In this document: positions 1 to 42,561 of the stretch, piece by piece
Numbering within the stretch: the first letter of the stretch is position 1
Layout: the number at the start of each line of letters is the position of its first letter
Source: a virus
UHGV virus genome: UHGV-0163196
Reading direction: 5' to 3' (one strand)
Length of the DNA: 42,561 nt
Notes under the pieces: model-generated
Databases searched by the model: none
What the model saw: the letters and a program-made list of their open reading frames with translations, nothing else
Told to the model about the DNA's origin: nothing
Program-made: the position numbers and the translations under genes

Positions 1-485
1 GAGTAGAACCCTGCTTCTTTACAGGTATCACCAATTATCGCGTTGGTTAATCCAAGGTATGTGAGAATGTCAGCAATAGTATTTTTCCCAATAATGTCAC
101 GGCCAACAGAAGTTAAATCAGTCTGCGCTGCTGTATCATTTCCAGTGAAATATGGGAGTTTATTTGCACCTGTTGCGAGCCCAGCTAATGCCGACAGCGT
201 GGCATCAAGCGCCTGGAAATCTTTCCCGAAAGCGGTCCCCATTTTGGATATAAACCCGTTCATGTCTCCATCATCAAGCACATCCAGCCTGCTTTTGTTG
301 GCGGTGTACTGCGCCAACGCTGCCGCGATAAAGCTGGCTTGCCGAATAGCTTTGTTGACCTGTGCGCTGGATGCTTTACCTGCCGTAAACCCTGAAAGCA
401 GAGCCGGAAGTGCTTCCCAGTCAGCTTGTGAGGTGACGTTAGCGTTCGGATCAAGCGCGAAAGGTTTAAAGTTGTTTATTGCCAT
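1..485 (-). CDS. Tail fiber protein, N-terminal part (gene runs off the window start)
   Basis: Minus-strand ATG at 483-485 overlaps the stop of the upstream baseplate gene (TAATG). Hand translation begins MAINNFKPFALDPNANVTSQADWEALPALLSGF, which resembles phage tail fiber N-termini. Not in the ORF track because no stop lies inside the window. Confidence 0.45.
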   Translation of the reverse strand, partial: MAINNFKPFALDPNANVTSQADWEALPALLSGFTAGKASSAQVNKAIRQASFIAAALAQYTANKSRLDVLDDGDMNGFISKMGTAFGKDFQALDATLSALAGLATGANKLPYFTGNDTAAQTDLTSVGRDIIGKNTIADILTYLGLTNAIIGDTCKEAGFY

Positions 486-1165
486 TAGAGTATTGTCCCC
501 CATGCTCCAACATCGAACCCGCCGATGTATTCGTTATCCATATCAAACCCAAAGAATTTAGAGCCCTCGGATGGTGCTTCTACCGAAGGCGTTTCAACAT
601 CACCGGCCCATACGCCAGCTGCTTTAACGGTGAGATAGCCCTGTTTGATAGCGGCAATCAGTTCAAGAGACACATCAGAAATATCAGTCTCGGGGAATAC
701 CCAAACCGATATCGTCATGTCCTGGTTGTCGACAATTTGCATCCTCAGGCCTGAGCCTTCAGTCGCAGCGTCAAGGATGGGAGGCAGAGAGTCGTTACGA
801 CCGTCCCAGTTGTTGATAGCGATTTTCGCTTTCAGAATGATGCGGTACGTCTCATCGCTTAGCGTCGTATAGCCAGAATCAGGATCATATGGCCCTTGCC
901 AGATGCCCTGGTCATACCCAAGCCCGTCAGTGTCCCAGCTGAAATAAACTCCGCTAATTGGCTGGCTGACTATGCGACTGCGTCCGATCCACAGACCGAG
1001 GATGTCGAGCTGTACACCGACAGCAGTATCAATATCGAAGGCTGTTATAAGCCCTGACATAGTGCTGGACACATCAATCAGCGGGCGGGTGCTCAGATCT
1101 ATATGGTCAAAAAAGAGTGGCTTGGTAGCGTGGTAGTTAGTGATCAGTTCGGTGTATTTGCTCAT
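485..1165 (-). CDS. Baseplate protein (P2 gpI / Mu gp48-like)
   Basis: 226 aa ORF, tightly coupled to the flanking baseplate genes on the same strand; position after the J-like gene matches the P2/Mu baseplate order. Confidence 0.5.
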   Translation of the reverse strand: MSKYTELITNYHATKPLFFDHIDLSTRPLIDVSSTMSGLITAFDIDTAVGVQLDILGLWIGRSRIVSQPISGVYFSWDTDGLGYDQGIWQGPYDPDSGYTTLSDETYRIILKAKIAINNWDGRNDSLPPILDAATEGSGLRMQIVDNQDMTISVWVFPETDISDVSLELIAAIKQGYLTVKAAGVWAGDVETPSVEAPSEGSKFFGFDMDNEYIGGFDVGAWGTIL

Positions 1166-2361
1166 GAGGTCACCGTGATACTGATATTCGCGGTGCTACA
1201 GGACGCAGAAGCATCATAGGCAATATCAATGTTTGATGCCGATACGCTGCCAGACGACTTACCGATCAGCAGGTCGGTAATATCGTAATAGCGGGCATTC
1301 CCGCCGCTCACAACGCCGAGGTTTGCCGGGGAATAAATACGGCTCAGCAGAACGTCGTCGCCAATTGTTAGGCCATTTATATAATCGGCAACAGCCTGTT
1401 TAATCTGCTCGCCGATTTGAGAGGTATAGCCGGTAAAAACTTTCAGGGTAATGGCTACGAAAATTGGCACATCGGTAGAGCGCGAAAAACTGATGACGTG
1501 TGGATTACCGTAAGTATCCGGCACCGTGACAGAAGTTTTACCGTAAGTTGCGGTTCCCTGCCCTTTACTCCCCCGGATTGTTTGGGCTATCTCGGTAACA
1601 TCCCCTCCATCGACGATGGCGGAAATAGAGTGTGGCGGCAGCCCGTTGCTGTCGGTTGCCCCAGTGTCGTTCTCATATAGTTTGTGACGTGTCACGCCAG
1701 CAACATTAGCGATAGCACCGTCGACACCTTCAAACGGTGTGATCGATGGTAGCGCGACGCTTTGCCCCTGCCGAATGCGCAGCTCTGCGTCGGTTTCGGC
1801 TGGTGAACCGACAGTAGCCGCAACTGGATTGGTTACCGACACCCAACCTCGGGTCGGGGTGTTGATAGTGGTAATAGTCCCGGCCAGCGCCGCAACCGAA
1901 CCGCTATTCGCACATGTGGCCGTCACCAGCACAGTACCATCAACGCCGATCGCTACACTTGCGGGAAAATTCCAGATAATGCCGTTTTTATCCCGTGCGG
2001 AGCCATTCGTGATAGTCGTGCCTGCCGTACCGGTTAACAGAAGGTCAGCAGTAGAGTTTGTCGCTACTTTTCGCGTGATCCCGTTAATTTTCACATTGTT
2101 GCTAAGCGCTGCGGCCTGCGCTGTCGTCGGTGAAAACGAGTTGTAGATCTCGATAGCAGTATTGTTCGCGTCATGCACGGCAAGAGCCACCAGCGCGACC
2201 ATCTGCCCGTCTTTGCTGTCTGGTTCGAGGTAGGCATCACTACCGTAAATCTGCCTGAAATAGCTGGTCAGTGTATCAAGGATTGTCTGGTAATCAGGCG
2301 CACTAATCCCCTGGGCGGTTACCGTTGCCGATAGCCCCAGCGTGTCGAGGTTCAAAGCCAT
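1162..2361 (-). CDS. Baseplate J-like protein (P2 gpJ / Mu gp47 family)
   Basis: 399 aa ORF with overall resemblance to Baseplate_J family proteins; sits between the gpW-like and gpI-like genes. Confidence 0.65.
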   Translation of the reverse strand: MALNLDTLGLSATVTAQGISAPDYQTILDTLTSYFRQIYGSDAYLEPDSKDGQMVALVALAVHDANNTAIEIYNSFSPTTAQAAALSNNVKINGITRKVATNSTADLLLTGTAGTTITNGSARDKNGIIWNFPASVAIGVDGTVLVTATCANSGSVAALAGTITTINTPTRGWVSVTNPVAATVGSPAETDAELRIRQGQSVALPSITPFEGVDGAIANVAGVTRHKLYENDTGATDSNGLPPHSISAIVDGGDVTEIAQTIRGSKGQGTATYGKTSVTVPDTYGNPHVISFSRSTDVPIFVAITLKVFTGYTSQIGEQIKQAVADYINGLTIGDDVLLSRIYSPANLGVVSGGNARYYDITDLLIGKSSGSVSASNIDIAYDASASCSTANISITVTS

Positions 2362-2715
2362 TTATGCCTCGCTTGTTACAGTCGTCTGGCCGTAGATTGT
2401 GTCAATGGAGGAAGTGAAGGTGACGCGACGGCTGGTGCCGTCATAATTGGTATCGAAGGAAAGAATCGACAGAACGCCCGGTGTATCCTGTATGCGTTCG
2501 CGTATAGCCAGGATGTAGACATCTGATCGCTGCTTCCCAAGCACTGACTGAACATACGGCGTGCCTTCCGTCAGATCGAGAAACCACTGACCGCGCCACA
2601 GCTCGAAACGGGTTTTTACGGCCTGGGCGACACACTCCGGGCTGTCGATAAGGAAGGTGTCGTCACCCTGCCCGAAAGTGTAATCGCCGTCAGCATCTTC
2701 TCGTCGGTATCGCAT
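2362..2715 (-). CDS. Small baseplate wedge protein (gpW/gp25-like)
   Basis: 117 aa ORF between the spike and J-like genes; size and position fit gpW/gp25-like proteins. Confidence 0.45.
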   Translation of the reverse strand: MRYRREDADGDYTFGQGDDTFLIDSPECVAQAVKTRFELWRGQWFLDLTEGTPYVQSVLGKQRSDVYILAIRERIQDTPGVLSILSFDTNYDGTSRRVTFTSSIDTIYGQTTVTSEA

Positions 2716-3452
2716 CAGTTTACCCCACCAGAATTGCCGCTACCCGTCTGAACGCCTTTGTGGGTGTGCGTGTCATCAATAGATTTACCGTTAGATTTAA
2801 GCGTCCCAAAGAATTCAATCGCACCAGTAATTTTCGCCGCTGTTCCGCTGGCAAGACTGCCGACCATCCCCCCCATCCAGGTGAGTAGACCGGTAATCGT
2901 TACCTTCGCTGAGAATGTCGATTCAGGCGCGATAACATCCAGGCCGCCTGGCGCTACAATTTTAATTTTCTGCGTGGTGGGGTTGAGCTCAAAATACGTG
3001 CTCCCATCGTCGCTGCGCAGCTGCGTTGCTCCGGTACTGATTCCACCGATTTTTTGTGCTTGCGACTGCGGGCCAACGATGGCGAACGCATCCGATAAAT
3101 CATGCTGACGCGGGTCGACGGTCTCCTGAACGCCGCCGCTCTGCCACCAGAAATCGATGCAACGGTCGGCAAAGATCAGCAGGCACTCGTCGCCTTCTTT
3201 AACCGGAAAGGTCAGTGTGCAACCGCCACCGCGCGGGAAGATAACCGGCACATCCACCAGCGGTTTTAATTCGGTGGAGCCGTCGCCAACAATACCGCGT
3301 AGCGCCACCTCTACTGTGCAGGTAACAGTCTCAGGATCGAACGACTGAATGATGCCGGGCATCGCTACGCGCATCTGGGTCGACACCGAATCGGCAATGG
3401 CCTGCGCGGTCTGCTGCTCACCGCCGATCTGTGATTGAGTTGGAATTGGCAT
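2715..3452 (-). CDS. Baseplate spike/assembly protein V-like
   Basis: 245 aa; contains RQHDLSDAFAIVG and a C-terminal HTHKG...G-rich tip typical of gpV/gp5-like spikes. Confidence 0.6.
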   Translation of the reverse strand: MPIPTQSQIGGEQQTAQAIADSVSTQMRVAMPGIIQSFDPETVTCTVEVALRGIVGDGSTELKPLVDVPVIFPRGGGCTLTFPVKEGDECLLIFADRCIDFWWQSGGVQETVDPRQHDLSDAFAIVGPQSQAQKIGGISTGATQLRSDDGSTYFELNPTTQKIKIVAPGGLDVIAPESTFSAKVTITGLLTWMGGMVGSLASGTAAKITGAIEFFGTLKSNGKSIDDTHTHKGVQTGSGNSGGVN

Positions 3453-3462
3453 AAAAACCCCA

Positions 3463-3488
3463 TAAAAAAACCCGCTCGGCGGCGGGTT
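3463..3488 (-). terminator. Putative intrinsic terminator downstream of doc
   Basis: GC stem cccgc/gcggg at 3471-3486 with a run of A on the plus strand at 3463-3470, giving a U-run on the minus-strand transcript just after the doc stop. Confidence 0.4.
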
Positions 3489-3510
3489 GTGTACAATTTA
3501 CTTTTTGCTA

Positions 3511-3918
3511 TCAGTAGCCAGTTATCGTATCTGCCAGCAGCTCATTCTTATAATCTGACAAAAGTTTAAGCGCCAAAGCAGTGTTATCGCAGTCGGCCTC
3601 TCCCGTAGCAGCAAAGATGGTCAGCTTGACTAACTCCATTGAGGTATTCAGTTCATAGCCATTCAAAAGCAAAAACACGCTGGCGGCCTGGAAAGCCGTT
3701 CGCTTATTGGCGTCATTAAAAGCGTGAGACTTCGCTATCGCAACCATGTACATAGCTGCAAATTTAAATAAATCCTCACATCCTTCATACATGCGTAAGT
3801 TATCGACGCGATTGAGGGCACCTTCGAGTTTTCCCCGGTCTGGTTGTCCGCTATTTGGCAATGTGCTCTTCTGAATAGCGATGACCTCATCTACCGAAAG
3901 GAATGTAATCTCAGTCAT
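3511..3918 (-). CDS. doc: Doc (death-on-curing) family toxin
   Basis: 135 aa; Fic/Doc-like sequence (…AAMYMVAIAKSHAFNDANKRTAFQAASVFLLLNGYEL…); start overlaps the stop of the upstream antitoxin gene. Confidence 0.8.
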   Translation of the reverse strand: MTEITFLSVDEVIAIQKSTLPNSGQPDRGKLEGALNRVDNLRMYEGCEDLFKFAAMYMVAIAKSHAFNDANKRTAFQAASVFLLLNGYELNTSMELVKLTIFAATGEADCDNTALALKLLSDYKNELLADTITGY

Positions 3919-4331
3919 TACTTATCTTCCAGTTTTTTTATGATGTCCGCATGCTTGGTCTGAGTATGTTGCAGAGCTTTGATAAATGACTCAGACACGC
4001 CCTGCAAAGCAACTGCTGCATTAGTGGCCTTCATCATAGTCTGGCGAGCCTCATCAGACTGAAGAAGGGCATCCAATTGCTTAGTAAGCTTCATGACACC
4101 CTCCGTTATCTGTGGTGACAAATTCGATGCAATTAATTGCGCAAGATGCGTGTCTATTGTTTTCGCAGATGTTTTTACCTCATCTGCGGAAGCAATTTCA
4201 TCAACTGATTTTGCACTGATGACAAGGTCGGGCTTTCCGCGCTGCGTAACTGTGACGCTTTCACCAGAGCGTAAACAGTCCAGCGTTGCAGATAAATCCG
4301 ATCGCATTTGCGTGTAAGTAATGATTTTCAT
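3918..4331 (-). CDS. phd: Phd/YefM family antitoxin with C-terminal extension
   Basis: Probable start MKIITYTQMRSDLSATLD at 4331; the N-terminal ~75 aa look Phd-like, followed by a ~60 aa extension; sits immediately upstream of doc. Confidence 0.7.
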   Translation of the reverse strand: MKIITYTQMRSDLSATLDCLRSGESVTVTQRGKPDLVISAKSVDEIASADEVKTSAKTIDTHLAQLIASNLSPQITEGVMKLTKQLDALLQSDEARQTMMKATNAAVALQGVSESFIKALQHTQTKHADIIKKLEDK

Positions 4332-4341
4332 GGCACCCTCT

Positions 4342-4386
4342 CTGTACATGTACAGATTAGTGCATAATAAAAACGCGAGATCAACG
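4342..4386 (-). promoter_or_regulatory. Putative phd-doc promoter with palindromic operator
   Basis: Perfect 14-bp palindrome CTGTACATGTACAG at 4342-4355 directly upstream of the phd start; -10-like CATAAT (minus strand) at 4363-4368 and TTGATC at 4381-4386. Confidence 0.4.
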
Positions 4387-4413
4387 ATTATTGATGTTTA
4401 AGGATGCGGATCA

Positions 4414-4758
4414 TCATTTCACCTTCACGCAGTCGTATGTTGCATACTGACGCGGCGCGTTCATGCTGGCTTGCAACCACTGTGCGTTGAGAATGGCTTT
4501 GCCGTTTCGATTGATGTACTCAAGACCAACCCATCTTCCAGGCTGATCGGTAGCCATACGCCAATCCATCTTGATATTGTTATAATCGCCTTTGTTTTTC
4601 AGGAAGGTGATTTTTTGCATTTCTGGCTTTGCGCCATTGATTCTGGCTAAGCCATCATCTGCCCAATGGATTTTAAAATCACCACATTGCTGATCCGCAA
4701 AAGCGGGTGCTGATATAAGCACCGCGAACACGGTAACAGTGCAAAGTAAATGTCTCAC
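4414..4758 (-). CDS. Secreted/periplasmic protein of unknown function (moron)
   Basis: 114 aa ORF with GTG start preceded by GAGGTGGGG; N-terminus MRHLLCTVTVFAVLISAPAFA-DQQ looks like a Sec signal peptide; inserted between baseplate genes. Confidence 0.5.
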   Translation of the reverse strand: MRHLLCTVTVFAVLISAPAFADQQCGDFKIHWADDGLARINGAKPEMQKITFLKNKGDYNNIKMDWRMATDQPGRWVGLEYINRNGKAILNAQWLQASMNAPRQYATYDCVKVK

Positions 4759-4770
4759 GGCCCCACCTCA

Positions 4771-5865
4771 CTAATTCGTCGTCCCTTGCATTGCTTTCGG
4801 GCTATAAAGATCACGAGCGCCACGCGCAAAACACATCAAATCCATGTACCACGCCTGACCTCTGGTGTCGCCAGTATAGTCGATAGCTTTGACGATATAA
4901 ACGCCATCTGTCGCAATGCTTGCTGGTTGACTGACAGTGCCGTTAACGACGAGATTACCATTCATGTCGCTCTCTTGCAGCTTTGGTGAGGGTATGATAT
5001 TTCCATTCTCGTCGTATTTGACCGCACGAAGATCTTCATTGTTTAACTGCGTTCGGTACACCGAAGCCTGATCGAGCTGGATAAGACCATTGATGCGAAT
5101 GTTGGGGTTTATCAGGCACCGCACGTTTACGCCGCCGCCCATAGTCTGTTGCGGCATACCGATCAGGCCAGTATCAGCATTCAACACAATGGCTTCGTGA
5201 ATATATTTATCCTCCGGCACCATCTGGACCTGACCATCCACCAGTTGCCATGTCGCTTTGCACTGCGCAGCAATATTATCCATCACGTTGCGGCTGGATG
5301 AGTAAATCGCGCGGCCACGAGGAAACACGGTATCAGGAAAATCGCCGGTAATGCCCTGTGTCACGCCGAACGCGTTGAAATCCTGCATCGTCGCCCGGTG
5401 CAGATCCGCAACGGTATAGCCAGCGGCAAGCGTGGTGATGGTAGTCGCGTAGAGGAACGCTTCGTGGTTACTGATGGCCTGAATCAGCACCCAGGAATCC
5501 GTAATGTTGTCCTTCCCGGTGACGGTGAAGCGAATATCACCGTCAAATATCAGGCCGTAGTTCTGACCGTTCACCTGCCCTACCTGGTCTGGTGAAATCT
5601 CCCGGGCGACACCAACCTGGCTCGCATCAACATCCGGCGCAATACCGTCATACCCGGCAATGATGCGAATTTTTGCAAACTCCTGCCCCAGTATCTTGTT
5701 CGTGGTATCGGTCGAAAGGTTGTAAATTTTCACGTTCGCCACTCGCGGCCAGCGTGTATCTGCCCACTCGATCTGGAACGTGACCTTAAAATCAGACAGG
5801 GAAACGCCCTGCCCGTTCTGGTCCAACAGTTGCAGCTCAAAATGGCGCATCCAGTTAAGAGACAT
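4771..5865 (-). CDS. Baseplate hub / late control D-like protein
   Basis: 364 aa ORF positioned between the tape-measure-proximal genes and the spike gene, as in Mu (gp44) and P2 (gpD). Confidence 0.45.
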   Translation of the reverse strand: MSLNWMRHFELQLLDQNGQGVSLSDFKVTFQIEWADTRWPRVANVKIYNLSTDTTNKILGQEFAKIRIIAGYDGIAPDVDASQVGVAREISPDQVGQVNGQNYGLIFDGDIRFTVTGKDNITDSWVLIQAISNHEAFLYATTITTLAAGYTVADLHRATMQDFNAFGVTQGITGDFPDTVFPRGRAIYSSSRNVMDNIAAQCKATWQLVDGQVQMVPEDKYIHEAIVLNADTGLIGMPQQTMGGGVNVRCLINPNIRINGLIQLDQASVYRTQLNNEDLRAVKYDENGNIIPSPKLQESDMNGNLVVNGTVSQPASIATDGVYIVKAIDYTGDTRGQAWYMDLMCFARGARDLYSPKAMQGTTN

Positions 5866-5867
5866 TT

Positions 5868-6173
5868 CTACTCCTGCACGAAAATGAGGTGGCTGTATGT
5901 GCCGAGGTTGGTTTTGGTGGGCTCGTCCGGTGCGCCTACATCGCAGCCAACGAGCAGCGCCCCGTTAATACCTAGTTGAGGATATTGCTCAAGAAGATTT
6001 ACACCGGTTACCAGCGGCACGCCAGAAAGAAGCGGTTCGCCACTGCTATCTTGTACATCCAGAATCCAGCCAGCAGAATCACGCCAAATGACTCTCAGCG
6101 TGTATGTTGTCTCTGCTAACTGAATGCGAAATAGCTGGTTATCCGGCGATAAAGGGATTTCAGTTACATTCAT
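5868..6173 (-). CDS. Tail/baseplate assembly protein (unknown family)
   Basis: 101 aa ORF, translationally coupled within the tail operon. Confidence 0.35.
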   Translation of the reverse strand: MNVTEIPLSPDNQLFRIQLAETTYTLRVIWRDSAGWILDVQDSSGEPLLSGVPLVTGVNLLEQYPQLGINGALLVGCDVGAPDEPTKTNLGTYSHLIFVQE

Positions 6174-6796
6174 TGGATACCTATAGAGTTACCAAGACTG
6201 GTTCCTTTTAGTCCATCAAACCACCCTGTTGACTTAATTACCGATTCATTTACTGGGGTGGTGGATTTAGTCCCGGAATTCTGCACCGCAGATGTACTAA
6301 CCCCGTCCTGCATATCGGATTTATCAGCAACGGTGACATTTTTTGTATGCGTTATGATGACTTCACGCAGGGTAAGCGTGCAGTTCAGCACGTTCTCGCT
6401 GGTTTTATCGGTCGTCACCTCAATGGCTCGCACCAGCATATTGGTGTACACCCTCTTCCCGGTAACCACATCGAACGGTACGCGCTCAAGCTGCATATCC
6501 AGCAGCTTTTGGTATGTCTCCTTTGGGCTAAGCCCAGCGCTAAGACCGATTGAAGATGTATCAATGAAATCCAGCAACGAACCGCCACCAGCGAAGCCGC
6601 ATTCCATTGTGACTTCACTGGGGCGCTTGTACGCATGATCGGCGATGAAACCCGAGGCACTATTCGTTGTTGGCTTCTCCACCGGGTGCTCAGTAATTTC
6701 GAGCGCATCAGAATGCTTTTCGGAGACGACCACGCTGGGAATTAATATGCCAATTCGCCGGGATTGCTGGCGAAAAATCGCTGATAAAATATCCAT
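6170..6796 (-). CDS. Tail protein (unknown family)
   Basis: 208 aa ORF immediately after the tape measure gene, overlapping its neighbours. Confidence 0.35.
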   Translation of the reverse strand: MDILSAIFRQQSRRIGILIPSVVVSEKHSDALEITEHPVEKPTTNSASGFIADHAYKRPSEVTMECGFAGGGSLLDFIDTSSIGLSAGLSPKETYQKLLDMQLERVPFDVVTGKRVYTNMLVRAIEVTTDKTSENVLNCTLTLREVIITHTKNVTVADKSDMQDGVSTSAVQNSGTKSTTPVNESVIKSTGWFDGLKGTSLGNSIGIQ

Positions 6797-8811
6797 TATC
6801 TCGGTCCTGCGGGGAGTTGCTGGGTTAACTGTGAATTCACGCCCTTTTGACGGTCAACAGTCAAACGGGCAGCTTCGCGAGGATCGGAAACGCCGTGGAT
6901 GTTAATGTTCGTTTCCTGCTGAATCACCGGGGCGCTGGTGGGCATGTTGCTCATTACTTTCGGAATGTAGTTGCGCGTTTCCTGCGGCATTAGCCCCATT
7001 CCATAACGCTTAACATTCCCGATCCCCCAGTTATATGATGCCAGTGCTTTACTAAGGTCTCCGCCGTTCTGCCGCAATAGCTGGCTAAGGTACTTAGCGG
7101 CTGCCTGAGCTGACTTTTCCGGGTCGAACACATCGTTACCACGCAGGCCCATGTCTCGCGCCGTACCATCCATGAACTGGAACAGACCTTTAGCGCCAGC
7201 GCCTGAAACGGCGAACTGATTACCGCCAGATTCCGTTATGGCCACACTGCGCAATAACCCCTCCGGAAGCCGGTAGAGCTGTTCCAGGTTGGTAAGCATC
7301 GGCTGCATCCATCCCAGCAGTTCAGAGCCTGCTTTGGTTGGCTGTGGCCGCTTAACTGACTGGCCGAGCTGTTCAGGCTCATCATCACCGAACCAGCCGC
7401 GCACCGTTCGGCCCACGCTGCGAGGATCGAATCCCCAGTGCTCTTTAATCCAGTCGGCGGTACCGTTGGCGCTATCTGTTACCATCGGCATCGCTGACGG
7501 ATTTTCGCTGCCCTGATTTAGCAGCTGTTTGCCTATACTAGCGGCCTGCGCCCAGTTGCCATCTTTTATGGCATTCAGCAAATCAGCGATCATGTTCAGC
7601 ATCTTGCCGAACTCACCCATTTGCGAAATGAAGTTGCTAAAATCCCACTTTAGGGACCATGACTTGGGGTCAATACCGAGCAACTTAGCCAGCGCTTTTG
7701 TCAGGTCCGTAACAGTCTTTTTCAGGTCACCAATCATTTTGACGGCCTGATCAATTTCAGTCTTCCATTTCCCCCAGTCAATCAGGCTTTTGCCACCTTC
7801 TTTCCACGTCTGGTAATCATCCAAGAGCAGACCAAGTGCAATAATAAGCGTCGTTATCATGCCCAAGGGTGATGACATGAAAGCGGTATTTAGCAGCCGC
7901 CATGCAACCAACAGCCCACTGAACAATGCGATAAGCTGCTGCGTGGCTGGGTTCAGCTTTTTGAACCAGGCGATCACACCCTCAACAGCTTGCCCAGTTC
8001 GCCATAACACGCGGGTAATCGCGTCACCTGCCCAGAGAATTCCTTTGATGATCTTCGTGATGACCGCTTCAATCTTCGGCCAGTTGTCGAGTATCTGCCT
8101 GCGGAAGTTATCAATACTGCCAGCAAGGCCACCAGCTAGGTTAGAGCCAATCTTGTCTTTCGCCTGTCCAAGCGTCATCGTCAGATTACGCATGGAGGTC
8201 ATGAAAATATTGGACTGTTTAGCCGCTGACTCAGCATTAAAACCAATACGCTTTGCCGTCAACGCGTACTCAGAACTGAGCTGCCCCATCCCTCTGCGCA
8301 TCGCCATCAGCGTGTTTTCATCGATGCCAAGCATCTGCGCGTATTGTTTCGCGCGGTAATACGGCATGTTGTTGAGCTTTTGCCCAACGCCAGTAAAGAT
8401 GGCCGCAGTATCACGCATCTTTCCGCTGGCATCGCGGGTCTGTACGCCCAGACGGTTCAGGAACCCTTCCGCCCCCGGATTGCTACGCATGAAACCAGCC
8501 AACCCTTCAAGAGAGGACATGGCCGACTCGGCGCTGGCACCGGTTTGCGATGCGGCATAGCCCAGCGCTTTGATGCCCTGGACGCTGGCCCCCGTCCGCT
8601 GGGATGCCCAGTAAATTTTATCCAGACCATTCGCGATCTGGGTGGTAAATCCGACAATGCTAAGCGCTGAGCCTTTCACCACCGCGCCGACCTTCAGAAC
8701 GTTCGCGGTAACGCCTTTCAGCACGGCTTCAAACTTATTAGCGCCAGCCTGATCGATATCGAATCCCAGCGAAACAAGGAAATCTTTAATCGTATCTGCG
8801 TTACCGCTCAT
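6796..8811 (-). CDS. Tail tape measure protein with C-terminal lytic transglycosylase domain
   Basis: 671 aa; helical N-terminal region with a hydrophobic segment, and a C-terminal SLT-like motif (…ESGGNQFAVSGAGAKGLFQFMDGTARDMGL…YNWG…). Confidence 0.75.
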   Translation of the reverse strand: MSGNADTIKDFLVSLGFDIDQAGANKFEAVLKGVTANVLKVGAVVKGSALSIVGFTTQIANGLDKIYWASQRTGASVQGIKALGYAASQTGASAESAMSSLEGLAGFMRSNPGAEGFLNRLGVQTRDASGKMRDTAAIFTGVGQKLNNMPYYRAKQYAQMLGIDENTLMAMRRGMGQLSSEYALTAKRIGFNAESAAKQSNIFMTSMRNLTMTLGQAKDKIGSNLAGGLAGSIDNFRRQILDNWPKIEAVITKIIKGILWAGDAITRVLWRTGQAVEGVIAWFKKLNPATQQLIALFSGLLVAWRLLNTAFMSSPLGMITTLIIALGLLLDDYQTWKEGGKSLIDWGKWKTEIDQAVKMIGDLKKTVTDLTKALAKLLGIDPKSWSLKWDFSNFISQMGEFGKMLNMIADLLNAIKDGNWAQAASIGKQLLNQGSENPSAMPMVTDSANGTADWIKEHWGFDPRSVGRTVRGWFGDDEPEQLGQSVKRPQPTKAGSELLGWMQPMLTNLEQLYRLPEGLLRSVAITESGGNQFAVSGAGAKGLFQFMDGTARDMGLRGNDVFDPEKSAQAAAKYLSQLLRQNGGDLSKALASYNWGIGNVKRYGMGLMPQETRNYIPKVMSNMPTSAPVIQQETNINIHGVSDPREAARLTVDRQKGVNSQLTQQLPAGPR

Positions 8812-9041
8812 TGGCCGCTCTCCATTTATCTACCCGGGCGTCGTTATCCTCGCGCATGTCGAGGTAGTCATTGAGAAGCGCGATACGGCAGAGGTCTACC
8901 GCACCGCTGTTAAGGTCTTTCTGGTCAATATGGAAGGCAAGCGCCGGACGAAGAATAAAGTCTTCACCGCCCGGCAGGCTGTTGAAGGTTATTCCGCTGG
9001 CGGGGTGGGCGTCTCGCTGGTAGGGAGTCCTTGCAAAAAAT
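8801..9041 (-). CDS. -1 frameshift extension of the tail assembly chaperone (gpGT / E+E' analogue)
   Basis: The -1 frame is open from the slippery run GGGAAATTTTTTG (plus strand 9033-9041) near the chaperone 3' end to a TAA at 8801-8803, overlapping the tape measure start. Confidence 0.45.
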
Positions 9042-9414
9042 TTCCCAGCGAGTCGGCGACCACCCGCGCCACCAGTTGCAGCATGGTAAGCAGGTCGATA
9101 TCGTCAAACGCCATTTCGCCATGCTGGCAGACCGGCACCCAGCCTTTCATGTGCTCGCGTGAAACAACGGAAAGACAGGGGAACAGGATAGCGTCCACGT
9201 CGCCATCACTCAGATCGGACACAGCATTGGCAATCTTTGGCAGGATGGTAGCCATCGCGCCTTCGGTGTCTTTGCTGCTGATCTTCTCCTGAACGCTCCG
9301 GAAGTCCGAAACCATCCCGGCCAGAACCGGCAACAGCTTGCGGGACACCTTCAGCTGTTCGAAAACGCTGAGCTTTGCGGTGCGATATTTCACGCCTTTA
9401 ATTTCGAATTCCAT
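8989..9414 (-). CDS. Tail assembly chaperone
   Basis: 141 aa acidic protein between the tube and tape measure genes, with a downstream -1 frame extension. Confidence 0.5.
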   Translation of the reverse strand: MEFEIKGVKYRTAKLSVFEQLKVSRKLLPVLAGMVSDFRSVQEKISSKDTEGAMATILPKIANAVSDLSDGDVDAILFPCLSVVSREHMKGWVPVCQHGEMAFDDIDLLTMLQLVARVVADSLGNFLQGLPTSETPTPPAE

Positions 9415-9417
9415 GCG

Positions 9418-9858
9418 TTAAAACTCCCCGAGAAGCTGGTCAATCTTGCCGCAGTCGAATACCCAGGCGACGGTTCCGCCCTCTTTAGCGTTATTGAAAT
9501 CAGGCTGTTTCTGGAATGCACACGAACGCGCAGTAGAAATATCACCCGATGCCGTGTTGCGAATGACGATCACGTTATTGCCCCAGGTGGCAGAGGACTG
9601 GCTTTGCGCGTTATACGCCAGAGACAGCTTTTTATTCACCGGGGAGGTTTTGAGTAGCGTCACCGTAATGGTGCCTGACTTATCGGCGTGCAGGCTGTGC
9701 ATCACCTCGCCGTCGGCACCGATGGTCATGGTGTTTTTGTTGCCGCCCATGGTCTGGGTGATACCTTCCTCAGAGTTCGCAGAACCCTGACCAAGATCGA
9801 TAACGCCGGTCGGCCCGGTGAGCGACGCGGTTACATCGAGAAAAGAATAAGTTGCCAT
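9418..9858 (-). CDS. Tail tube protein (putative)
   Basis: 146 aa ORF immediately downstream of the sheath-like gene. Confidence 0.5.
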   Translation of the reverse strand: MATYSFLDVTASLTGPTGVIDLGQGSANSEEGITQTMGGNKNTMTIGADGEVMHSLHADKSGTITVTLLKTSPVNKKLSLAYNAQSQSSATWGNNVIVIRNTASGDISTARSCAFQKQPDFNNAKEGGTVAWVFDCGKIDQLLGEF

Positions 9859-9868
9859 TTATCGCTCC

Positions 9869-11029
9869 TTAGCGAACCACGTTGATCTGCACATCGGCGT
9901 AATGAACTGCGCCAGCCAGCTTACAAGCCACCTGGATTAACGGCGCTTTGCGTGCTTCTCGGTCAGCCTGTGCTTGCTCGGAAAGAGGTTGCGCATACAC
10001 GTAATAACCTTTTGTCAGCGTATCGCCGGAATTCAGTTGCCCGATAGGGCCACCATTCCACACGCCAGCCGCTACCAGACCGTTCGTGACGGACTGATCC
10101 ATGGACTGTTCAACGTTGGAAAGCAGACGGGTCACACCGGCATCAGTCTGCGGAATTTTGGTGGTGCTGGTGTAAAGCAGGTTATAGAGGTTGGTCTGAA
10201 CGTAGTTCTGCAACCAGTCGAGCCCGTGGCGCTCGTCGAAGAAGTCACCGTTCGCCATGACACCCTGTTGCAGGATCGCCGTGTCGTTGGCGTAGTACAC
10301 GAACACGTTCGCATTCTTCGCATCCACAGCCGCCGCCTGTCCTACCGTCAGCGTTTCGTAGGTTACGCTCGGTTCCTGTTTGAATTTCAGGGTAATGGTG
10401 GTATTGCTGCCGTTGAAATTGACAGTAAACGCGCGACCGAAAGCTGAAACCGCCGCATAAGGGCTGCTGGTGGAATATTGAATAAAGGTACGGGAATACT
10501 TACCGGCCTTTAATTTAGACGCAACATCGGTCGTCGAAGTCGTGCTGATGATCTCAGCGTCGGCTGACGTTACCCCGAAAATGCGGCTCAGGCTGGACGC
10601 TTCGATGAGTTTAGCAACCTCAATCACGTCGTCAGCATCAAGCACATCATCGCCATCAGCAACATCATCAGCGACAACCAGCCCATACCAGTTGGTATAC
10701 TGCAGGCAGGCATTAACAGCTTGCACGATGGTTTCCACGCTTCCACCTTCGGAAGAGGTCAGCGTCTTCGCCCAGCGGCCAACATAAACCTGCGTCGGCT
10801 TCGGCGACTGGCTGAAGAAAACCTGCGCCGCTTCATATTCCGGGCTGTCGACTCCGAAGTCCTCGCCAATGTCATCAACGGACGCATAAAGGCGAACGCG
10901 CTCCTGCACCGGAATGACAGTGGAAGAACCGAGGATCAGCAGTGCGCCGAAGTTACGACCAGTAGCCGCTTTCGGCGAGATGATCACATCAACGTTTACA
11001 ACGTTGGATACAGGTAAGCCCTGCGTCAT
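9869..11029 (-). CDS. Tail sheath protein (putative)
   Basis: 386 aa ORF upstream of tube, chaperone and tape measure genes; resembles short sheath-like proteins of P2/Mu-unrelated myovirus prophages. Confidence 0.55.
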
Positions 11030-11032
11030 AGT

Positions 11033-11638
11033 TTATTCTCCAAAAAAGGTGACTGGCGCTTCCACCAGCGATTTAATGCCGTACTCGCGCACGACCTTCC
11101 GGCGCAGGCGCACCGTCATGTCGTAGCGGCGAACCCATTGCTGGTTGATAAGTTCGGGGAAAGGGGTCAGACCGGTATAGTCGCCCAGAGACAAACCAAG
11201 CGCGTTCAGCTCAGCATTGTTTTGCGGGACAGATATGCCATCGCGAAAACGGGACGCATAAGACATACCAGCCGGGCCATAGAACGACGCCATGCACTCG
11301 AACGTTTCATGCCGCCAGAGCTGAGCGCCCTCGTCGGTCTGATTGGTGAATGCAGGACTGTTATCAATGGGCCACCCGGTAACGCCGAACGCACACCAGT
11401 TCGTTTCAACTGACGGTAGTGATGGCTGTTCTTTCTGCCAGCGCGGGCGAACCATCCCCGCAGGCAAGCCGGAAACATTGCGCATCCATCGGCTTAGCAG
11501 CCTGTCGAGCGCTTCGTCATAATCAGGATCGCCGCTGGTGGGTGTCAGCCAGCCGCGCTCTGTGCTGGTGTTATTGCTCAACGGGAGTTCCCCCATCAAA
11601 CGGCAGTAATTCGCAATGTGCCTGGACAAAGCCAGCAC
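11033..11638 (-). CDS. Structural protein (tail completion/neck; start uncertain)
   Basis: 201 aa ORF in the head-tail joining block; overlaps the upstream gene, so an internal start is likely. Confidence 0.35.
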   Translation of the reverse strand: MLALSRHIANYCRLMGELPLSNNTSTERGWLTPTSGDPDYDEALDRLLSRWMRNVSGLPAGMVRPRWQKEQPSLPSVETNWCAFGVTGWPIDNSPAFTNQTDEGAQLWRHETFECMASFYGPAGMSYASRFRDGISVPQNNAELNALGLSLGDYTGLTPFPELINQQWVRRYDMTVRLRRKVVREYGIKSLVEAPVTFFGE

Positions 11639-11960
11639 CGTAAGCCGTGTACGGGTCGACGAATGTCACACGATAATCACGGTTCTGGTACGTCACGATA
11701 TCGGCATCACGGCCAGTCTGCCCCTGCGTCAGCCGCTCAGTTGTCACGATGAGAATCGCGCCACTGATAACCTGGCCGGACTGCATACGTCGGTTTTCGA
11801 GAGAGCGGTCAACGGTAACAACTCCGGCAAACTGCGTTTTAACTTCGCTGTCGCTGCCGATCCCGTCCTCGTCCACCGTTTGCGCGCGACGCGTTACCCA
11901 CAGGTTGAAGTCGCAAAAATCGGGGTCAAAAAGTACGTCCGTCACATCAAGATTCGGCAT
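11571..11960 (-). CDS. Head-tail joining protein (putative)
   Basis: 129 aa ORF in the operon between capsid and sheath genes. Confidence 0.35.
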   Translation of the reverse strand: MPNLDVTDVLFDPDFCDFNLWVTRRAQTVDEDGIGSDSEVKTQFAGVVTVDRSLENRRMQSGQVISGAILIVTTERLTQGQTGRDADIVTYQNRDYRVTFVDPYTAYGAGFVQAHCELLPFDGGTPVEQ

Positions 11961-12501
11961 CTTTATCCCTCACAACATGGGTAATGGCTCTGCGATATTG
12001 CCCGGTGTCAATTAGCGGTTTCACCAGGTCGGTTCCGGGAGACTCGCCAGCAGCGCGCCGCGCAAGTTCCGCTTTTGCCCCTTTGCGGCCACGGCGTGCA
12101 CGGGCTTCAACGGTGCTATCAGCAAGCGGTGTAAAGCCGGTAATGGTCATGTAACTCCTGACGCCATTCGCGGCCAGCGTTCCGGCGCGGTTAAGCGCTC
12201 TTTCTGCACCCGCCGCATTTCCATCAAGCGCAGCCTGCGCCGCTGCTTTGAGCTGCGGCACCGTCTGTTCCTCTACGGATTTAACGCCGGGGATCAGGTG
12301 CGGGCGTGGGGGTATGTTTTGCGCTGGTGAGCCGTATTCGTTGACGTAACCGATCCCGGCATTACCAAACGGAACATCCTCACGCTCGCTGTCTTCTTCC
12401 GGGATGCCGACCAGCACATCCTTTTTGGTTAGCGACCTGAGCGCATCCAGAATGGCCTGAGCGTTATCCACCCTCGTTGTTACACCGCTTTTGAAACTCA
12501 T
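11947..12501 (-). CDS. Virion morphogenesis/head completion protein (putative)
   Basis: 184 aa ORF with Ala/Arg-rich C-terminus, within the structural operon. Confidence 0.35.
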
Positions 12502-12941
12502 AGCTGGCGACCGCCCGCACCGAACATCGTGATCAGCTGATAAAATTCAGCGCCGTATCGGGTGTTATTCCAGAAGCCAGCGTCAGGGTTTAGCGTCGCG
12601 CTGGTGTCATAGCTGACGCTTACCTTGTCAACGGACTTGGAGGACTGCACACCATTGGTTGAACCGCCCGGGCCGCCAACCAGCATTGCCCGGCTATCTG
12701 CCGCCCATAGCGTCATGTAGTGAGCCACGAACAACTCGGCAAAATACGGAAACAACTCTTTGCCGGTGGCGTTTTCGCTCAGCAGCACATCGGCCAGATT
12801 CAGACGAAACTGGATTTGTGCTTCGGGATATTTGGCAGGGTCAGCAAACTGCGGGAAGTCGCGGCGAAAATCACTTACTGTTGGCAGGCTTTGATTCTTT
12901 GGCATCTTTCGCCCCATTACCGCCAGTCTGGGCGGCAGCAA
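12498..12941 (-). CDS. Head-tail connector protein (putative; start probably internal)
   Basis: 147 aa ORF in the structural operon; the upstream overlap suggests a start at an internal Met. Confidence 0.35.
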
Positions 12942-13260
12942 TCTGCGCTTGCAGGCTGTCGTTCTGCTCTTGCAGCTTGAGCAGCGCTTCTTTCAGATCG
13001 GCAATCAGCTGATCTTTATCGACAATCTGCTTATCTTTGTCGGCAATCTGCGCTTGCAGGCTGTCGATAATGGGTTGCAGATCATCGGTGTCGCTAATCA
13101 CGCTTTCGGAAAGCTCAGAATGCGCCTGGGTGAACCAGTGCGACGCGACCTCTTCCGGTACGTTATGCCGTCCCCGGCCAAACTCCCTTTTTGACTGATC
13201 GCCGAGCGTCAGCGTAAACGGGGTGTGAACATGGATGGTAACCAGCTTTTCTTTCGCCAT
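12871..13260 (-). CDS. Coiled-coil structural protein (decoration/head fibre candidate)
   Basis: 129 aa; C-terminal repeats ([22 protein letters not shown]) encoded by DNA direct repeats; follows the major capsid gene. Confidence 0.4.
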
Positions 13261-13301
13261 TTTCAGTTCCCTTCTGGCCCCTTTCGGGGCCGTTCTGGTT
13301 A

Positions 13302-14243
13302 TCAGATACCGTCCACGTAGGACAGGGTTTCTTTGTACACTGGCTCAACCGCACCGAGCTTGCCGTAGTAGGTCGCAATCTGATACAGACCGCGATACTG
13401 GACAGGAACGCTTTGCAACGGCACCAGCGGATAGCGCACGTATTTCTTGTCGTTGGTGTAGGCGATCATACGGTCTTTACCGCCAACCCCACGCCCTTTC
13501 AGCCATTTGACCGCTTTGATTTCAAGCGGAACGCCGTTCTGGTGGAAAGCGATAGTGTTCACAGCCAGATAGGTCAGCAGTGACTGGTTACCCGCTTCGG
13601 AAACCTTACGGCTCGCCAGCAGTGAATACTGCTCTGGCGGAATGCGCAGATCAGAAGGCACGATGGAATAACCGGATGCTGCCCAGGCATTAGACAGAAT
13701 GCTGTTCACGCTATCGAGGATCTCGTCGTTGGTTGAGTTCGCCCAGATCTTCGGCGCGTTGTTCAGCGTCACACCGACGAGGTTTGCCAGACCTTTCAGG
13801 CCGAGTGCGTCATCACCGATGTAAACCTGCTCGTCGTTGTCCATCTGCCATTTGAGCTGCATCCCGTCGTACTTCTGGGTATCAATCGGGCGGCCTACCT
13901 GCTGAGCAGCTGCCAGCTCTACAACGGTCCAGCCCAGTTCCATACCCCAGAGGTTCAGTGGATTGCCGTCTTTGCTGATATCCACGTTCACGCCAGCAAT
14001 AGCGGTGGAGTCTTTGCCTACCCAGTTTTTACCGTTCGGATTTGCGCCAGTACCCGCAGCGCCAAAACTGGTGTTAGTCCAGCTGGAAATGTCATCTGCG
14101 ATAGAAACGTCTTCACGCAGCTGAATATCGCGGGTCCAGGTGTAACCCACCAGCGGCAGATTCAGCGTCTGGTCGAGTCGCTCCAGCTCCCCGATGAGAA
14201 AGGCACCAGAGCTATCAACGGTTGCCTGATCAAAAGTAATCAT
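13302..14243 (-). CDS. Major capsid protein (putative)
   Basis: 313 aa ORF, the largest in the head block, preceded by a 160 aa decoration/scaffold-like ORF. Confidence 0.6.
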   Translation of the reverse strand: MITFDQATVDSSGAFLIGELERLDQTLNLPLVGYTWTRDIQLREDVSIADDISSWTNTSFGAAGTGANPNGKNWVGKDSTAIAGVNVDISKDGNPLNLWGMELGWTVVELAAAQQVGRPIDTQKYDGMQLKWQMDNDEQVYIGDDALGLKGLANLVGVTLNNAPKIWANSTNDEILDSVNSILSNAWAASGYSIVPSDLRIPPEQYSLLASRKVSEAGNQSLLTYLAVNTIAFHQNGVPLEIKAVKWLKGRGVGGKDRMIAYTNDKKYVRYPLVPLQSVPVQYRGLYQIATYYGKLGAVEPVYKETLSYVDGI

Positions 14244-14254
14244 TCGTCTGTTCC

Positions 14255-14737
14255 TTAAATCTTCCAGGAGATTTCTGCATTGCCGTTAGCGTCACCGGCC
14301 CCTGTGAATTCGGCGTTGGTCAGCGCCACGTTTTTGCCACTGACGGACGTGGACATGAAGCCGCCCAGCGGCACTTTGATGGATTCATCAGTGGAGACGA
14401 CAACGTATACCGGGTCGCCTTTTTTGATGGTGCTGGCATCAAAATCAGAACCGAGATTAACGGTCATGTAGCCACGCTTCATGGCGTCACCCGGGAAGTT
14501 CTTATCCGTCCCCACCTGGCGAACCATGTCTGGCTGCGATGTGGTCGGATACGGACGAACGTAGATCCCCTTCACCTTGTCGGCGGTGTCACCGTCCGCC
14601 AGCGGCACGAAAAAGCCGTCAGCGTCATATTTGCCAGCCAGACCATAGGCAGCGAAGGCGTTAGCGGATTTAAGGATCACCGGTTCGACGGTTAAGTCCT
14701 GCGGGCGAGAGATAGCCCCGGCAATGCCAACAGGCAT
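14255..14737 (-). CDS. Head decoration or scaffold-like structural protein
   Basis: 160 aa ORF immediately upstream of the major capsid gene; first helper gene left of the inserted island. Confidence 0.45.
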   Translation of the reverse strand: MPVGIAGAISRPQDLTVEPVILKSANAFAAYGLAGKYDADGFFVPLADGDTADKVKGIYVRPYPTTSQPDMVRQVGTDKNFPGDAMKRGYMTVNLGSDFDASTIKKGDPVYVVVSTDESIKVPLGGFMSTSVSGKNVALTNAEFTGAGDANGNAEISWKI

Positions 14738-14969
14738 CCGGTACAGGAATGCAAGGCTATTATTTAATCACCTGAAATATAAGGGTTTATTTGCAGTCTG
14801 ATTTTGCGTGTAGTCCATAGGCTGCTCTGTGATGTATGTCGCTGAATGGGGTAAGTTACTCAATAACAGATCTGTAGGATTTACAGGGGATTTCAATATG
14901 CAAGCTGTGCCACCAGCCCATTAGCGAACGGCGCTATTTTCCGCGCGTGACGTGTCACGGCGCTGGTGG

Positions 14970-15443
14970 TTATCCCATGAATTTGCGGTATACCTCCCCG
15001 GCTTCTTCGGCGGTTAGGTTCGTTGTTTCCGTTCTGATCGGACCACCATCCTTACCCGTTGTTTCAACCTTTAATTTGTTGGTGTAAGCGTCCCCGCACT
15101 CTTTCGCGGCCTGTTCGATAAGCTGTGCTGTTAATGCGTAATTCTTGATTGCCTCTGCACGGTTCGCCATGCGATCGAGCATACGCAGCCGGTACGCTTT
15201 GTTAGCGATAGGGATATCGGATATTTCACTCTGGAAGCGGGCGCGAGTGTGATTAAAGAGTTCTACCCATTTTTGGCTAAGATTTTTAGCCATTGTATTT
15301 TCAGGGTTGTAGGCCGATATCTGTTGCCGGGTAACAACGATGCCAAAATCTTGTTTTACAAGTTCGACGATTCTGGAAGGGGGTTCATAGCAAGCTAATG
15401 ATTGAATAATCATAACCTTAGCCATTGTTGGTAATGCCGCCAT
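14970..15443 (-). CDS. Small terminase-like protein (Sf6 gp1-like; candidate packaging-redirection factor)
   Basis: 157 aa; C-terminus KLKVETTGKDGGPIRTETTNLTAEEA resembles the Sf6 gp1 terminus (…VGKDGGAIQIETSP…); lies far from terL, inside the island. Confidence 0.55.
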   Translation of the reverse strand: MAALPTMAKVMIIQSLACYEPPSRIVELVKQDFGIVVTRQQISAYNPENTMAKNLSQKWVELFNHTRARFQSEISDIPIANKAYRLRMLDRMANRAEAIKNYALTAQLIEQAAKECGDAYTNKLKVETTGKDGGPIRTETTNLTAEEAGEVYRKFMG

Positions 15444-15535
15444 TGTTCACCTTTTGACAAAGGAAATAAAAGTAGCGTGCTGAGTTCTGCCCCTGCACCG
15501 CTACTTAAAGTTACAGATCACGTCATGGGTAGCTA

Positions 15536-16108
15536 TCACTCGCTCTCCAGATCCTCAAGAGAGAAGCAAATATGCTGTGTTGAAACAAAATAGCTCAGCA
15601 TGCTGCTTACCTTGTTTGACGCGACGTAATTATAATGCTCGACCATCTTTGCTAACGCGATAATCTCCCACCAGTAATGCTTAACTAGCTTTAGCGAAAT
15701 TAAATAAGCCCGGCTATAGAGCTTGTCGCAATCATCTCCTGTTGCGCCTTGGTTCCTGTATTGCTCAAGCACTTTCCGAATATCGCTGGCGTCTCCTTTC
15801 CCTCCATTTTCCAGTAGTTTTTCAGGTGGTTCGCCTGAGTAAAGGTGTTGTGCCATTACGCCAGAAAAAGAGACGACCATCTGCGCCAGTTCATCTTTTC
15901 TGACGGGGAGATGTGAGCATACCGCCCGGCAATTATCGACCTCTTTGCCGTTAGCCAGTCGAGCAATACGAAACTCATCAGCAATAGATATCTCAATTTG
16001 CCTAGCACCCGTAAACCACGCAGCCATCGCGTGACCGGCTTCATGGATCGCGATATTTCTGTCCCACATAGGGCTTTTGCTGAATTCAACAATTACGCCA
16101 TCACTCAC
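15536..16108 (-). CDS. Standalone HExxH zinc metallopeptidase-like protein
   Basis: 190 aa with the motif IAIHEAGHAMAAW (HEAGH, as in FtsH/M41 and ImmA-like peptidases) and no ATPase domain. Confidence 0.5.
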   Translation of the reverse strand: MSDGVIVEFSKSPMWDRNIAIHEAGHAMAAWFTGARQIEISIADEFRIARLANGKEVDNCRAVCSHLPVRKDELAQMVVSFSGVMAQHLYSGEPPEKLLENGGKGDASDIRKVLEQYRNQGATGDDCDKLYSRAYLISLKLVKHYWWEIIALAKMVEHYNYVASNKVSSMLSYFVSTQHICFSLEDLESE

Positions 16109-16170
16109 GCTGCTTACTCTCCGTTAGATCTGTCATTTAGTTAAATTGAACTGCGTTGGGGGAGTCTCCA

Positions 16171-16350
16171 TCACACACTCCCTTCAACTGCTATTGATTC
16201 CAGCGCCTTAGCCACCAGCCCACGAGCAATTTGATGGACAGACGGCGCGACGCCAATATCGGAGCGCTGGCGTTCGCGCTCCTGGATCTTGCAGATTGCG
16301 GCGAACTGGTCGCCAGAGAGTAATACCGGCTTAACGTTTGGCTTTTTCAT
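16171..16350 (-). CDS. Small hypothetical protein (59 aa)
   Basis: Internal start MKKPNVKPVLLSG… of the 112 aa track ORF; the other reading would overlap the upstream 64 aa gene. Confidence 0.3.
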   Translation of the reverse strand: MKKPNVKPVLLSGDQFAAICKIQERERQRSDIGVAPSVHQIARGLVAKALESIAVEGSV

Positions 16351-16525
16351 CCTGTTCACTCCAGAACTTTGCATTCGCTTCGTTGACTTTTTCCAGATTG
16401 CGGCATTCGTTGTTGAAGTTGTTGCGCATCCGCAATTGCTCGGCCTGTTCACGGCCAAAGAGTTTACGCCCGGCGCTTTGCGGGTTTCCTGCAGCCAATT
16501 TCGGGTCATAAATAGCCATGCTCAT
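16331..16525 (-). CDS. Small basic hypothetical protein (64 aa)
   Basis: ATG preceded by AAGGAG with good spacing; lysine/glutamate-rich and probably helical. Confidence 0.4.
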   Translation of the reverse strand: MSMAIYDPKLAAGNPQSAGRKLFGREQAEQLRMRNNFNNECRNLEKVNEANAKFWSEQDEKAKR

Positions 16526-16531
16526 TGCTCC

Positions 16532-17095
16532 TTACTTCGTGCGATGCCAGAAACTGGCGTTATCGGTGTTAATGCTGCGAATGGCGTCGCCTGTGGAGAG
16601 AATCTTCGGTGAAACGTTGTTAACTCGCATGTAGTCGCCAACCTGCTCCAGAACGTCGATAGCCTGATCAAGCTGAATCTCTGATAGCGGGGTCGGATGT
16701 ACCGCACTGAATGCCTCAGCGGGTGCGTAACGCAGCACATCAAGCGCAACAAGGCGAGGATCGGTATCAGGAAGGGCGTTGTCATACTTTGGTGCTACAG
16801 CGCGTACCAGGCGCATAAATTCAGCGTCCATTGCCGTTGGTGCGGTAGAGGTGGGAGAAGCGCCGCTGCCACTACGTGTAATCATGTCACTATCGCGGGT
16901 GTACATCCGGCGCAAGCGGTCTCCGGTTGCAATGCGTGTTGCACGTTCCTGCTTAAGCGTCGTTGCAAGATTCGCAATGACGAGAGCCACAGGAAGCGAG
17001 CAGGTCAGCCTTTCGAACGTATCATCGGAGTAAGTCACCTCGACGGTACCACCAGCGTTATCACTTTCCAGATTAACATTGGTTATCTGTTTCAT
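16532..17095 (-). CDS. Hypothetical protein (187 aa), first gene of the island's left module
   Basis: ORF following a promoter-like AT-rich region at 17100-17250; no recognisable motif. Confidence 0.45.
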   Translation of the reverse strand: MKQITNVNLESDNAGGTVEVTYSDDTFERLTCSLPVALVIANLATTLKQERATRIATGDRLRRMYTRDSDMITRSGSGASPTSTAPTAMDAEFMRLVRAVAPKYDNALPDTDPRLVALDVLRYAPAEAFSAVHPTPLSEIQLDQAIDVLEQVGDYMRVNNVSPKILSTGDAIRSINTDNASFWHRTK

Positions 17096-17378
17096 TGTTC
17101 ATAACCTTTTGCGTTGTTTAAATTCTGATCATTGCATAAATTGCAACATTAGTAAATATCATTGCGCATATTGAAATGGCAAATCGACGTGATACTATGA
17201 CGGTGATCCACCATTGTGTGATTGCATAAACATGGTTATCAAAAGCCCTCGCCTCTCCAGCGCGGGCTTTTTCTTTTCCGCTCCGCAAAGTTGCCGTTTC
17301 CGCATACTTTCACTTAGGCGACGCCCCTCCAAATTCGTAATTACTCTCCGAAAAAACTCTATAGATAAGCAAAAACAT

Positions 17379-17675
17379 GTTGGTTCAGTTGGTTCAGTTG
17401 GTTCAATTTGTAAAGATTGTTGTTTTATAAGGATTATTTCTTTCAGAGTGAACCAACAAAGCCCCGTTTTGAACCAACAAACGCTATTTTCGTGTTGGTT
17501 CAGTGGGAAAGATTTACAGGCCAGCCAGAAAAAGGCGTTGGTTCAATAGCGGCATTTGTTGGTTCAAAATGGGCGTTTGTTGGTTCGGTGTTGGTTCACT
17601 TACAAGCATGTAAATGCATTAAATACATACACTTATATTAATTAAATAGTTACTGAACCAACTGAACCAACAAAA
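17379..17675. repeat. Iteron cluster: candidate satellite replication origin
   Basis: At least 12 copies of the core TTGGTTCA in both orientations (for example 17379-17405 tandem, 17449-17457, 17470-17478, 17494-17502, 17654-17670), interspersed with AT-rich DNA, immediately downstream of the primase-helicase gene. Confidence 0.7.
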
Positions 17676-17696
17676 AAACATCTCGTATGTGTGTTT

Positions 17697-20477
17697 TTAT
17701 TCTTCACCCTCCATCTCGTCGGGTCGTAGCTGGAGCACATAAACGTTTATCTGGCGTCCATCAATTCGCGGGGATTTACGCTGATACCCCCTTCCGCTGG
17801 CTGGCGGTTTCAGCACCCCAGCCCCGGCCAGCACACGGGCAAACTGTTTCGCGTTGAATCCCTTCGCAATCTCACCTTCGAATGCTGCCGGGAACGTGTA
17901 GAACACTATCGGATCAGCATCATGCGCCCCTTTCTGACGGTACCCGGCCAAATCCCGAATCGGCATGTCAGCCGGGTCATAAGGGTAAGGTGCAAATCGG
18001 CTCAGTCCGTATGCATTAAGAAACGCCTCTGCCTGCTCGATGATCTGCTTATGCTCACGGTTCCCCGTGCCAAACTCTTTCACCCAGGCGTTAAAGCCAT
18101 GCTGGATGGCGTCCCGGCTTTCCTGCTCCCCCCAGCCAGTGACAGGCATCCCAAGCACCAGCGCCGCCTCCAGAATGGCGAACCGCTCGCCTACACGATG
18201 AACCTGTTCGCCATAATCAGCGGGGATAAGACTGCGCCAGCGCTCTTGCGCCGCTCTGACAGCTTGTTTTGCCTCCTGCTGGTGGCCTGCAAGCCATTTA
18301 ATCCATTCACGGCCTGCGGCTCCGTGGTTCGTCTGGTAAGCCTCTTTGAGTGCGTCGGCGTGTTGCTTCCCGTTCTGGTACTCATGGTGCGTTACTGATT
18401 TCTCCATCGGTAAATTAAGCAGCCGCACCAGTTGTCCGGCCTTAACTTTCAGCCCACCAGCAGAAAGAAACGTCTCAATGTCCATTTCCCCGGTACTGAT
18501 CGCCACGGTACGCCAGCGCTTTAACTCGCGGTTGCCTCCCTCCTTCGCCCCCTGTAGCTTTCCGGCACCGTTAAACAGCGTGTAAGCTGACGTGGCAACG
18601 TCTTTGGCGCTACTGCCCTGCCCCACTTCGTCCAGCGGTAACAGGCTATCGTTATGCGCTTCCGCTTCGTTGGCGATACCCAGCGCAGTACCGTACCAGG
18701 TGAGGCGCAGGGCATCCGGTTCACCGTATAAACTGCTGGCAATGTTGGCGGTCGTTGTCTTCCCTGCGCTGGACTGTTCGAAAAGGTGAACACCGAAACC
18801 GTCAGCGCCAACAAGCCCGATCAGCGGTGCAGACAGCGCAGCCGCAACACCCAGCATCATTGACGGGTTTCCCAACGCAAGACGCGCCACCGAATCACGC
18901 CAGCTTTCCGGCGTTCCACTGACGGTATAGCCACCAGCCGCCGCACTGCGGCCACTGAATAAAAGCGGTATCTCTGGATCACCAATAACATCACCATCCG
19001 GCATGATGTACGCCCCGCTGTGCCAGCCTGTGGTGTGGCTGATCTGCCACTCCTTGCCGCTACCGGTTCGCTGTAGCCAGTCGGCCAGAATTGCCCGCAA
19101 CGATGGTTTGGTCGTCACACTGACACCGCCGTTTTTCAGAGTTCGCCATCCCTCGCGGTCGCCAATGTCCTCCCAAGGAAGCGCACGGGTAACTTGCCCC
19201 CGATTGCCGGGAACGTCCCAACGCAGGATCAGAAAGCGCTGTCTGGCGTTATCACTCCCCGCACCAGCAATCTCCAGCGGAGAGCATAGCCACGCCTCGG
19301 TATTGATAATTTCCCCTGTGTCTTTGTCCACTTTCGGGGTGATCCAGTGAATGCCATCCGAACGGCTCTCTACTCGCGGTTTAAGGTCGTCGTCGATACC
19401 AGGGCTTTTTTTGCCGCCGTCGATTGCTGTCAGTGTCGCACCCACTTTCTTACCCTCCGGTTGATACATTGAGTCGTTAAATGCTGCTGTGGCCGCTTCG
19501 AGGCCGTATTGCTGGTGGTAGTCGTTCCAGTCCGCTTTATAGTCCACTGGTGGCATGGAAACCCAGCCAGAAACGGCTTTCGCGGCTTTCTCTGCGGCCT
19601 CCTTGCCAGTGTTAACTTTCACTCCTTTAATTCCGTCACTTTCGCCCATCTGGTCGTTATCTGCGGCAATGATGATTTGTGCCTGTGGGTACTTCCGGCG
19701 CATCACTTCGGCAACGGGTAGCAGGTTGCCCGCGTCAATTGCTGCCACTGCCAGCGCGTCCGGGCGCATCAGGTGAACTGAAAGGGCCGTCGCCAGCCCC
19801 TCGGCAATTAAAACGCTCTGCGGCGATTCTGGCGCGTTTACGGCATGATATGCCCCGCGCTTTGCTGAACCTGTCAGGAGTCGCTTCTCTCCCTGCGGTG
19901 TAATGGTTTGCGCTGCTGCCACTGCGCCGGATTCGTCCACCAGCTCCAGCAATAACGAACCATCAGGCATAACCGGATAGTTAAACCCGGTCAGCCCTTT
20001 TGATTGCAGGTAATCAGATTCGCCCTGTGTGGCACTCTGGCGCATTCCGGCATACAGACGGGCAAACGTAGCCCTTCGCTGCTCTGCGTCCCCTGCTGCC
20101 TGTTTCTGGCGCTCCTGCTCACGCTGCTGGCGGTCAGCTTCCAGTTGCTCCCTTCTATGGCTCGCTGCCACCGGGTCGGATTGCGCTGCCAGGTAATCAA
20201 TACCCAGCACGTCAGCGGCAAGCTGTGCCGCCTCCGTAGTGTCGCAGTTGTTAACCCGCTTGATTAAATCCAGCCCGTCACCAGCGCCACACTGGTTGCA
20301 GATAAAGCTACCGCGCCCGTTGTCGTCGAATCTGAAACGGTCTTTTCCACCACATGCAGGGCATGGAGAATGGCGGCGCGATGAATCAGGCACGTCGATA
20401 GACAACCCAGCCAGCACATAAGGCCAGCGCCCTGCTGCGGCGCTGGTCACTTCGCGGATAAGGTCGATATTACGCAT
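17697..20477 (-). CDS. P4 alpha-like primase-helicase (zinc-ribbon, TOPRIM, D5-like helicase)
   Basis: Zinc ribbon CPACGG…CNQCG, TOPRIM-like IIIAADNDQ, Walker A SSAGKTTT; ~925 aa. Start taken at MRNIDLIRE. Confidence 0.85.
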   Translation of the reverse strand: MRNIDLIREVTSAAAGRWPYVLAGLSIDVPDSSRRHSPCPACGGKDRFRFDDNGRGSFICNQCGAGDGLDLIKRVNNCDTTEAAQLAADVLGIDYLAAQSDPVAASHRREQLEADRQQREQERQKQAAGDAEQRRATFARLYAGMRQSATQGESDYLQSKGLTGFNYPVMPDGSLLLELVDESGAVAAAQTITPQGEKRLLTGSAKRGAYHAVNAPESPQSVLIAEGLATALSVHLMRPDALAVAAIDAGNLLPVAEVMRRKYPQAQIIIAADNDQMGESDGIKGVKVNTGKEAAEKAAKAVSGWVSMPPVDYKADWNDYHQQYGLEAATAAFNDSMYQPEGKKVGATLTAIDGGKKSPGIDDDLKPRVESRSDGIHWITPKVDKDTGEIINTEAWLCSPLEIAGAGSDNARQRFLILRWDVPGNRGQVTRALPWEDIGDREGWRTLKNGGVSVTTKPSLRAILADWLQRTGSGKEWQISHTTGWHSGAYIMPDGDVIGDPEIPLLFSGRSAAAGGYTVSGTPESWRDSVARLALGNPSMMLGVAAALSAPLIGLVGADGFGVHLFEQSSAGKTTTANIASSLYGEPDALRLTWYGTALGIANEAEAHNDSLLPLDEVGQGSSAKDVATSAYTLFNGAGKLQGAKEGGNRELKRWRTVAISTGEMDIETFLSAGGLKVKAGQLVRLLNLPMEKSVTHHEYQNGKQHADALKEAYQTNHGAAGREWIKWLAGHQQEAKQAVRAAQERWRSLIPADYGEQVHRVGERFAILEAALVLGMPVTGWGEQESRDAIQHGFNAWVKEFGTGNREHKQIIEQAEAFLNAYGLSRFAPYPYDPADMPIRDLAGYRQKGAHDADPIVFYTFPAAFEGEIAKGFNAKQFARVLAGAGVLKPPASGRGYQRKSPRIDGRQINVYVLQLRPDEMEGEE

Positions 20478-20811
20478 GGTTGCCTCCTGCCACGGTCGCG
20501 CCCATATCATTAATCATGCTTTGCCATATCTCGCGCCCGACGTCAGTCAATCCGTCCTTAGTGACGCAACGATCAAGAAGCTCGATCCCCACGGTTTCCC
20601 ACTGCGGGTAGAACACTTTCATGGCTGCCAGTGTGTAGCTATCGATCAGGCTGCGAACGCCTTTTACTCCATTGACGATTTCCACACGGACGGCGAGGCC
20701 GTCCGCATCAACCATGAAATAGTCCCCGCCGCTGGTGGCGGTAATGTGGTTATACAGTGCCGACGCATACTTATTCGCCAGCGCATTCAGTCGGAAATTT
20801 TTAGTAATCAT
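20470..20811 (-). CDS. Hypothetical protein (113 aa)
   Basis: ORF coupled to the primase start; no recognisable motif. Confidence 0.45.
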   Translation of the reverse strand: MITKNFRLNALANKYASALYNHITATSGGDYFMVDADGLAVRVEIVNGVKGVRSLIDSYTLAAMKVFYPQWETVGIELLDRCVTKDGLTDVGREIWQSMINDMGATVAGGNHA

Positions 20812-20820
20812 GTCGCCCCC

Positions 20821-21447
20821 TCAGTGCGCCAGCGGCATTTCAGGCCAGCCGTTTTCATCCAGTTCAGCTATAAAGCTGTTGTGAAGTTCAGCAAGCGTTT
20901 CACGCCCGAACGGGGTCAACTCGCCGCGCTCCGTGTCCAGCATGGCCTGATAAAAAACAATGGCGTTCGCCGTTCCCTGCTCAATGCCGTAGCGCTCAAT
21001 CATTGCGCCCTCGATGTTGTTCGCCATCGCCAGCCGTTCAGCAAACGGGTAAACCACCATGCCCGCATTACCATTGGAGTAAATCGCCACCTGCGATGAT
21101 GTGCCGTCAGCCTCAGTAACCGTGGTGGTGCCGTTCTCGCGCTTCATCTCAGAAACGAACGTCGCAGCAATCAGCCAGCGCCACATAGTGACGTTATGCT
21201 GCGCGGTGAAGTCGAACCAGCCACGCGCCCCGCCATCAGCAACGGCAAAATGAATGGCGTAGCCGATATCGGGCGTATCGTCGTACTCTCCCGCATCCAG
21301 ACGGCTTACAGCGCTCTCATAGGTGATAATGGCTACATGCTCATACATCCCGGCATCGTTGCGGGTCATGATATTGACGCCGTGCGGTGTGGCTTCGGCG
21401 TGGAACAGGTCGGGATTTCCCGGTTTAATGGTCAGTATATTGCTCAT
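20821..21447 (-). CDS. Hypothetical protein (208 aa)
   Basis: ORF in the island's early operon; no recognisable motif. Confidence 0.45.
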   Translation of the reverse strand: MSNILTIKPGNPDLFHAEATPHGVNIMTRNDAGMYEHVAIITYESAVSRLDAGEYDDTPDIGYAIHFAVADGGARGWFDFTAQHNVTMWRWLIAATFVSEMKRENGTTTVTEADGTSSQVAIYSNGNAGMVVYPFAERLAMANNIEGAMIERYGIEQGTANAIVFYQAMLDTERGELTPFGRETLAELHNSFIAELDENGWPEMPLAH

Positions 21448-21665
21448 GCTTTGCCCTCCCGATATTCACGCATTACATGGTCAGCTAGCTTGCTTTCAGC
21501 CTCGCTCATTGCTTCGGGCACACCGTGTAACAGCGTCAGAATGGAACCTATAAGGCGTGGTAAATCGGGATCTGTTTTATTGGTGGTGCTCTCCAGCCAC
21601 ATGGACAAAACAGCCTGTGCCTGTTCAATCTGGCAGGCAGCATCAATCAGTTGTAACTGGCTCAT
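21444..21665 (-). CDS. Hypothetical protein (73 aa)
   Basis: Small ORF overlapping its neighbours by 4 nt. Confidence 0.35.
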   Translation of the reverse strand: MSQLQLIDAACQIEQAQAVLSMWLESTTNKTDPDLPRLIGSILTLLHGVPEAMSEAESKLADHVMREYREGKA

Positions 21666-21925
21666 GCGCTGCCCTCCGCATCAATTCTGGCTATATCGAC
21701 AATCGTCAGGACTTTACTAAGCCAGCAATACGCGATGGCTGCTTGCTCAACTTCGAGGAGTGGTAATAAATCGGTCATAACGTGAGCCAGCCCATTGCGG
21801 GCGCGGGTCATGCGTTCTGCGGTACGCTCTGCCAGCGTGAAAGAGTCAGGGTACGGCTGTTCGCGGGATAGCATCGCCTCGGCCTCAAGATCTGCAGGAT
21901 GGCGATAGATGGTATGAATGTTCAC
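21662..21925 (-). CDS. Hypothetical protein (87 aa; GTG start or internal Met)
   Basis: ORF in series with the neighbouring small genes; start codon uncertain. Confidence 0.35.
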   Translation of the reverse strand: MNIHTIYRHPADLEAEAMLSREQPYPDSFTLAERTAERMTRARNGLAHVMTDLLPLLEVEQAAIAYCWLSKVLTIVDIARIDAEGSA

Positions 21926-22101
21926 GCTGCCACCTCCTGAATACGAGTAATACGAACGTGCTTATAACCGCCTTTATTCGCCAGTAGTTGCGCAGTCGAT
22001 TTAGCTGTTTCTGGACTGGTGCTAGTCATGGTGTAGTGAATGCCGACGGTGTTACCGCGCTTGTTAACAGCGTATCCGTCGATCTGGAAGGTTTTACGCA
22101 T
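21922..22101 (-). CDS. Small hypothetical protein (59 aa)
   Basis: Hand-translated MRKTFQIDGYAVNKRGNTVGIHYTMTSTSPETAKSTAQLLANKGGYKHVRITRIQEVAA; below the ORF track length cut-off. Confidence 0.3.
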   Translation of the reverse strand: MRKTFQIDGYAVNKRGNTVGIHYTMTSTSPETAKSTAQLLANKGGYKHVRITRIQEVAA

Positions 22102-22972
22102 TTCCGACCTCCATTGCTAAACGGGACTGGATAGCTGCCGCTTTACTGCCTAATTGCAGGTAAGTACGAGTTATCGCAGGGTTGCTATGACCCAGCATTT
22201 CAGAGGCCACTAATAGGCCCTGTTCGCCACCTGCGGACATGAGGTTAAAGGCGGCTATTTTGCGGCTTGAGTAGGCGCTCAGGCGCAATTTAGCGTTAAT
22301 GAAACGGGTAAACCACGCCATGACGCCATGAAGTTTGCGCCAGATGGTTTGGCGAGTAACGCTACCTTCCAGACGTTGACAACGGTTACTTTCGATTTGA
22401 GAGCGGGAAAATACCAGGTCGTCCTCCACCAGATTCCGATCCTGACGGTCACGCAGCCGCTTGATAATGCCGGGGGGTAACTGTTTGGTGTCGTGCTTGA
22501 CGTCAGCCTTAGCCACCAGCCCGAACACAATCGCCTGTTCTTCGTCGTTCATATCGGCGGCCAGTTCATCACAGCCGATACTATCCCACTTCATGTAGGC
22601 GATATGGTCAGCGGCGAGCCGCGCGGCGTCCTTGCGCTGCTGGCGCACAATTTCAATACCTTTGCGGGTTGCCCGCGCTTCTGCGGCTTTGGTCTGTTTG
22701 GAAACGATAATTGTCGCCTGTCCAGTTTCCCAATTGATGCAGGAATAGCGCAGGTTGCAAACGTCGCTGGTACGCCAGCCGGTTACGGTCGCAATATCCC
22801 ACCAGAGCAACACCCAATCGGGCTGTGTCTGCTGGATGCGCTCGCGTAGCTTGCGCTGCTCGTCACGGTCATAGACAGGGGTCATGGTGCGACTGCCCTT
22901 TGTGCTCGCCGCTTTAACGACATTGCCGCGCAGCTCGCGGGCTTTGGCTGTCAGAGTCTGGAGGTTAAACAT
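22094..22972 (-). CDS. Second tyrosine recombinase (short phage-integrase family, no arm-binding N-domain)
   Basis: About 292 aa from MFNLQTLTAKAREL; C-terminal LGHSNPAITRTYLQ with a candidate catalytic Tyr and conserved Arg/His positions. Confidence 0.65.
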   Translation of the reverse strand: MFNLQTLTAKARELRGNVVKAASTKGSRTMTPVYDRDEQRKLRERIQQTQPDWVLLWWDIATVTGWRTSDVCNLRYSCINWETGQATIIVSKQTKAAEARATRKGIEIVRQQRKDAARLAADHIAYMKWDSIGCDELAADMNDEEQAIVFGLVAKADVKHDTKQLPPGIIKRLRDRQDRNLVEDDLVFSRSQIESNRCQRLEGSVTRQTIWRKLHGVMAWFTRFINAKLRLSAYSSRKIAAFNLMSAGGEQGLLVASEMLGHSNPAITRTYLQLGSKAAAIQSRLAMEVGNA

Positions 22973-23153
22973 GACGCACCTCCGGCACTGGCAGACGTGC
23001 GGCCAGAGACAAAATAAAGTGCGGCGCAAGGATGCGGCGGGCTTCGCGTTCGGTCGCAGCCTCAACGGACAGACGGCAAGGTTTGGCTTTTTTATCGTGG
23101 CGATTCAGCGCGAGAAAGCGCCAGGTGAATTTTGAGTGTGCGGATCTAGCCAT
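22965..23153 (-). CDS. Small protein (possibly Icd/Ash-like)
   Basis: 62 aa, MARSAHSKFTWRFLALNRHDKKAKPCRLSVEA…; recalled resemblance to small Icd-like prophage proteins only. Confidence 0.35.
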   Translation of the reverse strand: MARSAHSKFTWRFLALNRHDKKAKPCRLSVEAATEREARRILAPHFILSLAARLPVPEVRHV

Positions 23154-23473
23154 TTTTAGCGGCTCCTAGAACATATTGAAGGAGTCTCGCCAGATGCTGC
23201 TAAACATGGGTGGCGAGACGTGACGGGGTTAGCAGACTGGCGTTCTAGGAAACCAGCAGGCGTTAAGCCTCCCCACCACGCCCCGCCATAAATCGGGGGT
23301 ATGGTTGGTTTTCGGGCGTAAAAATACCGCTATACGGAAATCAGCGGCTACCCGCTAGAACGTTCAGGCTGCTAAACCCGGCACCCGTTTTGTGAGGTGC
23401 GAAATAATCATAACCACACTACCCCGTTAAGCGCAAGGGAAATATCCCCTGCGCCCACAATGCAAACTTGTGA
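23154..23473. promoter_or_regulatory. Repeat-rich intergenic region (candidate recombinase/regulator binding sites)
   Basis: Motifs CTAGAAC and GCTGCTAAAC recur in direct and inverted orientation at 23161-23205, 23227-23250 and 23353-23377. Confidence 0.4.
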
Positions 23474-24544
23474 TTAGTACCCGCGAGAAGCGTAAACTCG
23501 TGCCATGCCAGCCCAATGAGAGAAAAGAATTTCCCACTTAATTGGGTTGTAGGTAATACTTCCATCGACTGCGGCAGCATTCCATGCCCGATCAGAAATA
23601 GAGCTATCTTTAGCAGTTTTCCCCCATTCAACAATATCCCTTGCTAAAGCCTGTACACATGCTCGACTGACTACCTTTTCGTCAACGTACGCCCCAACAT
23701 CAGAGCATGACTCCATACTCATGTTCAGGCTATTTTTAAGGGACTCCAGCCCGGCCACTGACATAAAGCGACGACCATTAGCGTATGCAACACCGTCATT
23801 CCTGATAGTGAACTTAACAGTGTGGAATGCGTCAACAATCATCCGCTGCTCTGGCGTCGGGTTCTGCCATAGCACAAGGTTAATCTCTCTCTCAGAAGCT
23901 ATTGATTCTGCTTTCTCACGCTTAACTCGTGCATCCCGTTCTGCCTGGTATTGTTTTTGATTTTCATCATGAGCCTTTTGGTAACTAGAGGCTAATGCGT
24001 CTCTGTTTTTGGCAAATGCTGCAATGCTATTTTTGAAATCGCTTCTGCTAACCTTGTTTAACCCCATACTCCAGCGGTCATTTTCGTAATCATCATAAAT
24101 GGCATCAACTTTTGCCGGATTACTCAGCACAGTCGCCAGATTAACCGGAATTTTAGCCATCTCGTCACTGATTCTCGCTACATGTTCGAAAGTCGATATA
24201 GAGCCAACTTCATGACTCCCATACTCATGATAAGCGGCATAAAAAATTGGAATAGATTGAGGTTTTTCGTTCACTGACTTAATGATGCTTTTTTCATCAC
24301 ATGACTGTTCACCCCATTTGAAAACACTTTTCCCACCATTTTTGTATGTGTTGCAATCATCAATACCCAAACGAACCAGCGCATCCCATCCGGGCCGTTT
24401 CTTGTAATCCTCGCTCTTGACAACATGCATTGTGGTTAGGGCTTTCGCAGGATCTAACTTGCCAGCGGTACAAGACACGATAGGAAAGGCCAGAGAAGCG
24501 CAGGCTGCTATCCTGAAAAGGCTCGTCAATCTTTCTTTTTTCAT
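23474..24544 (-). CDS. Lipoprotein of unknown function (island cargo)
   Basis: 356 aa; N-terminus MKKERLTSLFRIAACASLAFPIVSC carries a signal peptide with lipobox-like Cys; AT-richer than its surroundings; flanked by ~0.3 and ~0.9 kb non-coding DNA. Confidence 0.6.
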   Translation of the reverse strand: MKKERLTSLFRIAACASLAFPIVSCTAGKLDPAKALTTMHVVKSEDYKKRPGWDALVRLGIDDCNTYKNGGKSVFKWGEQSCDEKSIIKSVNEKPQSIPIFYAAYHEYGSHEVGSISTFEHVARISDEMAKIPVNLATVLSNPAKVDAIYDDYENDRWSMGLNKVSRSDFKNSIAAFAKNRDALASSYQKAHDENQKQYQAERDARVKREKAESIASEREINLVLWQNPTPEQRMIVDAFHTVKFTIRNDGVAYANGRRFMSVAGLESLKNSLNMSMESCSDVGAYVDEKVVSRACVQALARDIVEWGKTAKDSSISDRAWNAAAVDGSITYNPIKWEILFSHWAGMARVYASRGY

Positions 24545-24708
24545 CGTCCTAATGCTCTTTCAAACCAAGAATGTAGGACATAGTAAATTGTGGTTAATGG
24601 CAAGTCGATATAAAGGCCGGGTTATTGGCTTCGGTGCCAATATCATTTCTCCGAAATTTCATAACGCCTGTAATCGCTCGTTTCCCCATCTTGGGGACAT
24701 TTCAAAAC

Positions 24709-24828
24709 TGCGAATCAAAGTGCGAATGGAACTGCGAATTCGCAAAGAGAGAGCGCCGCTCAAAGCAGGCCGGATAAGGCTTCGCGGACATATTGCGAAT
24801 GCGAATCCACCAGAAACGAAACGCGAAT
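24709..24828. repeat. GCGAAT repeat cluster including the palindrome TGCGAATTCGCA
   Basis: Six copies of (T)GCGAAT within 120 bp; the 12-bp palindrome at 24733-24744 also occurs twice in the helper terS gene. Confidence 0.55.
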
Positions 24829-25384
24829 CACCCATAAACAAAACCGATACGCAGGGAGCGTACTGCCCGTATTCAATCGGCCGAAAAGTCAGCCGATTAA
24901 AATCATGCCCGGCTATCCCCTGAAATTTCAGGAGATCGAGAGCCACCAGCAGAGAACCGTTCATGCCATCGGTAACTTGCAGCCCGAAGCTCAAATCTGA
25001 GCGTTGACCGCCAGCCAGAAGAAACCATTTTAAATCCCGCGCCTTCTCTTTGGATGAACAGGGTTACTCCCCGTAATGCTGTGAACTGCCACGATGATTC
25101 GGGGTTGTGTTGCGCTGGCCTTTGAGTCCCGCACAAACACTGACCCACAAAATTTTTGTAGGTGACTGGCCCTCTTGATGAGGTGCTGTTTTGCGTAACC
25201 CTTAATGAGTTGTGCAAAGGCTCAACCCTTCAAAAGGGTTGCCTAACCACCGGCGATAGTAATAACCGCCAACCTATGAACACTATGAACACCTTTGAGC
25301 ATTTTTCTATAAACATTCCACTACTGCCCTATTTGATGCCTTTCTCTGGCTGGCCTGTGTAAGTTACCGTTGCTGGGAACTGAC

Positions 25385-25420
25385 AATAAAAAAGGCTTGC
25401 CCCTCTCAGGTAACAAGCCT
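25385..25420 (-). terminator. Putative intrinsic terminator downstream of alpA
   Basis: Stem aggcttg/caagcct at 25393-25420 with a run of A on the plus strand at 25386-25392 (U-run on the minus transcript). Confidence 0.4.
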
Positions 25421-25438
25421 TGTCTATCGCTCTGGATC

Positions 25439-25651
25439 TCACTCACTACAGATTCCGCGCTTTTGGCTCTGTCTTCCGATCCACGCCTCCACCTCATCGC
25501 GATACCAGCAATTGCGGCCGCCAACTTTGAAGGGCATCGGAAAGCCGTTCCCCTCATCCTTCAGAAATTCATAGAACGCAGAATCAGAACGGTAGCGTAG
25601 ACGGGCTTTAACTTCGACTTTGAGCAAAATATCACTGTTAGATATGGACAT
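25439..25651 (-). CDS. alpA: AlpA-family transcriptional regulator/excisionase
   Basis: 70 aa with the typical AlpA pattern (…FPMPFKVGGRNCWYRDEVEAWI…), directly downstream of the integrase gene. Confidence 0.75.
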   Translation of the reverse strand: MSISNSDILLKVEVKARLRYRSDSAFYEFLKDEGNGFPMPFKVGGRNCWYRDEVEAWIGRQSQKRGICSE

Positions 25652-25793
25652 AAAAACCTCATTATATATTCGATATAATTATATATGATTTGAATAAAAA
25701 AAACGCATTCCGGTTAGCTTTGGGCATAAAAAAAGCTGGCTTAAAGCCAGCTATACCCGTTTGAAATCATGATTATCCAGAAATGGATGTGCC

Positions 25794-27023
25794 TTACACA
25801 ACCAGCCTCAAGCCCTTATCGCCGCTGGTCTCCAGTATTTCGCCACACTCTGCGGCCTCGATAAAGTCCCCCCACCATTGCATTAAAACCCGGCGTTTTT
25901 CCAGATAGTCGCTACGGTTATAAACATTTCGAATCGCATCGGCGCTTTTGTGAGCGAGTGCAGCCTCAATCACATCAGGGTTGAACCCCTCGTCATTTAA
26001 AACTGTAGATGCCAACGCCCTGAACCCATGAGGAACAATCAGCCCTTTAAACGACGTTTTGTGTATCCCGGCCTGAGTCGCACAGCGTGAGATCGGCTTA
26101 TTTTCTTTTCGCCATGAGGGGAAAACATAATCGCAGCGCTTCCACTTTTCGGCCTCTTTAAGCACGTTTATAGCCTGGCTCGATAATGGGACTACGTGGG
26201 GGCGCTTTCCTTTCATCCGGCTTGCAGGGATTTGCCAGATTGAGTTATCAAAATCAATCTCATTCCAGAGAGCGCCGCCAGCCTCCGAAGGCCGGACCAT
26301 CGTAATGATCTGGAATAATAATGCCAGCTTTGATGGCTCCCATAAGCTCAACTCGTTCCATGCGCTTAAAAATTCGGGCAACCGCTCTTTCTGTAAAGTC
26401 GCTCTTGGCTCGTTTTTTTCAGCCGGGAATGCTTTACCAATTTTCGATAGCGGGTTGTGCTCAATAACCCCAATGTTTACCGCATAATCCATTATGGCGT
26501 TGATGGTAATAACCATTTTCGTAAGCGTTGATGGCCTTTCCCTGAAAGGTTTAAAAGCCTGAATAGTATCGGCTGCGTTTATTTTATGTACCGTGGTATG
26601 CCTAAAAATCGTGGAAAGATGCTTCAACGTCACATTGTGCGATTCAAGCGTGTTGCTTCTCGCACCTTCTTTAATCTTGATTTTTAGCCATTCATCGGCA
26701 ACGGCCTGAAATGACTGCGCGTACATTTTACGCTGTTCATTCCTGGCATCTTTTTTGACTTCGTTCGGATCTATCCCTCGCGCTACCATACGGCGCAGTT
26801 TCGAACGTTCCTCCCTCGCTTCGGACAAAGTAAACTCCGGGTATCGTCCAATAGTATAGGTTTGTCTCTTCTTCGTTACCGGGTGTACATACCGAAAACG
26901 CCATGACTTACCGCCCCGGCTTGTGATGTAAAGCAACAAACCGAAACCATCGTGCAAACTGAAATCCTTGCCCTGTGCCTTCGCGCTTTTCACTTCGACG
27001 CTAGTTAGTGGCCTAACAATCAT
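25794..27023 (-). CDS. int: P4-type tyrosine integrase
   Basis: 409 aa; N-terminal arm-binding domain typical of P4-like integrases (…DGFGLLLYITSRGGKSWRFRY…) and a C-terminal catalytic domain. Confidence 0.85.
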   Translation of the reverse strand: MIVRPLTSVEVKSAKAQGKDFSLHDGFGLLLYITSRGGKSWRFRYVHPVTKKRQTYTIGRYPEFTLSEAREERSKLRRMVARGIDPNEVKKDARNEQRKMYAQSFQAVADEWLKIKIKEGARSNTLESHNVTLKHLSTIFRHTTVHKINAADTIQAFKPFRERPSTLTKMVITINAIMDYAVNIGVIEHNPLSKIGKAFPAEKNEPRATLQKERLPEFLSAWNELSLWEPSKLALLFQIITMVRPSEAGGALWNEIDFDNSIWQIPASRMKGKRPHVVPLSSQAINVLKEAEKWKRCDYVFPSWRKENKPISRCATQAGIHKTSFKGLIVPHGFRALASTVLNDEGFNPDVIEAALAHKSADAIRNVYNRSDYLEKRRVLMQWWGDFIEAAECGEILETSGDKGLRLVV

Positions 27024-27237
27024 TCAACACCTCTCTGGCTACCATGTAATGCAAACGGCGCATGATTCTCTTTCTAGTCCCTCATGTACCGAATCAAAGC
27101 GAAATCCGGCGAATAAATCCGCACATGTTCGGAGTGTCATTTTTATGGTTCAGGCCAGTAACGCCGTATGATTCCGAACGATAACGCACTGATTAATAGA
27201 TATTAGTTGCATAAGGTACAGATATGCAGTCATTGGA

Positions 27238-28458
27238 TTATCCTTTGCGGTTAGACCAGAAGTCGGCGTTTTGTTTGTTCAGGGAAGCGATGCTGGTCAT
27301 GCCCATATTTGGACGTTGTGCATCGCCCGTGGTGCTGCGGGTGTTTCGCCCTTTGGCAATCTCTGACACGGCGTTAAACGCCATATCTACCGATTGCTTG
27401 GGCAATTTGCGGATATCTGCATCACCGACAACCTGGCGAACCAGTGTTTTGTCAGCGGCGGACAGCACATCACGTTTGAACGCGGTCGGTTTCACCTTAC
27501 GGCTCAGATCGATACCCGGGACGATAACTTCGGCACGATAAGCAGCGTCACCAGTAATCGTGGTTTCTTCTTCATCGTCCTCGCCGTCACCGGTCGGATT
27601 ATCGTCAGGCTTATTGTCGTTATCGCCCGTCGCAGTTCCTTCGAGCTTAGCCAGCAGGGCTTTGAGCAAGGTTTTGATATCGTCCTCGCCGTCGCCGGTT
27701 GGCTCTCCGCCCATTTCCGGCTTTTTGTCCGGCAATGGTTGCTGCGGTGAAAGGTTAATGTTGAGGTTAACGCCGCTCGGCAGATCCCCTTCGTCACCCG
27801 TTACCGCCGCTGGCGCAGAGTCCAGCAGTTCGTTCATGGTGTCAGCGTCACCCGTTTTGATGGCCGTGCGCATGCGGGTCCACCAGCTTTTCTTTTGATT
27901 TGCCATTGTGTCTCTGTCTCCAATTGCACAACGATTTCCGGCTCTGCCTTTGGGGACAAGAGCCACATGGTTTCCGGTAATATCGACCTGCTCGGCTTTA
28001 CCTGGCTCGGTCTGCTCGTACTCCGCGTCATAGCCGCACGACACTTCACGCAGGCCATCTTCGATAAGCTGAATGGCGTTTTCGTCTTTGACGATAAGGT
28101 CAGCCAGCATCAAATCAGACTGATCACCAGTCCCGCGCCGAACGTTCTGAAGATGCCCGACCGCAAGCTCTTTCCAGTTCTCGGGGTTGACCAGCCGCAC
28201 ATTTCCGTTTTCATCTTCAGGATGCAGGATCGTGATGCTCATCCCTTCGAATGAGGCGAGCGTGGCCGGATGGAATACCTGCTCAGGAGAGCGCGTTACG
28301 ACTATTTCACCGAACTTATCGGGTTTCAGTTTTGGCAGGTCATCAGCACCATAGAGCTGCTTACCTGTTCGTCCTATCGGCACGTCTTTGCACAGCAGCG
28401 AGCCGTCAGCCAGCTGATAACGGGTTTCCCCCAGCCGGGTATTGAAAAAATATTTCAT
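27238..28458 (-). CDS. Capsid scaffold/maturation protein (putative), with acidic Gly/Asp-rich linker
   Basis: 406 aa ORF downstream of the head-morphogenesis gene; central low-complexity acidic region. Confidence 0.45.
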
Positions 28459-28472
28459 GGTTTACCTGCGAT

Positions 28473-29246
28473 TCAGGCGAGATAAGAATGAGGGTTGGGG
28501 AAGACGATTTCTTTGTAACAGCGGCAGTTCGGGAGCTCGCCAGCGTGACCGGTCATGCCGTCAAGCGTTGGAGGTCGGCCCCATTCGACAAACTTCCCTT
28601 CCATCTCTCGATGAGAATGCCGGACGTCGCCATCTTCGGCTGTACGCCAGATATAACCATTCGAGCCGATTGACAGCGCACGCGCCTGATCCAGTGCACC
28701 GGTTGCGCGCCCAAGCTCAGTCCGGGCGATAAGGTTCGCTCGTGAGCGTGACACGTCACCGGAAGCAGCTATCTCTTTCGCGAATGGCTCAGCGCGGCCA
28801 CCAGTTACTACAGCCTCGATGGCCTTGTTCTGAATGTCATACACCCGATCGGCGGCCTCAAGAGGCAGAGATTTGATGTACTTAATTTGCTCGGCGACGA
28901 TGGATTTCATCACCTGGCCTACCGGGGCGCGGTCAACCATGTTGCGCAGCTCTGCGCTGATGTTCCGGCTGTGCTGACGCCACTGCTTTTCATTCTGGCG
29001 CGCTATGTCTGCGGTGAAGTTCTCAGCAACCTTCGTCGCCCAGGGGGTGATGATTTCGCTGTAGCGCTCCAGCGCATCCATTATTTCGGTGACGCTATCG
29101 TTTGAACCATCGTAGCGCCCATTTACGATATCCCCGACCGCCCGCGCTATCTGCCGTAGGCTCGTTCGATATCGGATCTCCGCCTGGCGACTCTGGCGGT
29201 TTGTCGCCAAGTTCGCCGATGCCTGGCGGCGCTTCGTCTTCGGCAT
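28473..29246 (-). CDS. Head morphogenesis protein (Mu F / SPP1 gp7-like)
   Basis: 257 aa ORF immediately after the portal gene, with a conserved C-terminal region resembling Mu_F proteins. Confidence 0.65.
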   Translation of the reverse strand: MPKTKRRQASANLATNRQSRQAEIRYRTSLRQIARAVGDIVNGRYDGSNDSVTEIMDALERYSEIITPWATKVAENFTADIARQNEKQWRQHSRNISAELRNMVDRAPVGQVMKSIVAEQIKYIKSLPLEAADRVYDIQNKAIEAVVTGGRAEPFAKEIAASGDVSRSRANLIARTELGRATGALDQARALSIGSNGYIWRTAEDGDVRHSHREMEGKFVEWGRPPTLDGMTGHAGELPNCRCYKEIVFPNPHSYLA

Positions 29247-30564
29247 TCTCGATATCCTCGTCGGTAATGGATGCCCCGATGCCGGTGACGTCAGAGTTTT
29301 CGCGCAGGTCGGTCATCGCCGCCTTACGCGTCATCAATCCGTCGCCCAGCGCGGTACTGATCGCGTTGGTGGTGTTTACGGCCACCGTTGATCGGTCAAC
29401 GTCTGACATTTGCCATAGCGGGTTAAACTCAAACGTGAAATCGTCCGGCAGCGGCTTTCCGAGTTCCGAGCGGTGCATAATGTCCAGTATCCGGCGCATC
29501 GGCAGCCGTAAGCGGCGCTCCTGCAATGAGCTCACCCGGTCGTAATAGTTGGCGAGGTCTGCATCACCAGTAGAGAAGCCTTTCGGGGATTGACCGAACA
29601 GGCGTACCAGCGGGATACCAACGGCACCGCTGATCTGCTCAGCAAACTGCGAAAGAATGTCATCCAGACCGCTGAAGCTGTACTGGTGGGTTTCGAACTT
29701 ATCCCGCGAGTCCATGAGCGTCATGCCTTCATTGCTCTGGAACTGGCGGATCAGGTCGATGTTCTTCAGCAGCGCCTCGAACGCCGGGCCGCCAAGCGCG
29801 ATAAGCTCGCGCAGCTTCTCCACGCTGTAGGTACGCAGATGTGCTTTGTAGACCAGCTGCGCCGCGCCGACAGTGGCGCTGTCGAACGCAGTAAGCCGAT
29901 CCCAGATACGCTCTACAACCGACATTCCCCATTCGTTTTCGGTCATCTTCTGCTGGAATGGCAGCGTGACGCCATCAAAGCGGATCAGGCGGCTGTGATG
30001 GATGCGCCAGGCCGGAATGCCCGTTGCGGTGGTCACCACGTCGTAAAACTCAGGCTTGCCGAGGTCCGGCCCCATCTCTTTAATGCGGCGTGTCAGCACC
30101 GGGTTAATCATCCAGCGGTCGAGCGGGAGAATGCCCTTAAACTTGCCCTCGCCAATGGTTTCGAGTCGCAGCGGGGTCATTGGTGCTTGCCCCTCGATCA
30201 TGATGAAGCCGACCGCGCCGCCGTAGAGGCGCGACCATTTCAGCACGTCGTTCAGCGCATCCCAGATCTGCAACTCATCCAGTTGCGCTTCGAGGGTGCC
30301 ACGGTCTTTGGCGTCAATCTCCGAAGTGATGCGAATGCCCTTTCGGGTCATATCGTCCGGGATAGCGTCGACCGCTTCACCGATAACCCACGAACCGCGA
30401 TATGACCATTCCACCAGCATGCGGTTGCGGCTGGTGGAGTTCGCCCGGTAGGTCGATGCTGAATGCTGGTTAGGCGTCTGCATCCCAACGCGGGCGACGA
30501 AGTTCTCGTAGCTGTCAGCGGTGGGCTGTGCCGTTCGCTGAGAGGATTGCTTGTTTCGTGCCAT
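29095..30564 (-). CDS. Portal protein
   Basis: About 490 aa ORF directly downstream of terL; start probably at MARNKQS. Confidence 0.7.
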   Translation of the reverse strand: MARNKQSSQRTAQPTADSYENFVARVGMQTPNQHSASTYRANSTSRNRMLVEWSYRGSWVIGEAVDAIPDDMTRKGIRITSEIDAKDRGTLEAQLDELQIWDALNDVLKWSRLYGGAVGFIMIEGQAPMTPLRLETIGEGKFKGILPLDRWMINPVLTRRIKEMGPDLGKPEFYDVVTTATGIPAWRIHHSRLIRFDGVTLPFQQKMTENEWGMSVVERIWDRLTAFDSATVGAAQLVYKAHLRTYSVEKLRELIALGGPAFEALLKNIDLIRQFQSNEGMTLMDSRDKFETHQYSFSGLDDILSQFAEQISGAVGIPLVRLFGQSPKGFSTGDADLANYYDRVSSLQERRLRLPMRRILDIMHRSELGKPLPDDFTFEFNPLWQMSDVDRSTVAVNTTNAISTALGDGLMTRKAAMTDLRENSDVTGIGASITDEDIENAEDEAPPGIGELGDKPPESPGGDPISNEPTADSAGGRGYRKWALRWFKR

Positions 30565-31967
30565 CAGGCTTGCCTCCCGAGCAATTCCCAAATATCCATT
30601 GTTGTATCGGTCGGCGCGAACGCCATTATGAAAGCGTCGGCAATGTTAGGTGAGGGGATATCGCGCTTAGCCAAATCTTTCTTGCTTTCAACCATAACCC
30701 TACCGTTACGATCAAAGTCTCGGTGCGGGGTCGTCAGCTCAAGCTTTAGTTTCTCCAGGTGCGGGCACGATGAATCGATACTTATCAACTCATCAACAGG
30801 ATATTCCTCTCCATTTTTCACCGCGTTGAACGTATTACGAAAGCGATCAGCTACCAGCCACCATGCCTGGGCTTTCAGATTGGCAAAGAAGTCTTTATTC
30901 GGAATGCCGTTATATTCAGAATCTGGCTCGTTCACACCAGCGCCAGCATTGAAGCGTTGATAATTAACTGGTCGTGAATAAGGATTTTCACGTCGTCTGT
31001 CTTCGTTAATTTCCGAGAATTTAGCACCAGCAGAAGCGCCAACACCAATGGAGTCATAAACGATATCAGCACTTCTCTCTGTGGCTGCCTGATATGCCCG
31101 CTGGCAGCTTTTAAGAAGCTCGTCTTCTTTTGCCTTCCATTCATCAGCCCAATACACAACGGAGCCATGACGATAAACATTGGAGCACTTATCCGCACCG
31201 CTATCGGCAACGTCGAAGCCTATTCGCTTTCGTCCGTTTGGCTCAAAACCAAGCACCTTATGGGCATCTATTGCAGCCTCAATCCACGAAAGTTTAATAA
31301 TTGCCGCGTCATCATCAGATTCGGGAACCCCCATATAAACGTGGTCAAACCCCTCCGGATCACGACGCTTTGCAGCCGAGATAACCTTAAGCATGGTGTC
31401 TGAGAGGAATGGGTTTTCGTCGTAATTGATTTTTCTCACCAACGTATCTTCTGGTGGATCAACAACGAAATTACGCCATACAAAGTCAGTCACCAGACCA
31501 GGGTTAAAAATAAACCAGCATTCAGATCCGCTTTTACGAATGGTTGGTTCCAGTATCTTCCACTGGTATTCCGTTAGTGCATGGGCTTCTTCAAGCCACA
31601 AAACGCTGATACCTTCCAGGGATTTAATTTCTTCGATATTGCGCCATAAACCGTAAAACACGAATTCTGAGCCAGTGACCCGGTTGATAATTTTATTATT
31701 CAGAATTCGGAAGCGATGCCGCAGCCCAAACCGTTCAATCTGTATTTTGAGCAGGGTATAAACCGACTCTTCGATTTTGTTCTGAATTTGACGTGCGCAA
31801 CAGAAACGCAGGTTGTATTTATTTGCCAGAAAGACAGCAAACCCAGCAGCATCCCATGACTTTGACGATGAGCGCCCACCAAAAAGTACTTTATTTCGAG
31901 CCTGTGTCGTCCAGAAGTTCCTTAGGGCCGGATTCAGGGTCGGTTTGGATGTCAGAGTAGAAGTCAT
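30564..31967 (-). CDS. terL: Terminase large subunit (start uncertain)
   Basis: ATPase plus nuclease architecture (…VLFGGRSSSKSWDAAG…, …VLWLEEAH…); overlaps the 3' end of terS. Confidence 0.8.
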   Translation of the reverse strand: MTSTLTSKPTLNPALRNFWTTQARNKVLFGGRSSSKSWDAAGFAVFLANKYNLRFCCARQIQNKIEESVYTLLKIQIERFGLRHRFRILNNKIINRVTGSEFVFYGLWRNIEEIKSLEGISVLWLEEAHALTEYQWKILEPTIRKSGSECWFIFNPGLVTDFVWRNFVVDPPEDTLVRKINYDENPFLSDTMLKVISAAKRRDPEGFDHVYMGVPESDDDAAIIKLSWIEAAIDAHKVLGFEPNGRKRIGFDVADSGADKCSNVYRHGSVVYWADEWKAKEDELLKSCQRAYQAATERSADIVYDSIGVGASAGAKFSEINEDRRRENPYSRPVNYQRFNAGAGVNEPDSEYNGIPNKDFFANLKAQAWWLVADRFRNTFNAVKNGEEYPVDELISIDSSCPHLEKLKLELTTPHRDFDRNGRVMVESKKDLAKRDIPSPNIADAFIMAFAPTDTTMDIWELLGRQA

Positions 31968-32646
31968 TAAGGTCACGATCTCCATTACCGTCATCAACGC
32001 CAGCATCACGACGAAGGCGATCCGCTTCCAGAGACACTTTGTCAGTGGAGGCGAGCCGATGCTCTATAGATGCCTTTGTGAATTCCAGCGACTCAATGCG
32101 GGCCGTGTTACGGTGCATGGCTTTTTGCGCAGATGAAATTAGCTCGTGAAGATTATTGGCGGTATCGCCATCAGCTATTTCAAGCTCAGTCTGCCAGCGG
32201 CCAATATTTTCAGCAGCGGTAAGGTTCGCCGCACGCAACCAGAAAAGCTCATCATCAAGAGTGAGCGCCTGAGCATCCTCGGTAATGGCATCAGATAGAA
32301 GCATTCGGCGTCCATAGCCACCATGCTTCAATGCGTTCTGATTTCCGGGTCTGGAATTATAATGAGCGCGTTTCGTTTCTGGTGAGTTTGATGGTTTTGC
32401 GACTTCGCAGTTATCCACTAAGCCCGCTGGTGGCTTACTCTTTGCCACTTTCTCCTTTTGCGAATTCGCAGTTTTATTCGCACTTTTCTTTTGCGAATTC
32501 GCACTACCATTCGCAATTTTGATATAGCGCTTTGCAGTCGAGTAATTCAGTCCCTGCGCTTCACACCATTCTTTGGGGGAAATGCCGGTTTTGGCATGTT
32601 CGGACAGGAACCGTTGCTGAAGCTCGCCCCAGTCCGGCTTTGCCAT
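31891..32646 (-). CDS. terS: Terminase small subunit (HTH N-terminus)
   Basis: 251 aa directly upstream of terL; N-terminal HTH-like segment (ISPKEWCEAQGLNYSTAKRYI); contains palindromic DNA repeats. Confidence 0.55.
   Translation of the reverse strand: MAKPDWGELQQRFLSEHAKTGISPKEWCEAQGLNYSTAKRYIKIANGSANSQKKSANKTANSQKEKVAKSKPPAGLVDNCEVAKPSNSPETKRAHYNSRPGNQNALKHGGYGRRMLLSDAITEDAQALTLDDELFWLRAANLTAAENIGRWQTELEIADGDTANNLHELISSAQKAMHRNTARIESLEFTKASIEHRLASTDKVSLEADRLRRDAGVDDGNGDRDLNDFYSDIQTDPESGPKELLDDTGSK
32459..32516. repeat. Palindrome TGCGAATTCGCA x2 plus ATTCGCA half-sites inside terS (candidate pac/TerS recognition site)
   Basis: Full copies at 32459-32470 and 32492-32503, half-sites at 32476-32483 and 32508-32516; encodes the repeated peptide ANSQK. 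Confidence 0.4.
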
Positions 32647-32702
32647 GAATATTTCCTCTTAATGACATTATCGAAGCCCCTCAGTGAAGGGCTTCTGTAA
32701 TG

Positions 32703-32888
32703 TCAGTCCCGGACGAACGTAACCTTTGTGGTTATCATTCGCCGCACAAGGCGCGCTACTTCGCGTTGCATTTCATCAATTACTTTTGGCGTCAGTGGTT
32801 GATGCGCATATTTACGCTCAATCTCTGCAAAAATCCCGTTCAGCACCTCGCTGTCTGGTGGGATAACTTCAACGTTTAATCGTGCCAT
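32703..32888 (-). CDS. Small hypothetical protein (61 aa)
   Basis: Internal start MARLNVEVIPPDSEVLNG… of the 90 aa track ORF; lies between the spanin genes and terS. Confidence 0.3.
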   Translation of the reverse strand: MARLNVEVIPPDSEVLNGIFAEIERKYAHQPLTPKVIDEMQREVARLVRRMITTKVTFVRD

Positions 32889-33147
32889 CGGTTTGTCCTG
32901 CCCTGTTGTTCTCGAAAATCCTGATATCAGCCTTATCCCTGTTGCACTGCGCCAGCGCTGACAGCAATGCGACATTCAGGTCAAGACTTGCTCCCCACGT
33001 AAACGGGTCGGGTAAGTCTGGCTGGGGTGTTTCAGCCGTCAGGTTGGCTGGTAACGGAACCACCGGAACTGGAACGTAGACCGTTCGCGTAGTCGTGCAG
33101 CCGCTTAACTGCGCCAGAAGGCACAAAACGAACAGCACAATCATCAT
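32869..33147 (-). CDS. Rz1-like o-spanin lipoprotein (overlapping Rz in another frame)
   Basis: Internal start MMIVLFVLCLLAQLSGC with a lipobox, proline-rich mature region; begins inside Rz and extends past its stop. Confidence 0.5.
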   Translation of the reverse strand: MMIVLFVLCLLAQLSGCTTTRTVYVPVPVVPLPANLTAETPQPDLPDPFTWGASLDLNVALLSALAQCNRDKADIRIFENNRAGQTDGTIKR

Positions 33148-33424
33148 CCGCAACAGCAGCCTTGATATCGTTCTCGGTTCTCTGTGACTCCAGTGTGATC
33201 TGCTGTTTTGCATGCTGGTTAGCCTCCAGAACTGTATTGACGATTTGCAGTGATTGCAGGACGTTATTGGTAATGACAGTTGCCGATTTGGCATTTTGTA
33301 CAGCCTCATCAGCACGTTTCTTTTCGTGCTGATATTTGCTGTAGTAGTGGTTGGCAGACCAGATGAAAGAACCGATGACAGTAAAGAAGAATGCAGCGAT
33401 AACCAGCTTATATCTCAGCTTCAT
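33032..33424 (-). CDS. Rz-like i-spanin
   Basis: 130 aa with an N-terminal transmembrane segment ([17 protein letters not shown]) and helical periplasmic domain, directly after the endolysin gene. Confidence 0.6.
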   Translation of the reverse strand: MKLRYKLVIAAFFFTVIGSFIWSANHYYSKYQHEKKRADEAVQNAKSATVITNNVLQSLQIVNTVLEANQHAKQQITLESQRTENDIKAAVADDDCAVRFVPSGAVKRLHDYANGLRSSSGGSVTSQPDG

Positions 33425-33884
33425 TTACTACCCCACCAGCTTTTTTAAATCGGGCAATCAGGTCACCGATTTTATGTTCATACTGACCGTAACCTGCACC
33501 AGGTAACGACGCCCATATATTGCTGCAACGGTCGATTGCCTGACGAATATCACCGCGATCAATCATCGGTAAAGCGCCACGCTCTTTAATCTGCTGCAAT
33601 GCCACAGCGTCCTGGCTTTTGGGAGAGAAGTCTTTCAGGCCAAGCTGCTTGCGGTAGGCATCCCACCAACGGGAAAGAAGCTGGTAACGTCCTGCGGCTG
33701 TTGATTTGAGTTTGGTGTTTAGCGTGACAAGTTTGCGAGGGTGATCGGAGTAATCAGTGAATAGCTCTCCGCCTACAATGACGTCATAACCATGATTTCT
33801 GGTTTTCTGACGTCCGTTATCAGTTCCCTCTGACCACGCCAGCATATCGAGGAACGCCTTACGTTGATTATTGATTTCCACCAT
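33408..33884 (-). CDS. R: Endolysin (lambda R-type lytic transglycosylase)
   Basis: 158 aa, near-identical to lambda R over most of its length ([42 protein letters not shown]…). Confidence 0.9.
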
Positions 33885-34191
33885 CTTCTACTCCGGCTTT
33901 TTTAGCAGCGAAGCGTTTGATAAGCGAACCAATCGAGTCAGTACCGATGTAGCCGATGAACACGCTCGTTATATAAGCGAGATTGCTACTTAGTCCGGCG
34001 AAGTCGAGAAGGTCACGAATGAACCAGGCGATAATGGCGCACATCGTTGCGTCGATTACTGTTTTTGTAAACGCACCGCCATTATATCTGCCGCGAAGGT
34101 ACGCCATTGCAAACGCAAGGATTGCCCCGATGCCTTGTTCCTTTGCCGCGAGAATGGCGGCTAACAGGTCATGTTTTTCTGGCATCTTCAT
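33868..34191 (-). CDS. S: Holin (lambda S type, dual-start)
   Basis: 107 aa, essentially identical to lambda S107 including the Met1-Lys2-Met3 dual start. Confidence 0.9.
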
Positions 34192-34311
34192 GTCTTACCC
34201 CCAATAAGGGGACTTGCTCTATTTAATTAGGAATAAGGTCGATTACTGATAGAACAAATCCAGGCTACTGTGTTTAGTAATCAGATTTGTTCGTGACCGA
34301 TATGCACTGGC

Positions 34312-34346
34312 AAAACGGCAGGAGGTTGTTAGCGCAACCTCCTGCC
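34312..34346 (-). terminator. Perfect 12-bp-stem hairpin (possible weak terminator or RNA element)
   Basis: ggcaggaggttg/caacctcctgcc at 34317-34346 with a 6-nt loop, followed on the minus strand by GUUUUG. Confidence 0.3.
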
Positions 34347-34517
34347 ACCGCTTTCACGAAGGTCATATGTAGAAGGCCGCAGCATAACTATCACTGATGA
34401 ATTCAGGATAGCCAGTGGCTACGGCTCAGTTTGGGTTGTGGTGGTTGGTGCTGAACTCCAACTTGAGGCTACCCATCCTAGCCCGAAGCTAGGTGCTCAC
34501 CTCTGAGCGTTAGCGCA

Positions 34518-35027
34518 TCAGCCTGCGCATTCACCACAATTCTTGTTGTAACTTCCGAATATTTTTTCCCTTTCCGAAGTCACAAATTTTATAGCATCCT
34601 CTTTGCGTTTAAATGTCTTGAAGGCCGCAGTTTTTCTATTAACAAAAACACGAGCATGCCAAAGCCTATCTCTCGAGTGGAAACAAACACCACGACAACC
34701 AGACCGGTTCCTTTTCGAGGTTATTGTGTTCATGTTGTTTTGCGATCTGCTAACAAGCCTAAGATTTGATATCCTGTTGTCGTCTCTTATGCCATTCACA
34801 TGATCTATTTCTAAGCCGCTATTTATTTCGCCATTGCACAAAATCCACGCCAGACGATGAGCAAAGTATCTTTTACCTCCTAAAGATATTTGCCTGTAAC
34901 CGAACGAATTCAGCGAACCAGCAATCATGCCAGGCTTAGATCTTCCTGTTTTTACCTTCCACACGAAGATGCCGGTAGATGGATTAAATGACAAAGATTC
35001 TTTAATGCGTTCACTTGTTAAAAGCAT
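34518..35027 (-). CDS. HNH endonuclease with AP2-like DNA-binding domain
   Basis: 169 aa with HNH motif (…EIDHVNGIRDDNRISNLRLVSRSQNN…) and a C-terminal AP2-like region; AT-rich; sits in the Q-S cargo slot. Confidence 0.7.
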   Translation of the reverse strand: MLLTSERIKESLSFNPSTGIFVWKVKTGRSKPGMIAGSLNSFGYRQISLGGKRYFAHRLAWILCNGEINSGLEIDHVNGIRDDNRISNLRLVSRSQNNMNTITSKRNRSGCRGVCFHSRDRLWHARVFVNRKTAAFKTFKRKEDAIKFVTSEREKIFGSYNKNCGECAG

Positions 35028-35241
35028 TGCGTAAACCTTTTAGAAAGCGAGCCTGTCTCACAGAAAAGCCGCCCGAGAGAGGTCGCCACCTATAACGGCA
35101 TTTCTCAGGCTCGCTTACTGAAAGGATCTCGTTAATATGCGCGTGAGATGCGCTGGAGGGATAACAGGAAAGAGCACTGCATGGTTTTACCATTACATCC
35201 GAAGATTTATCTGGTGTAGTCAATGCTCTTACCTGTTGTGC

Positions 35242-35269
35242 AAATAAAAAAGCCCACAGGCGGTGGGCT
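35242..35269 (-). terminator. tR'-like intrinsic terminator downstream of pR'
   Basis: Stem agcccac/gtgggct at 35251-35269 with a run of A on the plus strand at 35246-35251 (U-run on the minus transcript), about 40-60 nt downstream of the putative pR' start. Confidence 0.55.
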
Positions 35270-35296
35270 TGTGATGGTTGCTGAATGCAAAAGCGG

Positions 35297-35340
35297 CAGC
35301 ATATGTGAATATTATGGCTAAATGGCTAATTGCATGTCAA
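35297..35340 (-). promoter_or_regulatory. Putative late promoter pR' (qut region)
   Basis: Minus-strand TTGACA (plus 35335-35340) and CATAAT (plus 35311-35316) with ~18-nt spacer, overlapping the 3' end of Q. Confidence 0.4.
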
Positions 35341-35836
35341 GGCTTTTAACAGCAACATGCTTAACTTTCTCAACACGTTTACGCATTTTGAAAGCATTTT
35401 GCATTGGTTGGTACAAAACAAATAACGACGATTTCAGGATGTCGTCAATTTCGTTTCTACAGGTTGCCAGTGAAGGTTTTCTCCATCCCTCGCCACCACG
35501 TCCACACATCTTGCGTGGCTTTGCAGTCGCGTGATAGTAGGATGCAATTGCTCGCTTTGATGAACCATGAGCGTAGTAGCTGAGGAGGATGCCAAAGGCT
35601 TTCTTGTCAATGTACATGACGGAATCGACGACCTGAGAAATCAACATTCCATCATCATCATTACACATTGGCCTTGTCATAACTCTTCCCGGCTCTACGC
35701 TCTCCATGAACTTAGCTATTACGCTGCTCATACGCTTTTCCAGACGACCTGAATAAACCCATGCGCCCCACAGTTCAAGCCAGCCATTCAGCCAATCGTG
35801 CTGTTCTTTGGTGAGGTTTAGTTCTCTTATGCTCAT
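35318..35836 (-). CDS. Q: Late antiterminator Q (QuuD-like family)
   Basis: 172 aa; WLELWGAWV…TRPMCNDDDGMLI resembles QuuD-type Q proteins (…ERWGAWA…RPQCCDDDAMII…); last gene of the nin block. Confidence 0.65.
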   Translation of the reverse strand: MSIRELNLTKEQHDWLNGWLELWGAWVYSGRLEKRMSSVIAKFMESVEPGRVMTRPMCNDDDGMLISQVVDSVMYIDKKAFGILLSYYAHGSSKRAIASYYHATAKPRKMCGRGGEGWRKPSLATCRNEIDDILKSSLFVLYQPMQNAFKMRKRVEKVKHVAVKSLDMQLAI

Positions 35837-36021
35837 CGTCTTCCCCTTTTGCCCTGTTTGACCATCAGGACGCCGTTAACTATTACGTGACGCTCGCCTT
35901 TGCTGTCTCGGTTGTACTTGAGCACTGTTCCTCTTGCGCAGGAAAGCATCCTTGCCACTTCGGTCTGATTGCCTCGTGTCTGGATAAGAAGCTCTGGTAT
36001 CGTTTGAATTGTGGCGTTCAT
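35833..36021 (-). CDS. ninH: NinH-like DNA-binding protein
   Basis: 62 aa; …YGNQTEVARMLSCARGTVLKY… matches the lambda NinH HTH region. Confidence 0.7.
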   Translation of the reverse strand: MNATIQTIPELLIQTRGNQTEVARMLSCARGTVLKYNRDSKGERHVIVNGVLMVKQGKRGRR

Positions 36022-36380
36022 GCGTTCTCCAGTTCGGTGATTTTTATTCCAAGCCGTCCGCCTGGTACTTTCACGCCACGAATTACGCGGATGTCATCGA
36101 ATTGCTCGTCATCTTCCGCAAATCCGGCGTGGATAAGGGAGTCGAGTAAACCTTTCAGGATGTTATCGAGGTCGCGGCGGCGGGAGTCTGGAACGTCTGC
36201 GATGACTTTGATGCGGAGTCGTGATTTGGTGAAAATGTCTAACTTAAGTTGGCGGATGATTTGCTGAACGTCTTTTCGGTATTTCTGGCCTTTATCGCTT
36301 ATGTAATATTGGCTTCCCCGTCTTCGCCAGTAGGTATTCACCGACGGCGGGTATGGAAGCACAAACTGATATTCGTTCAT
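36018..36380 (-). CDS. rusA: RusA Holliday-junction resolvase
   Basis: 120 aa with RusA hallmarks (…DVPDSRRRDLDNILKGLLDSL…GGRLGIKITE…). Confidence 0.85.
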   Translation of the reverse strand: MNEYQFVLPYPPSVNTYWRRRGSQYYISDKGQKYRKDVQQIIRQLKLDIFTKSRLRIKVIADVPDSRRRDLDNILKGLLDSLIHAGFAEDDEQFDDIRVIRGVKVPGGRLGIKITELENA

Positions 36381-36655
36381 TGGACAAACACCCTCCCATT
36401 GTTAACCAATTTTTTAAGGGTAAGCACAATGGCCCGATCCATTTCAGCCCTTCGCTCTTCCCTGCTCATATCTCTCCCATTATCAATTCTTGAATGACAA
36501 TCAACACATAGCGCAGCAGTAAGGCAATCATCTACTTTAATCCCAACCCCCTTCCCTTCATTTCTATGAGCGGCCTGAACTCCGTATCTTCCGCAAAGAA
36601 CGCAAAATTCAATATCCCTGACTGCCTGAAGCCATTTTTTGCTTCTAAACATCAA
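36377..36655 (-). CDS. Cys/His-rich zinc-ribbon nin-region protein (DUF1364-like)
   Basis: 92 aa with CVLCG…C…CVDCH spacing. Confidence 0.45.
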   Translation of the reverse strand: MMFRSKKWLQAVRDIEFCVLCGRYGVQAAHRNEGKGVGIKVDDCLTAALCVDCHSRIDNGRDMSREERRAEMDRAIVLTLKKLVNNGRVFVQ

Positions 36656-37154
36656 TCCCCTCCAAAAAACGTCGGTACGCTGATTTGTTTTTTATGTTGC
36701 ACACTGTCTGCGCACAAACACCAAATTCTTTGGCTATATCTCTGTATTTTCCTTTTGATTTATATATTGATTTCACTTGTTCTGGCGTTAGTTTGCAGAA
36801 GTGATGATTAAACCCATGAACAAGCAATCCGGAATCAAATCCATGTTTCGCATTTTCTGTTCGCGTTACCCACTCAAGATTTTCAACTTTATTATTAAGT
36901 TTATTTCCATCCTTGTGATTAACTTCCGGTTTGCCATCTGGGTTATCAATAAATACTTCTGCAACAATTCTGTGAACCATTTTATATGATGTTCTTTTCC
37001 CGCCACCTGGATACAGACCGACAAATGCATATCCTCCTGGTTTAATGCCATGAGATAATTTTTTTGATTTACGGCATGAAATGATGTCTCCATTTTCAGT
37101 TACTTTATATATACCCTCAAAGCCGGGGATATCTTTTTCTTTAACATCACTCAT
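36645..37154 (-). CDS. HNH homing endonuclease (NUMOD4-like N-terminus)
   Basis: 169 aa; GFEGIYKVTENGDII followed by an HNH core (…EVNHKDGNKLNNKVENLEWVTRTENAKH…); AT-rich relative to flanking nin genes. Confidence 0.75.
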   Translation of the reverse strand: MSDVKEKDIPGFEGIYKVTENGDIISCRKSKKLSHGIKPGGYAFVGLYPGGGKRTSYKMVHRIVAEVFIDNPDGKPEVNHKDGNKLNNKVENLEWVTRTENAKHGFDSGLLVHGFNHHFCKLTPEQVKSIYKSKGKYRDIAKEFGVCAQTVCNIKNKSAYRRFLEGIDV

Positions 37155-37317
37155 CGTCTTCTTCCTCGTACATTGAGCTATTCGGATCGCTCATCAGTTC
37201 TGCGCAGCAATCGGAGCACACGTGAACTTCCAGCACATGCAGCTTCTGACCGCAGTGAGCGCACGTTAAAGCCCGCTCGACACTTCCTTGTTCGTAACTT
37301 CGATTTGGGTCAATCAC
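37147..37317 (-). CDS. ninF: NinF
   Basis: Hand-translated 56 aa with GTG start ([56 protein letters not shown]), close to lambda NinF. Confidence 0.65.
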
Positions 37318-37496
37318 CTTGTTTTCCTCGCACGTTCTCTAAGCCACCGGATATCCCACAGGTGAGCCGTGTAGTTGAAGGTTTTTACGTCAGATTCTTT
37401 TGGGATTGGCTTGCGTTTATTTCTGGAGCGTTTCGTTGGAAGGTATTTGCAGTTTTCACAGATTATGTCGGTGATACTTCGTCGCTGTCGTCTCAT
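37314..37496 (-). CDS. ninE: NinE
   Basis: 60 aa from the internal Met of the 90 aa track ORF: [52 protein letters not shown]…, near-identical to lambda NinE. Confidence 0.75.
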
Positions 37497-38020
37497 GCCG
37501 CCCTCCTGACGCCCTGCCCGATCGCCATCAATGCCGCTTTGGATACGGTAGTAAACATCCGTCGAGGACTGATGAACGGTCGCCAAATCAGCAGCATGGA
37601 GCCTTTGCTGTTTCCCTTCTTCTCCAGCCCTGTCGATGGTTCGATAAAATTAATCCGTCCATCAGTGATAATGCGAACTTCGTCGACACTCTCCAGAGCC
37701 TTGCTGAACCATCCGACTGACATATCCTCTGGCACAAGCATCACTATCGTCTGTCGCTGTTGTATGCACTGCTCAGCGGCTTTTTCCACCCACGGCCTGA
37801 TATTGCTGTACGGTGGGTTATTCCAGATTGCACCGTGACTTACCCACTCAGAATTGAGCGCGTCGTCGGCCTCAGTTAGCCAGTGAGCGCACAGAGCATT
37901 TTTGTCGCTAGCAGCTGAATCCAGCCAGAATCCAAACTCAATATCCAGTGCATCAAAAAGCCAAAGCGGCGTTTGCCAGCAGTCCTTGTCGTGTGCTGCC
38001 GTATTTGATTTGATAGTCAT
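37493..38020 (-). CDS. Phage Dam-like N6-adenine DNA methyltransferase
   Basis: Start [18 protein letters not shown]; catalytic NPPY motif (…[14 protein letters not shown]…); no adjacent restriction gene. Confidence 0.75.
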
Positions 38021-38457
38021 GCAGCCCGATCTCCCCATCTCGCTTTCCACTCCAGAGCCAGTCTCGCTTCGTCTGACCACTTAACGCCACGCTCTGTACC
38101 GAATGCCTGTATAAGCTCTAATAGCTCCGCAAATTCGCCTACACGCATCCTGCTGGTTGACTGGCCTATTACCACAAAGCCATTCCCGGCAAGGTTAGGA
38201 ACAACATCCTGCTGCTTTAATGCTGCGGTAAACACACACTTCCAGCTTTCTGCATCCAGCCAGCGACCATGCCATTCAACCTGACGAGAGACGTCACCTA
38301 AGCAGGCCCATAGCTTCCTGTTTTGGTCTAAGCTGCGGTTGCGCTACTGAATGATCACTACGATTGGTTTGGTTGGGTCTGGAAGGATTTGCTGTACTGC
38401 GTGAATAGCGTTTTGCTGATGTGCTGGAGATCGAATTTCAAAGGTTAGTTTTTTCAT
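38017..38457 (-). pseudogene. ninB: ninB interrupted by an in-frame TAG (amber) at codon 39
   Basis: Frame from ATG 38457 reads MKKLTFEIRSPAHQQNAIHAVQQILPDPTKPIVVIIQ then TAG (plus 38344-38346); the same frame continues open and lambda-NinB-like to the stop at 38017 (…[73 protein letters not shown]). Confidence 0.6.
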
Positions 38458-38473
38458 GACTTCCCTCTCCCCC

Positions 38474-38504
38474 AAATAAAAAGGCCTGCGATTACCAGCA
38501 GGCC
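38474..38504 (-). terminator. tR2-like intrinsic terminator between replication and nin genes
   Basis: Stem ggcctgc/gcaggcc at 38483-38504 with a run of A on the plus strand at 38476-38482 (U-run on the minus transcript). Confidence 0.5.
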
Positions 38505-38533
38505 TGTTATTAGCTCAGTGATGTAGATGGTCA

Positions 38534-39985
38534 TCAGAATCCTCCTTTCTTCTTGGATTGCGGTTCCTCGCGTTCACGGCGGCGCATTTCAGCAGACTGT
38601 TGGTCTGTGTCATAAATAGCGCCATTTGCCTGAATGCAATACACCGTGCCGGTATTGCCATGACGATTGAGACGAAGGATTAGTTCGGTTTCACCAGGTG
38701 GAACACTGTCATCAAAAGCGCCTTCACGATGGATCCCGACCCAATAATCGCAATCCTGTTCAATCTGCCCTGTATCTCGTGAGTCACTTGGTAATGGGCG
38801 TTTATTGGTTCGGCTTTCCAGTGCGCGGTTAAGCTGTGTCAGAAGCACAACAACGCAATCAAGCTCTTTGGCAAGGTTCTTCAGTCCTTTGGTGATCATG
38901 CCGTAAGCAAGGTCGTTGCGATCGGCCTTCTCAGCGGTCATTAGTGTCAGGTAATCGACCAGAATCATGCCAACACATCCTTTTTCTCGCTTGATTCGAC
39001 GGCTTTCGCTGACGATTTGAGCCAGAGATAATCCCGGCGTGTCGTCGATGTAAAGCAGGTCGATTTCACTCAAGCGATTGGCTGTTTCGATCGCCCTGTT
39101 GAAGTCACCATCGTAATCACCCTGATAGCCGTCATCAGCGTCATTTGTCGCCGGAAGGTAAAAAATATTCGGGTTAACACCAGACTTCTGCCCTACCAGT
39201 TTTTCCAGTATCTGATCACCTGGCATTTCAAGGCTGAACATCAAAGCGGGCTTTTTCTCATGCACTGCGCAATTGATTGCCATCTGGCTGTATAGCGTCG
39301 TTTTCCCCATCTTAGGGCGAGCGCCAATGACAAACAGAGAGCCTTTCACCAGACCTTTCGGTGACAGCATCCTGTCCAGCGATGGGATACCTGTGCTCAT
39401 TCCCCGTTGTTCGCCTGATGGGTCAAATCGCTTCTCAAGGTCGCTAACCCAGTCTTCCATGACCTCACCAAATGAGCGAAGGCCGCGACGCGATCCGGTT
39501 TTTGCATGGTCTGTCAGTTGCGTGAAAATCGCCTGAATAGCTTCGTACTTCTGCGTCGCAGTCATTCCGTTGCGGGAATAGAGCAATTCCGTCGCTTCAG
39601 TCATGCGGTTGATGGCGTAGCGTTCCATTGCGGTTTCGCGAACCTGCATTGCATAGGCAACGATGTTTGCGGCGCTTGGCGTGTTCTTTGCGATCTCAGC
39701 GATATAAGCAAAACCGCCAACAGACGCCGTTAACGATTTACGCTCCAGTTCATCGAAAAGCGTCAGGCCATCTACTGGCTTTTGCTCCCGGTGCATTCTG
39801 GTTATTTCTTCGAAAAGGATTTTGTGTGGTCGGCTGTAAAATGAATCAGGCTTCAGCATCGCCAGAACTTTCTGGACGCGCTCACTGCTGTCATCATCCA
39901 GAAGCAATCCACCAATCACCGCCTGCTCTGCCTCGATGCTATGGGGCGGCGCATAAAAATTATCGGTCATCGTGTTCACCCTCAC
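38534..39985 (-). CDS. DnaB-like replicative helicase (P22 gene 12 type)
   Basis: 483 aa; DnaB N-terminal domain (…IEAEQAVIGGLLLD…), Walker A GARPKMGKTT, and later RecA-fold motifs. Confidence 0.85.
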   Translation of the reverse strand: MRVNTMTDNFYAPPHSIEAEQAVIGGLLLDDDSSERVQKVLAMLKPDSFYSRPHKILFEEITRMHREQKPVDGLTLFDELERKSLTASVGGFAYIAEIAKNTPSAANIVAYAMQVRETAMERYAINRMTEATELLYSRNGMTATQKYEAIQAIFTQLTDHAKTGSRRGLRSFGEVMEDWVSDLEKRFDPSGEQRGMSTGIPSLDRMLSPKGLVKGSLFVIGARPKMGKTTLYSQMAINCAVHEKKPALMFSLEMPGDQILEKLVGQKSGVNPNIFYLPATNDADDGYQGDYDGDFNRAIETANRLSEIDLLYIDDTPGLSLAQIVSESRRIKREKGCVGMILVDYLTLMTAEKADRNDLAYGMITKGLKNLAKELDCVVVLLTQLNRALESRTNKRPLPSDSRDTGQIEQDCDYWVGIHREGAFDDSVPPGETELILRLNRHGNTGTVYCIQANGAIYDTDQQSAEMRRREREEPQSKKKGGF

Positions 39986-40859
39986 GAACTTTCAGGTAGG
40001 TATTATCGTTAAGCAGGAAATCAAATCCCTTTTTGTGCCAGACAGTTCCGCGTTGATGGTTTGGACGCTCTTCGAACATCCATCGGCAATTTTCGCCTAC
40101 GTAGCTCAAATAATTTCTCCAGTCCTGCATCGTGAAACCATGCCCGTCAAGCTGTCGGGTTATCACTCCGGCTTTGCGCCAGAACGTTCGGATCTGGTTT
40201 TTACGCTTGTCATTCAGTGCGCGGATTCTTGGCGCTTCAGGAAGGATTTCGTGGTAAGCATCGACAACATCCTGACAGCTAACGGAAGGTTTTTTCTTGT
40301 CAGACTTTTTGTCTGCTGTGGCACTCTCTAATACGTCAGTATTAGAGATATTATTATTATATTCTTTATCTGTGGTAATTTGCTGGTAATCTGCTGGTAC
40401 AGTATTGCTTACAGGCATTGGTATTGCTGGCTTTGAGGTGGTAATTTGCTGGTAATCTGCTGGTACAAAATTTGACTGATAATCGTCATATTTCTCTACC
40501 GAGAAAACTGAGAATTTACCGTGTGAAACCCAGTCAATCATGCCGAGTTTTTTGAACTTTCTAAGCAGGTACTGAACGCGATCTGGTTTGAGTCCTGTTT
40601 CAAACGCCAGAGAGTTTCTACCGCCAAGTAGCTTCCCTCTGCCTACCAGAATTTCTCCTGCGTCAGTCATTACATACTCAGGCGTATGCTTTGCTTTGAG
40701 GATTAAGTGAACCCACAGATGCGCAGCTTCTGCGTCCTTGTAAAACGGCACATCCATAATTTTACGGTGCAGCAAGGCATACCCCTTACCGCTGCTTTGA
40801 TGCGGTTGTTGTAGCCTTCTGGCCTCTCTGGCTTCGGCTAGATTAGATATGTTACTCAT
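39960..40859 (-). CDS. Replication initiator (O-like) with internal origin
   Basis: 299 aa; the repeated peptide PADYQQITT is encoded by the iterons; C-terminal region adjacent to the helicase gene. Confidence 0.75.
40340..40466. repeat. Phage replication origin: iterons plus AT-rich tract inside the O-like gene
   Basis: Identical 27-bp repeats GGTAATTTGCTGGTAATCTGCTGGTAC at 40374-40400 and 40440-40466, partial copies between them, and an AT-rich tract at 40340-40372. Confidence 0.7.
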
Positions 40860-40998
40860 GACCTTTCTCCTTCTGCATCAGCTTCACTTTTTCCAACTCA
40901 GCCCGGAATCGACCAGGCTGCTTGAAGCTGGACAGGAAGCGATCACGTAGTATGTGTTTGTGAATTTTGTCCTGGTAAGGACTGAGTGGTTTTGTCAT
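40852..40998 (-). CDS. Small hypothetical protein (48 aa) translationally coupled to O
   Basis: AGGAG RBS 5 nt upstream of the ATG; hand translation [48 protein letters not shown]; the stop overlaps the O-like start (ATGAGTAA). Confidence 0.35.
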
Positions 40999-41030
40999 AA
41001 TGACTCCTGTGGATTGATCCAGTAATTACC

Positions 41031-41327
41031 TCAGAATTGCATATCAATTTGCTTAAAATCCTCGGTGGCGGCCGGGGATTTTTTCTTTGTGATTTCATCA
41101 AGCGCATACTTAAAAGCCCTGCTAATCGGACTGATGTCTGATGCCATTCCGAAAGCACACAAGACCGAAGCAATAAATCTCCAGTCCGTTCTGCTTATCT
41201 TCGATTCATGACAGCCAATCATCTTTGCCAGACCGCGCTGGGTAAGCGTTGACAGGTTGATGAGTAAATCTGTTTCTGCGCGATCAACGTCACGCTGGGA
41301 TAGTTTGCTGTAACTTGTTTGTTCCAT
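41031..41327 (-). CDS. cII: CII-like transcriptional activator
   Basis: 98 aa; C-terminus …ITKKKSPAATEDFKQIDMQF parallels lambda CII (…LTNKKRPAATERSEQIQMEF); HTH-like centre; position after cro. Confidence 0.55.
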   Translation of the reverse strand: MEQTSYSKLSQRDVDRAETDLLINLSTLTQRGLAKMIGCHESKISRTDWRFIASVLCAFGMASDISPISRAFKYALDEITKKKSPAATEDFKQIDMQF

Positions 41328-41366
41328 TTCTTATGATTTCCAATAGTGAATAGCTAGTTGAAAGGT

Positions 41367-41383
41367 ATGCGTGGAAACGCATA
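41367..41383 (-). promoter_or_regulatory. Candidate nutR boxB-like hairpin
   Basis: Stem atgcgt/acgcat with a 4-nt loop, between cro and the cII-like gene. Confidence 0.25.
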
Positions 41384-41465
41384 TGGCCTTAGTTGGTCAG
41401 ATATATTGGGACTCGCTTTGTCAGCGACGTAGGACGAATGTCCATTGTGAAAATAGCGGTGTTAC

Positions 41466-41675
<210 letters not shown>

Positions 41676-41692
41676 TTAGTACATGCAACCAT

Positions 41693-41756
41693 TATCACCG
41701 CTAGAGGTAAAATAGTCAACACGCACGGTGTTAGATATTTATCCCTTGCGGTGATA
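41693..41756. promoter_or_regulatory. OR1-OR2-OR3 operators with divergent PR/PRM promoters
   Basis: TATCACCGCTAGAGGTA at 41693-41709 (OR1, one mismatch to lambda), CAACACGCACGGTGTTA at 41717-41733 (OR2), TATCCCTTGCGGTGATA at 41740-41756 (OR3). Confidence 0.9.
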
Positions 41757-41763
41757 GATTTAA

Positions 41764-42480
<717 letters not shown>

Positions 42481-42561
42481 GGCCAGCAACGAATCACAAC
42501 AAACACATGGGGCGGCGGATTAAGGGTGATATGGAATAATGCAAGACAATTTCATCTTAAA

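Follow-up and report, generated by a model that had tools for sequence, protein, structure and literature searches.

A new lipoprotein family in the accessory slot of a helper-embedded PICI, with a possible role in superinfection exclusion

Background

T5 Llp and the Cor proteins of phi80, N15 and HK022 are outer-membrane lipoproteins that block FhuA-dependent superinfection. The genes of such exclusion lipoproteins adjoin tail or receptor-binding genes, as seen for llp in T5 and for cor in phi80 and N15. Members of the Llp/Cor/Bor/TraT class are small, with single-domain mature proteins of about 60–230 aa, and bind a defined outer-membrane receptor. Other entry blockers act at the level of the periplasm, including T4 Sp, which inhibits the gp5 tail lysozyme, P1 Sim, and Ltp of Streptococcus TP-J34, a lipoprotein that binds the tape-measure protein. 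To our knowledge, no layer of phage resistance has been explored less than exclusion at the envelope, with few families known and almost none acting in the Gram-negative periplasm.

Defence genes are reportedly concentrated in hotspots of P4-like satellites and PICIs, as described in 2022 by Rousset et al. and Fillol-Salom et al. Helper-embedded PICIs (HE-PICIs) were described in 2023 by Tommasini, Mageeney and Williams (PMC10111431). Here we describe a lipoprotein gene carried by an element of this type in the window, which is the whole of the 42,561-nucleotide stretch of DNA analysed (UHGV virus genome UHGV-0163196). The lipoprotein represents a new protein family in a known kind of place, phage-satellite cargo. 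It can be regarded securely as an optional, independently acquired, exported envelope protein that is specific to one phage/satellite community; its localisation, its promoter and the entire exclusion mechanism discussed below are what we infer from these data.

Results and discussion

A helper-embedded PICI in a capsid cement gene

The satellite and the borders of the slot in which the lipoprotein gene lies are as follows.

14740..27228, minus strand: whole helper-embedded PICI (attL core 27215–27228, attR core 14740–14753)
25439..25651, minus strand: AlpA-like gene, upstream border of the slot (weak match to Pfam Phage_AlpA; annotated as AlpA in sister islands)
23474..24544, minus strand: lipoprotein CDS (ATG start, 356 aa plus stop codon)
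22965..23153, minus strand: Icd-like ORF, which opens the C4-controlled operon (as annotated by RefSeq in the ABWA45 region of 99.9% identity)

The island is about 12.5 kb long, and this region of the window is 99.9% identical to E. coli ABWA45. Its order is int, alpA, the lipoprotein gene, C4 RNA, the icd-like ORF, a recombinase-like gene and the primase gene, followed by an iteron ori, a HEAGH 'M41-like' gene and a DUF2280 TerS-like gene. The integrase matches Pfam Arm-DNA-bind_3, Phage_int_M and Phage_integrase, the primase is of the Zn-ribbon/Toprim/DUF927 type, and the ori (17400–17690, downstream of the primase) is made up of TGAACCAAC iterons flanking an AT-rich core. The prophage that hosts the island, its helper, is of the E217/Pam3 structural type, and all island genes lie on the strand of the helper late genes.

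When the two att flanks are joined they yield the N-terminus of a cement protein, MTAFLYRMPVGIAGAISRP, matching the uninterrupted Klebsiella gene MGNTFLYRMPAGIAGAISRP. The island has therefore cut off the remainder of the cement gene (14255–14737) from its ribosome-binding site and first codons; by this reconstruction the insertion point lies within the opening codons of the helper capsid cement gene. The att core is imperfect and was located in this way; when perfect direct repeats of at least 10 nt were sought as att sites, none were found. The same helper/island configuration occurs in five independent composites, and among 5426 complete E. coli genomes the island is present in only 4.

An earlier note on this DNA had placed the lipoprotein gene inside a satellite, and the PICI-type int and alpA, the primase and ori, the C4/isrK RNA and the insertion in a helper late gene bear this out. 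From these components we assign the element to the HE-PICIs, and its excision and helper-dependent transfer are predicted. It resembles the published HE-PICIs in having int and alpA, a dynamic zone with C4/isrK RNA, a primase with an iteron ori and a late zone, and in lying within a helper late gene and on its strand; the lipoprotein gene occupies the zone that is called the dynamic (Bro) zone there (PMC10111431). The published dynamic zone, in contrast, consists of Bro-network DNA-binding proteins, and the words lipoprotein and cargo do not occur in that paper. A further difference is the insertion at the start of a cement gene, the words cement and decoration being absent from its main text.

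The lipoprotein gene

The signal sequence of the lipoprotein lies at the following position.

24470..24544, minus strand: signal peptide and lipobox IVSC (aa 1–25), with Cys25 as the predicted acylated residue

The lipoprotein ORF is real and under selection, and goes far beyond a chance ORF. Its dN/dS is 0.16 relative to the copies in E. coli ET791 and ECONIH5 and 0.09 relative to the Salmonella copy, and the gene must therefore be functional. The N-terminus, MKKERLTSLFRIAACASLAFPIVSC, has a basic n-region followed by a hydrophobic core and the lipobox I-V-S-C, and the signal peptide is the only hydrophobic stretch in the protein. Cys25 is invariant in the aligned homologues (35/35), all of which carry lipobox variants (IVAC, LTGC, ISGC and others) that agree with the bacterial-lipoprotein pattern [LVI][ASTVI][GAS]C. 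The earlier prediction of a 356 aa lipoprotein at 23474–24544 thus proves sound, as a minus-strand ORF with a lipobox and an invariant Cys25.

According to the +2 rule, lipoproteins with a residue other than Asp after the acylated Cys are sorted to the outer membrane by the Lol system. The residue at this position is Thr in the window copy and T, V, E, A or S in the 35-sequence alignment, and never Asp, so that the lipoprotein is expected to be directed to the outer membrane by Lol sorting.

The GC content of the gene is 44.7% (GC3 41.7%), lower than that of each neighbour measured, as the earlier note had stated. The two gaps that flank the gene have 53.1% and 48.1% GC, int has 47.9%, the whole island 51.1%, and the icd and recombinase-like genes 55–57% (55–58% with the primase gene included).

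A small family of modular proteins

Homologues of the lipoprotein form 41 clusters with 37–94% identity, and those from named sources are all from animal- and plant-associated Enterobacterales. Word-indexed and exhaustive HMM searches agree on the extent of the family, which at 50% identity comprises only about 49 representatives out of 1.8 billion proteins. The gene had been called an orphan without a recognisable family. The second part of this description is borne out by Pfam, PHROGs, NCBIfam, PADLOC and a PDB profile search; as for the first, the gene is no orphan, the protein belonging to a small clade of its own.

No Pfam domain is present in any family member. Scans of the lipoprotein against Pfam, PHROGs, NCBIfam and PADLOC gave no family match, the best Pfam score being noise (120_Rick_ant, E 0.08) and the best score among the PADLOC-DB 2.0 defence models (E 0.036) being confined to the coiled-coil stretch. 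The PDB profile search returned coiled-coil noise only. The same database scans of the C-terminal domain and of ten distant relatives were empty apart from Sel1/TPR repeats in one chimeric protein. The families of Llp, Cor, Bor, TraT and Lom gave no Pfam match and no meaningful PHROG match, and periplasmic lysozyme inhibitors (MliC/PliC, Ivy, PliG and LprI/DUF1311) share neither profile nor fold with the protein. Spanins are either short, proline-rich lipoproteins encoded within or beside Rz (Rz1 o-spanin) or combine a lipobox with a transmembrane segment at the C-terminus (u-spanin). The lipoprotein resembles neither type, having no second hydrophobic segment and being encoded outside a lysis cassette. 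Profile and fold comparison, which had been suggested as a check, accordingly matched no housekeeping or structural lipoprotein family, and a search of the literature on satellite or prophage lipoproteins found nothing about this one.

The mature lipoprotein has 332 aa and consists of two domains in the full-length AlphaFold2 model (pLDDT 82, pTM 0.56).

23897..24427, minus strand: N-terminal helical domain, aa 40–216 (from the alignment of homologues and the AlphaFold2 model)
23477..23890, minus strand: C-terminal alpha/beta domain, aa 219–356 (invariant C280/C296; conserved across the widest family)

C64/C82 are invariant in the N-terminal domain, which also has the motifs YKKRPGW and FYAAYHEYG and whose last element is a helix of about 36 residues (aa 181–216). 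In the C-terminal domain C280/C296 are conserved without exception across the wide alignment of 31 sequences. Because each domain has an invariant pair of cysteines, each probably contains one disulfide, which would fit a periplasmic protein. In a structure search of BFVD the single real match was a 324-aa uncharacterised viral protein. This is almost certainly gp56 of Pectobacterium phage ZF40, since it has the same length and the profile search gives a 324-aa family member in that phage. The lipoprotein thus represents a new protein family without a solved structural relative.

To judge by its relatives the lipoprotein is modular, with domains that recur separately or in other fusions. Short relatives are built from a type I signal peptide and the C-terminal domain, often followed by a C-terminal coiled coil, and in some phages the C-terminal domain on its own is a secreted phage protein; the secreted version of Hafnia phage yong1 has 158 aa. 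One relative carries Sel1 repeats in place of the N-terminal domain. Another, P0048, has an N-terminal domain of the lipoprotein type (41% identity) fused to a different C-terminal domain, which is 66% identical to a secreted protein of the helper in the window.

4414..4758, minus strand: secreted helper protein of 114 aa (phrog_3443), in the moron slot that follows the baseplate hub gene (4771–5865)

A homologue search with this phrog_3443 protein returned "hypothetical" names only.

An optional cassette between alpA and the C4/icd locus

The content of the slot between alpA and the C4 locus varies among islands. The lipoprotein gene stands there alone in the window and in ABWA45, and is joined by a TumE/HVO_A0114 toxin-antitoxin pair on the other strand in the ET791, ECONIH5 and Salmonella islands. 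The sister island of E. coli EC2001 lacks the sequence corresponding to 23420–24661 of the window as a clean gap with both flanks conserved. In addition, a Klebsiella HE-PICI with a different insertion site and primase type carries the lipoprotein gene in the same slot. This presence and absence, together with the variable content of the slot, mark the gene as cargo. From these comparisons it is an optional, independently acquired moron cassette located between alpA and the C4/icd locus. The earlier note had called it a cargo gene, and had proposed a survey of what occupies the slot in other satellites; in the islands compared here it is occupied by the lipoprotein alone, by the lipoprotein with the toxin-antitoxin pair (added in three sister islands), or, in EC2001, by no cassette, which upholds the name.

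The cassette has a conserved leader of about 80 nt, and is set off from alpA.

24580..24608, minus strand: promoter-like TCGACT-17-TACTAT, in the cassette leader (putative)
25386..25427, minus strand: terminator-like hairpin and T-run after alpA (inverted repeat I25)

The leader is shared by the window, ET791, Salmonella and Klebsiella copies with a constant spacing of 17 nt, the second hexamer being TAAGAT in the last two. A consensus promoter scan did not call this site. Given the terminator after alpA, the cassette is not obviously co-transcribed with that gene.

Outside this slot the family is found in a restricted set of places. All contexts with legible neighbours are PICIs or HE-PICIs (the window and nine further loci) or myophage tail modules; the contexts of two distant relatives, P0052 and P0066, were left out as their contigs are too short. 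In islands of Yersinia, Serratia and Dickeya and at the yicC locus of E. coli the gene is in the PICI late zone, 1–76 nt after the M41-like gene. The gene is part of the tail module in a Photorhabdus prophage, following the E217_GP41 hub gene, and it follows the same hub gene in Hafnia phage yong1. In Pectobacterium phage ZF40, gp56 is flanked by the tail chaperones on one side and, directly downstream, by the lysozyme/TMP gene. The tape-measure proteins of the helper in the window (6796–8811) and of yong1 bear SLT lytic-transglycosylase domains; the helper spike is encoded at 2715–3452.

The fixed slot between conserved genes, with alternative accessory genes that include toxin-antitoxin-like systems, recalls the defence hotspots said to exist in P4-like satellites and PICIs. 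The cargoes reported there, however, are cytoplasmic abortive-infection or nuclease systems, whereas an exported envelope protein that matches no defence model is found here.

An immunity RNA locus downstream of the cassette

The gap between the lipoprotein gene and the icd-like ORF comprises 320 nt (23154–23473) and contains the following elements.

23206..23400, minus strand: immunity-RNA locus (isrK/seqA-like target 23320–23400 and C4 antisense RNA 23206–23293)
23407..23436, minus strand: promoter-like TTGCGC-18-TATGAT, immediately past the stop codon of the lipoprotein gene (putative)

The Rfam C4 model matches 23206–23293 with 75 bits (gathering score 45), and the isrK/seqA-like match at 23320–23400 has 44.6 bits, just below the gathering score of 50; a match to c4-a1b1 is weak. 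The C4 RNA and its upstream target have complementary arms (I1, 23220–23239 and 23365–23384). Homology with the cassette-less EC2001 island restarts at the promoter-like site (23407–23436), in which both hexamers and their spacing are kept in EC2001 and the spacer sequence is altered. The C4 and isrK-like matches, the complementary arms and the promoter-like site together indicate that the downstream gap is the P4/P1-type immunity locus of the satellite.

Possible functions of the lipoprotein

The earlier note had remarked that isolated envelope proteins of satellites and prophages are often superinfection-exclusion or defence factors, and had left the function unassigned here. Its interpretation is partly supported, in that the satellite, the cargo status and the lipoprotein prediction are borne out; exclusion or defence is a candidate function. 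The best explanation, a tentative one for which the evidence is circumstantial, is that the lipoprotein serves as an envelope-level superinfection-exclusion factor. We consider this possible because its relatives are found solely in satellites and in tail-gene clusters of related phages, and because the protein is predicted to be exported to the periplasm and anchored through its lipobox. Exclusion is suggested further by the recurrence of the gene in moron slots of tail modules, as is known for T5 llp and phi80 cor, by the toxin-antitoxin systems adjacent to it in the satellite accessory slot, and by the domain swapping with the phrog_3443 domain, which looks arms-race-like.

In this mechanism the helical N-terminal domain with its helix of some 36 residues would act as anchor and spacer, presenting the compact, disulfide-stabilised C-terminal domain to the periplasm as a specificity or effector module. 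The lipoprotein might bind the tail-tip machinery of incoming E217/ZF40-like myophages as it crosses the periplasm, a target made conceivable by the SLT domains on the tape-measure proteins of the helper and yong1. Alternatively, it might bind an outer-membrane receptor from the periplasmic side in the manner of T5 Llp. Genome entry would be blocked in either case.

Like T5 Llp and the Cor proteins of phi80, N15 and HK022, the lipoprotein is phage-borne, lipobox-anchored with an outer-membrane-type +2 residue and encoded by an optional moron, and its phage relatives have their genes among tail or receptor-binding genes. However, it shares neither sequence nor fold similarity with them, has 356 aa and two domains in place of about 60–80 aa, and is carried mainly by satellites. 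With T4 Sp, P1 Sim and TP-J34 Ltp it would share a site of action in the periplasm or wall zone and a tail-tip target, the helper-type tape-measure protein having an SLT domain, and with Ltp in particular a predicted lipid anchor and a modular build. In contrast to these proteins, with which no homology was detected, its mechanism is deduced from gene position and localisation.

Other roles are conceivable for an exported protein of this kind. Lambda Bor and Lom and plasmid TraT are envelope proteins that alter host traits, and the lipoprotein could similarly be a lysogenic-conversion or host-fitness factor unrelated to phages, affecting serum or complement resistance, adhesion, permeability or stress tolerance. 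Its outer-membrane-type signal, low-GC moron and own leader, the animal- and plant-associated Enterobacterales in which it occurs and the lack of a defence-model match would all suit such a factor. We nevertheless think it unlikely, as the protein resembles none of the Bor, Lom and TraT families, the distribution is limited to satellites and the tail modules of one phage lineage rather than extending over diverse prophages and plasmids, and the domain swap with another phage periplasmic domain suggests an arms race directed at phages. The lipoprotein could also be a periplasmic inhibitor of, or immunity protein against, a wall enzyme of non-phage origin, such as a lysozyme of the host type or a peptidoglycan hydrolase of the type VI or bacteriocin kind. 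Known periplasmic inhibitors of cell-wall enzymes are MliC, PliC, Ivy and LprI; the lysozyme inhibitors searched have no profile or fold in common with the lipoprotein. We rate this role as very unlikely.

The location of the gene in the PICI late zone of Yersinia, Serratia, Dickeya and one E. coli island, 1–76 nt after the M41-like gene, its place within late tail operons in phages and its co-orientation with the helper late genes point in another direction, a role in the lytic cycle. The lipoprotein could modulate lysis as a spanin or endolysin accessory or inhibitor, or could mask receptors late, sparing particles from debris; late receptor masking against loss to debris is the second role of T5 Llp. 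This role appears distinctly unlikely, since the helper has a complete set of holin, endolysin and Rz/Rz1 (Rz/LysC 32869–33315), the absence of a C-terminal membrane segment shows that the protein is not a unimolecular spanin, and the window gene has its own leader and follows a terminator at a site away from the late zone. Finally, recurrence in several PICI lineages with differing integrases and primases might be expected of a core component of the satellite life cycle, serving helper exploitation, packaging or transfer. Against this, the gene is missing from the otherwise collinear EC2001 island and from an IMG/VR locus (L036), its position shifts between zones, and an exported lipoprotein would be unable to join capsid assembly or packaging in the cytoplasm; we regard a core function as extremely improbable.

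Returning to exclusion, a more specific form of it, which we consider rather doubtful, is that the lipoprotein founds a hitherto unrecognised modular family of periplasmic 'gatekeepers' with a new fold, shared between temperate myophages of the E217/ZF40 type and their embedded satellites. Such proteins would intercept the SLT-bearing tape-measure/tail-tip complex and block genome delivery, and swaps of the C-terminal domain, including that with phrog_3443, would change their specificity.

Several observations run counter to exclusion in general. PADLOC gives no match and Pfam none to Llp, Cor, TraT or Bor; at 356 aa the protein is four to five times the size of known outer-membrane exclusion lipoproteins; the late-zone site after the HEAGH metallopeptidase-like gene in four PICIs suits a lytic role no less than a lysogenic one; and the promoter match is consensus-like and was missed by the scan. 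Excluding the satellite's own type of helper would also be of little evident benefit, unless the satellite is already inside its helper.

The family offers a confident structural model without a solved relative, natural presence/absence polymorphism and domain-swapped variants, and a defined helper/satellite pair exists in E. coli ABWA45, which has a 99.9% identical copy. If entry is indeed blocked, helper-embedded satellites carry exported exclusion factors, and the family would give insight into the passage of myophage tail tips through the periplasm. Otherwise the family still marks one phage/satellite lineage.

The upstream gap and a candidate pac mimic

The gap between the lipoprotein gene and the alpA-like ORF comprises 894 nt (24545–25438) and is a mosaic, to which the first two of the following elements belong in addition to the leader and the terminator; the third is the corresponding array in the helper.

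24662..24962, unstranded: island backbone block of about 300 nt (ATTCGCR array, palindrome, hairpin)
24920..25195, unstranded: 276-nt stretch present in the window and deleted in E. coli ABWA45, partly common to other PICI dynamic zones
32459..32515, unstranded: helper TGCGAAT array, inside helper terS (31891–32646; TerS by phrog_370, E 1.7e-75)

The backbone block is present in four E. coli sister islands, including that of EC2001, which has no lipoprotein gene, and is absent from the Salmonella and Klebsiella islands. It contains seven copies of ATTCGCR (24709–24828) with 12-nt phasing, the perfect palindrome TGCGAATTCGCA (24733–24744), and a hairpin (24875–24898) with a compensatory change. 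A reading of the block as a gene (a 128-aa CDS in EC2001, a 111-aa ORF with a TTG start at 24659–24994 in the window) was rejected. The block is non-coding because two islands, ET791 and ECONIH5, have a 1-nt indel within it; the putative start of such a gene also overlaps the alpA terminator. Similarly, the upstream gap was rejected as a replication origin, the iteron-rich ori being downstream of the primase, and a pair of GTGTTCATAG at 25274–25292 is no sign of an origin, as this sequence is not enriched in the window.

ATTCGCR-type clusters occur in the window only in this block and in the helper terS. The palindrome and its one-mismatch variants are found 4 times, where 0.2 are expected. 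In IMG/VR, TGCGAAT-N5-TGCGAATTCGCA matches 74 contigs, with 65 of the 74 matches inside TerS homologues and six of the other nine in satellites of the same type. As the sole other copy of the array in the window lies in the helper terS, the upstream block is on balance probably a mimic of the helper pac site. The match of the block to the helper terminase type is imperfect, in that two islands keep the block with a helper whose TerS is different. The repeat array of the helper terS, mirrored in the satellite, is itself a candidate pac site and is directly testable.

The earlier note had described the gene as standing alone between repeat-rich non-coding stretches of about 320 and 890 bp. These lengths agree with the 320 and 894 nt measured. 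The flanks are not empty, however, since non-coding functions can be identified in both, and in functional terms the gene is not alone, having the C4/isrK immunity locus downstream and conserved elements of the island backbone upstream. The term repeat-rich applies to the ATTCGCR array at 24709–24828 and the I1 arms; most of the repeats listed are of a size expected by chance. About 460 nt of the upstream gap are common to ABWA45 (minus the 276-nt deletion) and to PICIs of Klebsiella and of the fis locus.

Insertion site in the capsid cement gene

The satellite, a helper-embedded phage-inducible chromosomal island (HE-PICI), is inserted within the first codons of a gene of the surrounding helper prophage that encodes a capsid cement protein.

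14740-27228: satellite (attL core 27215-27228, attR core 14740-14753)
14255-14737: helper capsid cement gene, E217 gp24/Pam3 gp6 type

When the sequences flanking the satellite are joined, the cement protein regains the residues MTAFLYRMPVGIAG..., in agreement with an uninterrupted homologue from Klebsiella. Four genomes of E. coli and one of Salmonella share this insertion site. The 2023 paper on HE-PICIs reports 14 insertion sites (PMC10111431). Because neither "cement" nor "decoration" occurs in its text, the cement gene may be a site beyond these 14.

Terminase-related features

We identified a TGCGAAT/ATTCGCA repeat array that occurs only twice in the window, once in satellite non-coding DNA and once within the helper small-terminase gene terS.

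24709-24828: array in satellite non-coding DNA
32459-32515: array within helper terS
14970-15443: satellite DUF2280 gene

The array contains a 12-bp perfect palindrome and shows 12-nt phasing. Of 74 IMG/VR contigs that have the pattern, 65 carry it within TerS homologues, and six of the remaining nine are satellites. The satellite copy is probably a pac-site mimic. In E. coli ECONIH5, which carries a sister island, a DUF2280 gene lies immediately 5' of the helper large terminase gene and is 72% identical in DNA sequence to that of the satellite. The TerS and the pac-like array of the satellite may therefore belong to different helper types.

Accessory slots

The lipoprotein gene lies in a slot between alpA and C4/icd. 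In three sister islands, a TumE (DUF6516)/HVO_A0114-like pair is located between alpA and the lipoprotein gene on the opposite strand, and the slot thus acts as a hotspot for accessory or defence genes. A low-GC (45.1%) moron slot follows the baseplate hub gene of the helper.

L003 10941-11586, L004 10676-11321, L005 8185-8830: TumE/HVO_A0114-like pair (coordinates of each sister-island locus)
3511-4758: helper moron slot

The moron slot contains a secreted phrog_3443 protein (114 aa) and a Phd/Doc toxin-antitoxin pair; in both Hafnia phage yong1 and a Photorhabdus prophage, members of the lipoprotein family fill the same post-hub slot.

Other satellite genes and candidate origin

15536-16108: cytoplasmic HEAGH-motif protein (RefSeq name: peptidase M41 family)
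22094-23065: second, internal tyrosine-recombinase-like gene, overlapping the end of the icd-like ORF
17400-17690: iteron cluster, candidate ori, just downstream of the primase gene

The HEAGH-motif gene belongs to the conserved late-zone content of these satellites; four further PICIs (Yersinia, Serratia, Dickeya and the E. coli yicC island) have it directly upstream of their lipoprotein gene. The internal recombinase-like gene is common to all sister islands and lacks an arm-binding domain. The iteron cluster, with at least 12 copies of TGAACCAAC/GTTGGTTCA in both orientations around an AT-rich core, is likely the satellite origin of replication.

Structured elements in the upstream gap

A 276-nt stretch (24920-25195) is present in the window and in a Klebsiella HE-PICI and is deleted in E. 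coli ABWA45; part of it recurs in fis-locus PICIs between a Bro-like gene and icd. Near this stretch is a tandem pair of GTGTTCATAG (25274-25292), which in the Klebsiella island has grown to an array around an AT-rich core.

24875-24898: hairpin AATCGGCTGACTTTTCGGCCGATT

This hairpin shows a compensatory change between islands, from a T.G pair in the window to G-C in those of E. coli EC2001 and ECONIH5. It is followed by a second, terminator-like hairpin and a T-run, just upstream of the TGCGAAT/ATTCGCA array.

Follow-up and report, generated by a model that had tools for sequence, protein, structure and literature searches.

The stretch of DNA analysed here (42,561 nt, referred to as the window) carries a prophage and, embedded between two of its head genes, a satellite island (Table 1). 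An earlier sequence-only reading had described this region as an island or satellite, and that description was borne out by its integrase, AlpA, primase, origin iterons and C4 RNA, as well as by its absence from sister prophages. Specifically, the island was precisely missing from the sister prophages L102 and L124, in which only 28 bp separated the DUF2213 and Gp24 genes. This empty site is the short intergenic stretch from the DUF2213 stop to the Gp24 start, and no late-gene reading frame was interrupted. The island genes were co-oriented with the late genes of the prophage and were organised in int-alpA, regulatory, primase-ori and late zones. Of 80 related satellites, nearly all had iteron arrays beside the primase, with a sequence that varied by primase lineage.

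Table 1. Features of the satellite island and of the prophage terminase region (positions in the window).
Feature	Position	Strand	Remarks
Satellite island, ~12.5 kb, PICI/P4-like	~14745..27214	-	between prophage DUF2213 and Gp24 cement-protein genes
DUF2280 protein, TerS homologue	14970..15443	-	Pfam E=6.6e-39
GTTGGTTCA iterons, 6-7 copies	17301..17720		directly downstream of primase gene; likely island origin
Primase gene	17697-20510	-	
C4 RNA, P4-type	23206-23293		Rfam, its only match
Non-coding cassette, proposed pac-site mimic	24690..24960	+	decayed interior of type-A terS plus hairpin
Three TGCGAAT heptamers, 12-bp phasing	24709..24744	+	at 24709, 24721 and 24733; third forms TGCGAATTCGCA 24733-24744
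Two overlapping TGCGAAT, TTGCGAATGCGAAT	24794..24806	+	aligned to third terS palindrome position
18-mer CACCAGAAACGAAACGCG	24808..24825	+	equals terS 32367-32384 (minus strand, PETKR codons); then sixth GCGAAT 24823-24828
Hairpin AATCGGCC-GAAAAGTC-AGCCGATT	24875..24898	+	part of cassette
AlpA	25439-25651	-	
Island integrase	25794..27023	-	arm-binding tyrosine recombinase
TerL, Terminase_3	30564-32009		directly downstream of terS
Prophage small terminase gene terS (TerS type A)	31891..32646	-	PHROG 370 'terminase small subunit', E=1.7e-75
Proposed TerS recognition part of helper pac site	32357..32516	-	in linker-coding DNA
Variant near-palindrome TGCGACTTCGCA	32398-32409		within terS
Palindromes	32492-32503, 32459-32470		within terS
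Half-sites ATTCGCA	32509-32515, 32476-32482		within terS

The 12-bp palindrome TGCGAATTCGCA occurred in three exact copies in the window (24733-24744, 32459-32470 and 32492-32503), where 0 were expected. These are the same three positions that had been reported from the sequence-only reading, and its view that chance would hardly produce three copies of a 12-mer was upheld by the finding that none of 100 dinucleotide-preserving shuffles of the window yielded any match. A search of 995 kb of unrelated genomic loci also returned 0 matches. The shorter GCGAAT was not enriched across the window (36 copies versus 35.3 expected); 13 of the 36 copies fell within two short clusters (24710-24828 and 32460-32514). 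The palindromes were confined to these two dense TGCGAAT clusters, the remainder of the 42.5-kb window being devoid of the motif. The first cluster contained six plus-strand GCGAAT copies (24710, 24722, 24734, 24795, 24801 and 24823) and the reverse copy within the palindrome, in agreement with the five further copies claimed beside the island palindrome when the palindrome's own copy is included, and the second cluster contained six. A literature search on the 12-mer had as its sole match an unrelated paper on NRF1, and revealed nothing tying the motif to a bacterial regulator.

The first cluster is located in a stretch of the island that had been described as non-coding, and indeed RefSeq shows no gene over the block in E. 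coli ABWA45, whose locus is nearly identical, and no frame displayed coding-like substitutions. The two open reading frames that cover the block, 24417-24923 (+) and 24659-24994 (-), were rejected as genes, since nearly all substitutions were non-synonymous in every frame, and a CDS annotated over the block in E. coli EC2001 was dismissed on the same pattern. The reading frame of the block was destroyed, with stops in several frames. Rfam searches over the window revealed nothing within 24690-24960, and a promoter and terminator scan around the block was uninformative (1 promoter-like site versus 6 expected). The hairpin of the cassette was present in every island block and also beside the type-A fragment of satellite L239, and was found in none of the terS genes sampled. 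Its C.A mismatch in the window was replaced by a G-C pair in other islands.

The second cluster lies in the prophage gene for the small terminase subunit, so that the placement of two palindromes within the helper terS gene, as claimed earlier, was confirmed by the PHROG 370 match and by the neighbouring TerL. Comparison of both clusters further showed that the earlier observation understates the similarity between island and terS, since terS contains the additional near-palindrome TGCGACTTCGCA and the two sequences align colinearly beyond the palindrome. Island positions 24717-24826 were colinear with terS nucleotides 161-280 (codons ~54-93, ~120 bp), with order and orientation kept, perfect stretches of 11, 17 and 18 bp, and a score of 59 as opposed to 20.4 +/- 2.2 for shuffles (maximum 29). 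A BLAST search with the island as query and the remaining window as target matched 24717-24752 with 32451-32519 only (att flank aside); BLAST alone returns the 30-36-bp core, and the wider homology emerged from Smith-Waterman alignment with shuffled controls. The N5 heptamer spacing was common to island block and terS, and the terS partner of island 24794-24806 in L102 was an intact TGCGAATTCGCA; the second TGCGAAT copy of TTGCGAATGCGAAT was mutated in some islands. The cassette also aligned with phi5.2 terS nucleotides 244-296, and the 50 bp beyond the colinear alignment matched a type-B terS. We interpret the cassette as derived from internal terS sequence, of the specificity type found in the resident prophage.

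All six TGCGAAT half-sites in 32459-32515 lie inside terS. In an AF2 model of TerS, a three-helix N-terminal domain (residues 6-38) was followed by a linker without order (45-120) and then by a long hairpin of helices (123-214). The heptamer repeats mapped to the DNA encoding the disordered linker, where they dictate AN(S)Q, AQ, GTQ and VST as peptide repeats. Among 32 distinct type-A terS genes, the third-position entropy of the palindrome codons was 0.00-0.20, compared with 0.95-1.63 for four-fold sites of most of the invariant residues of the three-helix domain. The terS heptamers are thus frozen at synonymous sites, revealing a constraint at the DNA level that exceeds the need of the protein, and the motifs were retained even in satellite copies that are not translated. 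Searches of Pfam, NCBIfam and PDB sequences with TerS returned nothing informative (best HTH_23 E=0.15 and IS66 TnpA HTH E=0.0017). TerL matched Terminase_3 and the PBSX family, membership of which is usual for headful packaging, and a headful mode is predicted here.

Conservation within the island copies followed the same motifs. When the block of the window was compared with six other island variants, the heptamers differed at 0-3 of 45 positions and the 18-mer at 0-1 of 15 positions outside the overlapping motif, versus 17-28 of 151 positions in the rest of the block. This amounts to a divergence of ~3% in heptamers and 18-mer versus ~14% elsewhere in the block. The first three heptamers were invariant in all island variants compared, and within 24709-24744 only single spacer positions varied. 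The block was kept in at least 11 islands, next to any of three distinct left flanks and in either of two positions within the island, and was present in only about 10 of the 80 related satellites. It was cleanly absent from L372, which has an identical integrase and occupies the same site, indicating that it is dispensable for persistence.

When the composite TGCGAAT-N5-TGCGAATTCGCA was searched in IMG/VR, 63 of the 76 loci were located within terS, at the same position of the gene. The other 13 comprised 8 loci of this island family, 3 without a TerS match (one of these a truncated terS-type locus) and 2 in unrelated high-GC DNA. The block matched the resident TerS type in the window, L001 and L002. 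Most block-bearing islands resided in prophages with other terminases, and unrelated TerS/TerL accompanied the block in L003, L004, L007, L103/L401, L120/L342, L340 and L345. A genome-wide search for a type-A terS in E. coli ECONIH5 and EC2001 found none. Across complete E. coli genomes, two of four block-bearing islands were located in type-A prophages versus 8 of 358 prophages sharing this head module being of type A (Fisher P=0.0026), an enrichment based on only these four islands. E. coli ABWA45 (NZ_CP022154.1) and ET791 (NZ_CP100906.1) harbour the composite of island and type-A helper. In an integrase-based scan of genome contigs, Apirhabdus apintestini L007 was the single close relative, and the remaining matches were distant Acinetobacter-type integrases.

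Among 69 distinct TerS proteins, which were retrieved via protein patterns outside the repeats, the repeated heptamer followed the type of the N-terminal domain, being TGCGAAT, TGCGCAA, GGTACGCA or GTTTCCA. Genes with AKRYIK-type domains (type A) contained four to eight copies of TGCGAAT in most members and only two in a few variants, those with ARRYIK-type domains four to six copies of TGCGCAA, and full-length genes with GAIRKRAKK-type domains five to nine copies of GGTACGCA; the fourth TerS type displayed seven copies of GTTTCCAC. Physical linkage of neighbouring DNA, as opposed to recognition, might account for part of this co-variation. Non-coding terS fragments of other types were found in related satellites, in some cases strung in tandem, such as A+B+C in L239 (TGCGAAT, GGTACGCA and GTTTCCAC), B+C+A' in L325 (GGTACGCA, GTTTCCA and TGCGCAA) and B-like+A+A' in L359 (B-like, two copies of TGCGAATTCGCA, and TGCGCA). 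Intermediate states were represented by satellite L398, which has an intact TerS, and by L239, in which a 52-residue N-terminal remnant is followed by decayed repeats.

Taken together, the colinearity with terS, the motif-specific conservation, the conservation at synonymous sites, the co-variation and the parallel fragments support the earlier proposal that the island holds a copy of the recognition site of the helper TerS. We favour, albeit with only moderate confidence, the interpretation that the GCGAAT block is a terS-derived mimic of a pac site by which a helper of the same TerS type would package the satellite. From these comparisons we infer three things: binding of the heptamers by TerS, their role as pac, and packaging driven by the island copy. 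In such a mechanism, the linker-coding DNA of type-A terS would present an array of TGCGAAT, often paired as TGCGAATTCGCA and with 12-bp and ~33-bp phasing, and the N-terminal domains of TerS would most likely bind this array as the recognition part of a headful pac site. The satellite would have lost the reading frame and retained the heptamers, their 12-bp phasing and the 18-bp element. After excision, it would replicate from its own origin into concatemers, and these would be recognised by type-A TerS-TerL because heptamers, phasing and 18-bp element are retained, leading to headful packaging into helper capsids. The decayed terS fragment is probably the way of the satellite into phage capsids.

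By extension, satellites of this family may tentatively be seen as carriers of exchangeable 'pac cassettes', that is, non-coding pieces of terS cut down to the TerS-binding heptamers, in which strings of several types would permit packaging by helpers with different terminases; we consider this more general proposal plausible but rather less than probable. If true, such exchange would account for the persistence of the cassette of the window in prophages of another terminase type. It would also point to a simple natural code in this TerS family, in which each of at least four N-terminal domain types has its own heptamer in its own linker-coding DNA.

Several other explanations were weighed against packaging mimicry. 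The block might be a relic, the remnant of a type-A terS that the island once possessed, sharing ancestry with the helper gene and having no present function. The destroyed frame with its several stops, the intermediate states in L398 and L239, and the existence of blocks in prophages with other terminases and of L372 without a block are all in keeping with this. Neutral decay should nevertheless strike heptamers and spacers equally, instead of producing the ~3% versus ~14% divergence noted above, and would not readily leave the first three heptamers invariant in all variants. Moreover, the block has the character of a self-contained cassette (three left flanks, two island positions), and several satellites have retained repeat arrays of different types while the rest of their terS genes is gone, so that we regard a mere relic as unlikely. 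Slightly further down the scale stands the possibility that the block acts as a decoy, titrating helper TerS or triggering abortive cleavage and thereby lowering helper packaging, in the service of interference or defence by the satellite. Satellites often interfere with packaging by their helpers, as SaPI Ppi does. Gpi of PLE likewise interferes with helper packaging (10.1101/2024.04.22.590561), and all evidence for the heptamers as TerS sites holds equally for a decoy. The sequence does not separate this from packaging mimicry, the two are not exclusive, and binding of TerS-TerL by a satellite that replicates would normally lead to its packaging too; interference as such is judged rather improbable.

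An operator array for another DNA-binding protein, be it a regulator of island, prophage or host with sites in both places, was considered more doubtful still. Heptamers repeated in phase, both directly and inverted, are characteristic of operators, and the block occupies the interval separating alpA from the neighbouring island gene, in which the regulatory elements of satellites are located (PMC10111431). The heptamer, however, tracks the type of the TerS N-terminal domain over four classes, its sites occupy a fixed terS position in the 63 IMG/VR loci, and the motif is missing from the rest of the window and from ~1 Mb of unrelated DNA, with no bacterial regulator coming from the literature search. 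The shared regulator-binding site that the sequence-only reading had offered as an alternative found no support: among the proteins of the window, TerS alone has a type-A three-helix (HTH-like) domain, and a search for a type-A N-terminal domain among the island proteins returned none. An antisense RNA against terS appears highly improbable. Because the block and the island genes point in opposite directions in the window (terS sense on the plus strand, island genes on the minus strand), read-through RNA from alpA would be complementary to helper terS mRNA over ~110 nt and could silence terS; the same relative orientation was seen in L346/L082, and the island already uses a regulatory RNA of the P4-type C4 kind. 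Orientation is not conserved, however, as the type-A and type-B fragments of L239 are co-oriented with the satellite genes, and the promoter scan around the block gave no promoter-like site for such an RNA. Phased heptamers conserved amid diverging spacers are also more in line with a bound protein than with an RNA duplex, and the block persists where the complementary terS is absent. Clustered direct repeats within non-coding island DNA might finally recall the iterons of a replication origin. The separate GTTGGTTCA array directly downstream of the primase gene is the stronger candidate, though, and such primase-side arrays occurred in nearly all of the 80 satellites, as opposed to the TGCGAAT block in about ten; adjacency to the primase and co-variation thus fit that array instead, and an origin at 24709-24828 was rejected as hardly conceivable.

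The proposed arrangement resembles known packaging signals in part. The pac site of P1 consists of hexamer TGATCA/G repeats in pacA, that of P22 lies in gene 3, and SPP1 has pacL and pacR boxes; in P1 and SPP1, several short repeats are bound by the small subunit. As in these phages, the presumptive recognition elements described here lie in or beside the terS reading frame, but the motifs differ, the repeats are located in linker-coding DNA, and the TerS belongs to another family (PHROG 370, without a Pfam or PDB match). Sharing of a helper cos site is familiar from the satellites P4, SaPIbov5 and EcCICFT073. Together with 11capE, these satellites are alike in carrying a packaging signal of the helper, but they rely on cos-type terminases, whereas the window contains a presumptive pac array for a headful terminase of the Terminase_3/PBSX type, and identity is limited here to short motifs. 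In the helper-embedded PICI 11capE, the shared segment spans 258 bp and is 90% identical to the helper cos region (PMC10111431).

A close parallel is provided by PLE, the satellite of phage ICP1, in which 89 bp are 71% identical to the helper pac region and a 14-bp perfect core is conserved in all PLEs and needed for transduction (Boyd & Seed 2024, 10.1101/2024.04.22.590561). In both cases, a short segment resembling the pac region of the helper, which is a presumptive one here, is found in a satellite whose sequence is otherwise unrelated. The corresponding match in the window spans ~110 colinear bp, and its perfect cores of 11, 17 and 18 bp are shared by all island variants. However, the pac of ICP1 is intergenic and its TerS unidentified, whereas the proposed site in the window lies inside the reading frame of the helper terS, its satellite counterpart can be recognised as a decayed gene fragment, and co-variation points to a candidate binder, the TerS N-terminal domain. 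Mimicry by PLE has also been proven experimentally, while the present case is proposed from sequence comparison. As to the island itself, helper-embedded PICIs have been described by Tommasini, Mageeney & Williams 2023 (PMC10111431), and share with it the succession of int-alpA, regulatory (with C4-type RNA), primase-ori and late zones, an insertion site within the late region of a lambdoid prophage, and the orientation of the late genes there. The island of the window differs in occupying the 28-bp DUF2213-Gp24 spacer of a head module that is not of the lambda type, and not the inside of a late gene.

Packaging-signal mimicry by satellites is already known, and the present case would be a known strategy in a new guise. 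How small terminase subunits recognise pac remains poorly understood, and our interpretation, if true, would identify the pac recognition element for a widespread enterobacterial TerS family that has neither a solved structure nor a Pfam model. It would also mean that, even when it has no intact terS, a satellite embedded in its helper can be packaged by a headful phage through the cis-acting core of the gene alone. The cassette would then provide a sequence signature predicting which terminase types mobilise a given satellite, with a bearing on the spread of the cargo genes borne by such islands.

The earlier suggestion that the island also encodes a TerS-like protein held true for its DUF2280 gene, which is absent from the E. 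coli ABWA45 island. The encoded protein was 66% identical to the protein at the TerS position of the sister prophages L003 and L007, and this TerS homologue possibly provides a second, independent packaging route for the island.

The window is a lambdoid prophage that reads on the minus strand from its tail genes to its lysis genes and immunity region. A 12.5-kb element lies between the Gp24 and DUF2213 genes, at a spot occupied by only 28 bp in the sister prophages L102 and L124. The junctions put this element at about 14745-27214 and have a short core in common (GGTAC...ATGCA), and in L124, which lacks the element, GGCATCCGGTAC runs straight into GAATATGCAGTCATTGG. Its gene organisation is that described for Gram-negative and helper-embedded PICIs (PMC10111431), and the island as a whole is a helper-embedded PICI/P4-like satellite. 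It is co-oriented with the prophage late operon and sits in the 28-bp DUF2213/Gp24 intergenic spacer, whereas published helper-embedded PICI sites lie within late genes (PMC10111431); this spacer may thus represent an additional type of site. E. coli strains ABWA45, ET791, ECONIH5 and EC2001, Apirhabdus apintestini and several IMG/VR contigs carry this island too, likewise inserted at this site. Its C4 RNA gene is flanked by the 356-residue gene on one side and the Icd-like/recombinase genes on the other. An iteron array is found at the same place in nearly all of 80 primase-related satellites, with a sequence that varies by primase lineage (GAACCAA, AACCCGT, TAACCCA, GGGACAA).

Features of the prophage and of the inserted island
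Feature	Coordinates	Strand	Remarks
Major capsid gene	13302-14243	-	DUF2184
Gp24 cement-protein gene	14255-14737	-	
DUF2280 protein, island	14970-15443	-	
Iterons, island	17301-17720		GTTGGTTCA, 6-7 copies, directly downstream of primase gene
Primase, island	17697-20510		Toprim/DUF927
C4 antisense RNA, island	23206-23293	-	P4 CI-type immunity RNA; Rfam 75 bits, gathering score 45
AlpA, island	25439-25651		
Arm-binding integrase, island	25794-27023		
356-residue protein, Icd-like protein, second tyrosine recombinase			Encoded by island
DUF2213 gene	27238-28458	-	
Portal gene	29095-30591	-	
TerL	30564-32009	-	Terminase_3/PBSX
TerS	31891-32646	-	PHROG 370, E=1.7e-75

The sequence-only reading had reported a 12-bp palindrome three times in the window and considered chance an improbable cause. 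Both points were borne out, as TGCGAATTCGCA has just three occurrences in the window, at 24733, 32459 and 32492, was absent from 100 dinucleotide-preserving shuffles, and went unmatched across unrelated genomic loci totalling 995 kb. A third palindrome in terS, TGCGACTTCGCA at 32398-32409, differs by one mismatch. GCGAAT is not enriched globally (36 copies versus 35.3 expected), and 13 of these copies fall within two short clusters at 24710-24828 and 32460-32514. Elsewhere, CGATATC occurs four times in ~180 bp at the portal/head-morphogenesis gene junction (29101-29280), a cluster present in all related prophages examined.

Within terS, the coding-strand heptamers are in frame as GCG-AAT (Ala-Asn), yielding the peptide IANGSANSQKKSANKTANSQ right behind the N-terminal domain. 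A single-sequence AlphaFold model of TerS predicted that residues 6-38 form an N-terminal three-helix domain (pLDDT 75-89), that residues 45-120, whose coding DNA is exactly the heptamer region, are disordered (pLDDT below 50), and that residues 123-214 fold into a long helical hairpin (pLDDT above 95). This predicted arrangement matches the usual small-terminase layout of DNA-binding domain, linker and oligomerisation domain. When IMG/VR was examined for TGCGAAT-N5-TGCGAATTCGCA, 63 of the 76 loci recovered were terS genes that carried the motif at a constant position and encoded TerS proteins only 55-100% identical to that of the window. The others comprised eight members of this island family, two stretches of unrelated high-GC DNA, and three loci without a TerS match, one of them a truncated terS-type locus. 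Constraint on these motifs acts at the DNA level: across 32 distinct type-A terS 5′ regions, picked by protein patterns outside the repeats, third-codon-position entropy was 0.00-0.20 for the palindrome codons GGT GCG AAT TCG and ACT GCG AAT TCG, compared with 0.95-1.63 at four-fold sites of most of the invariant residues in the three-helix domain (Gly7, Leu9, Ala18, Gly21, Pro24, Ala38).

Which heptamer is repeated varied with the N-terminal domain type in a comparison of 69 distinct TerS proteins. Specifically, AKRYIK-type domains go with TGCGAAT (four to eight copies in most, only two in a few variants), ARRYIK-type domains with TGCGCAA (four to six), GAIRKRAKK-type (phi5.2-like) domains with GGTACGCA (five to nine in full-length genes), and a fourth type, seen in locus L398, with seven copies of GTTTCCAC at the same place. 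A heptamer array is thus retained at this location in every lineage, with a lineage-specific sequence that dictates the peptide repeat (ANSQ, AQ, GTQ or VST by type). The fixed position, the synonymous-site constraint and the co-variation with domain type argue that the terS heptamers are cis-acting DNA elements probably read by TerS. Linkage of adjacent DNA could yield part of the co-variation, which is therefore suggestive of recognition, short of proof. L398 itself is a satellite with a related integrase and primase, and its apparently intact TerS (16689-17366) has seven GTTTCCAC/GTGGAAAC copies in the linker-coding DNA.

The island cluster is non-coding, as the near-identical ABWA45 locus has no RefSeq gene there and substitutions relative to six other island variants are nearly all non-synonymous, whichever of the six frames is read. 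Island positions 24717-24826 (plus strand) are homologous to terS, aligning colinearly with its nucleotides 161-280 (minus strand) at a Smith-Waterman score of 59 (shuffle control 20.4 +/- 2.2, maximum 29). The common palindrome is thus real, and covers only part of a similarity that extends over ~110 bp. Three blocks make up this similarity: AAAGTGCGAAT..AACTGCGAATTCGCAAA, a TTGCGAAT(G/T)CG element at which L102 terS has an intact third palindrome, and an exact 18-mer, CACCAGAAACGAAACGCG (24808-25 and 32367-84). The following 50 bp of the island match another terS subtype, AAACCGATACGCnGGGnGCGTAC, of Klebsiella phage ST16-OXA48phi5.2. Taken together, these alignments indicate that the island carries a decayed, frame-shifted fragment of the terS gene interior; beyond this fragment and the att flank, the island has no further similarity to the rest of the window.

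The fragment belongs to a discrete ~270-bp cassette (24690-24960) whose left flank takes three different forms and which occupies either of two positions in the island; it is cleanly absent from the L372 island, which has a 100% identical integrase. Conservation is motif-selective, with 0-3 of 45 heptamer positions differing between island variants, 0-1 of 15 in the rest of the 18-mer, and 17-28 of 151 in the remainder; the first three heptamers and their 12-bp phasing are invariant in all copies. The cassette also holds a hairpin (AATCGGCC GAAAAGTC AGCCGATT, 24875-24898) that is present in all island blocks and in the satellite L239 and absent from the terS genes sampled. Its C.A mismatch in the window is a G-C pair in other islands, and a standard terminator was rejected because neither side has a T-run. 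Nearby, 276 bp of non-coding DNA (24920-25195) are missing from the otherwise 97-99% identical ABWA45 island, and a two-gene module (DUF6516/TumE-like) replaces the cassette-to-alpA region in ET791, ECONIH5 and others.

Of 120 loci recovered in a search for GGTACGCA pairs, 96 are type-B terS genes; the search also revealed satellites with non-coding type-B fragments. L239, whose primase is 71% identical to that of the window, contains, in order, a 52-residue type-A TerS N-terminal remnant with four TGCGAAT copies and the window-cassette hairpin, a type-B fragment, a GTTTCCAC cluster, an ORF like the TerS C-terminal part only, and a DUF2280 gene. L325 combines B with GTTTCCA and TGCGCAA, and L359 has B-like motifs and TGCGCA repeats together with a pair of TGCGAATTCGCA palindromes at 32-bp spacing. 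Tandem clusters of differing TerS-type heptamers (TGCGAAT, GGTACGCA, GTTTCCAC, TGCGCAA) lie in non-coding DNA upstream of the DUF2280 gene of these satellites (L239 5852-8395, L325 5060-5540, L359 18300-18620). ORFs resembling the C-terminal (oligomerisation) part of TerS without its N-terminal DNA-binding domain adjoin the DUF2280 gene in L239 (7213-7659), L359 (18596-18904) and L372 (14629-14928); the window island has no such ORF.

Most probably, the terS heptamer array serves as the recognition part of the phage headful pac site, to which the N-terminal domains of a TerS oligomer would bind; its 12-bp spacing could accommodate successive domains of such a ring. The island cassette would then be a terS-derived mimic of this site, so that after the island excises and replicates from its own origin, type-A TerS-TerL could start headful packaging on island concatemers. 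The sequences demonstrate the homology, the lack of coding function, the motif-selective conservation and the DNA-level constraint; from them we infer binding, cleavage and packaging, and regard this reading as a whole as moderately probable. A functionless pseudogene remnant seems unlikely, as the selective conservation and cassette behaviour weigh against it. Slightly less likely is a decoy that interferes by capturing TerS, with which the sequence is as compatible as with mimicry, and the two could operate together.

An operator array for another regulator is improbable, given that the heptamer co-varies with TerS and that no other type-A domain was found in the window. Antisense RNA against terS is more doubtful still, since the spacers have diverged and orientation is not conserved (the fragment runs with the satellite genes in L239 and is inverted in the window). 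Origin iterons can hardly be meant, being contradicted by the iterons located next to the primase instead.

Pac mimicry by the cassette is a mechanism that a specialist would expect. P4, SaPIbov5 and EcCICFT073 copy the helper packaging signal as cos sites, and the pac sites of P1, SPP1 and P22 consist of short repeats inside terS genes. The helper-embedded PICI 11capE has a 258-bp cos region in common with its helper (PMC10111431), and PLE mimics the ICP1 pac with a 14-bp perfect core in an 89-bp similar segment (10.1101/2024.04.22.590561). Copying of helper packaging signals by satellites is already well known, as are repeat-built pac sites, and the present case would add a further example. 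What sets it apart is an uncharacterised TerS family, a satellite copy still recognisable as a gene fragment pared to cis elements, and the presence in relatives of arrays of several specificity types. A literature search found no paper on the motif in a phage context. Both the natural match between TerS domain type and heptamer and the possible multi-specificity cassettes lend themselves to direct tests and bear on how pac is recognised.

The block is not tied to the resident prophage. A matching type-A terS accompanies it in the window (identical to IMG/VR contig 3300045988_113726), L001 and L002, and DUF2280-type or other TerS with unrelated TerL in L003, L004, L007, L103/L401, L120/L342, L340 and L345. 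The island proteins of the unmatched L120 are about 100% identical to those of the window, and no type-A terS exists anywhere in the ECONIH5 or EC2001 genomes. Type-A terS is rare (8 complete E. coli genomes versus 358 prophage copies with this head module), and half of the E. coli islands carrying the block (two of four) reside in type-A prophages (Fisher P=0.0026; small numbers). The island DUF2280 protein is 66% identical to the TerS-position protein of unmatched prophages (L003, L007), which suggests a possible second packaging route with unmatched helpers. It may act as a satellite-encoded TerS where the helper has the other terminase type. The ABWA45 island, residing in a type-A prophage, has lost the DUF2280 gene.

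Follow-up and report, generated by a model that had tools for sequence, protein, structure and literature searches.

A candidate P1-type pac recognition array inside the small terminase gene of a lambdoid prophage and its putative mimic in an embedded satellite

The window, as we call the whole analyzed stretch of 42,561 nucleotides from UHGV virus genome UHGV-0163196, includes the late operon of a lambdoid prophage, in which the lysis genes precede the small terminase gene terS (31891–32646, minus strand; 251 aa) and the latter overlaps the downstream large terminase gene terL (30564–31967, minus strand; start taken from the RefSeq annotation of the identical gene in L001). TerL belongs to the Terminase_3/PBSX family (Pfam PF04466, E = 8e-38). 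The label terS, already used in the initial annotation of this DNA, is justified because residues 1–243 of the protein match PHROG 370, ‘terminase small subunit’, with an E value of 1.7e-75. More than 2600 homologues of this TerS were found, and a Pfam scan matched it to no family, the P22 and Sf6 types included.

Within terS, the initial annotation had singled out two palindromes and two half-sites, reflected in the protein as a repeated ANSQK(K/E) motif, and all of these features are indeed present. The perfect 12-bp palindrome TGCGAATTCGCA occurs at 32459–32470 and again at 32492–32503, TTCGCA half-sites lie at 32477–32482 and 32510–32515, and the TerS protein, which in this part reads ...ANGSANSQKKSANKTANSQKEK..., carries ANSQKK at residues 49–54 and ANSQKE at residues 60–65. 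The underlying structure is a 33-bp tandem repeat (32455–32487 and 32488–32520, 85% identity), the two units of which make up a proximal hexamer array (32459–32515, minus strand) with the same positions in orthologues from other genera: on the sense strand, TGCGAA starts at gene nt 132, 144, 165 and 177, and inverted copies at nt 150 and 183 complete the two palindromes. The coordinates originally given, 32459–32516, do contain these features but cut the array short. It reaches 32398, with a third near-palindrome, TGCGACTTCGCA (32398–32409), that is 61 bp away from the palindrome closest to it and had been overlooked, and possibly extends to an ACGAAAC element at 32370–32376. In total, 7 TGCGAA/TTCGCA hexamers are packed into 118 bp (32398–32515), all within codons 44–83. 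A second cluster of the same motif, also absent from the initial annotation, is located 7.7 kb away, at 24709–24805. The exact 12-mer is present in 3 copies, all in the two clusters, against 0.0025 expected in 42.5 kb; the 7 terS hexamers compare with 0.09 expected per 118 bp (Poisson P = 1e-11, or ~4e-9 when corrected for the number of such windows); and of the window's 20 TGCGAAT heptamers, 12 fall inside the two clusters, a total of 20 being reached in none of 100 shuffles. These counts exclude a chance origin of the clustering.

Read on the minus strand, the distal near-palindrome is TGCGAAGTCGCA (gene nt 238–249; 32398–32409) and encodes Cys80-Glu81-Val82-Ala83. It is separated from the proximal array by a spacer of 49 bp (32410–32458, minus strand), the sequence of which is not conserved in the alignment and which, purely by analogy with phage P1, could be a candidate cut region. 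TGCGAA at terS nt 237–238 is also found in L002, L003, L007 and L010; in these, as in the window, 49 bp separate the distal site from the proximal cluster. Some class-A terS genes, for instance, those of L006 and RothD, lack the distal site, so that the two-cluster layout known from P1 is not general. Further downstream, the ACGAAAC element (32370–32376, minus strand), which in the window forms part of the codons for Thr-Lys-Arg, is conserved at the codon level across hexamer classes. Downstream of the arrays, ACG AAA CCG (Thr-Lys-Pro) is the same in 10 of 12 genes representing three hexamer classes, and the remaining two, those of L015 and 933W, have ACG AAA CGG (Thr-Lys-Arg); none of the 66 gene pairs differs in its Thr or Lys codon, whereas neighbouring synonymous sites agree in only 19–31 of the 66. 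In the window, ACGAAAC is present both in terS and in the second cluster region, at 24816–24822. We speculate that this element may belong to the site irrespective of class.

An AlphaFold2 model of TerS comprises an N-terminal domain of three helices (block-mean pLDDT of 71–85), a stretch of low confidence (residues 46–117, pLDDT <50) and a helical hairpin (residues 123–214, pLDDT mostly >90). The stretch of low confidence is predicted to be a disordered linker, and it is there, in codons 44–83, that all the terS hexamers are located. A Foldseek search of the PDB with the model yielded no significant match (best E value of 0.3, all hits being coiled-coil proteins), and a profile search of PDB sequences with TerS returned nothing relevant; with no similar solved structure, the fold assignment is that of the model. 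The N-terminal segment (residues 1–43; 32518–32646, minus strand) is, by the model and by homology to P1 PacA, a helix-turn-helix domain and the presumed reader of the hexamers. Its profile aligns with residues 2–41 of P1 PacA with an hhalign probability of 95.6% and an E value of 1e-8, whereas plain pairwise BLAST gives only E = 0.023; the D6 PacA was matched by tblastn with E = 4e-4. Outside the N-terminal domain, TerS and PacA are not alignable. A profile search of the other ORFs in the window detected no further class-A helix-turn-helix domain.

The relationship between this domain and the array was followed across 23 loci with TerS relatives from a genome-wide search, plus phage records, by taking the most frequent 6-mer of terS nt 100–400 without prior assumption. 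Four combinations emerged. Genes with the helix ..AKRYI.. (11 genes) contain TGCGAA or a window overlapping it (AATTCG in L004 and ATTCGC in L028). Those with ..ARRYI/L.., for example from Scandinavium, a Klebsiella phage, an E. coli phage and an Aeromonas phage, contain TGCGCA or, in L029 and L030, the overlapping CTGCGC. Domains of the form MAKPDWEAIE...GAIRKRAKK, with the helix AIRKRA (8 genes plus L042), go with GTACGCA, one copy of which is inverted. The Stx phage 933W, with the helix ARTRIK, has (C/T)GATCATGA (the GATCAT class) in four copies with 12-bp spacing. For 24 of the 26 genes, the class of the recognition helix agreed with that of the hexamer. Whatever the class, the array begins at terS nt ~130, directly after the segment coding for the domain. 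All seven class-A positions (132, 144, 150, 165, 177, 183 and 238) are reproduced without any shift in L002 and to within 1 nt in L010, and the remaining genes of class A have subsets of them. Within the loci, which span ~20 kb, the class motif clusters only in terS, the satellite-bearing loci being the exception. The initial annotation would have counted absence of the repeat from close terS homologues against a pac site; the array was found in every class-matched homologue examined, and this check thus did not refute the proposal. Two members of the family, D6 and a Xenorhabdus plasmid gene, have no obvious array. Domain and array are also found together on unrelated TerS bodies. Overall, the pattern is that expected of a domain and its putative binding site evolving and recombining together. 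The AKRYI/TGCGAA class includes a Yersinia phage with an otherwise unrelated TerS body.

The second hexamer cluster belongs to a helper-embedded satellite of ~12.5 kb (14754–27214, minus strand), the boundaries of which follow from comparison with empty-site prophages. The satellite is lodged between the scaffold (DUF2213) and cement-protein genes, in the first codons of the cement gene, and is flanked by 14-bp imperfect direct repeats (14740–14753 and 27215–27228); in prophages with an identical TerS and no insertion, the scaffold and cement genes are 4 bp apart. It carries genes for an integrase, AlpA, a second recombinase and a primase, together with a C4-like RNA, an Icd-like gene and a DUF2280 TerS-like gene, oriented on the same strand as the late genes of the helper. 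Judged by its insertion site and strand, the satellite is of the arrangement described for helper-embedded PICIs (HE-PICIs; PMC10111431). The DUF2280 gene (14970–15443, minus strand; 157 aa) encodes a homologue of an alternative helper TerS, with 65.6% identity to the protein whose gene immediately precedes terL in related prophages with a different terminase module, the likeness being mostly in the C-terminal half. No repeat array was found inside the DUF2280 genes of either satellites or helpers, and an Rfam scan of the whole window detected a C4 antisense RNA in the satellite only and nothing at either array.

The satellite cluster is part of a block of ~260 bp (24693–24950, plus strand) that is collinear with terS nt ~130–300 and contains six hexamers, with the same 61-bp distance as in terS, along with ACGAAAC. 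Its proximal array (24709–24744, plus strand) consists of TGCGAAT at 24709, 24721 and 24733, with 12-bp spacing; the third copy forms the perfect palindrome TGCGAATTCGCA (24733–24744) and is followed by a variable spacer. The distal sites (24794–24828, plus strand) are TGCGAATGCGAA (24794–24805), ACGAAAC (24816–24822) and CGCGAAT (24822–24828): the distance from the start of the palindrome to that of TGCGAATGCGAA is exactly 61 bp, as in terS, and ACGAAAC and AAACCGATACGC come next. In tblastn, the block aligns with TerS residues 47–99 only (E = 0.003), the helix-turn-helix and oligomerisation parts being absent. No reading frame is consistent across variants of the block; in the window, no start codon precedes the array and, in L059, a stop codon interrupts the spacer. 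Among seven distinct satellite variants, the hexamers are almost unchanged, the three TGCGAAT copies being the same save for one T to C substitution in the middle copy of L038, and the spacer and both flanks vary. The block has also been moved within a related satellite: in L059, the integrase of which is 32% identical, it follows the primase gene, ahead of the next gene, instead of being beside alpA. Satellite L042 is devoid of it.

Most of the block-bearing satellites reside in prophages of the same head lineage that encode a DUF2280 TerS and another TerL. The block is therefore usually unmatched to the resident helper, and strict matching of array class between satellite and helper was rejected. 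Two further candidate roles were discarded: a replication origin, given that iteron-like repeats adjoin the primase gene and, in the window, the array is far from it; and recognition by a protein of the satellite itself, given that the helix-turn-helix profile matches none of the window's other ORFs. The simplest reading is that the block looks like pac mimicry, and in hosts of the DUF2280 type it could be a relic. The presence of both the block and a DUF2280 gene of its own suggests that the satellite might use two packaging routes.

Several other explanations of the arrays merit consideration. The hexamers might be regulatory elements, either operators at which, for example, TerS or another protein would bind its own gene and so control late transcription or translation, or else RNA hairpins or terminators. 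Palindromic sites are typical of operators, and a simple scan picked out, on the antisense strand, the palindrome together with a T-run as resembling a weak terminator; however, such terminator-like sites occur at chance level (2 against 1.0 expected) and have stems of 5–6 bp, no promoter-like site is nearby, and promoter and terminator scans at both arrays likewise returned chance-level results. Moreover, the matching domain is present in no other protein of the window, and a regulatory role would leave unexplained both the retention of this particular segment alone by the satellite and the parallel with the P1 pac site. We regard this possibility as improbable.

Neutral slippage or tandem duplication in a low-complexity linker could also generate repeats, in which case the satellite block would be a decaying, functionless terS pseudogene. 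Indeed, the 33-bp unit is a tandem duplication, the homologue P0049 lacks one of the units, and the block is clearly terS-derived, is not universal among the satellites (L042) and mostly accompanies helpers of another terminase type. Neutral drift does not, however, account for hexamer positions that are the same across genera at 57–67% protein identity even though spacer and linker have diverged freely, for the presence of an array with a different hexamer in each domain class, or for a block in which the hexamers persist as the flanks are exchanged and which has moved within a related satellite. A neutral origin of both arrays thus appears highly improbable.

Comparison of related terS genes, which the initial annotation had suggested for telling conservation of the DNA repeat from that of the peptide, indicates that the conserved entity appears to be the DNA, as judged from synonymous sites and reading frames, and not the ANSQK peptide. 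The proximal hexamers start at the third codon position (..T GCG AAT TCG CA.) and yield A-N-S-Q, whereas the distal copy starts at the first (TGC GAA GTC GCA) and yields C-E-V-A; in the Rahnella orthologue L015 (49% identity), which has TGCGAAttTGCGAAtTGCGAA, the motif occurs in all three phases, and the peptide over the array, TANLRIAKSE, has no repeat. In 8 class-A genes (from Escherichia, Trabulsiella, Pantoea, Kluyvera, Raoultella, Kosakonia, Enterobacter and a Klebsiella phage), codon pairs for the same residue are identical at third bases inside the hexamers in 237 of 249 cases (95%), compared with 710 of 986 (72%) in the part coding for the helix-turn-helix and 141 of 209 (67.5%) in the rest of the linker, these statistics being descriptive only given that the sequences share descent. 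That selection acts instead on ANSQK(K/E) as a functional lysine-rich repeat, such as a DNA-contacting arm, with the palindromes incidental, is highly improbable: ANSQKKSANKTANSQK is well conserved among class-A proteins, and the repeat is basic and adjoins the DNA-binding domain, but the codons inside the motif hardly vary (GCG, AAT and TCG in 28 of 28 sequence pairs), the motif encodes unrelated peptides in other frames and also occurs in DNA with no consistent ORF, and the repeat region is predicted to be disordered. Because the array encodes a linker that appears disordered in the model, any peptide dictated by the site would be tolerated, and the ANSQK repeat is, on this model, a tolerated by-product of the DNA site. 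The coupling of DNA site and peptide repeat, originally considered unusual, turned out not to be so in this family: the peptide is repeated because a repeated site has been placed in a coding region, and the relatives do likewise, with IDH/NDQH/GDH in P1, four copies of IDHE in 933W, GTQ in the GTACGCA class and AQ in the TGCGCA class.

Thus, we propose that the segment 32398–32515 is likely to be the recognition portion of a pac site, organized on the P1 model, in a lambdoid prophage that packages by the headful mechanism. The proposal of a pac site within terS, made in the initial annotation, is accordingly retained, with several independent comparative lines pointing to it; the choice of P22 and Sf6 as the models for it is not. 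Under this scenario, TerS would form a ring, with its N-terminal helix-turn-helix domains on flexible tethers, and several of these domains would bind the TGCGAA array that begins right after the DNA encoding the domain itself. The bound and presumably wrapped DNA would bring in TerL via the C-terminal part of TerS, and TerL would then cut nearby and start processive headful packaging. The satellite, carrying the array segment alone without the protein domains, would presumably have its concatemers packaged by the TerS-TerL complex of the helper. The sequences show the array, its conservation in the DNA, its co-variation with the domain class, the PacA homology and the copy in the satellite; binding, cutting, the direction of packaging and the use of the array by the satellite are inferred.

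If this reading is correct, the pac recognition sequence could be read directly from terS in a widespread family of enterobacterial prophage terminases, including those of Stx phages, which could aid the prediction of sites of generalized and lateral transduction. The matched pairs of domain and hexamer (TGCGAA, TGCGCA, GTACGCA and GATCAT) would constitute a natural set in which to examine DNA reading by a ring of helix-turn-helix domains. For a satellite, copying the linker-coding piece of a helper terS would be a simple route to becoming packageable. There is also a caution for annotation in that an odd peptide repeat can be the footprint of a DNA signal. More tentatively, and with a probability that we place below even, the helix-turn-helix domain of the TerS/PacA superfamily and the adjoining array might constitute a portable, self-matching cassette that has been swapped among otherwise unrelated terminases, from those of P1 to those of Stx phages and lambdoid prophages. 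Satellites would have taken the array half, as a movable block of ~260 bp, for use with helpers of the TGCGAA class and their own DUF2280 TerS for the alternative module, amounting to a two-route piracy, with ACGAAAC(C)G perhaps common to all classes. The captured array of the satellite and the idea of a domain-array cassette appear to be the parts most worth experiment.

Our literature search, which was incomplete, found no description of a pac site for this TerS family but did reveal precedents in P1, P22, PLE and HE-PICIs. With regard to the satellite, PLE mimics the pac site of ICP1 (bioRxiv 10.1101/2024.04.22.590561), and the HE-PICI 11capE has a 258-bp putative cos region in common with its helper (PMC10111431). 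Like these elements, the satellite in the window contains a sequence that resembles a packaging signal of a helper and lacks a TerS of the helper type and, like HE-PICIs, it is embedded in a late gene of the helper. Unlike in the precedents, the putative mimic is a captured fragment of the coding region of a helper-type terS, limited to the linker segment, and the satellite also has a TerS-like gene of its own, from a different family (DUF2280). The helper in the window is, furthermore, probably of the pac type.

In P22, the pac site is described as short, with only one consensus motif, and as lying within terS (gene 3), so that wobble changes in it spare the protein (PMC11260489). The candidate site described here is likewise embedded in the reading frame of the small terminase, but it is an array of repeats, and the TerS of the window has no Pfam match to the P22 (gp3) and Sf6 (gp1) types; on neither count does it fit a P22/Sf6-type pac site. 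The P1 pac site is the nearer model, given the PacA-homologous domain and the hexamer array. The small terminase of the Stx phage 933W, L0112, is a member of the TerS family of the window, with 33% identity across 90% of the query, and, as in the window, the array is at the same position in the gene, with the four copies at 12-bp spacing encoding IDHEIDHKTDHEIDHD; unlike in the window, and as in P1, the repeat contains GATC, and the helix is ARTRIK.

In P1, seven hexameric repeats with Dam sites are located inside pacA, and synonymous mutation of these repeats lowers packaging (PMC10028697). In the P1 record, four TGATCA hexamers are found at pacA nt 194–233, the mapped cuts at nt 275–285, beside an IHF site, and further TGATC(A/G) hexamers at nt 324–380, three of them in 324–352 and the fourth, TGATCG, at 375–380. 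The P1 site, the HEX4 and HEX3 hexamers of which flank the mapped cuts, is recognised by PacA-PacB. The differences from the window are considerable. The hexamer is TGCGAA rather than TGATCA/G, and neither this hexamer nor the palindrome contains GATC, so that the Dam methylation control of P1 cannot apply. Two pairs of hexamers are fused into perfect 12-bp palindromes, the array starts ~3 bp after the domain-coding part as opposed to ~70 bp in P1, and there are 6 proximal and 1–2 distal copies compared with 4 and 3, the distal site being a single near-palindrome that is missing in some relatives. No IHF site was identified at the array in the window, unlike in P1, and both the remainder of TerS (251 aa, with its helical hairpin) and TerL (Terminase_3) are unrelated to PacA and PacB. 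Nevertheless, in both systems the site is located in the gene for the recognition subunit, 3′ of the segment encoding the N-terminal helix-turn-helix, and consists of clustered 6-bp repeats with a spacing of 7–21 bp that print a repeated peptide into the protein. From these sequence comparisons, the array in the window is probably best regarded as a pac recognition array of the P1 type whose hexamer differs.

Different terminase modules occur in prophages with closely similar head genes. When the window was compared with ten related prophages (L025, L026, L027 and L037-L043), at least 3 different terminase modules were found among prophages with 94-99% identical portal proteins; the head-morphogenesis and scaffold proteins of the same prophages are 91-100% identical. 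One module combines a PHROG 370 TerS with a Terminase_3 TerL, the second consists of a DUF2280 TerS and another TerL, and the third includes a further TerS type, with the mosaic junction located between terL and the portal gene. In the related prophages L012 and L013 (Shigella flexneri and Escherichia coli), terL is split by approximately 1.3 kb (locus 11384-12715), such that the tblastn match falls into three pieces; this interruption is probably an insertion element.

Within terS, a further conserved element coincides with the TKPIRG motif, in which the synonymous positions of the Thr-Lys-Pro codons, ACG AAA CCG, are fixed across TerS genes of different hexamer classes, i.e., those differing in the repeats of the putative pac site (window 32370-32376; approximately nucleotides 270-285 of terS in loci L002-L032). 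The adjoining codons vary, and the Rahnella orthologue (L015) and the Stx phage 933W read ACG AAA CGG at this position. Directly upstream of the terS start codon, TTATCGAAGCCCCTCA and TGAAGGGCTTCTGTAA form an imperfect inverted repeat of 16 nt (32668-32700).

The satellite embedded in the helper prophage carries its own DUF2280 protein gene (14970-15443, minus strand), the product of which is 65.6% identical to the TerS-position protein of related prophages with another terminase module (L025), the similarity being strongest in the C-terminal half. Possibly, this protein is a satellite TerS that serves a second helper type. The gene is absent from the satellite of E. coli ABWA45 (L001).

The conserved satellite block that resembles the terS hexamer array also contains, after the hexamers, two inverted repeats (24875-24932). 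The first, AATCGGCCGAAAAGTCAGCCGATT, is able to form a hairpin, the stem of which varies between variants, some having a perfect 9-bp stem, and the second, CCTGAAATTTCAGG, is a perfect 14-bp palindrome. Elsewhere in the satellite, three copies of TGTTGGTTCAGTTGG directly downstream of the primase gene (17378-17507) resemble the iterons found at replication origins.

The window further contains two pairs of 24-nt direct repeats (27574-27702 and 12938-13066), with a spacing of exactly 105 bp in each; one pair lies within the scaffold gene and yields the repeated peptide PTGDGEDD, and the other is near the ORF at 12871-13260.

The satellite itself is a PICI-like element of 12.5 kb (14754-27214), in the same orientation as the late genes and bounded by direct repeats (14740-14753 and 27215-27228). 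The insertion point falls within the opening codons of the cement-protein gene, which thereby lost its first 7 codons and is no longer closely coupled to the scaffold gene. Upstream of the Icd-like gene of the satellite lies a C4 antisense RNA (23206-23293, minus strand; Rfam match of 75 bits against a gathering threshold of 45), an immunity arrangement of the P1/P7/P4 type. The layout of the satellite within the helper prophage fits the 'helper-embedded PICI' type, for which 14 target sites have been listed (PMC10111431).

Follow-up and report, generated by a model that had tools for sequence, protein, structure and literature searches.

The late-gene region of the viral genome UHGV-0163196, analysed here as a single stretch of 42,561 nucleotides (the window), carries an HNH endonuclease gene between the late antiterminator gene Q and a lambda-type holin gene, S. 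All genes of this interval read on the minus strand, a correction to the initial annotation, and follow the order Q, the late promoter pR', the terminator tR', a long hairpin termed I2, a structured leader with the HNH gene, a probable tRNA remnant, the S leader and the lysis genes S-R-Rz (Table 1). The best explanation of the interval is that it constitutes a mosaic late-operon leader. Q is ~98% identical at the nucleotide level to the Q genes of HK75, Sf6 and CUS-3, and pR', which matches 11 of 12 positions in a consensus scan, occupies the position of the annotated pR' of HK75 and Sf6. The tR' hairpin (-12.5 kcal/mol, z -2.9) coincides with a terminator annotated at this site in HK75, Sf6 and HK629. 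Together, the 21-type Q, the pR'-like promoter and the intrinsic terminator upstream bear out the original placement of this slot in the Q-to-holin cargo position, where the relatives Sf6, 21 and SPN9CC carry tRNA-Asn and tRNA-Thr. I2 folds strongly (-28.9 kcal/mol, z -5.8), and its 17-nt arms are kept in lambda, HK75, HK629 and the Enterobacter and Cronobacter prophages while its interior is unlike in each. By analogy with lambda, whose late RNA is reportedly processed by RNase III in vivo, I2 may be where RNase III processes the late leader.

Table 1 Features of the Q-S interval and its surroundings, with pre-holin terminators of other phages (window coordinates unless a locus is named)
Feature	Position	Strand	Basis
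Second HNH, NUMOD4 + HNH_3	37154..36645		Pfam
Q, late antiterminator, phage-21 / Sf6 gp59 type	35318..35836	(-)	Pfam Phage_antitermQ 1.3e-25
Late promoter pR', TTGACA-18-CATAAT, overlapping the Q 3' end	35311..35340	(-)	consensus scan
tR', 8-bp G+C-rich hairpin then TTTTTTATTT	35240..35270 (intrinsic terminator 35270..35250)	(-)	terminator scan
Long hairpin I2, directly 3' of tR'	35163..35237	(-)	inverted repeat and fold
Structured leader of the HNH gene, ~126 nt: small hairpin P0 and one long irregular hairpin (~34 bp)	35034..35159	(-)	fold and covariance model
HNH_3 endonuclease with diverged AP2-like C-terminal domain, 169 aa	35027..34518	(-)	Pfam and profile-profile
Spacer with small hairpins	34441..34517	(-)	loose alignment to tRNA 3' ends
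Conserved leader of lambda-type holin S, 'bsq3' of CUS-3 and Sf6	34192..34440	(-)	95-98% identity
12-bp hairpin, GGCAGGAGGTTG CGCTAA CAACCTCCTGCC	34317..34346	(-)	= lambda 45031-45060
GUUUUGCC tail after the hairpin, four U's at 34315..34312	34309..34316	(-)	sequence
Second conserved leader hairpin, 9-bp arms GAACAAATC / GATTTGTTC	34252..34292	(-)	kept in lambda, P22
CCCC-UUAUU-GGGG stem-loop adjoining the S dual start	34198..34211	(-)	sequence
Holin S, lambda type, MKM dual start	33868..34191	(-)	Pfam Phage_holin_3_1 2.4e-30
R	33884..33408	(-)	3' of S
Rz	33424..33032	(-)	3' of R
phi80 pre-holin terminator	L006 214-235 + TTTTATT	sense	canonical terminator; also depositor-annotated
Enterobacter prophage pre-holin terminator	L224 3675-3691 + TTTTTTATTT	sense	scan
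Cronobacter prophage pre-holin terminator	L227 2040-2062 + TTTCGTATT	sense	scan

The leader of the holin gene and its hairpin

The non-coding stretch between the HNH gene and S measures 326 bp (34192-34517) and contains no ORF of at least 40 aa, in agreement with the first description. Within it, the 12-nt arms of the hairpin (34317-34328 and 34335-34346) are indeed 100% complementary around a 6-nt loop, and the AGGAGG noted earlier is present in GGCAGGAGGTTG. The 12-bp stem, with 8 G-C pairs, has a predicted energy of -24 kcal/mol, and the 61-nt segment around it has a predicted fold of -27.6 kcal/mol (z = -3.7). Nowhere else in the 42.5-kb window is there a perfect hairpin whose stem reaches 12 bp, against a chance expectation of 0.025 per window in first-order Markov simulations.

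The initial annotation had counted the hairpin and its surroundings as cargo. Instead, the hairpin and ~250 of the 326 non-coding bases form the conserved leader of lambda-type holin genes, a segment called the 'bsq3 boundary sequence' in CUS-3; a conserved leader in relatives is the very outcome that had been set beforehand as speaking against the cargo assignment. The leader is 95-98% identical over 240-249 nt in lambda derivatives, HK75, HK629, Sf6 and CUS-3 and is matched in 181 phage records; it is present in lambda, HK75, HK022 and Sf6, and in HK022-type phages the common block begins 15 nt upstream of the hairpin. The segment 34361..34192 is almost invariant among 105 unique sequences, its sole polymorphic sites being stem positions. 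Lambda itself has the hairpin, and it aligns in HK629, CUS-3, HK75 and Sf6. In the original GenBank record of lambda nothing is annotated at this position, and we found no functional assignment for this lambda S stem-loop, which lies 125 nt before S. The alignments show the hairpin to be part of the S leader, inherited together with the lambda-type holin module rather than with the cargo.

The perfection of the stem is a separate matter. Among 126 close relatives only 7 have a perfect stem and 119 have one to three mismatches, mostly one or two; covariation within the stem is absent in this set, and both sides of pair 5 vary independently. This independent variation and the mismatches in 119 of 126 copies indicate that the perfect stem is not selected. 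Stem perfection and the AGGAGG are, on this comparison, rare and non-conserved features of the window copy. We rejected AGGAGG as a functional Shine-Dalgarno (SD) or stand-by site: in 68 of the 126 close relatives the motif is AAGAGG or ATGAGG, P22-type leaders have AAGAGA or another sequence, and it is not followed by a start codon. A short ORF of 30 aa that spans the hairpin (34366..34274) was rejected too; it lacks an SD and, in lambda and most relatives, is shifted in frame by an extra G (GCGGGTGG) to leave a 12-codon ORF.

Structural support for the hairpin comes from deeper lineages only. The P22 hairpin (GGCAAGAGACTG/CAGCCTCTTGCC) has two compensated pairs, HK633 carries GGCATGTATTG/CAATCCACGCC, and the IMG/VR-type leader has an 11-bp stem of other sequence, TAGGGATACTG-CGCAAA-CAGTATCCCTA. 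These comparisons show that a hairpin is kept at the same spot in diverged leaders. The stem-loop adjoining the S dual start, which is the 'sdi' element of lambda S, is likewise compensated in P22 (CCUCACGGUCGUGAGG).

Conservation of this kind bears on the idea that the inverted repeat acts as DNA, either as a 'boundary' or recombination sequence where mosaic segments join or as a protein-binding dyad, with no RNA role. A mosaic breakpoint does lie ~15 nt upstream of the hairpin, CUS-3 and Sf6 annotate the region as boundary sequence, polymorphism is confined to the stem, and some genomes have the loop in inverted form (TTAGCG, TTGACG), the result of an event in the DNA between the arms. However, diverged lineages change the sequence but keep its complementarity, which argues for pairing rather than for a sequence-specific site, and we know of no candidate binding protein for the dyad. 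We therefore judge a purely DNA-level role to be distinctly unlikely.

The remainder of the non-coding stretch, the spacer, can be aligned, though loosely, with the 3' end of tRNA-Thr from Sf6 and with corresponding relics of HK75 and HK629, and is probably the decayed 3' part of a tRNA, comprising the T-arm and acceptor end. That the stretch encodes a small RNA or tRNA cargo gene in its own right would accord with the tRNAs that relatives bear in this slot and with its unusually good folding (z -5.6). Yet ARAGORN finds no tRNA or tmRNA in 34192-34517, a covariance-model scan of the spacer returned no Rfam family at gathering score or at E <= 10, and a consensus scan found no promoter-like site within 34192-34517; moreover, most of the stretch is S leader, and 34441-34517 resembles a decayed tRNA end only. 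Such a gene is thus highly improbable, the least probable of the readings that we considered.

The HNH cassette and its structured leader

The HNH ORF is intact and matches Pfam HNH_3 (PF13392) over residues 54-99 with 68.4 bits, against a cut-off of 24.8 (E 4e-19). Residues H57, R58, D75, H76, N78, N84, N88 and N97 are invariant in an alignment with 8 close homologues, and the catalytic pattern AHR ... DH.N ... N ... N is present, with the equivalent columns invariant in AP2-bearing relatives. As first described, the gene is one of two HNH genes in the window. Its original designation as an HNH/AP2 endonuclease is confirmed by Pfam for the HNH_3 part; the AP2 part finds no match to Pfam AP2 (PF00847) even at E <= 10, nor do the closest homologues (P0001-P0009) have a precomputed AP2 match, and it emerges only from profile-profile homology. 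Here hhalign against AP2-bearing relatives gave a probability of 100% (E 4.6e-67, 161 aligned columns), with columns running through residues 108-163 onto the Pfam-called AP2 domain of HK629 gp61 (residues 120-167). By this alignment the C-terminal ~55 residues are homologous to the AP2 domains of relatives, and assignment of the ORF to the HNH-AP2 lineage of HNH endonucleases is supported.

A module spanning 35262/35178..34510 is common to Enterobacter prophages at 92-96% nucleotide identity over 669-755 bp, and the DNA common to these prophages and the window is exactly I2, the leader and the ORF. Homologues located between Q and the holin gene share 95% (Enterobacter) and 67% (Cronobacter) amino acid identity, and the Q proteins of the prophages that bear them belong to PF06323 or PF03589; their holins differ too. 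HK75, CUS-3 and Sf6 match the window in Q and S (~98%) but lack the HNH gene. Overall, a leader with an HNH-AP2 cassette occupies the slot at 8 of 102 lambda-type S loci, in three diverged types, and the HNH gene was absent from the 5,426 complete E. coli genomes searched, where the leader alone was matched. These distributions show the HNH gene and its leader to be, at the level of sequence, one unit that is mobile between phages whose Q and holin genes are unrelated and that always sits in the Q-holin slot.

The protein may be a free-standing homing-type nuclease, which would spread the cassette into HNH-less relatives at mixed infection. It could instead be a packaging accessory associated with terminase, like HK97 gp74, given that HNH proteins of lambdoid phages can serve terminase and that the gene lies in the late operon. 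However, its HNH_3 and AP2-like architecture places it in another family than the terminase-associated HNH proteins (PF01844), the terminase genes are ~2.5 kb away, the gene is missing from close relatives whose Q and S modules are the same, and the Cronobacter prophage has, besides its HNH_3 gene, a separate PF01844 HNH gene adjoining terminase. A packaging role is accordingly very improbable. A homing-type HNH gene in the Q-S slot is already known, being annotated in HK629, and in this respect the finding is largely ordinary. The recurrence of HNH-AP2 genes specifically in the Q-holin slot across three Q families nonetheless provides a natural setting in which to study homing among temperate phages.

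A consensus scan detected no promoter-like site between tR' and the HNH ATG and one weak site inside the HNH ORF (34613..34586), and the regional count of promoter-like sites equals that expected by chance. Because the gene lies behind tR' and has no convincing promoter of its own, it would be expressed only late, from the Q-antiterminated transcript. On a moron reading, the hairpin downstream of the HNH gene could serve as a terminator.

Translation would be held down as well, because the ribosome-binding site is buried in the long hairpin of the leader, whose 3' arm (35055..35036) holds the SD sequence AAAGG (35040..35036). The leader has a predicted fold of -42 kcal/mol and scores 154 bits with the covariance model of its family, in which 33 of the 37 pairs show covariation, 94.9% of cells are paired and the ATG stands 11-18 nt 3' of the hairpin in 62 of 64 copies. 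In many lambdoid phages, Stx2a phages among them, members of the family stand before genes for Rha, KilA-N, T5orf172 and HNH-AP2 proteins, directly behind a terminator and directly ahead of the cargo gene. The leader has no match in Rfam 15, scores over 34100-35400 being at chance level (for example mir-627, 24 bits vs 86), and related loci gave nothing but isrJ elsewhere.

Several other readings of the leader were rejected. A DNA palindrome or MITE is ruled out by the excess of G.U over A.C (167 vs 25) and by strand asymmetry (154 vs 31 bits). A promoter plus operator in the first hairpin, as suggested by TTTCAC-17-TATTAA in HK620, is not general, the window lacking the -35 element and Stx2a phages lacking the hairpin and spacing. 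The inner hairpin is too weak for a stand-alone terminator (-11.5 kcal/mol, z +0.4), and diverged types have no U-run.

We tentatively suggest, at somewhat short of even confidence, that the leader belongs to a cis-regulatory RNA class of lambdoid late operons that has not been described before and would gate potentially toxic DNA-binding or nuclease cargo (Rha, KilA-N, T5orf172/GIY-YIG-like and HNH-AP2). If the leader is a switch, opened for example by RNase III cleavage or a trans factor, this set of accessory genes would share one post-transcriptional gate, and near-identical leader sequence between phages would offer a recombination handle for swapping cargo genes. Following the HNH gene upstream has in any case revealed a widespread, strongly covarying leader RNA outside Rfam, in many enterobacterial prophages.

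Possible roles of the hairpin

The account that we favour for the region as a whole, with moderate confidence, is a mosaic leader in which the hairpin acts as a weak terminator or insulator and the HNH gene forms a late-expressed, SD-masked homing cassette. Of the roles first suggested for the hairpin (weak terminator, RNA processing site or ncRNA), a separate ncRNA or tRNA finds no support in the ARAGORN and Rfam searches, and a weak terminator is the most plausible. The GUUUUGCC tail that follows the stem is nearly invariant among lambda-type leaders; its four U's place it under the rule of our terminator scan, which calls for at least 5 T in 8 after the stem. Sense-strand canonical terminators stand after the cargo and shortly before the holin gene in three phages with unrelated leaders (Table 1). 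In the proposed mechanism, the hairpin and GUUUU would form a weak intrinsic terminator or insulator ahead of the holin gene, halting polymerases without Q modification, whether they leak through tR' or start within A+T-rich cargo or tRNA genes, while Q-modified polymerase would pass. The hairpin would in this way help to silence S-R-Rz in the lysogen. It could even be a 'tunable' terminator, the four hypervariable stem positions setting the leakiness of lysis-gene expression. P22-type leaders (UGAUUUGC) and those of the IMG/VR type (AAUGGUC) lack a U-rich tail, and termination therefore cannot be a function conserved in all lineages.

That the structure is kept in lineages without a U-tract would also fit an element for stability or processing of the lysis mRNA, either a protective stem-loop after an upstream cut (at tRNAs or RNase III sites) or a protective 3' end for cargo transcripts. 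The long upstream hairpins of the late leader, I2 and that of the HNH leader, would suit RNase III, processing of lambda late RNA by this enzyme in vivo is on record (Daniels et al. 1988, by title; reference 49 in PMC7547250), and in tRNA-bearing relatives tRNA processing must sever the transcript. However, the closest site at which a cut is plausible, where the tRNA or its relic ends, is ~85-115 nt away, the hairpin is not at a 5' end, and frequent stem mismatches weaken a protective role. We consider this alternative to termination rather unlikely, though it is the most serious of those weighed here. The weak-terminator reading concerns a stem-loop of lambda S itself, whose structure is kept across lambda-, P22- and HK633-type leaders at the site where other lambdoid phages have clear terminators, and is directly testable in lambda.

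Relation to known systems

In Stx phages the Q-S region carries cargo behind pR'/tR' that is expressed by Q antitermination (PMC7547250). Phages 21 and Sf6 have the same arrangement, as does the window, but the cargo of all these phages consists of tRNAs or a toxin, whereas that of the window is a nuclease. From tRNA cargo such as that of 21 and Sf6 the window appears to keep a decayed tRNA end.

Lambda provides the closest comparison for the S leader. Its positions 44,940-45,185 are ~96% identical to window positions 34432 to 34192, and the two share the hairpin, its loop and GUUUUGCC tail, the second hairpin and the sdi stem-loop. The lambda stem, however, contains one C.A mismatch (GGTCG) where that of the window is perfect, and lambda lacks the HNH cassette and combines a 6S leader with a lambda-type rather than a 21-type Q. 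The tandem terminators of the lambda late operon (t'R2/t'R3) that Luk and Szybalski are said to have described in 1983 and the pre-holin terminator of phi80 are, as here, extra sense-strand terminator-like hairpins between tR' and the lysis genes; unlike these, the window hairpin has a short U-tract.

For the nuclease, HK629 gp61, annotated as an HNH endonuclease, occupies the same slot with the same Q type and S leader. This HNH_3 + AP2 protein is 42% identical to the window protein (E 1e-33) and its gene follows a diverged leader of the same family; the two HNH genes have no DNA-level similarity, and the HK629 cassette lies between tR' and I2 and adds a second terminator, whereas that of the window lies 3' of I2. 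The HNH-AP2 homing endonucleases reported by Magnani et al. 2004 have the same domain pair. Like these and other free-standing phage homing endonucleases, the window gene is present or absent among close relatives and occurs in unrelated flanks, but its AP2 domain falls under Pfam detection, and its homing activity is putative.

Leaders that mask an SD and are activated by processing or by a trans RNA include the lambda N leader, with RNase III, and Gifsy-1 IsrK. The HNH leader bears no sequence or Rfam relationship to either, but likewise buries a ribosome-binding site on a transcript under antitermination control.

Layout of the Q–S interval and probable mobility of its HNH cassette

All genes in this part of the window lie on the minus strand, and their order bears out the initial annotation of a Q–S cargo slot, with Q, pR' and tR' upstream, S-R-Rz downstream and an HNH ORF between them. 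The late control region is of the phage 21 type; in HK75 and Sf6 (~98% identical), pR' and tR' are annotated at positions matching the window promoter and terminator. This temperate phage has a strongly mosaic genome, and E. coli is probably not its source. Window positions 1-24000 carry structural genes, with tail genes of myovirus-like kind, that have ~94% identity to Citrobacter phage Omnitron, and the Q and lysis modules are lambda/21-like. A full-length C4 antisense RNA (RF01695, 75 bits) is also present; this is the immunity RNA of P1/P7 type, which has an antirepressor operon under its control.

Features of the Q–S interval and compared loci (window positions unless a locus is named)
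Feature	Position	Strand	Basis or remark
Q	35836..35318	-	Pfam Phage_antitermQ
Near-consensus promoter TTGACA-18-CATAAT	35340..35311	-	consensus scan
Intrinsic terminator, then TTTTTTATTT	35270..35250	-	terminator scan
Long hairpin I2	35237..35163	-	directly 3' of tR'
Leader family, window copy	35034-35159	-	5' of HNH ORF
HNH ORF, 169 aa	35027..34518	-	HNH_3 match, E 4e-19
Weak promoter-like site TTTAAA-16-TAAAAT	34586-34613	-	9/12
Spacer, 326 nt	34192-34517	-	
Probable decayed tRNA	34517..34441	-	after HNH stop
S leader	34440..34192	-	last ~250 nt 5' of S
Inverted repeat, 12 nt arms, 6-nt loop	34317-34328 / 34335-34346	-	arms 100% complementary
Holin S, then R and Rz	34191..33868	-	
NUMOD4 + HNH_3 endonuclease	36645-37154	-	nin region
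C4 antisense RNA	23206-23293	-	RF01695
Leader family, compared locus	L272 2477-2607		
Leader family, Enterobacter prophage	L225 2869-2994, 5460-5589		
Leader family, Cronobacter prophage	L227 1308-1440, 3442-3569		
Leader family, compared locus	L001 1901-2023		
isrJ match, Enterobacter prophage	L225 2713-2789		RF01393, 60.8 bits
Pre-holin terminator, phi80	L006 214-235 + TTTTATT	sense	also annotated by depositors
Pre-holin terminator, Enterobacter prophage	L224 3675-3691 + TTTTTTATTT	sense	
Pre-holin terminator, Cronobacter prophage	L227 2040-2062 + TTTCGTATT	sense	
CCCAGC..GCTGGG hairpin, P22	L129 ~690-720		AAAAGAAAA before

The initial annotation had called the slot gene an HNH/AP2 endonuclease. 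The HNH assignment stands, and AP2 was not detected by Pfam in the window protein. HNH_3 and AP2 occur together in homologues of 40–50% identity, and HK629 gp61, the annotated HNH protein of the equivalent slot (42% identity), carries AP2 at residues 120-167. Since a profile-profile alignment to AP2-bearing relatives runs through the C-terminus despite the Pfam miss (probability 100%, 161 aligned columns), this region reads as a diverged AP2-like domain.

Among 553 homologues, the closest are from Enterobacter cloacae prophages (95%), followed by Cronobacter (67%). Both genera likewise carry the gene in the Q–holin interval, with Q proteins of other families (PF06323, PF03589) and different holins, and the DNA common to the window and Enterobacter (92–96% identity) is exactly 35262/35178..34510, that is I2, leader and ORF. 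HK75, CUS-3 and Sf6 have Q and S in common with the window and lack the HNH gene, which was found in 0 of 5,426 complete E. coli genomes. Over the HNH region the window has an identical counterpart in IMG/VR contig L083, and the leader plus HNH-AP2 cassette occupies the slot in 8/102 lambda-type S loci, in three diverged types. Such presence and absence, and the unrelated flanks, are as expected for a free-standing homing endonuclease, which the gene may encode. A second, unrelated homing-type endonuclease lies in the nin region (G+C 0.37, compared with ~0.48 around it), its likeness to the first confined to the HNH core.

Because the HNH gene lies behind tR' and the consensus scan found no promoter-like site between tR' and its start codon, we infer late, Q-dependent expression. 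The weak promoter-like site within the 3' end of the ORF, directed toward S, recurs in the Enterobacter copy; such sites occur at chance level.

Probable structured RNA elements of the late leader

The HNH gene is preceded by a segment (35155..35035) that is 98% identical to one in HK620, phi80, HK106 and HK639, where it follows Rz and a terminator and lies directly 5' of KilA-N or Rha genes. In epsilon34 a segment of ~80% identity precedes a GIY-YIG-like gene, and in Stx2a phages such segments precede a Rha-like gene. The leader, ~126 nt in length, folds into a single long irregular hairpin (-42 kcal/mol) with the SD AAAGG in its 3' arm, 8 nt 5' of the ATG. Ten close copies served to build a covariance model, which together with nhmmer revealed, in 58 loci, 64 copies on the sense strand that fall into several diverged types; the leader lies behind a terminator in many enterobacterial lambdoid phages, Stx2a phages included. 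An ATG ORF begins within 11–18 nt after 62/64 copies and encodes Phage_pRha, KilA-N (with ORF11CD3 or P63C), T5orf172/MUG113, HNH_3+AP2 or unknown proteins.

In an alignment fitted to the model, and thus biased toward structure, 94.9% of the cells were paired (79.6% when shuffled, 34–45% with slid partners), and 33/37 pairs had changes on both sides. G.U pairs far outnumbered A.C pairs (167 versus 25) and the sense strand scored 154 bits versus 31 for the reverse, which speaks for an RNA encoded on the late-transcript strand and against a DNA palindrome. Such a leader would mask the SD and restrain translation of potentially harmful cargo, with RNase III as a candidate for opening it. The family has no Rfam match and our literature search found no paper on it. 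This structured leader shared by accessory genes is the most interesting by-product of the analysis.

Hairpin I2 keeps its 17-nt arms in lambda, HK75, HK629, Enterobacter and Cronobacter, with an interior that differs in each and with differing Q families. It may be the counterpart of the RNase III processing sites of lambda late RNA reportedly described by Daniels et al. in 1988, and is a candidate RNase III site. In the Enterobacter prophage with the 95% HNH homologue, a match to isrJ, a Salmonella sRNA family, sits where the pR'-tR' short transcript would be, with Q (PF06323) on one side and the HNH leader on the other.

The hairpin of the holin leader

The spacer before S is non-coding, as first annotated at ~325 bp, and scans of it revealed no tRNA, Rfam family or conserved ORF. 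Its HNH-proximal part can be loosely aligned to Sf6 tRNA-Thr, over the T-arm and the 3' acceptor end, and to comparable remnants in HK75 and HK629. ARAGORN called no tRNA gene there, and the segment is probably a decayed tRNA, which fits tRNAs as older occupants of the slot; Sf6 and 21 carry tRNA-Thr at the equivalent position.

The remainder is S leader, not cargo, with 95–98% identity to the pre-S segment of lambda derivatives, HK75, HK629, CUS-3 and Sf6 and matches in 181 phage records. In CUS-3 it is annotated 'bsq3; boundary sequence', in HK022-type and mEp-type phages the common block reaches only ~15 nt beyond the hairpin on its upstream side, and P22 shows 73% identity. The annotated perfect 12-bp hairpin is confirmed (~-24 kcal/mol) and is the only perfect one of at least 12 bp in the window (0.025 per window in Markov-1 simulations). 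The lambda copy (45031-45060) has one C.A mismatch and continues into GTTTTGCC, as in the window. The suggestion of an ncRNA gene was not upheld, the hairpin being a conserved leader element rather than novel to this phage.

Among 126 lambda-type leaders retrieved from IMG/VR via a flanking 19-mer, the stem had no mismatch in 7, one in 81, two in 34 and three in 4. Four stem positions are the sole polymorphic sites of the otherwise nearly invariant 170-nt leader, and their changes mostly break pairs: pair 5 (G-C in the window) is unpaired in 89/126, its sides (G/A/T and C/A) changing independently, C replaces T10 and T11 with no compensating change, and AGGAGG becomes AAGAGG or ATGAGG in 68/126. 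The perfect stem and AGGAGG of the window copy are incidental. Deeper relatives keep hairpins of different sequence in place: GGCAAGAGACTG/CAGCCTCTTGCC in P22, with two pairs compensated, GGCATGTATTG/CAATCCACGCC in HK633, and in one IMG/VR type TAGGGATACTG-CGCAAA-CAGTATCCCTA, an 11-bp stem of entirely different sequence. Among P22-type variants A.C at pair 9 is repaired in two different ways, and some genomes carry an inverted loop (TTAGCG, TTGACG). Holin leaders of the lambda family thus conserve the stem-loop as a structural feature. Just upstream of it, P22-type leaders carry the CCCAGC..GCTGGG hairpin, preceded by AAAAGAAAA; read on the other strand, this is an intrinsic terminator.

In the direction of transcription GUUUUGCC comes after the stem, a tail whose four U's fall under the terminator-rule threshold of our scan. 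The weak terminator proposed initially is the best-supported function, an evenly balanced call. The tail is nearly invariant in lambda-type leaders, and canonical terminators on the sense strand occupy the same position, past the cargo slot and a short way 5' of the holin, in three lambdoid phages whose leaders are unrelated; both favor a weak back-up terminator or insulator, suppressible by Q, which would bar from S-R-Rz polymerases leaking past tR' or initiating within cargo or tRNA genes. Counting against termination, the tail is not U-rich in P22-type and IMG/VR-type leaders, so the hairpin might instead act more generally at the RNA level, on stability or on processing, or else on the DNA itself at a mosaic joint. 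In lambda, Luk and Szybalski reportedly located tandem terminators in the p'R–S interval in 1983, and the hairpin may correspond to one of these sites.

Follow-up and report, generated by a model that had tools for sequence, protein, structure and literature searches.

A codon-38 amber in ninB (orf) of a wild Escherichia coli prophage is probably a recent single-base null allele of a dispensable gene

The window (i.e. the whole stretch of DNA analysed here, 42,561 nucleotides long) has an early region that is HK022/HK106-like (∼97% identity) and structural genes that resemble those of Citrobacter phage Omnitron and of some E. coli prophages. The prophages of E. coli strains ECONIH5 and ABWA45 match 70–80% of it at ∼93–98% identity and have a common architecture with it. 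Judged from these relationships, the window is a wild mosaic prophage and not a laboratory phage. The genes around ninB follow the order replication protein, DnaB-like helicase, ninB, Dam, NinE, NinF, HNH, YbcO-like, RusA and Q, and all neighbours of ninB are intact. The right end of the window (42561) lies just past a cI-type repressor gene; the early-left operon (N, recombinase and integrase) is outside the window, and the recombinase that Orf would assist is not among the window genes. Feature coordinates are collected in Table 1.

Table 1. Positions of ninB, its amber codon and other features in the window
Feature	Positions	Strand	Basis or remark
ninB/orf, amber-interrupted (pseudogene or null allele)	38017..38457	minus	441 bp; PF05772 match, 145/146 to PDB 1PC6
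Amber TAG, codon 38 (Glu in every intact allele)	38344..38346	minus	direct sequence reading
Still-translated part, 37 codons, MKKLTFEIRSPAHQQNAIHAVQQILPDPTKPIVVIIQ	38347..38457	minus	sequence reading
Polymorphism block GTG ATC ATT CAG GAG (V34 silent, T35I, E38 GAG)	38344..38356	minus	allele alignment
Longest in-frame ORF 3′ of the stop, 72 aa, beginning with GTG at V75	38017..38235	minus	ORF list
ATGA overlap: ninB stop TGA 38019–38017 and methyltransferase start ATG 38020–38018	38017..38020	minus	sequence
Dam-family methyltransferase, downstream of ninB	38020–37493	minus	PF05869 Dam, 216 bits
GC-rich hairpin then T-run, TTTTATTT tail	38482..38505	minus	8-bp stem, 6 GC pairs
HNH endonuclease between ninF and YbcO-like gene	36645–37154	minus	NUMOD4+HNH_3
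Second free-standing HNH endonuclease, between Q and lysis genes	34518–35027	minus	HNH_3
cI-type repressor gene	41767–42480	plus	HTH_3 + Peptidase_S24
Phd/Doc-type toxin–antitoxin pair	3511–4349	minus	Fic/DOC match 45 bits; Phd_YefM 28.3 bits, just under 29.8 cut-off
Satellite, 12.46 kb	∼14742–27214
Satellite junctions	14734–14753 and 27209–27228		imperfect 20-bp repeat, 7-bp identical core
gp24-type cement-protein gene	14255–14737
DUF2213 gene	27238–28458
P4-type integrase	25794–27023	minus	satellite
AlpA-like protein	25439–25651	minus	satellite, weak match
C4 antisense RNA	23206–23293	minus	Rfam RF01695, 75 bits vs gathering score 45
Second integrase-like protein	22094–23065	minus	satellite
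Zn-ribbon/Toprim/DUF927 primase-helicase	17697–20510	minus	satellite
DUF2280 protein	14970–15443	minus	satellite

Read on the minus strand, ninB begins with an ATG (38457–38455), meets an in-frame TAG (38346–38344, i.e. CTA at 38344–38346 on the plus strand) and reaches its normal TGA at 38019–38017. The ORF list breaks the gene in two, a fragment ending at 38344 and the 72-aa ORF at 38235–38017, which gene callers enter as a NinB fragment of its own. In a profile search, the 146-aa translation, with X at the stop, matches the Pfam NinB family (PF05772) over residues 3–128 at 179.1 bits (E=4.2e-53; curated cut-off 23.8 bits), and because this match runs across the stop, the frame is NinB on both sides of it. 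With Glu at codon 38, the translation is identical to lambda NinB/Orf (PDB 1PC6 chain A) at 145 of 146 residues (E=3.4e-97). The earlier note had claimed an in-frame TAG at codon 39 with a NinB-like frame on either side. The stop and its surrounding frame are borne out by the minus-strand reading and the PF05772 match, and the coordinates hold, but the codon number becomes 38 when counting starts from the ATG that RefSeq gives identical genes (M1…Q37, then the stop).

The profile, the relationship to lambda Orf and the synteny all place the gene in the ninB (PF05772) family, while its frame of ∼146 aa is interrupted. Codons for the helix-2 residues R41, Q45, N46, K48 and W50 are present but lie 3′ of the TAG. 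The window ninB thus belongs to the family by descent but not by function, as a pseudogene or null allele. A GC-rich hairpin lies about 25 nt 5′ of its start, and we take it to occupy the position of the lambda terminator tR2; in the hairpin scan overall, sites were no more numerous than in shuffled sequence.

Several mobile or accessory genes occur elsewhere in the window. A Phd/Doc-type toxin–antitoxin pair sits inside the baseplate/tail gene cluster and is conserved in the ECONIH5 and ABWA45 prophages. The NUMOD4+HNH_3 gene next to ninF is absent at that position in the closest nin-region relatives, and the site that carries an HNH gene in several other E. coli prophages is that between ninB and dam. 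Together with the second HNH gene, between Q and the lysis genes, these genes look like mobile homing-type endonucleases moving round the nin region.

Of all features of the window, the most unusual is a satellite element embedded in the head-gene cluster, inserted a few bases upstream of the start of the cement-protein gene and downstream of the DUF2213 gene. Its genes share the minus strand with the late genes of its helper. The C4 RNA, which lies between a 356-aa ORF and the second integrase-like gene, is probably the immunity RNA of the satellite; it was the only Rfam match, and no Rfam RNA was found near ninB. The insertion site is empty in E. coli NZ_LR536431.1 and holds related elements in four complete E. 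coli genomes (ABWA45, ET791, ECONIH5 and EC2001). Tommasini, Mageeney and Williams (2023, PMC10111431) described helper-embedded PICIs as a class with 14 sites, which take their names from lambda late-gene cognates. The element in the window combines an integrase, an AlpA-like protein, an immunity RNA, a primase-type replication gene and a late zone, all oriented like the late genes of the helper; it is integrated within the late region of the prophage, att repeats flank it and its empty site is known. By its gene content and placement, it fits this published class. One IMG/VR record (IMGVR_UViG_3300045988_113726, 27,870 bp) files the satellite and half of its helper as a single virus with the tail half missing. 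It begins 50 bp outside the satellite junction, ends at the right end of the window and is the sole public exact match.

We then compared the window ninB with intact alleles. Against WP_000736903.1 (the commonest, and that of the two closest intact E. coli alleles in this comparison), the 441 bp are identical except for four substitutions within 13 bp, which turn GTA ACC ATT CAG GAA into GTG ATC ATT CAG TAG; the resulting block creates a TGATCA (BclI/Dam) site at 38352–38357. Such a cluster could be read as an amber engineered in the laboratory by oligonucleotide mutagenesis together with a diagnostic BclI site, as GAA→TAG needs two of the four substitutions and the other two create TGATCA. 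However, GTGATCATTCAG followed by GAG (V-I-I-Q-E) is found in 19 intact ninB genes of IMG/VR (19 contigs) and at 34 places in 32 complete E. coli genomes, which makes three of the four changes natural and leaves one substitution. Moreover, the window is a wild mosaic prophage with a nested satellite and with kin among environmental and clinical E. coli prophages, not a laboratory phage. The probability of an engineered allele is therefore virtually nil, and the natural V-I-I-Q-E/GAG block effectively refutes it.

The earlier note had proposed that ninB alleles of related prophages be compared, and this comparison returned an intact natural allele a single base from the window gene. With GAG restored, the window ninB equals that of E. 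coli NZ_LR536431.1 at 441 of 441 positions, and as found at 440 of 441 (protein WP_000736886.1); over window positions 37995–38469, the two sequences differ at one of 475 bases. The ECONIH5 prophage (NZ_CP026202.1) also has an intact NinB WP_000736886.1 in matching position and gene context, and its gene differs from that of the window at nt 112 and at five positions that leave the protein unchanged. Since the V-I-I-Q-E/GAG block is natural and an intact allele lies one base away, the amber is a single G>T. The alignments indicate that three of the four changes are natural allele mosaicism and that the sole new event is the G>T at nt 112 (window 38346), GAG→TAG. A multi-nucleotide mutation or a short gene-conversion tract as the origin of the stop was rejected, only nt 112 being new. 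More generally, a substitution cluster round a stop can be allele mosaicism plus one mutation, and only after the closest allele has been identified should design or some special mechanism be inferred.

The functional consequences can be judged from studies of lambda Orf. Its most conserved residues (R41, Q45, N46, K48 and W50) are in helix 2 and line the central channel; W50A and K48A proteins are defective in DNA binding, R103, V106 and the C-terminal helix are also implicated, and the conserved and functional residues are all downstream of residue 38 (Curtis et al. 2014, PMC4118853). The stop at codon 38 precedes every mapped functional residue, and the allele is therefore predicted to be a null. 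The 37-residue product, ending before helix 2, is predicted to be non-functional, and the 72-aa downstream ORF, which lacks helix 2, is unlikely to be functional.

We suggest that the change from Glu38 to amber arose on the naturally occurring V-I-I-Q-E allele. Translation would end after 37 residues, before helix 2 and the ssDNA-binding residues of the central channel; most of the dimer interface and the C-terminal helix would also be lost, and no functional Orf recombination mediator would be made. The loss would be tolerated because Orf is an accessory protein, which helps to load the phage or host recombinase on SSB-coated DNA but is dispensable for growth, and the expected cost would be less phage-recombinase-dependent exchange. 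De Paepe et al. (2014, PMC3945230) found lambda orf deletion mutants to be viable; their Red-dependent exchange was ∼10-fold lower in a host lacking recA but not significantly changed in the presence of RecA. The ATGA arrangement suggests translational coupling between ninB and the methyltransferase gene. The amber, 327 nt upstream, would break this coupling, and translation of the overlapping Dam-type gene might fall as a side effect.

Intact ninB alleles provide a measure of constraint. Among the 17 distinct alleles whose loci were fetched, codon differences number 190 synonymous and 16 non-synonymous, only four residues vary, and Glu38 is invariant, encoded by GAG in 14 alleles and by GAA in three. 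By this comparison, intact ninB is under purifying selection. The window ninB has no further damage, and the lesion is therefore probably recent. Other disrupted ninB genes are also found in nature: the identical 72-aa C-terminal ORF occurs in 184 blocks of a public collection, and the lesions in the ten contigs listed of these blocks include W62 TGA (two), W62 TAG, E61 TAA, W50 TAG, −1 frameshifts and a 5′ deletion. Natural ninB lesions thus use all three stop codons, so there is nothing amber-specific about them.

The integrity of the rest of the phage was assessed by tblastn with all ORFs of three related prophages as probes, 249 of which had matches at ≥85% identity (i.e. at least 85%). 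By this survey, no real gene of the window other than ninB contains an in-frame stop or a break in its frame. The other flagged in-frame stops were discarded on inspection as shadow ORFs on the non-coding strand, alternative frames within real genes or artificial 5′ extensions of longest ORFs. Multiple in-frame TAGs in conserved genes, which would point to TAG reassignment, were not found with these 249 probe ORFs. With ARAGORN, neither a tRNA nor a tmRNA gene was found in the 42.5-kb window, and the tRNA genes of two relatives are ordinary tRNA-Asn/Thr genes only. That ninB is the sole lesion and that no tRNA is present makes general decay, reassignment of TAG and a suppressor carried by the phage less likely.

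Alternatively, the allele could be functional through an amber-suppressor tRNA of the host or through leaky termination at UAG-C, with Gln, Tyr, Ser or another residue placed at position 38. UAG followed by C is a weak termination context in which trace readthrough is possible, Orf may suffice in small amounts, and the remainder of the gene is perfectly preserved. A recent null, however, predicts equally perfect preservation, and natural ninB lesions use TGA, TAA and frameshifts too, without an amber pattern. The invariance of Glu38 implies that a substituted residue may not be tolerated, the lack of an in-frame TAG in any other conserved gene implies a genome without adaptation to suppression or recoding, and to our knowledge amber suppressors are uncommon outside laboratory strains. 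The suppressor-dependent allele considered in the earlier note thus finds no support in a window without any tRNA gene or another in-frame stop in a conserved gene, and we regard a functional allele of this kind as extremely unlikely.

How widely the amber allele occurs bears on whether the base itself is real. The TAG-centred 31-mer has no match in 5,426 complete E. coli genomes; each 28-base seed word of this probe includes codon 38, and as a positive control the probe with GAG was found at 34 places in complete E. coli genomes. Exact-allele scans of metagenome and species-representative genome collections returned no copy. IMG/VR holds one amber copy, in the record described above, which is exactly window 14692–42561 at 100% identity with coinciding right ends; as a sub-interval of the window contig, it was rejected as independent confirmation. 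A second IMG/VR match was rejected as a chance 18-mer match in an unrelated sequence. The amber allele and its base call thus come from one assembly.

A possible explanation is that an error in sequencing or in the consensus produced the TAG, the real phage having GAG and an intact ninB. The allele is seen in one assembly only, the IMG/VR record being that contig trimmed, no other public sequence has the amber, a common intact allele is one base away, and G>T substitutions are typical of oxidative damage artefacts. However, true differences far outnumber substitution errors in assembly consensus sequences, and the window differs from its closest relatives at 2–4% of sites, which makes a real substitution much likelier a priori than an error at any given site. 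Neither frameshifts nor further stops are seen on the coding strand, a sign of a clean assembly, and real ninB nonsense alleles exist in unrelated assemblies. We therefore consider an error unlikely.

The truncated product itself proved to be a poor guide to the frequency of the allele. An exact look-up of the 37-aa product returned nine contigs from unrelated draft assemblies and metagenomes, and the 43-aa version with a TTG start is not on record. At least seven of the nine contigs stop right after ATTCAG G or ATTCAG GA, and the other two had no probe match. These records were rejected as a census of the amber allele, the contigs ending at the GAA/GAG polymorphic base of codon 38; their 37-aa 'NinB' proteins are assembly breaks between co-resident ninB alleles. 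Short NinB 'proteins' in databases are often contig-end cuts at a polymorphic site, and this is a trap when truncations are counted.

It could also be argued that the loss of ninB was selected rather than neutral, for instance because Orf is costly in lysogens or because a defence of the host or of the satellite senses it. A benefit could then fall to the lysogen, to the phage or to its satellite, e.g. through evasion of such a defence or through less recombination with co-resident prophages. Several distinct ninB nulls occur across prophage backgrounds, with a stop at W62 in three, they recur though intact alleles are strongly constrained, and in the window ninB is the sole lesion of an otherwise intact phage. 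On the other hand, the lesion tally covers ninB alone, errors may account for some of the lesions (e.g. the homopolymer frameshifts of read-level assemblies), the amber is missing from all 34 copies that complete E. coli genomes hold of this allele class, and all 17 distinct intact alleles, a less biased sample, are constrained. In the literature, nothing relevant was found that links ninB/orf to the triggering or escape of defence, and no paper was found that ties the gene to defence. Selection for the loss is very unlikely on this evidence, and we give equally little credence to a recurrent adaptive loss of ninB/orf in wild prophages of which the codon-38 amber would be one instance. If true, an enrichment of ninB loss would bear on how recombination mediators shape prophage mosaicism.

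Taken together, the ninB amber is probably (at a probability of about 0.8) a recent single-base G>T nonsense null in a dispensable accessory gene of a natural E. coli prophage. A nonsense-inactivated dispensable gene was among the explanations first offered for this stop, and it is upheld by the intact allele one base away, the position of the stop before the mapped residues, the viability of lambda orf deletions and the other natural lesions. On this reading, the amber is an ordinary loss of function in a dispensable phage gene, i.e. a known kind of event that involves no new mechanism. In annotation, the locus is best entered as one ninB pseudogene or null allele (E38 amber) instead of two small ORFs, and Orf mediator activity is expected to be absent from the phage. 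Beyond correct annotation, the amber has little importance.

The window allele can finally be compared with known systems. At codon 38, the WP_000736886.1 allele (NZ_LR536431.1 and ECONIH5) reads GAG (Glu) instead of the TAG of the window. Other disrupted ninB genes resemble that of the window in ending prematurely in the first half and leaving the 72-aa C-terminal ORF, but their stops, frameshifts or deletions are at different sites and none has the codon-38 amber. The classical lambda ambers likewise place an in-frame UAG in a phage gene. Sam7 and Pam80 are laboratory-selected ambers in essential lambda genes and are kept on suppressor hosts, whereas the gene hit in the window is non-essential, the prophage is a wild one and there is no sign of a suppressor. 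The helper of the embedded satellite has a different head module (DUF2213/gp24 cement protein) from the lambda late-gene cognates after which sites of helper-embedded PICIs are named.

The order of replication genes, orf and rusA/rap upstream of Q is conserved (PMC4118853). The window ninB shares this ninR place with lambda NinB/Orf, after the replication genes and a tR2-like hairpin and before rusA and Q, although its flanking replication genes are of the DnaB-helicase type and not lambda P. Compared with lambda Orf, it has a single substitution, T35I, which is a natural variant, and a frame closed at codon 38, so that only 37 residues are possible. The closest phenotypic model is provided by the lambda orf deletions of De Paepe et al. 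(PMC3945230), in which Orf is fully lost from a viable lambdoid phage; those mutants are recombineered deletions in lambda with Red, whereas the window carries a spontaneous point mutation.
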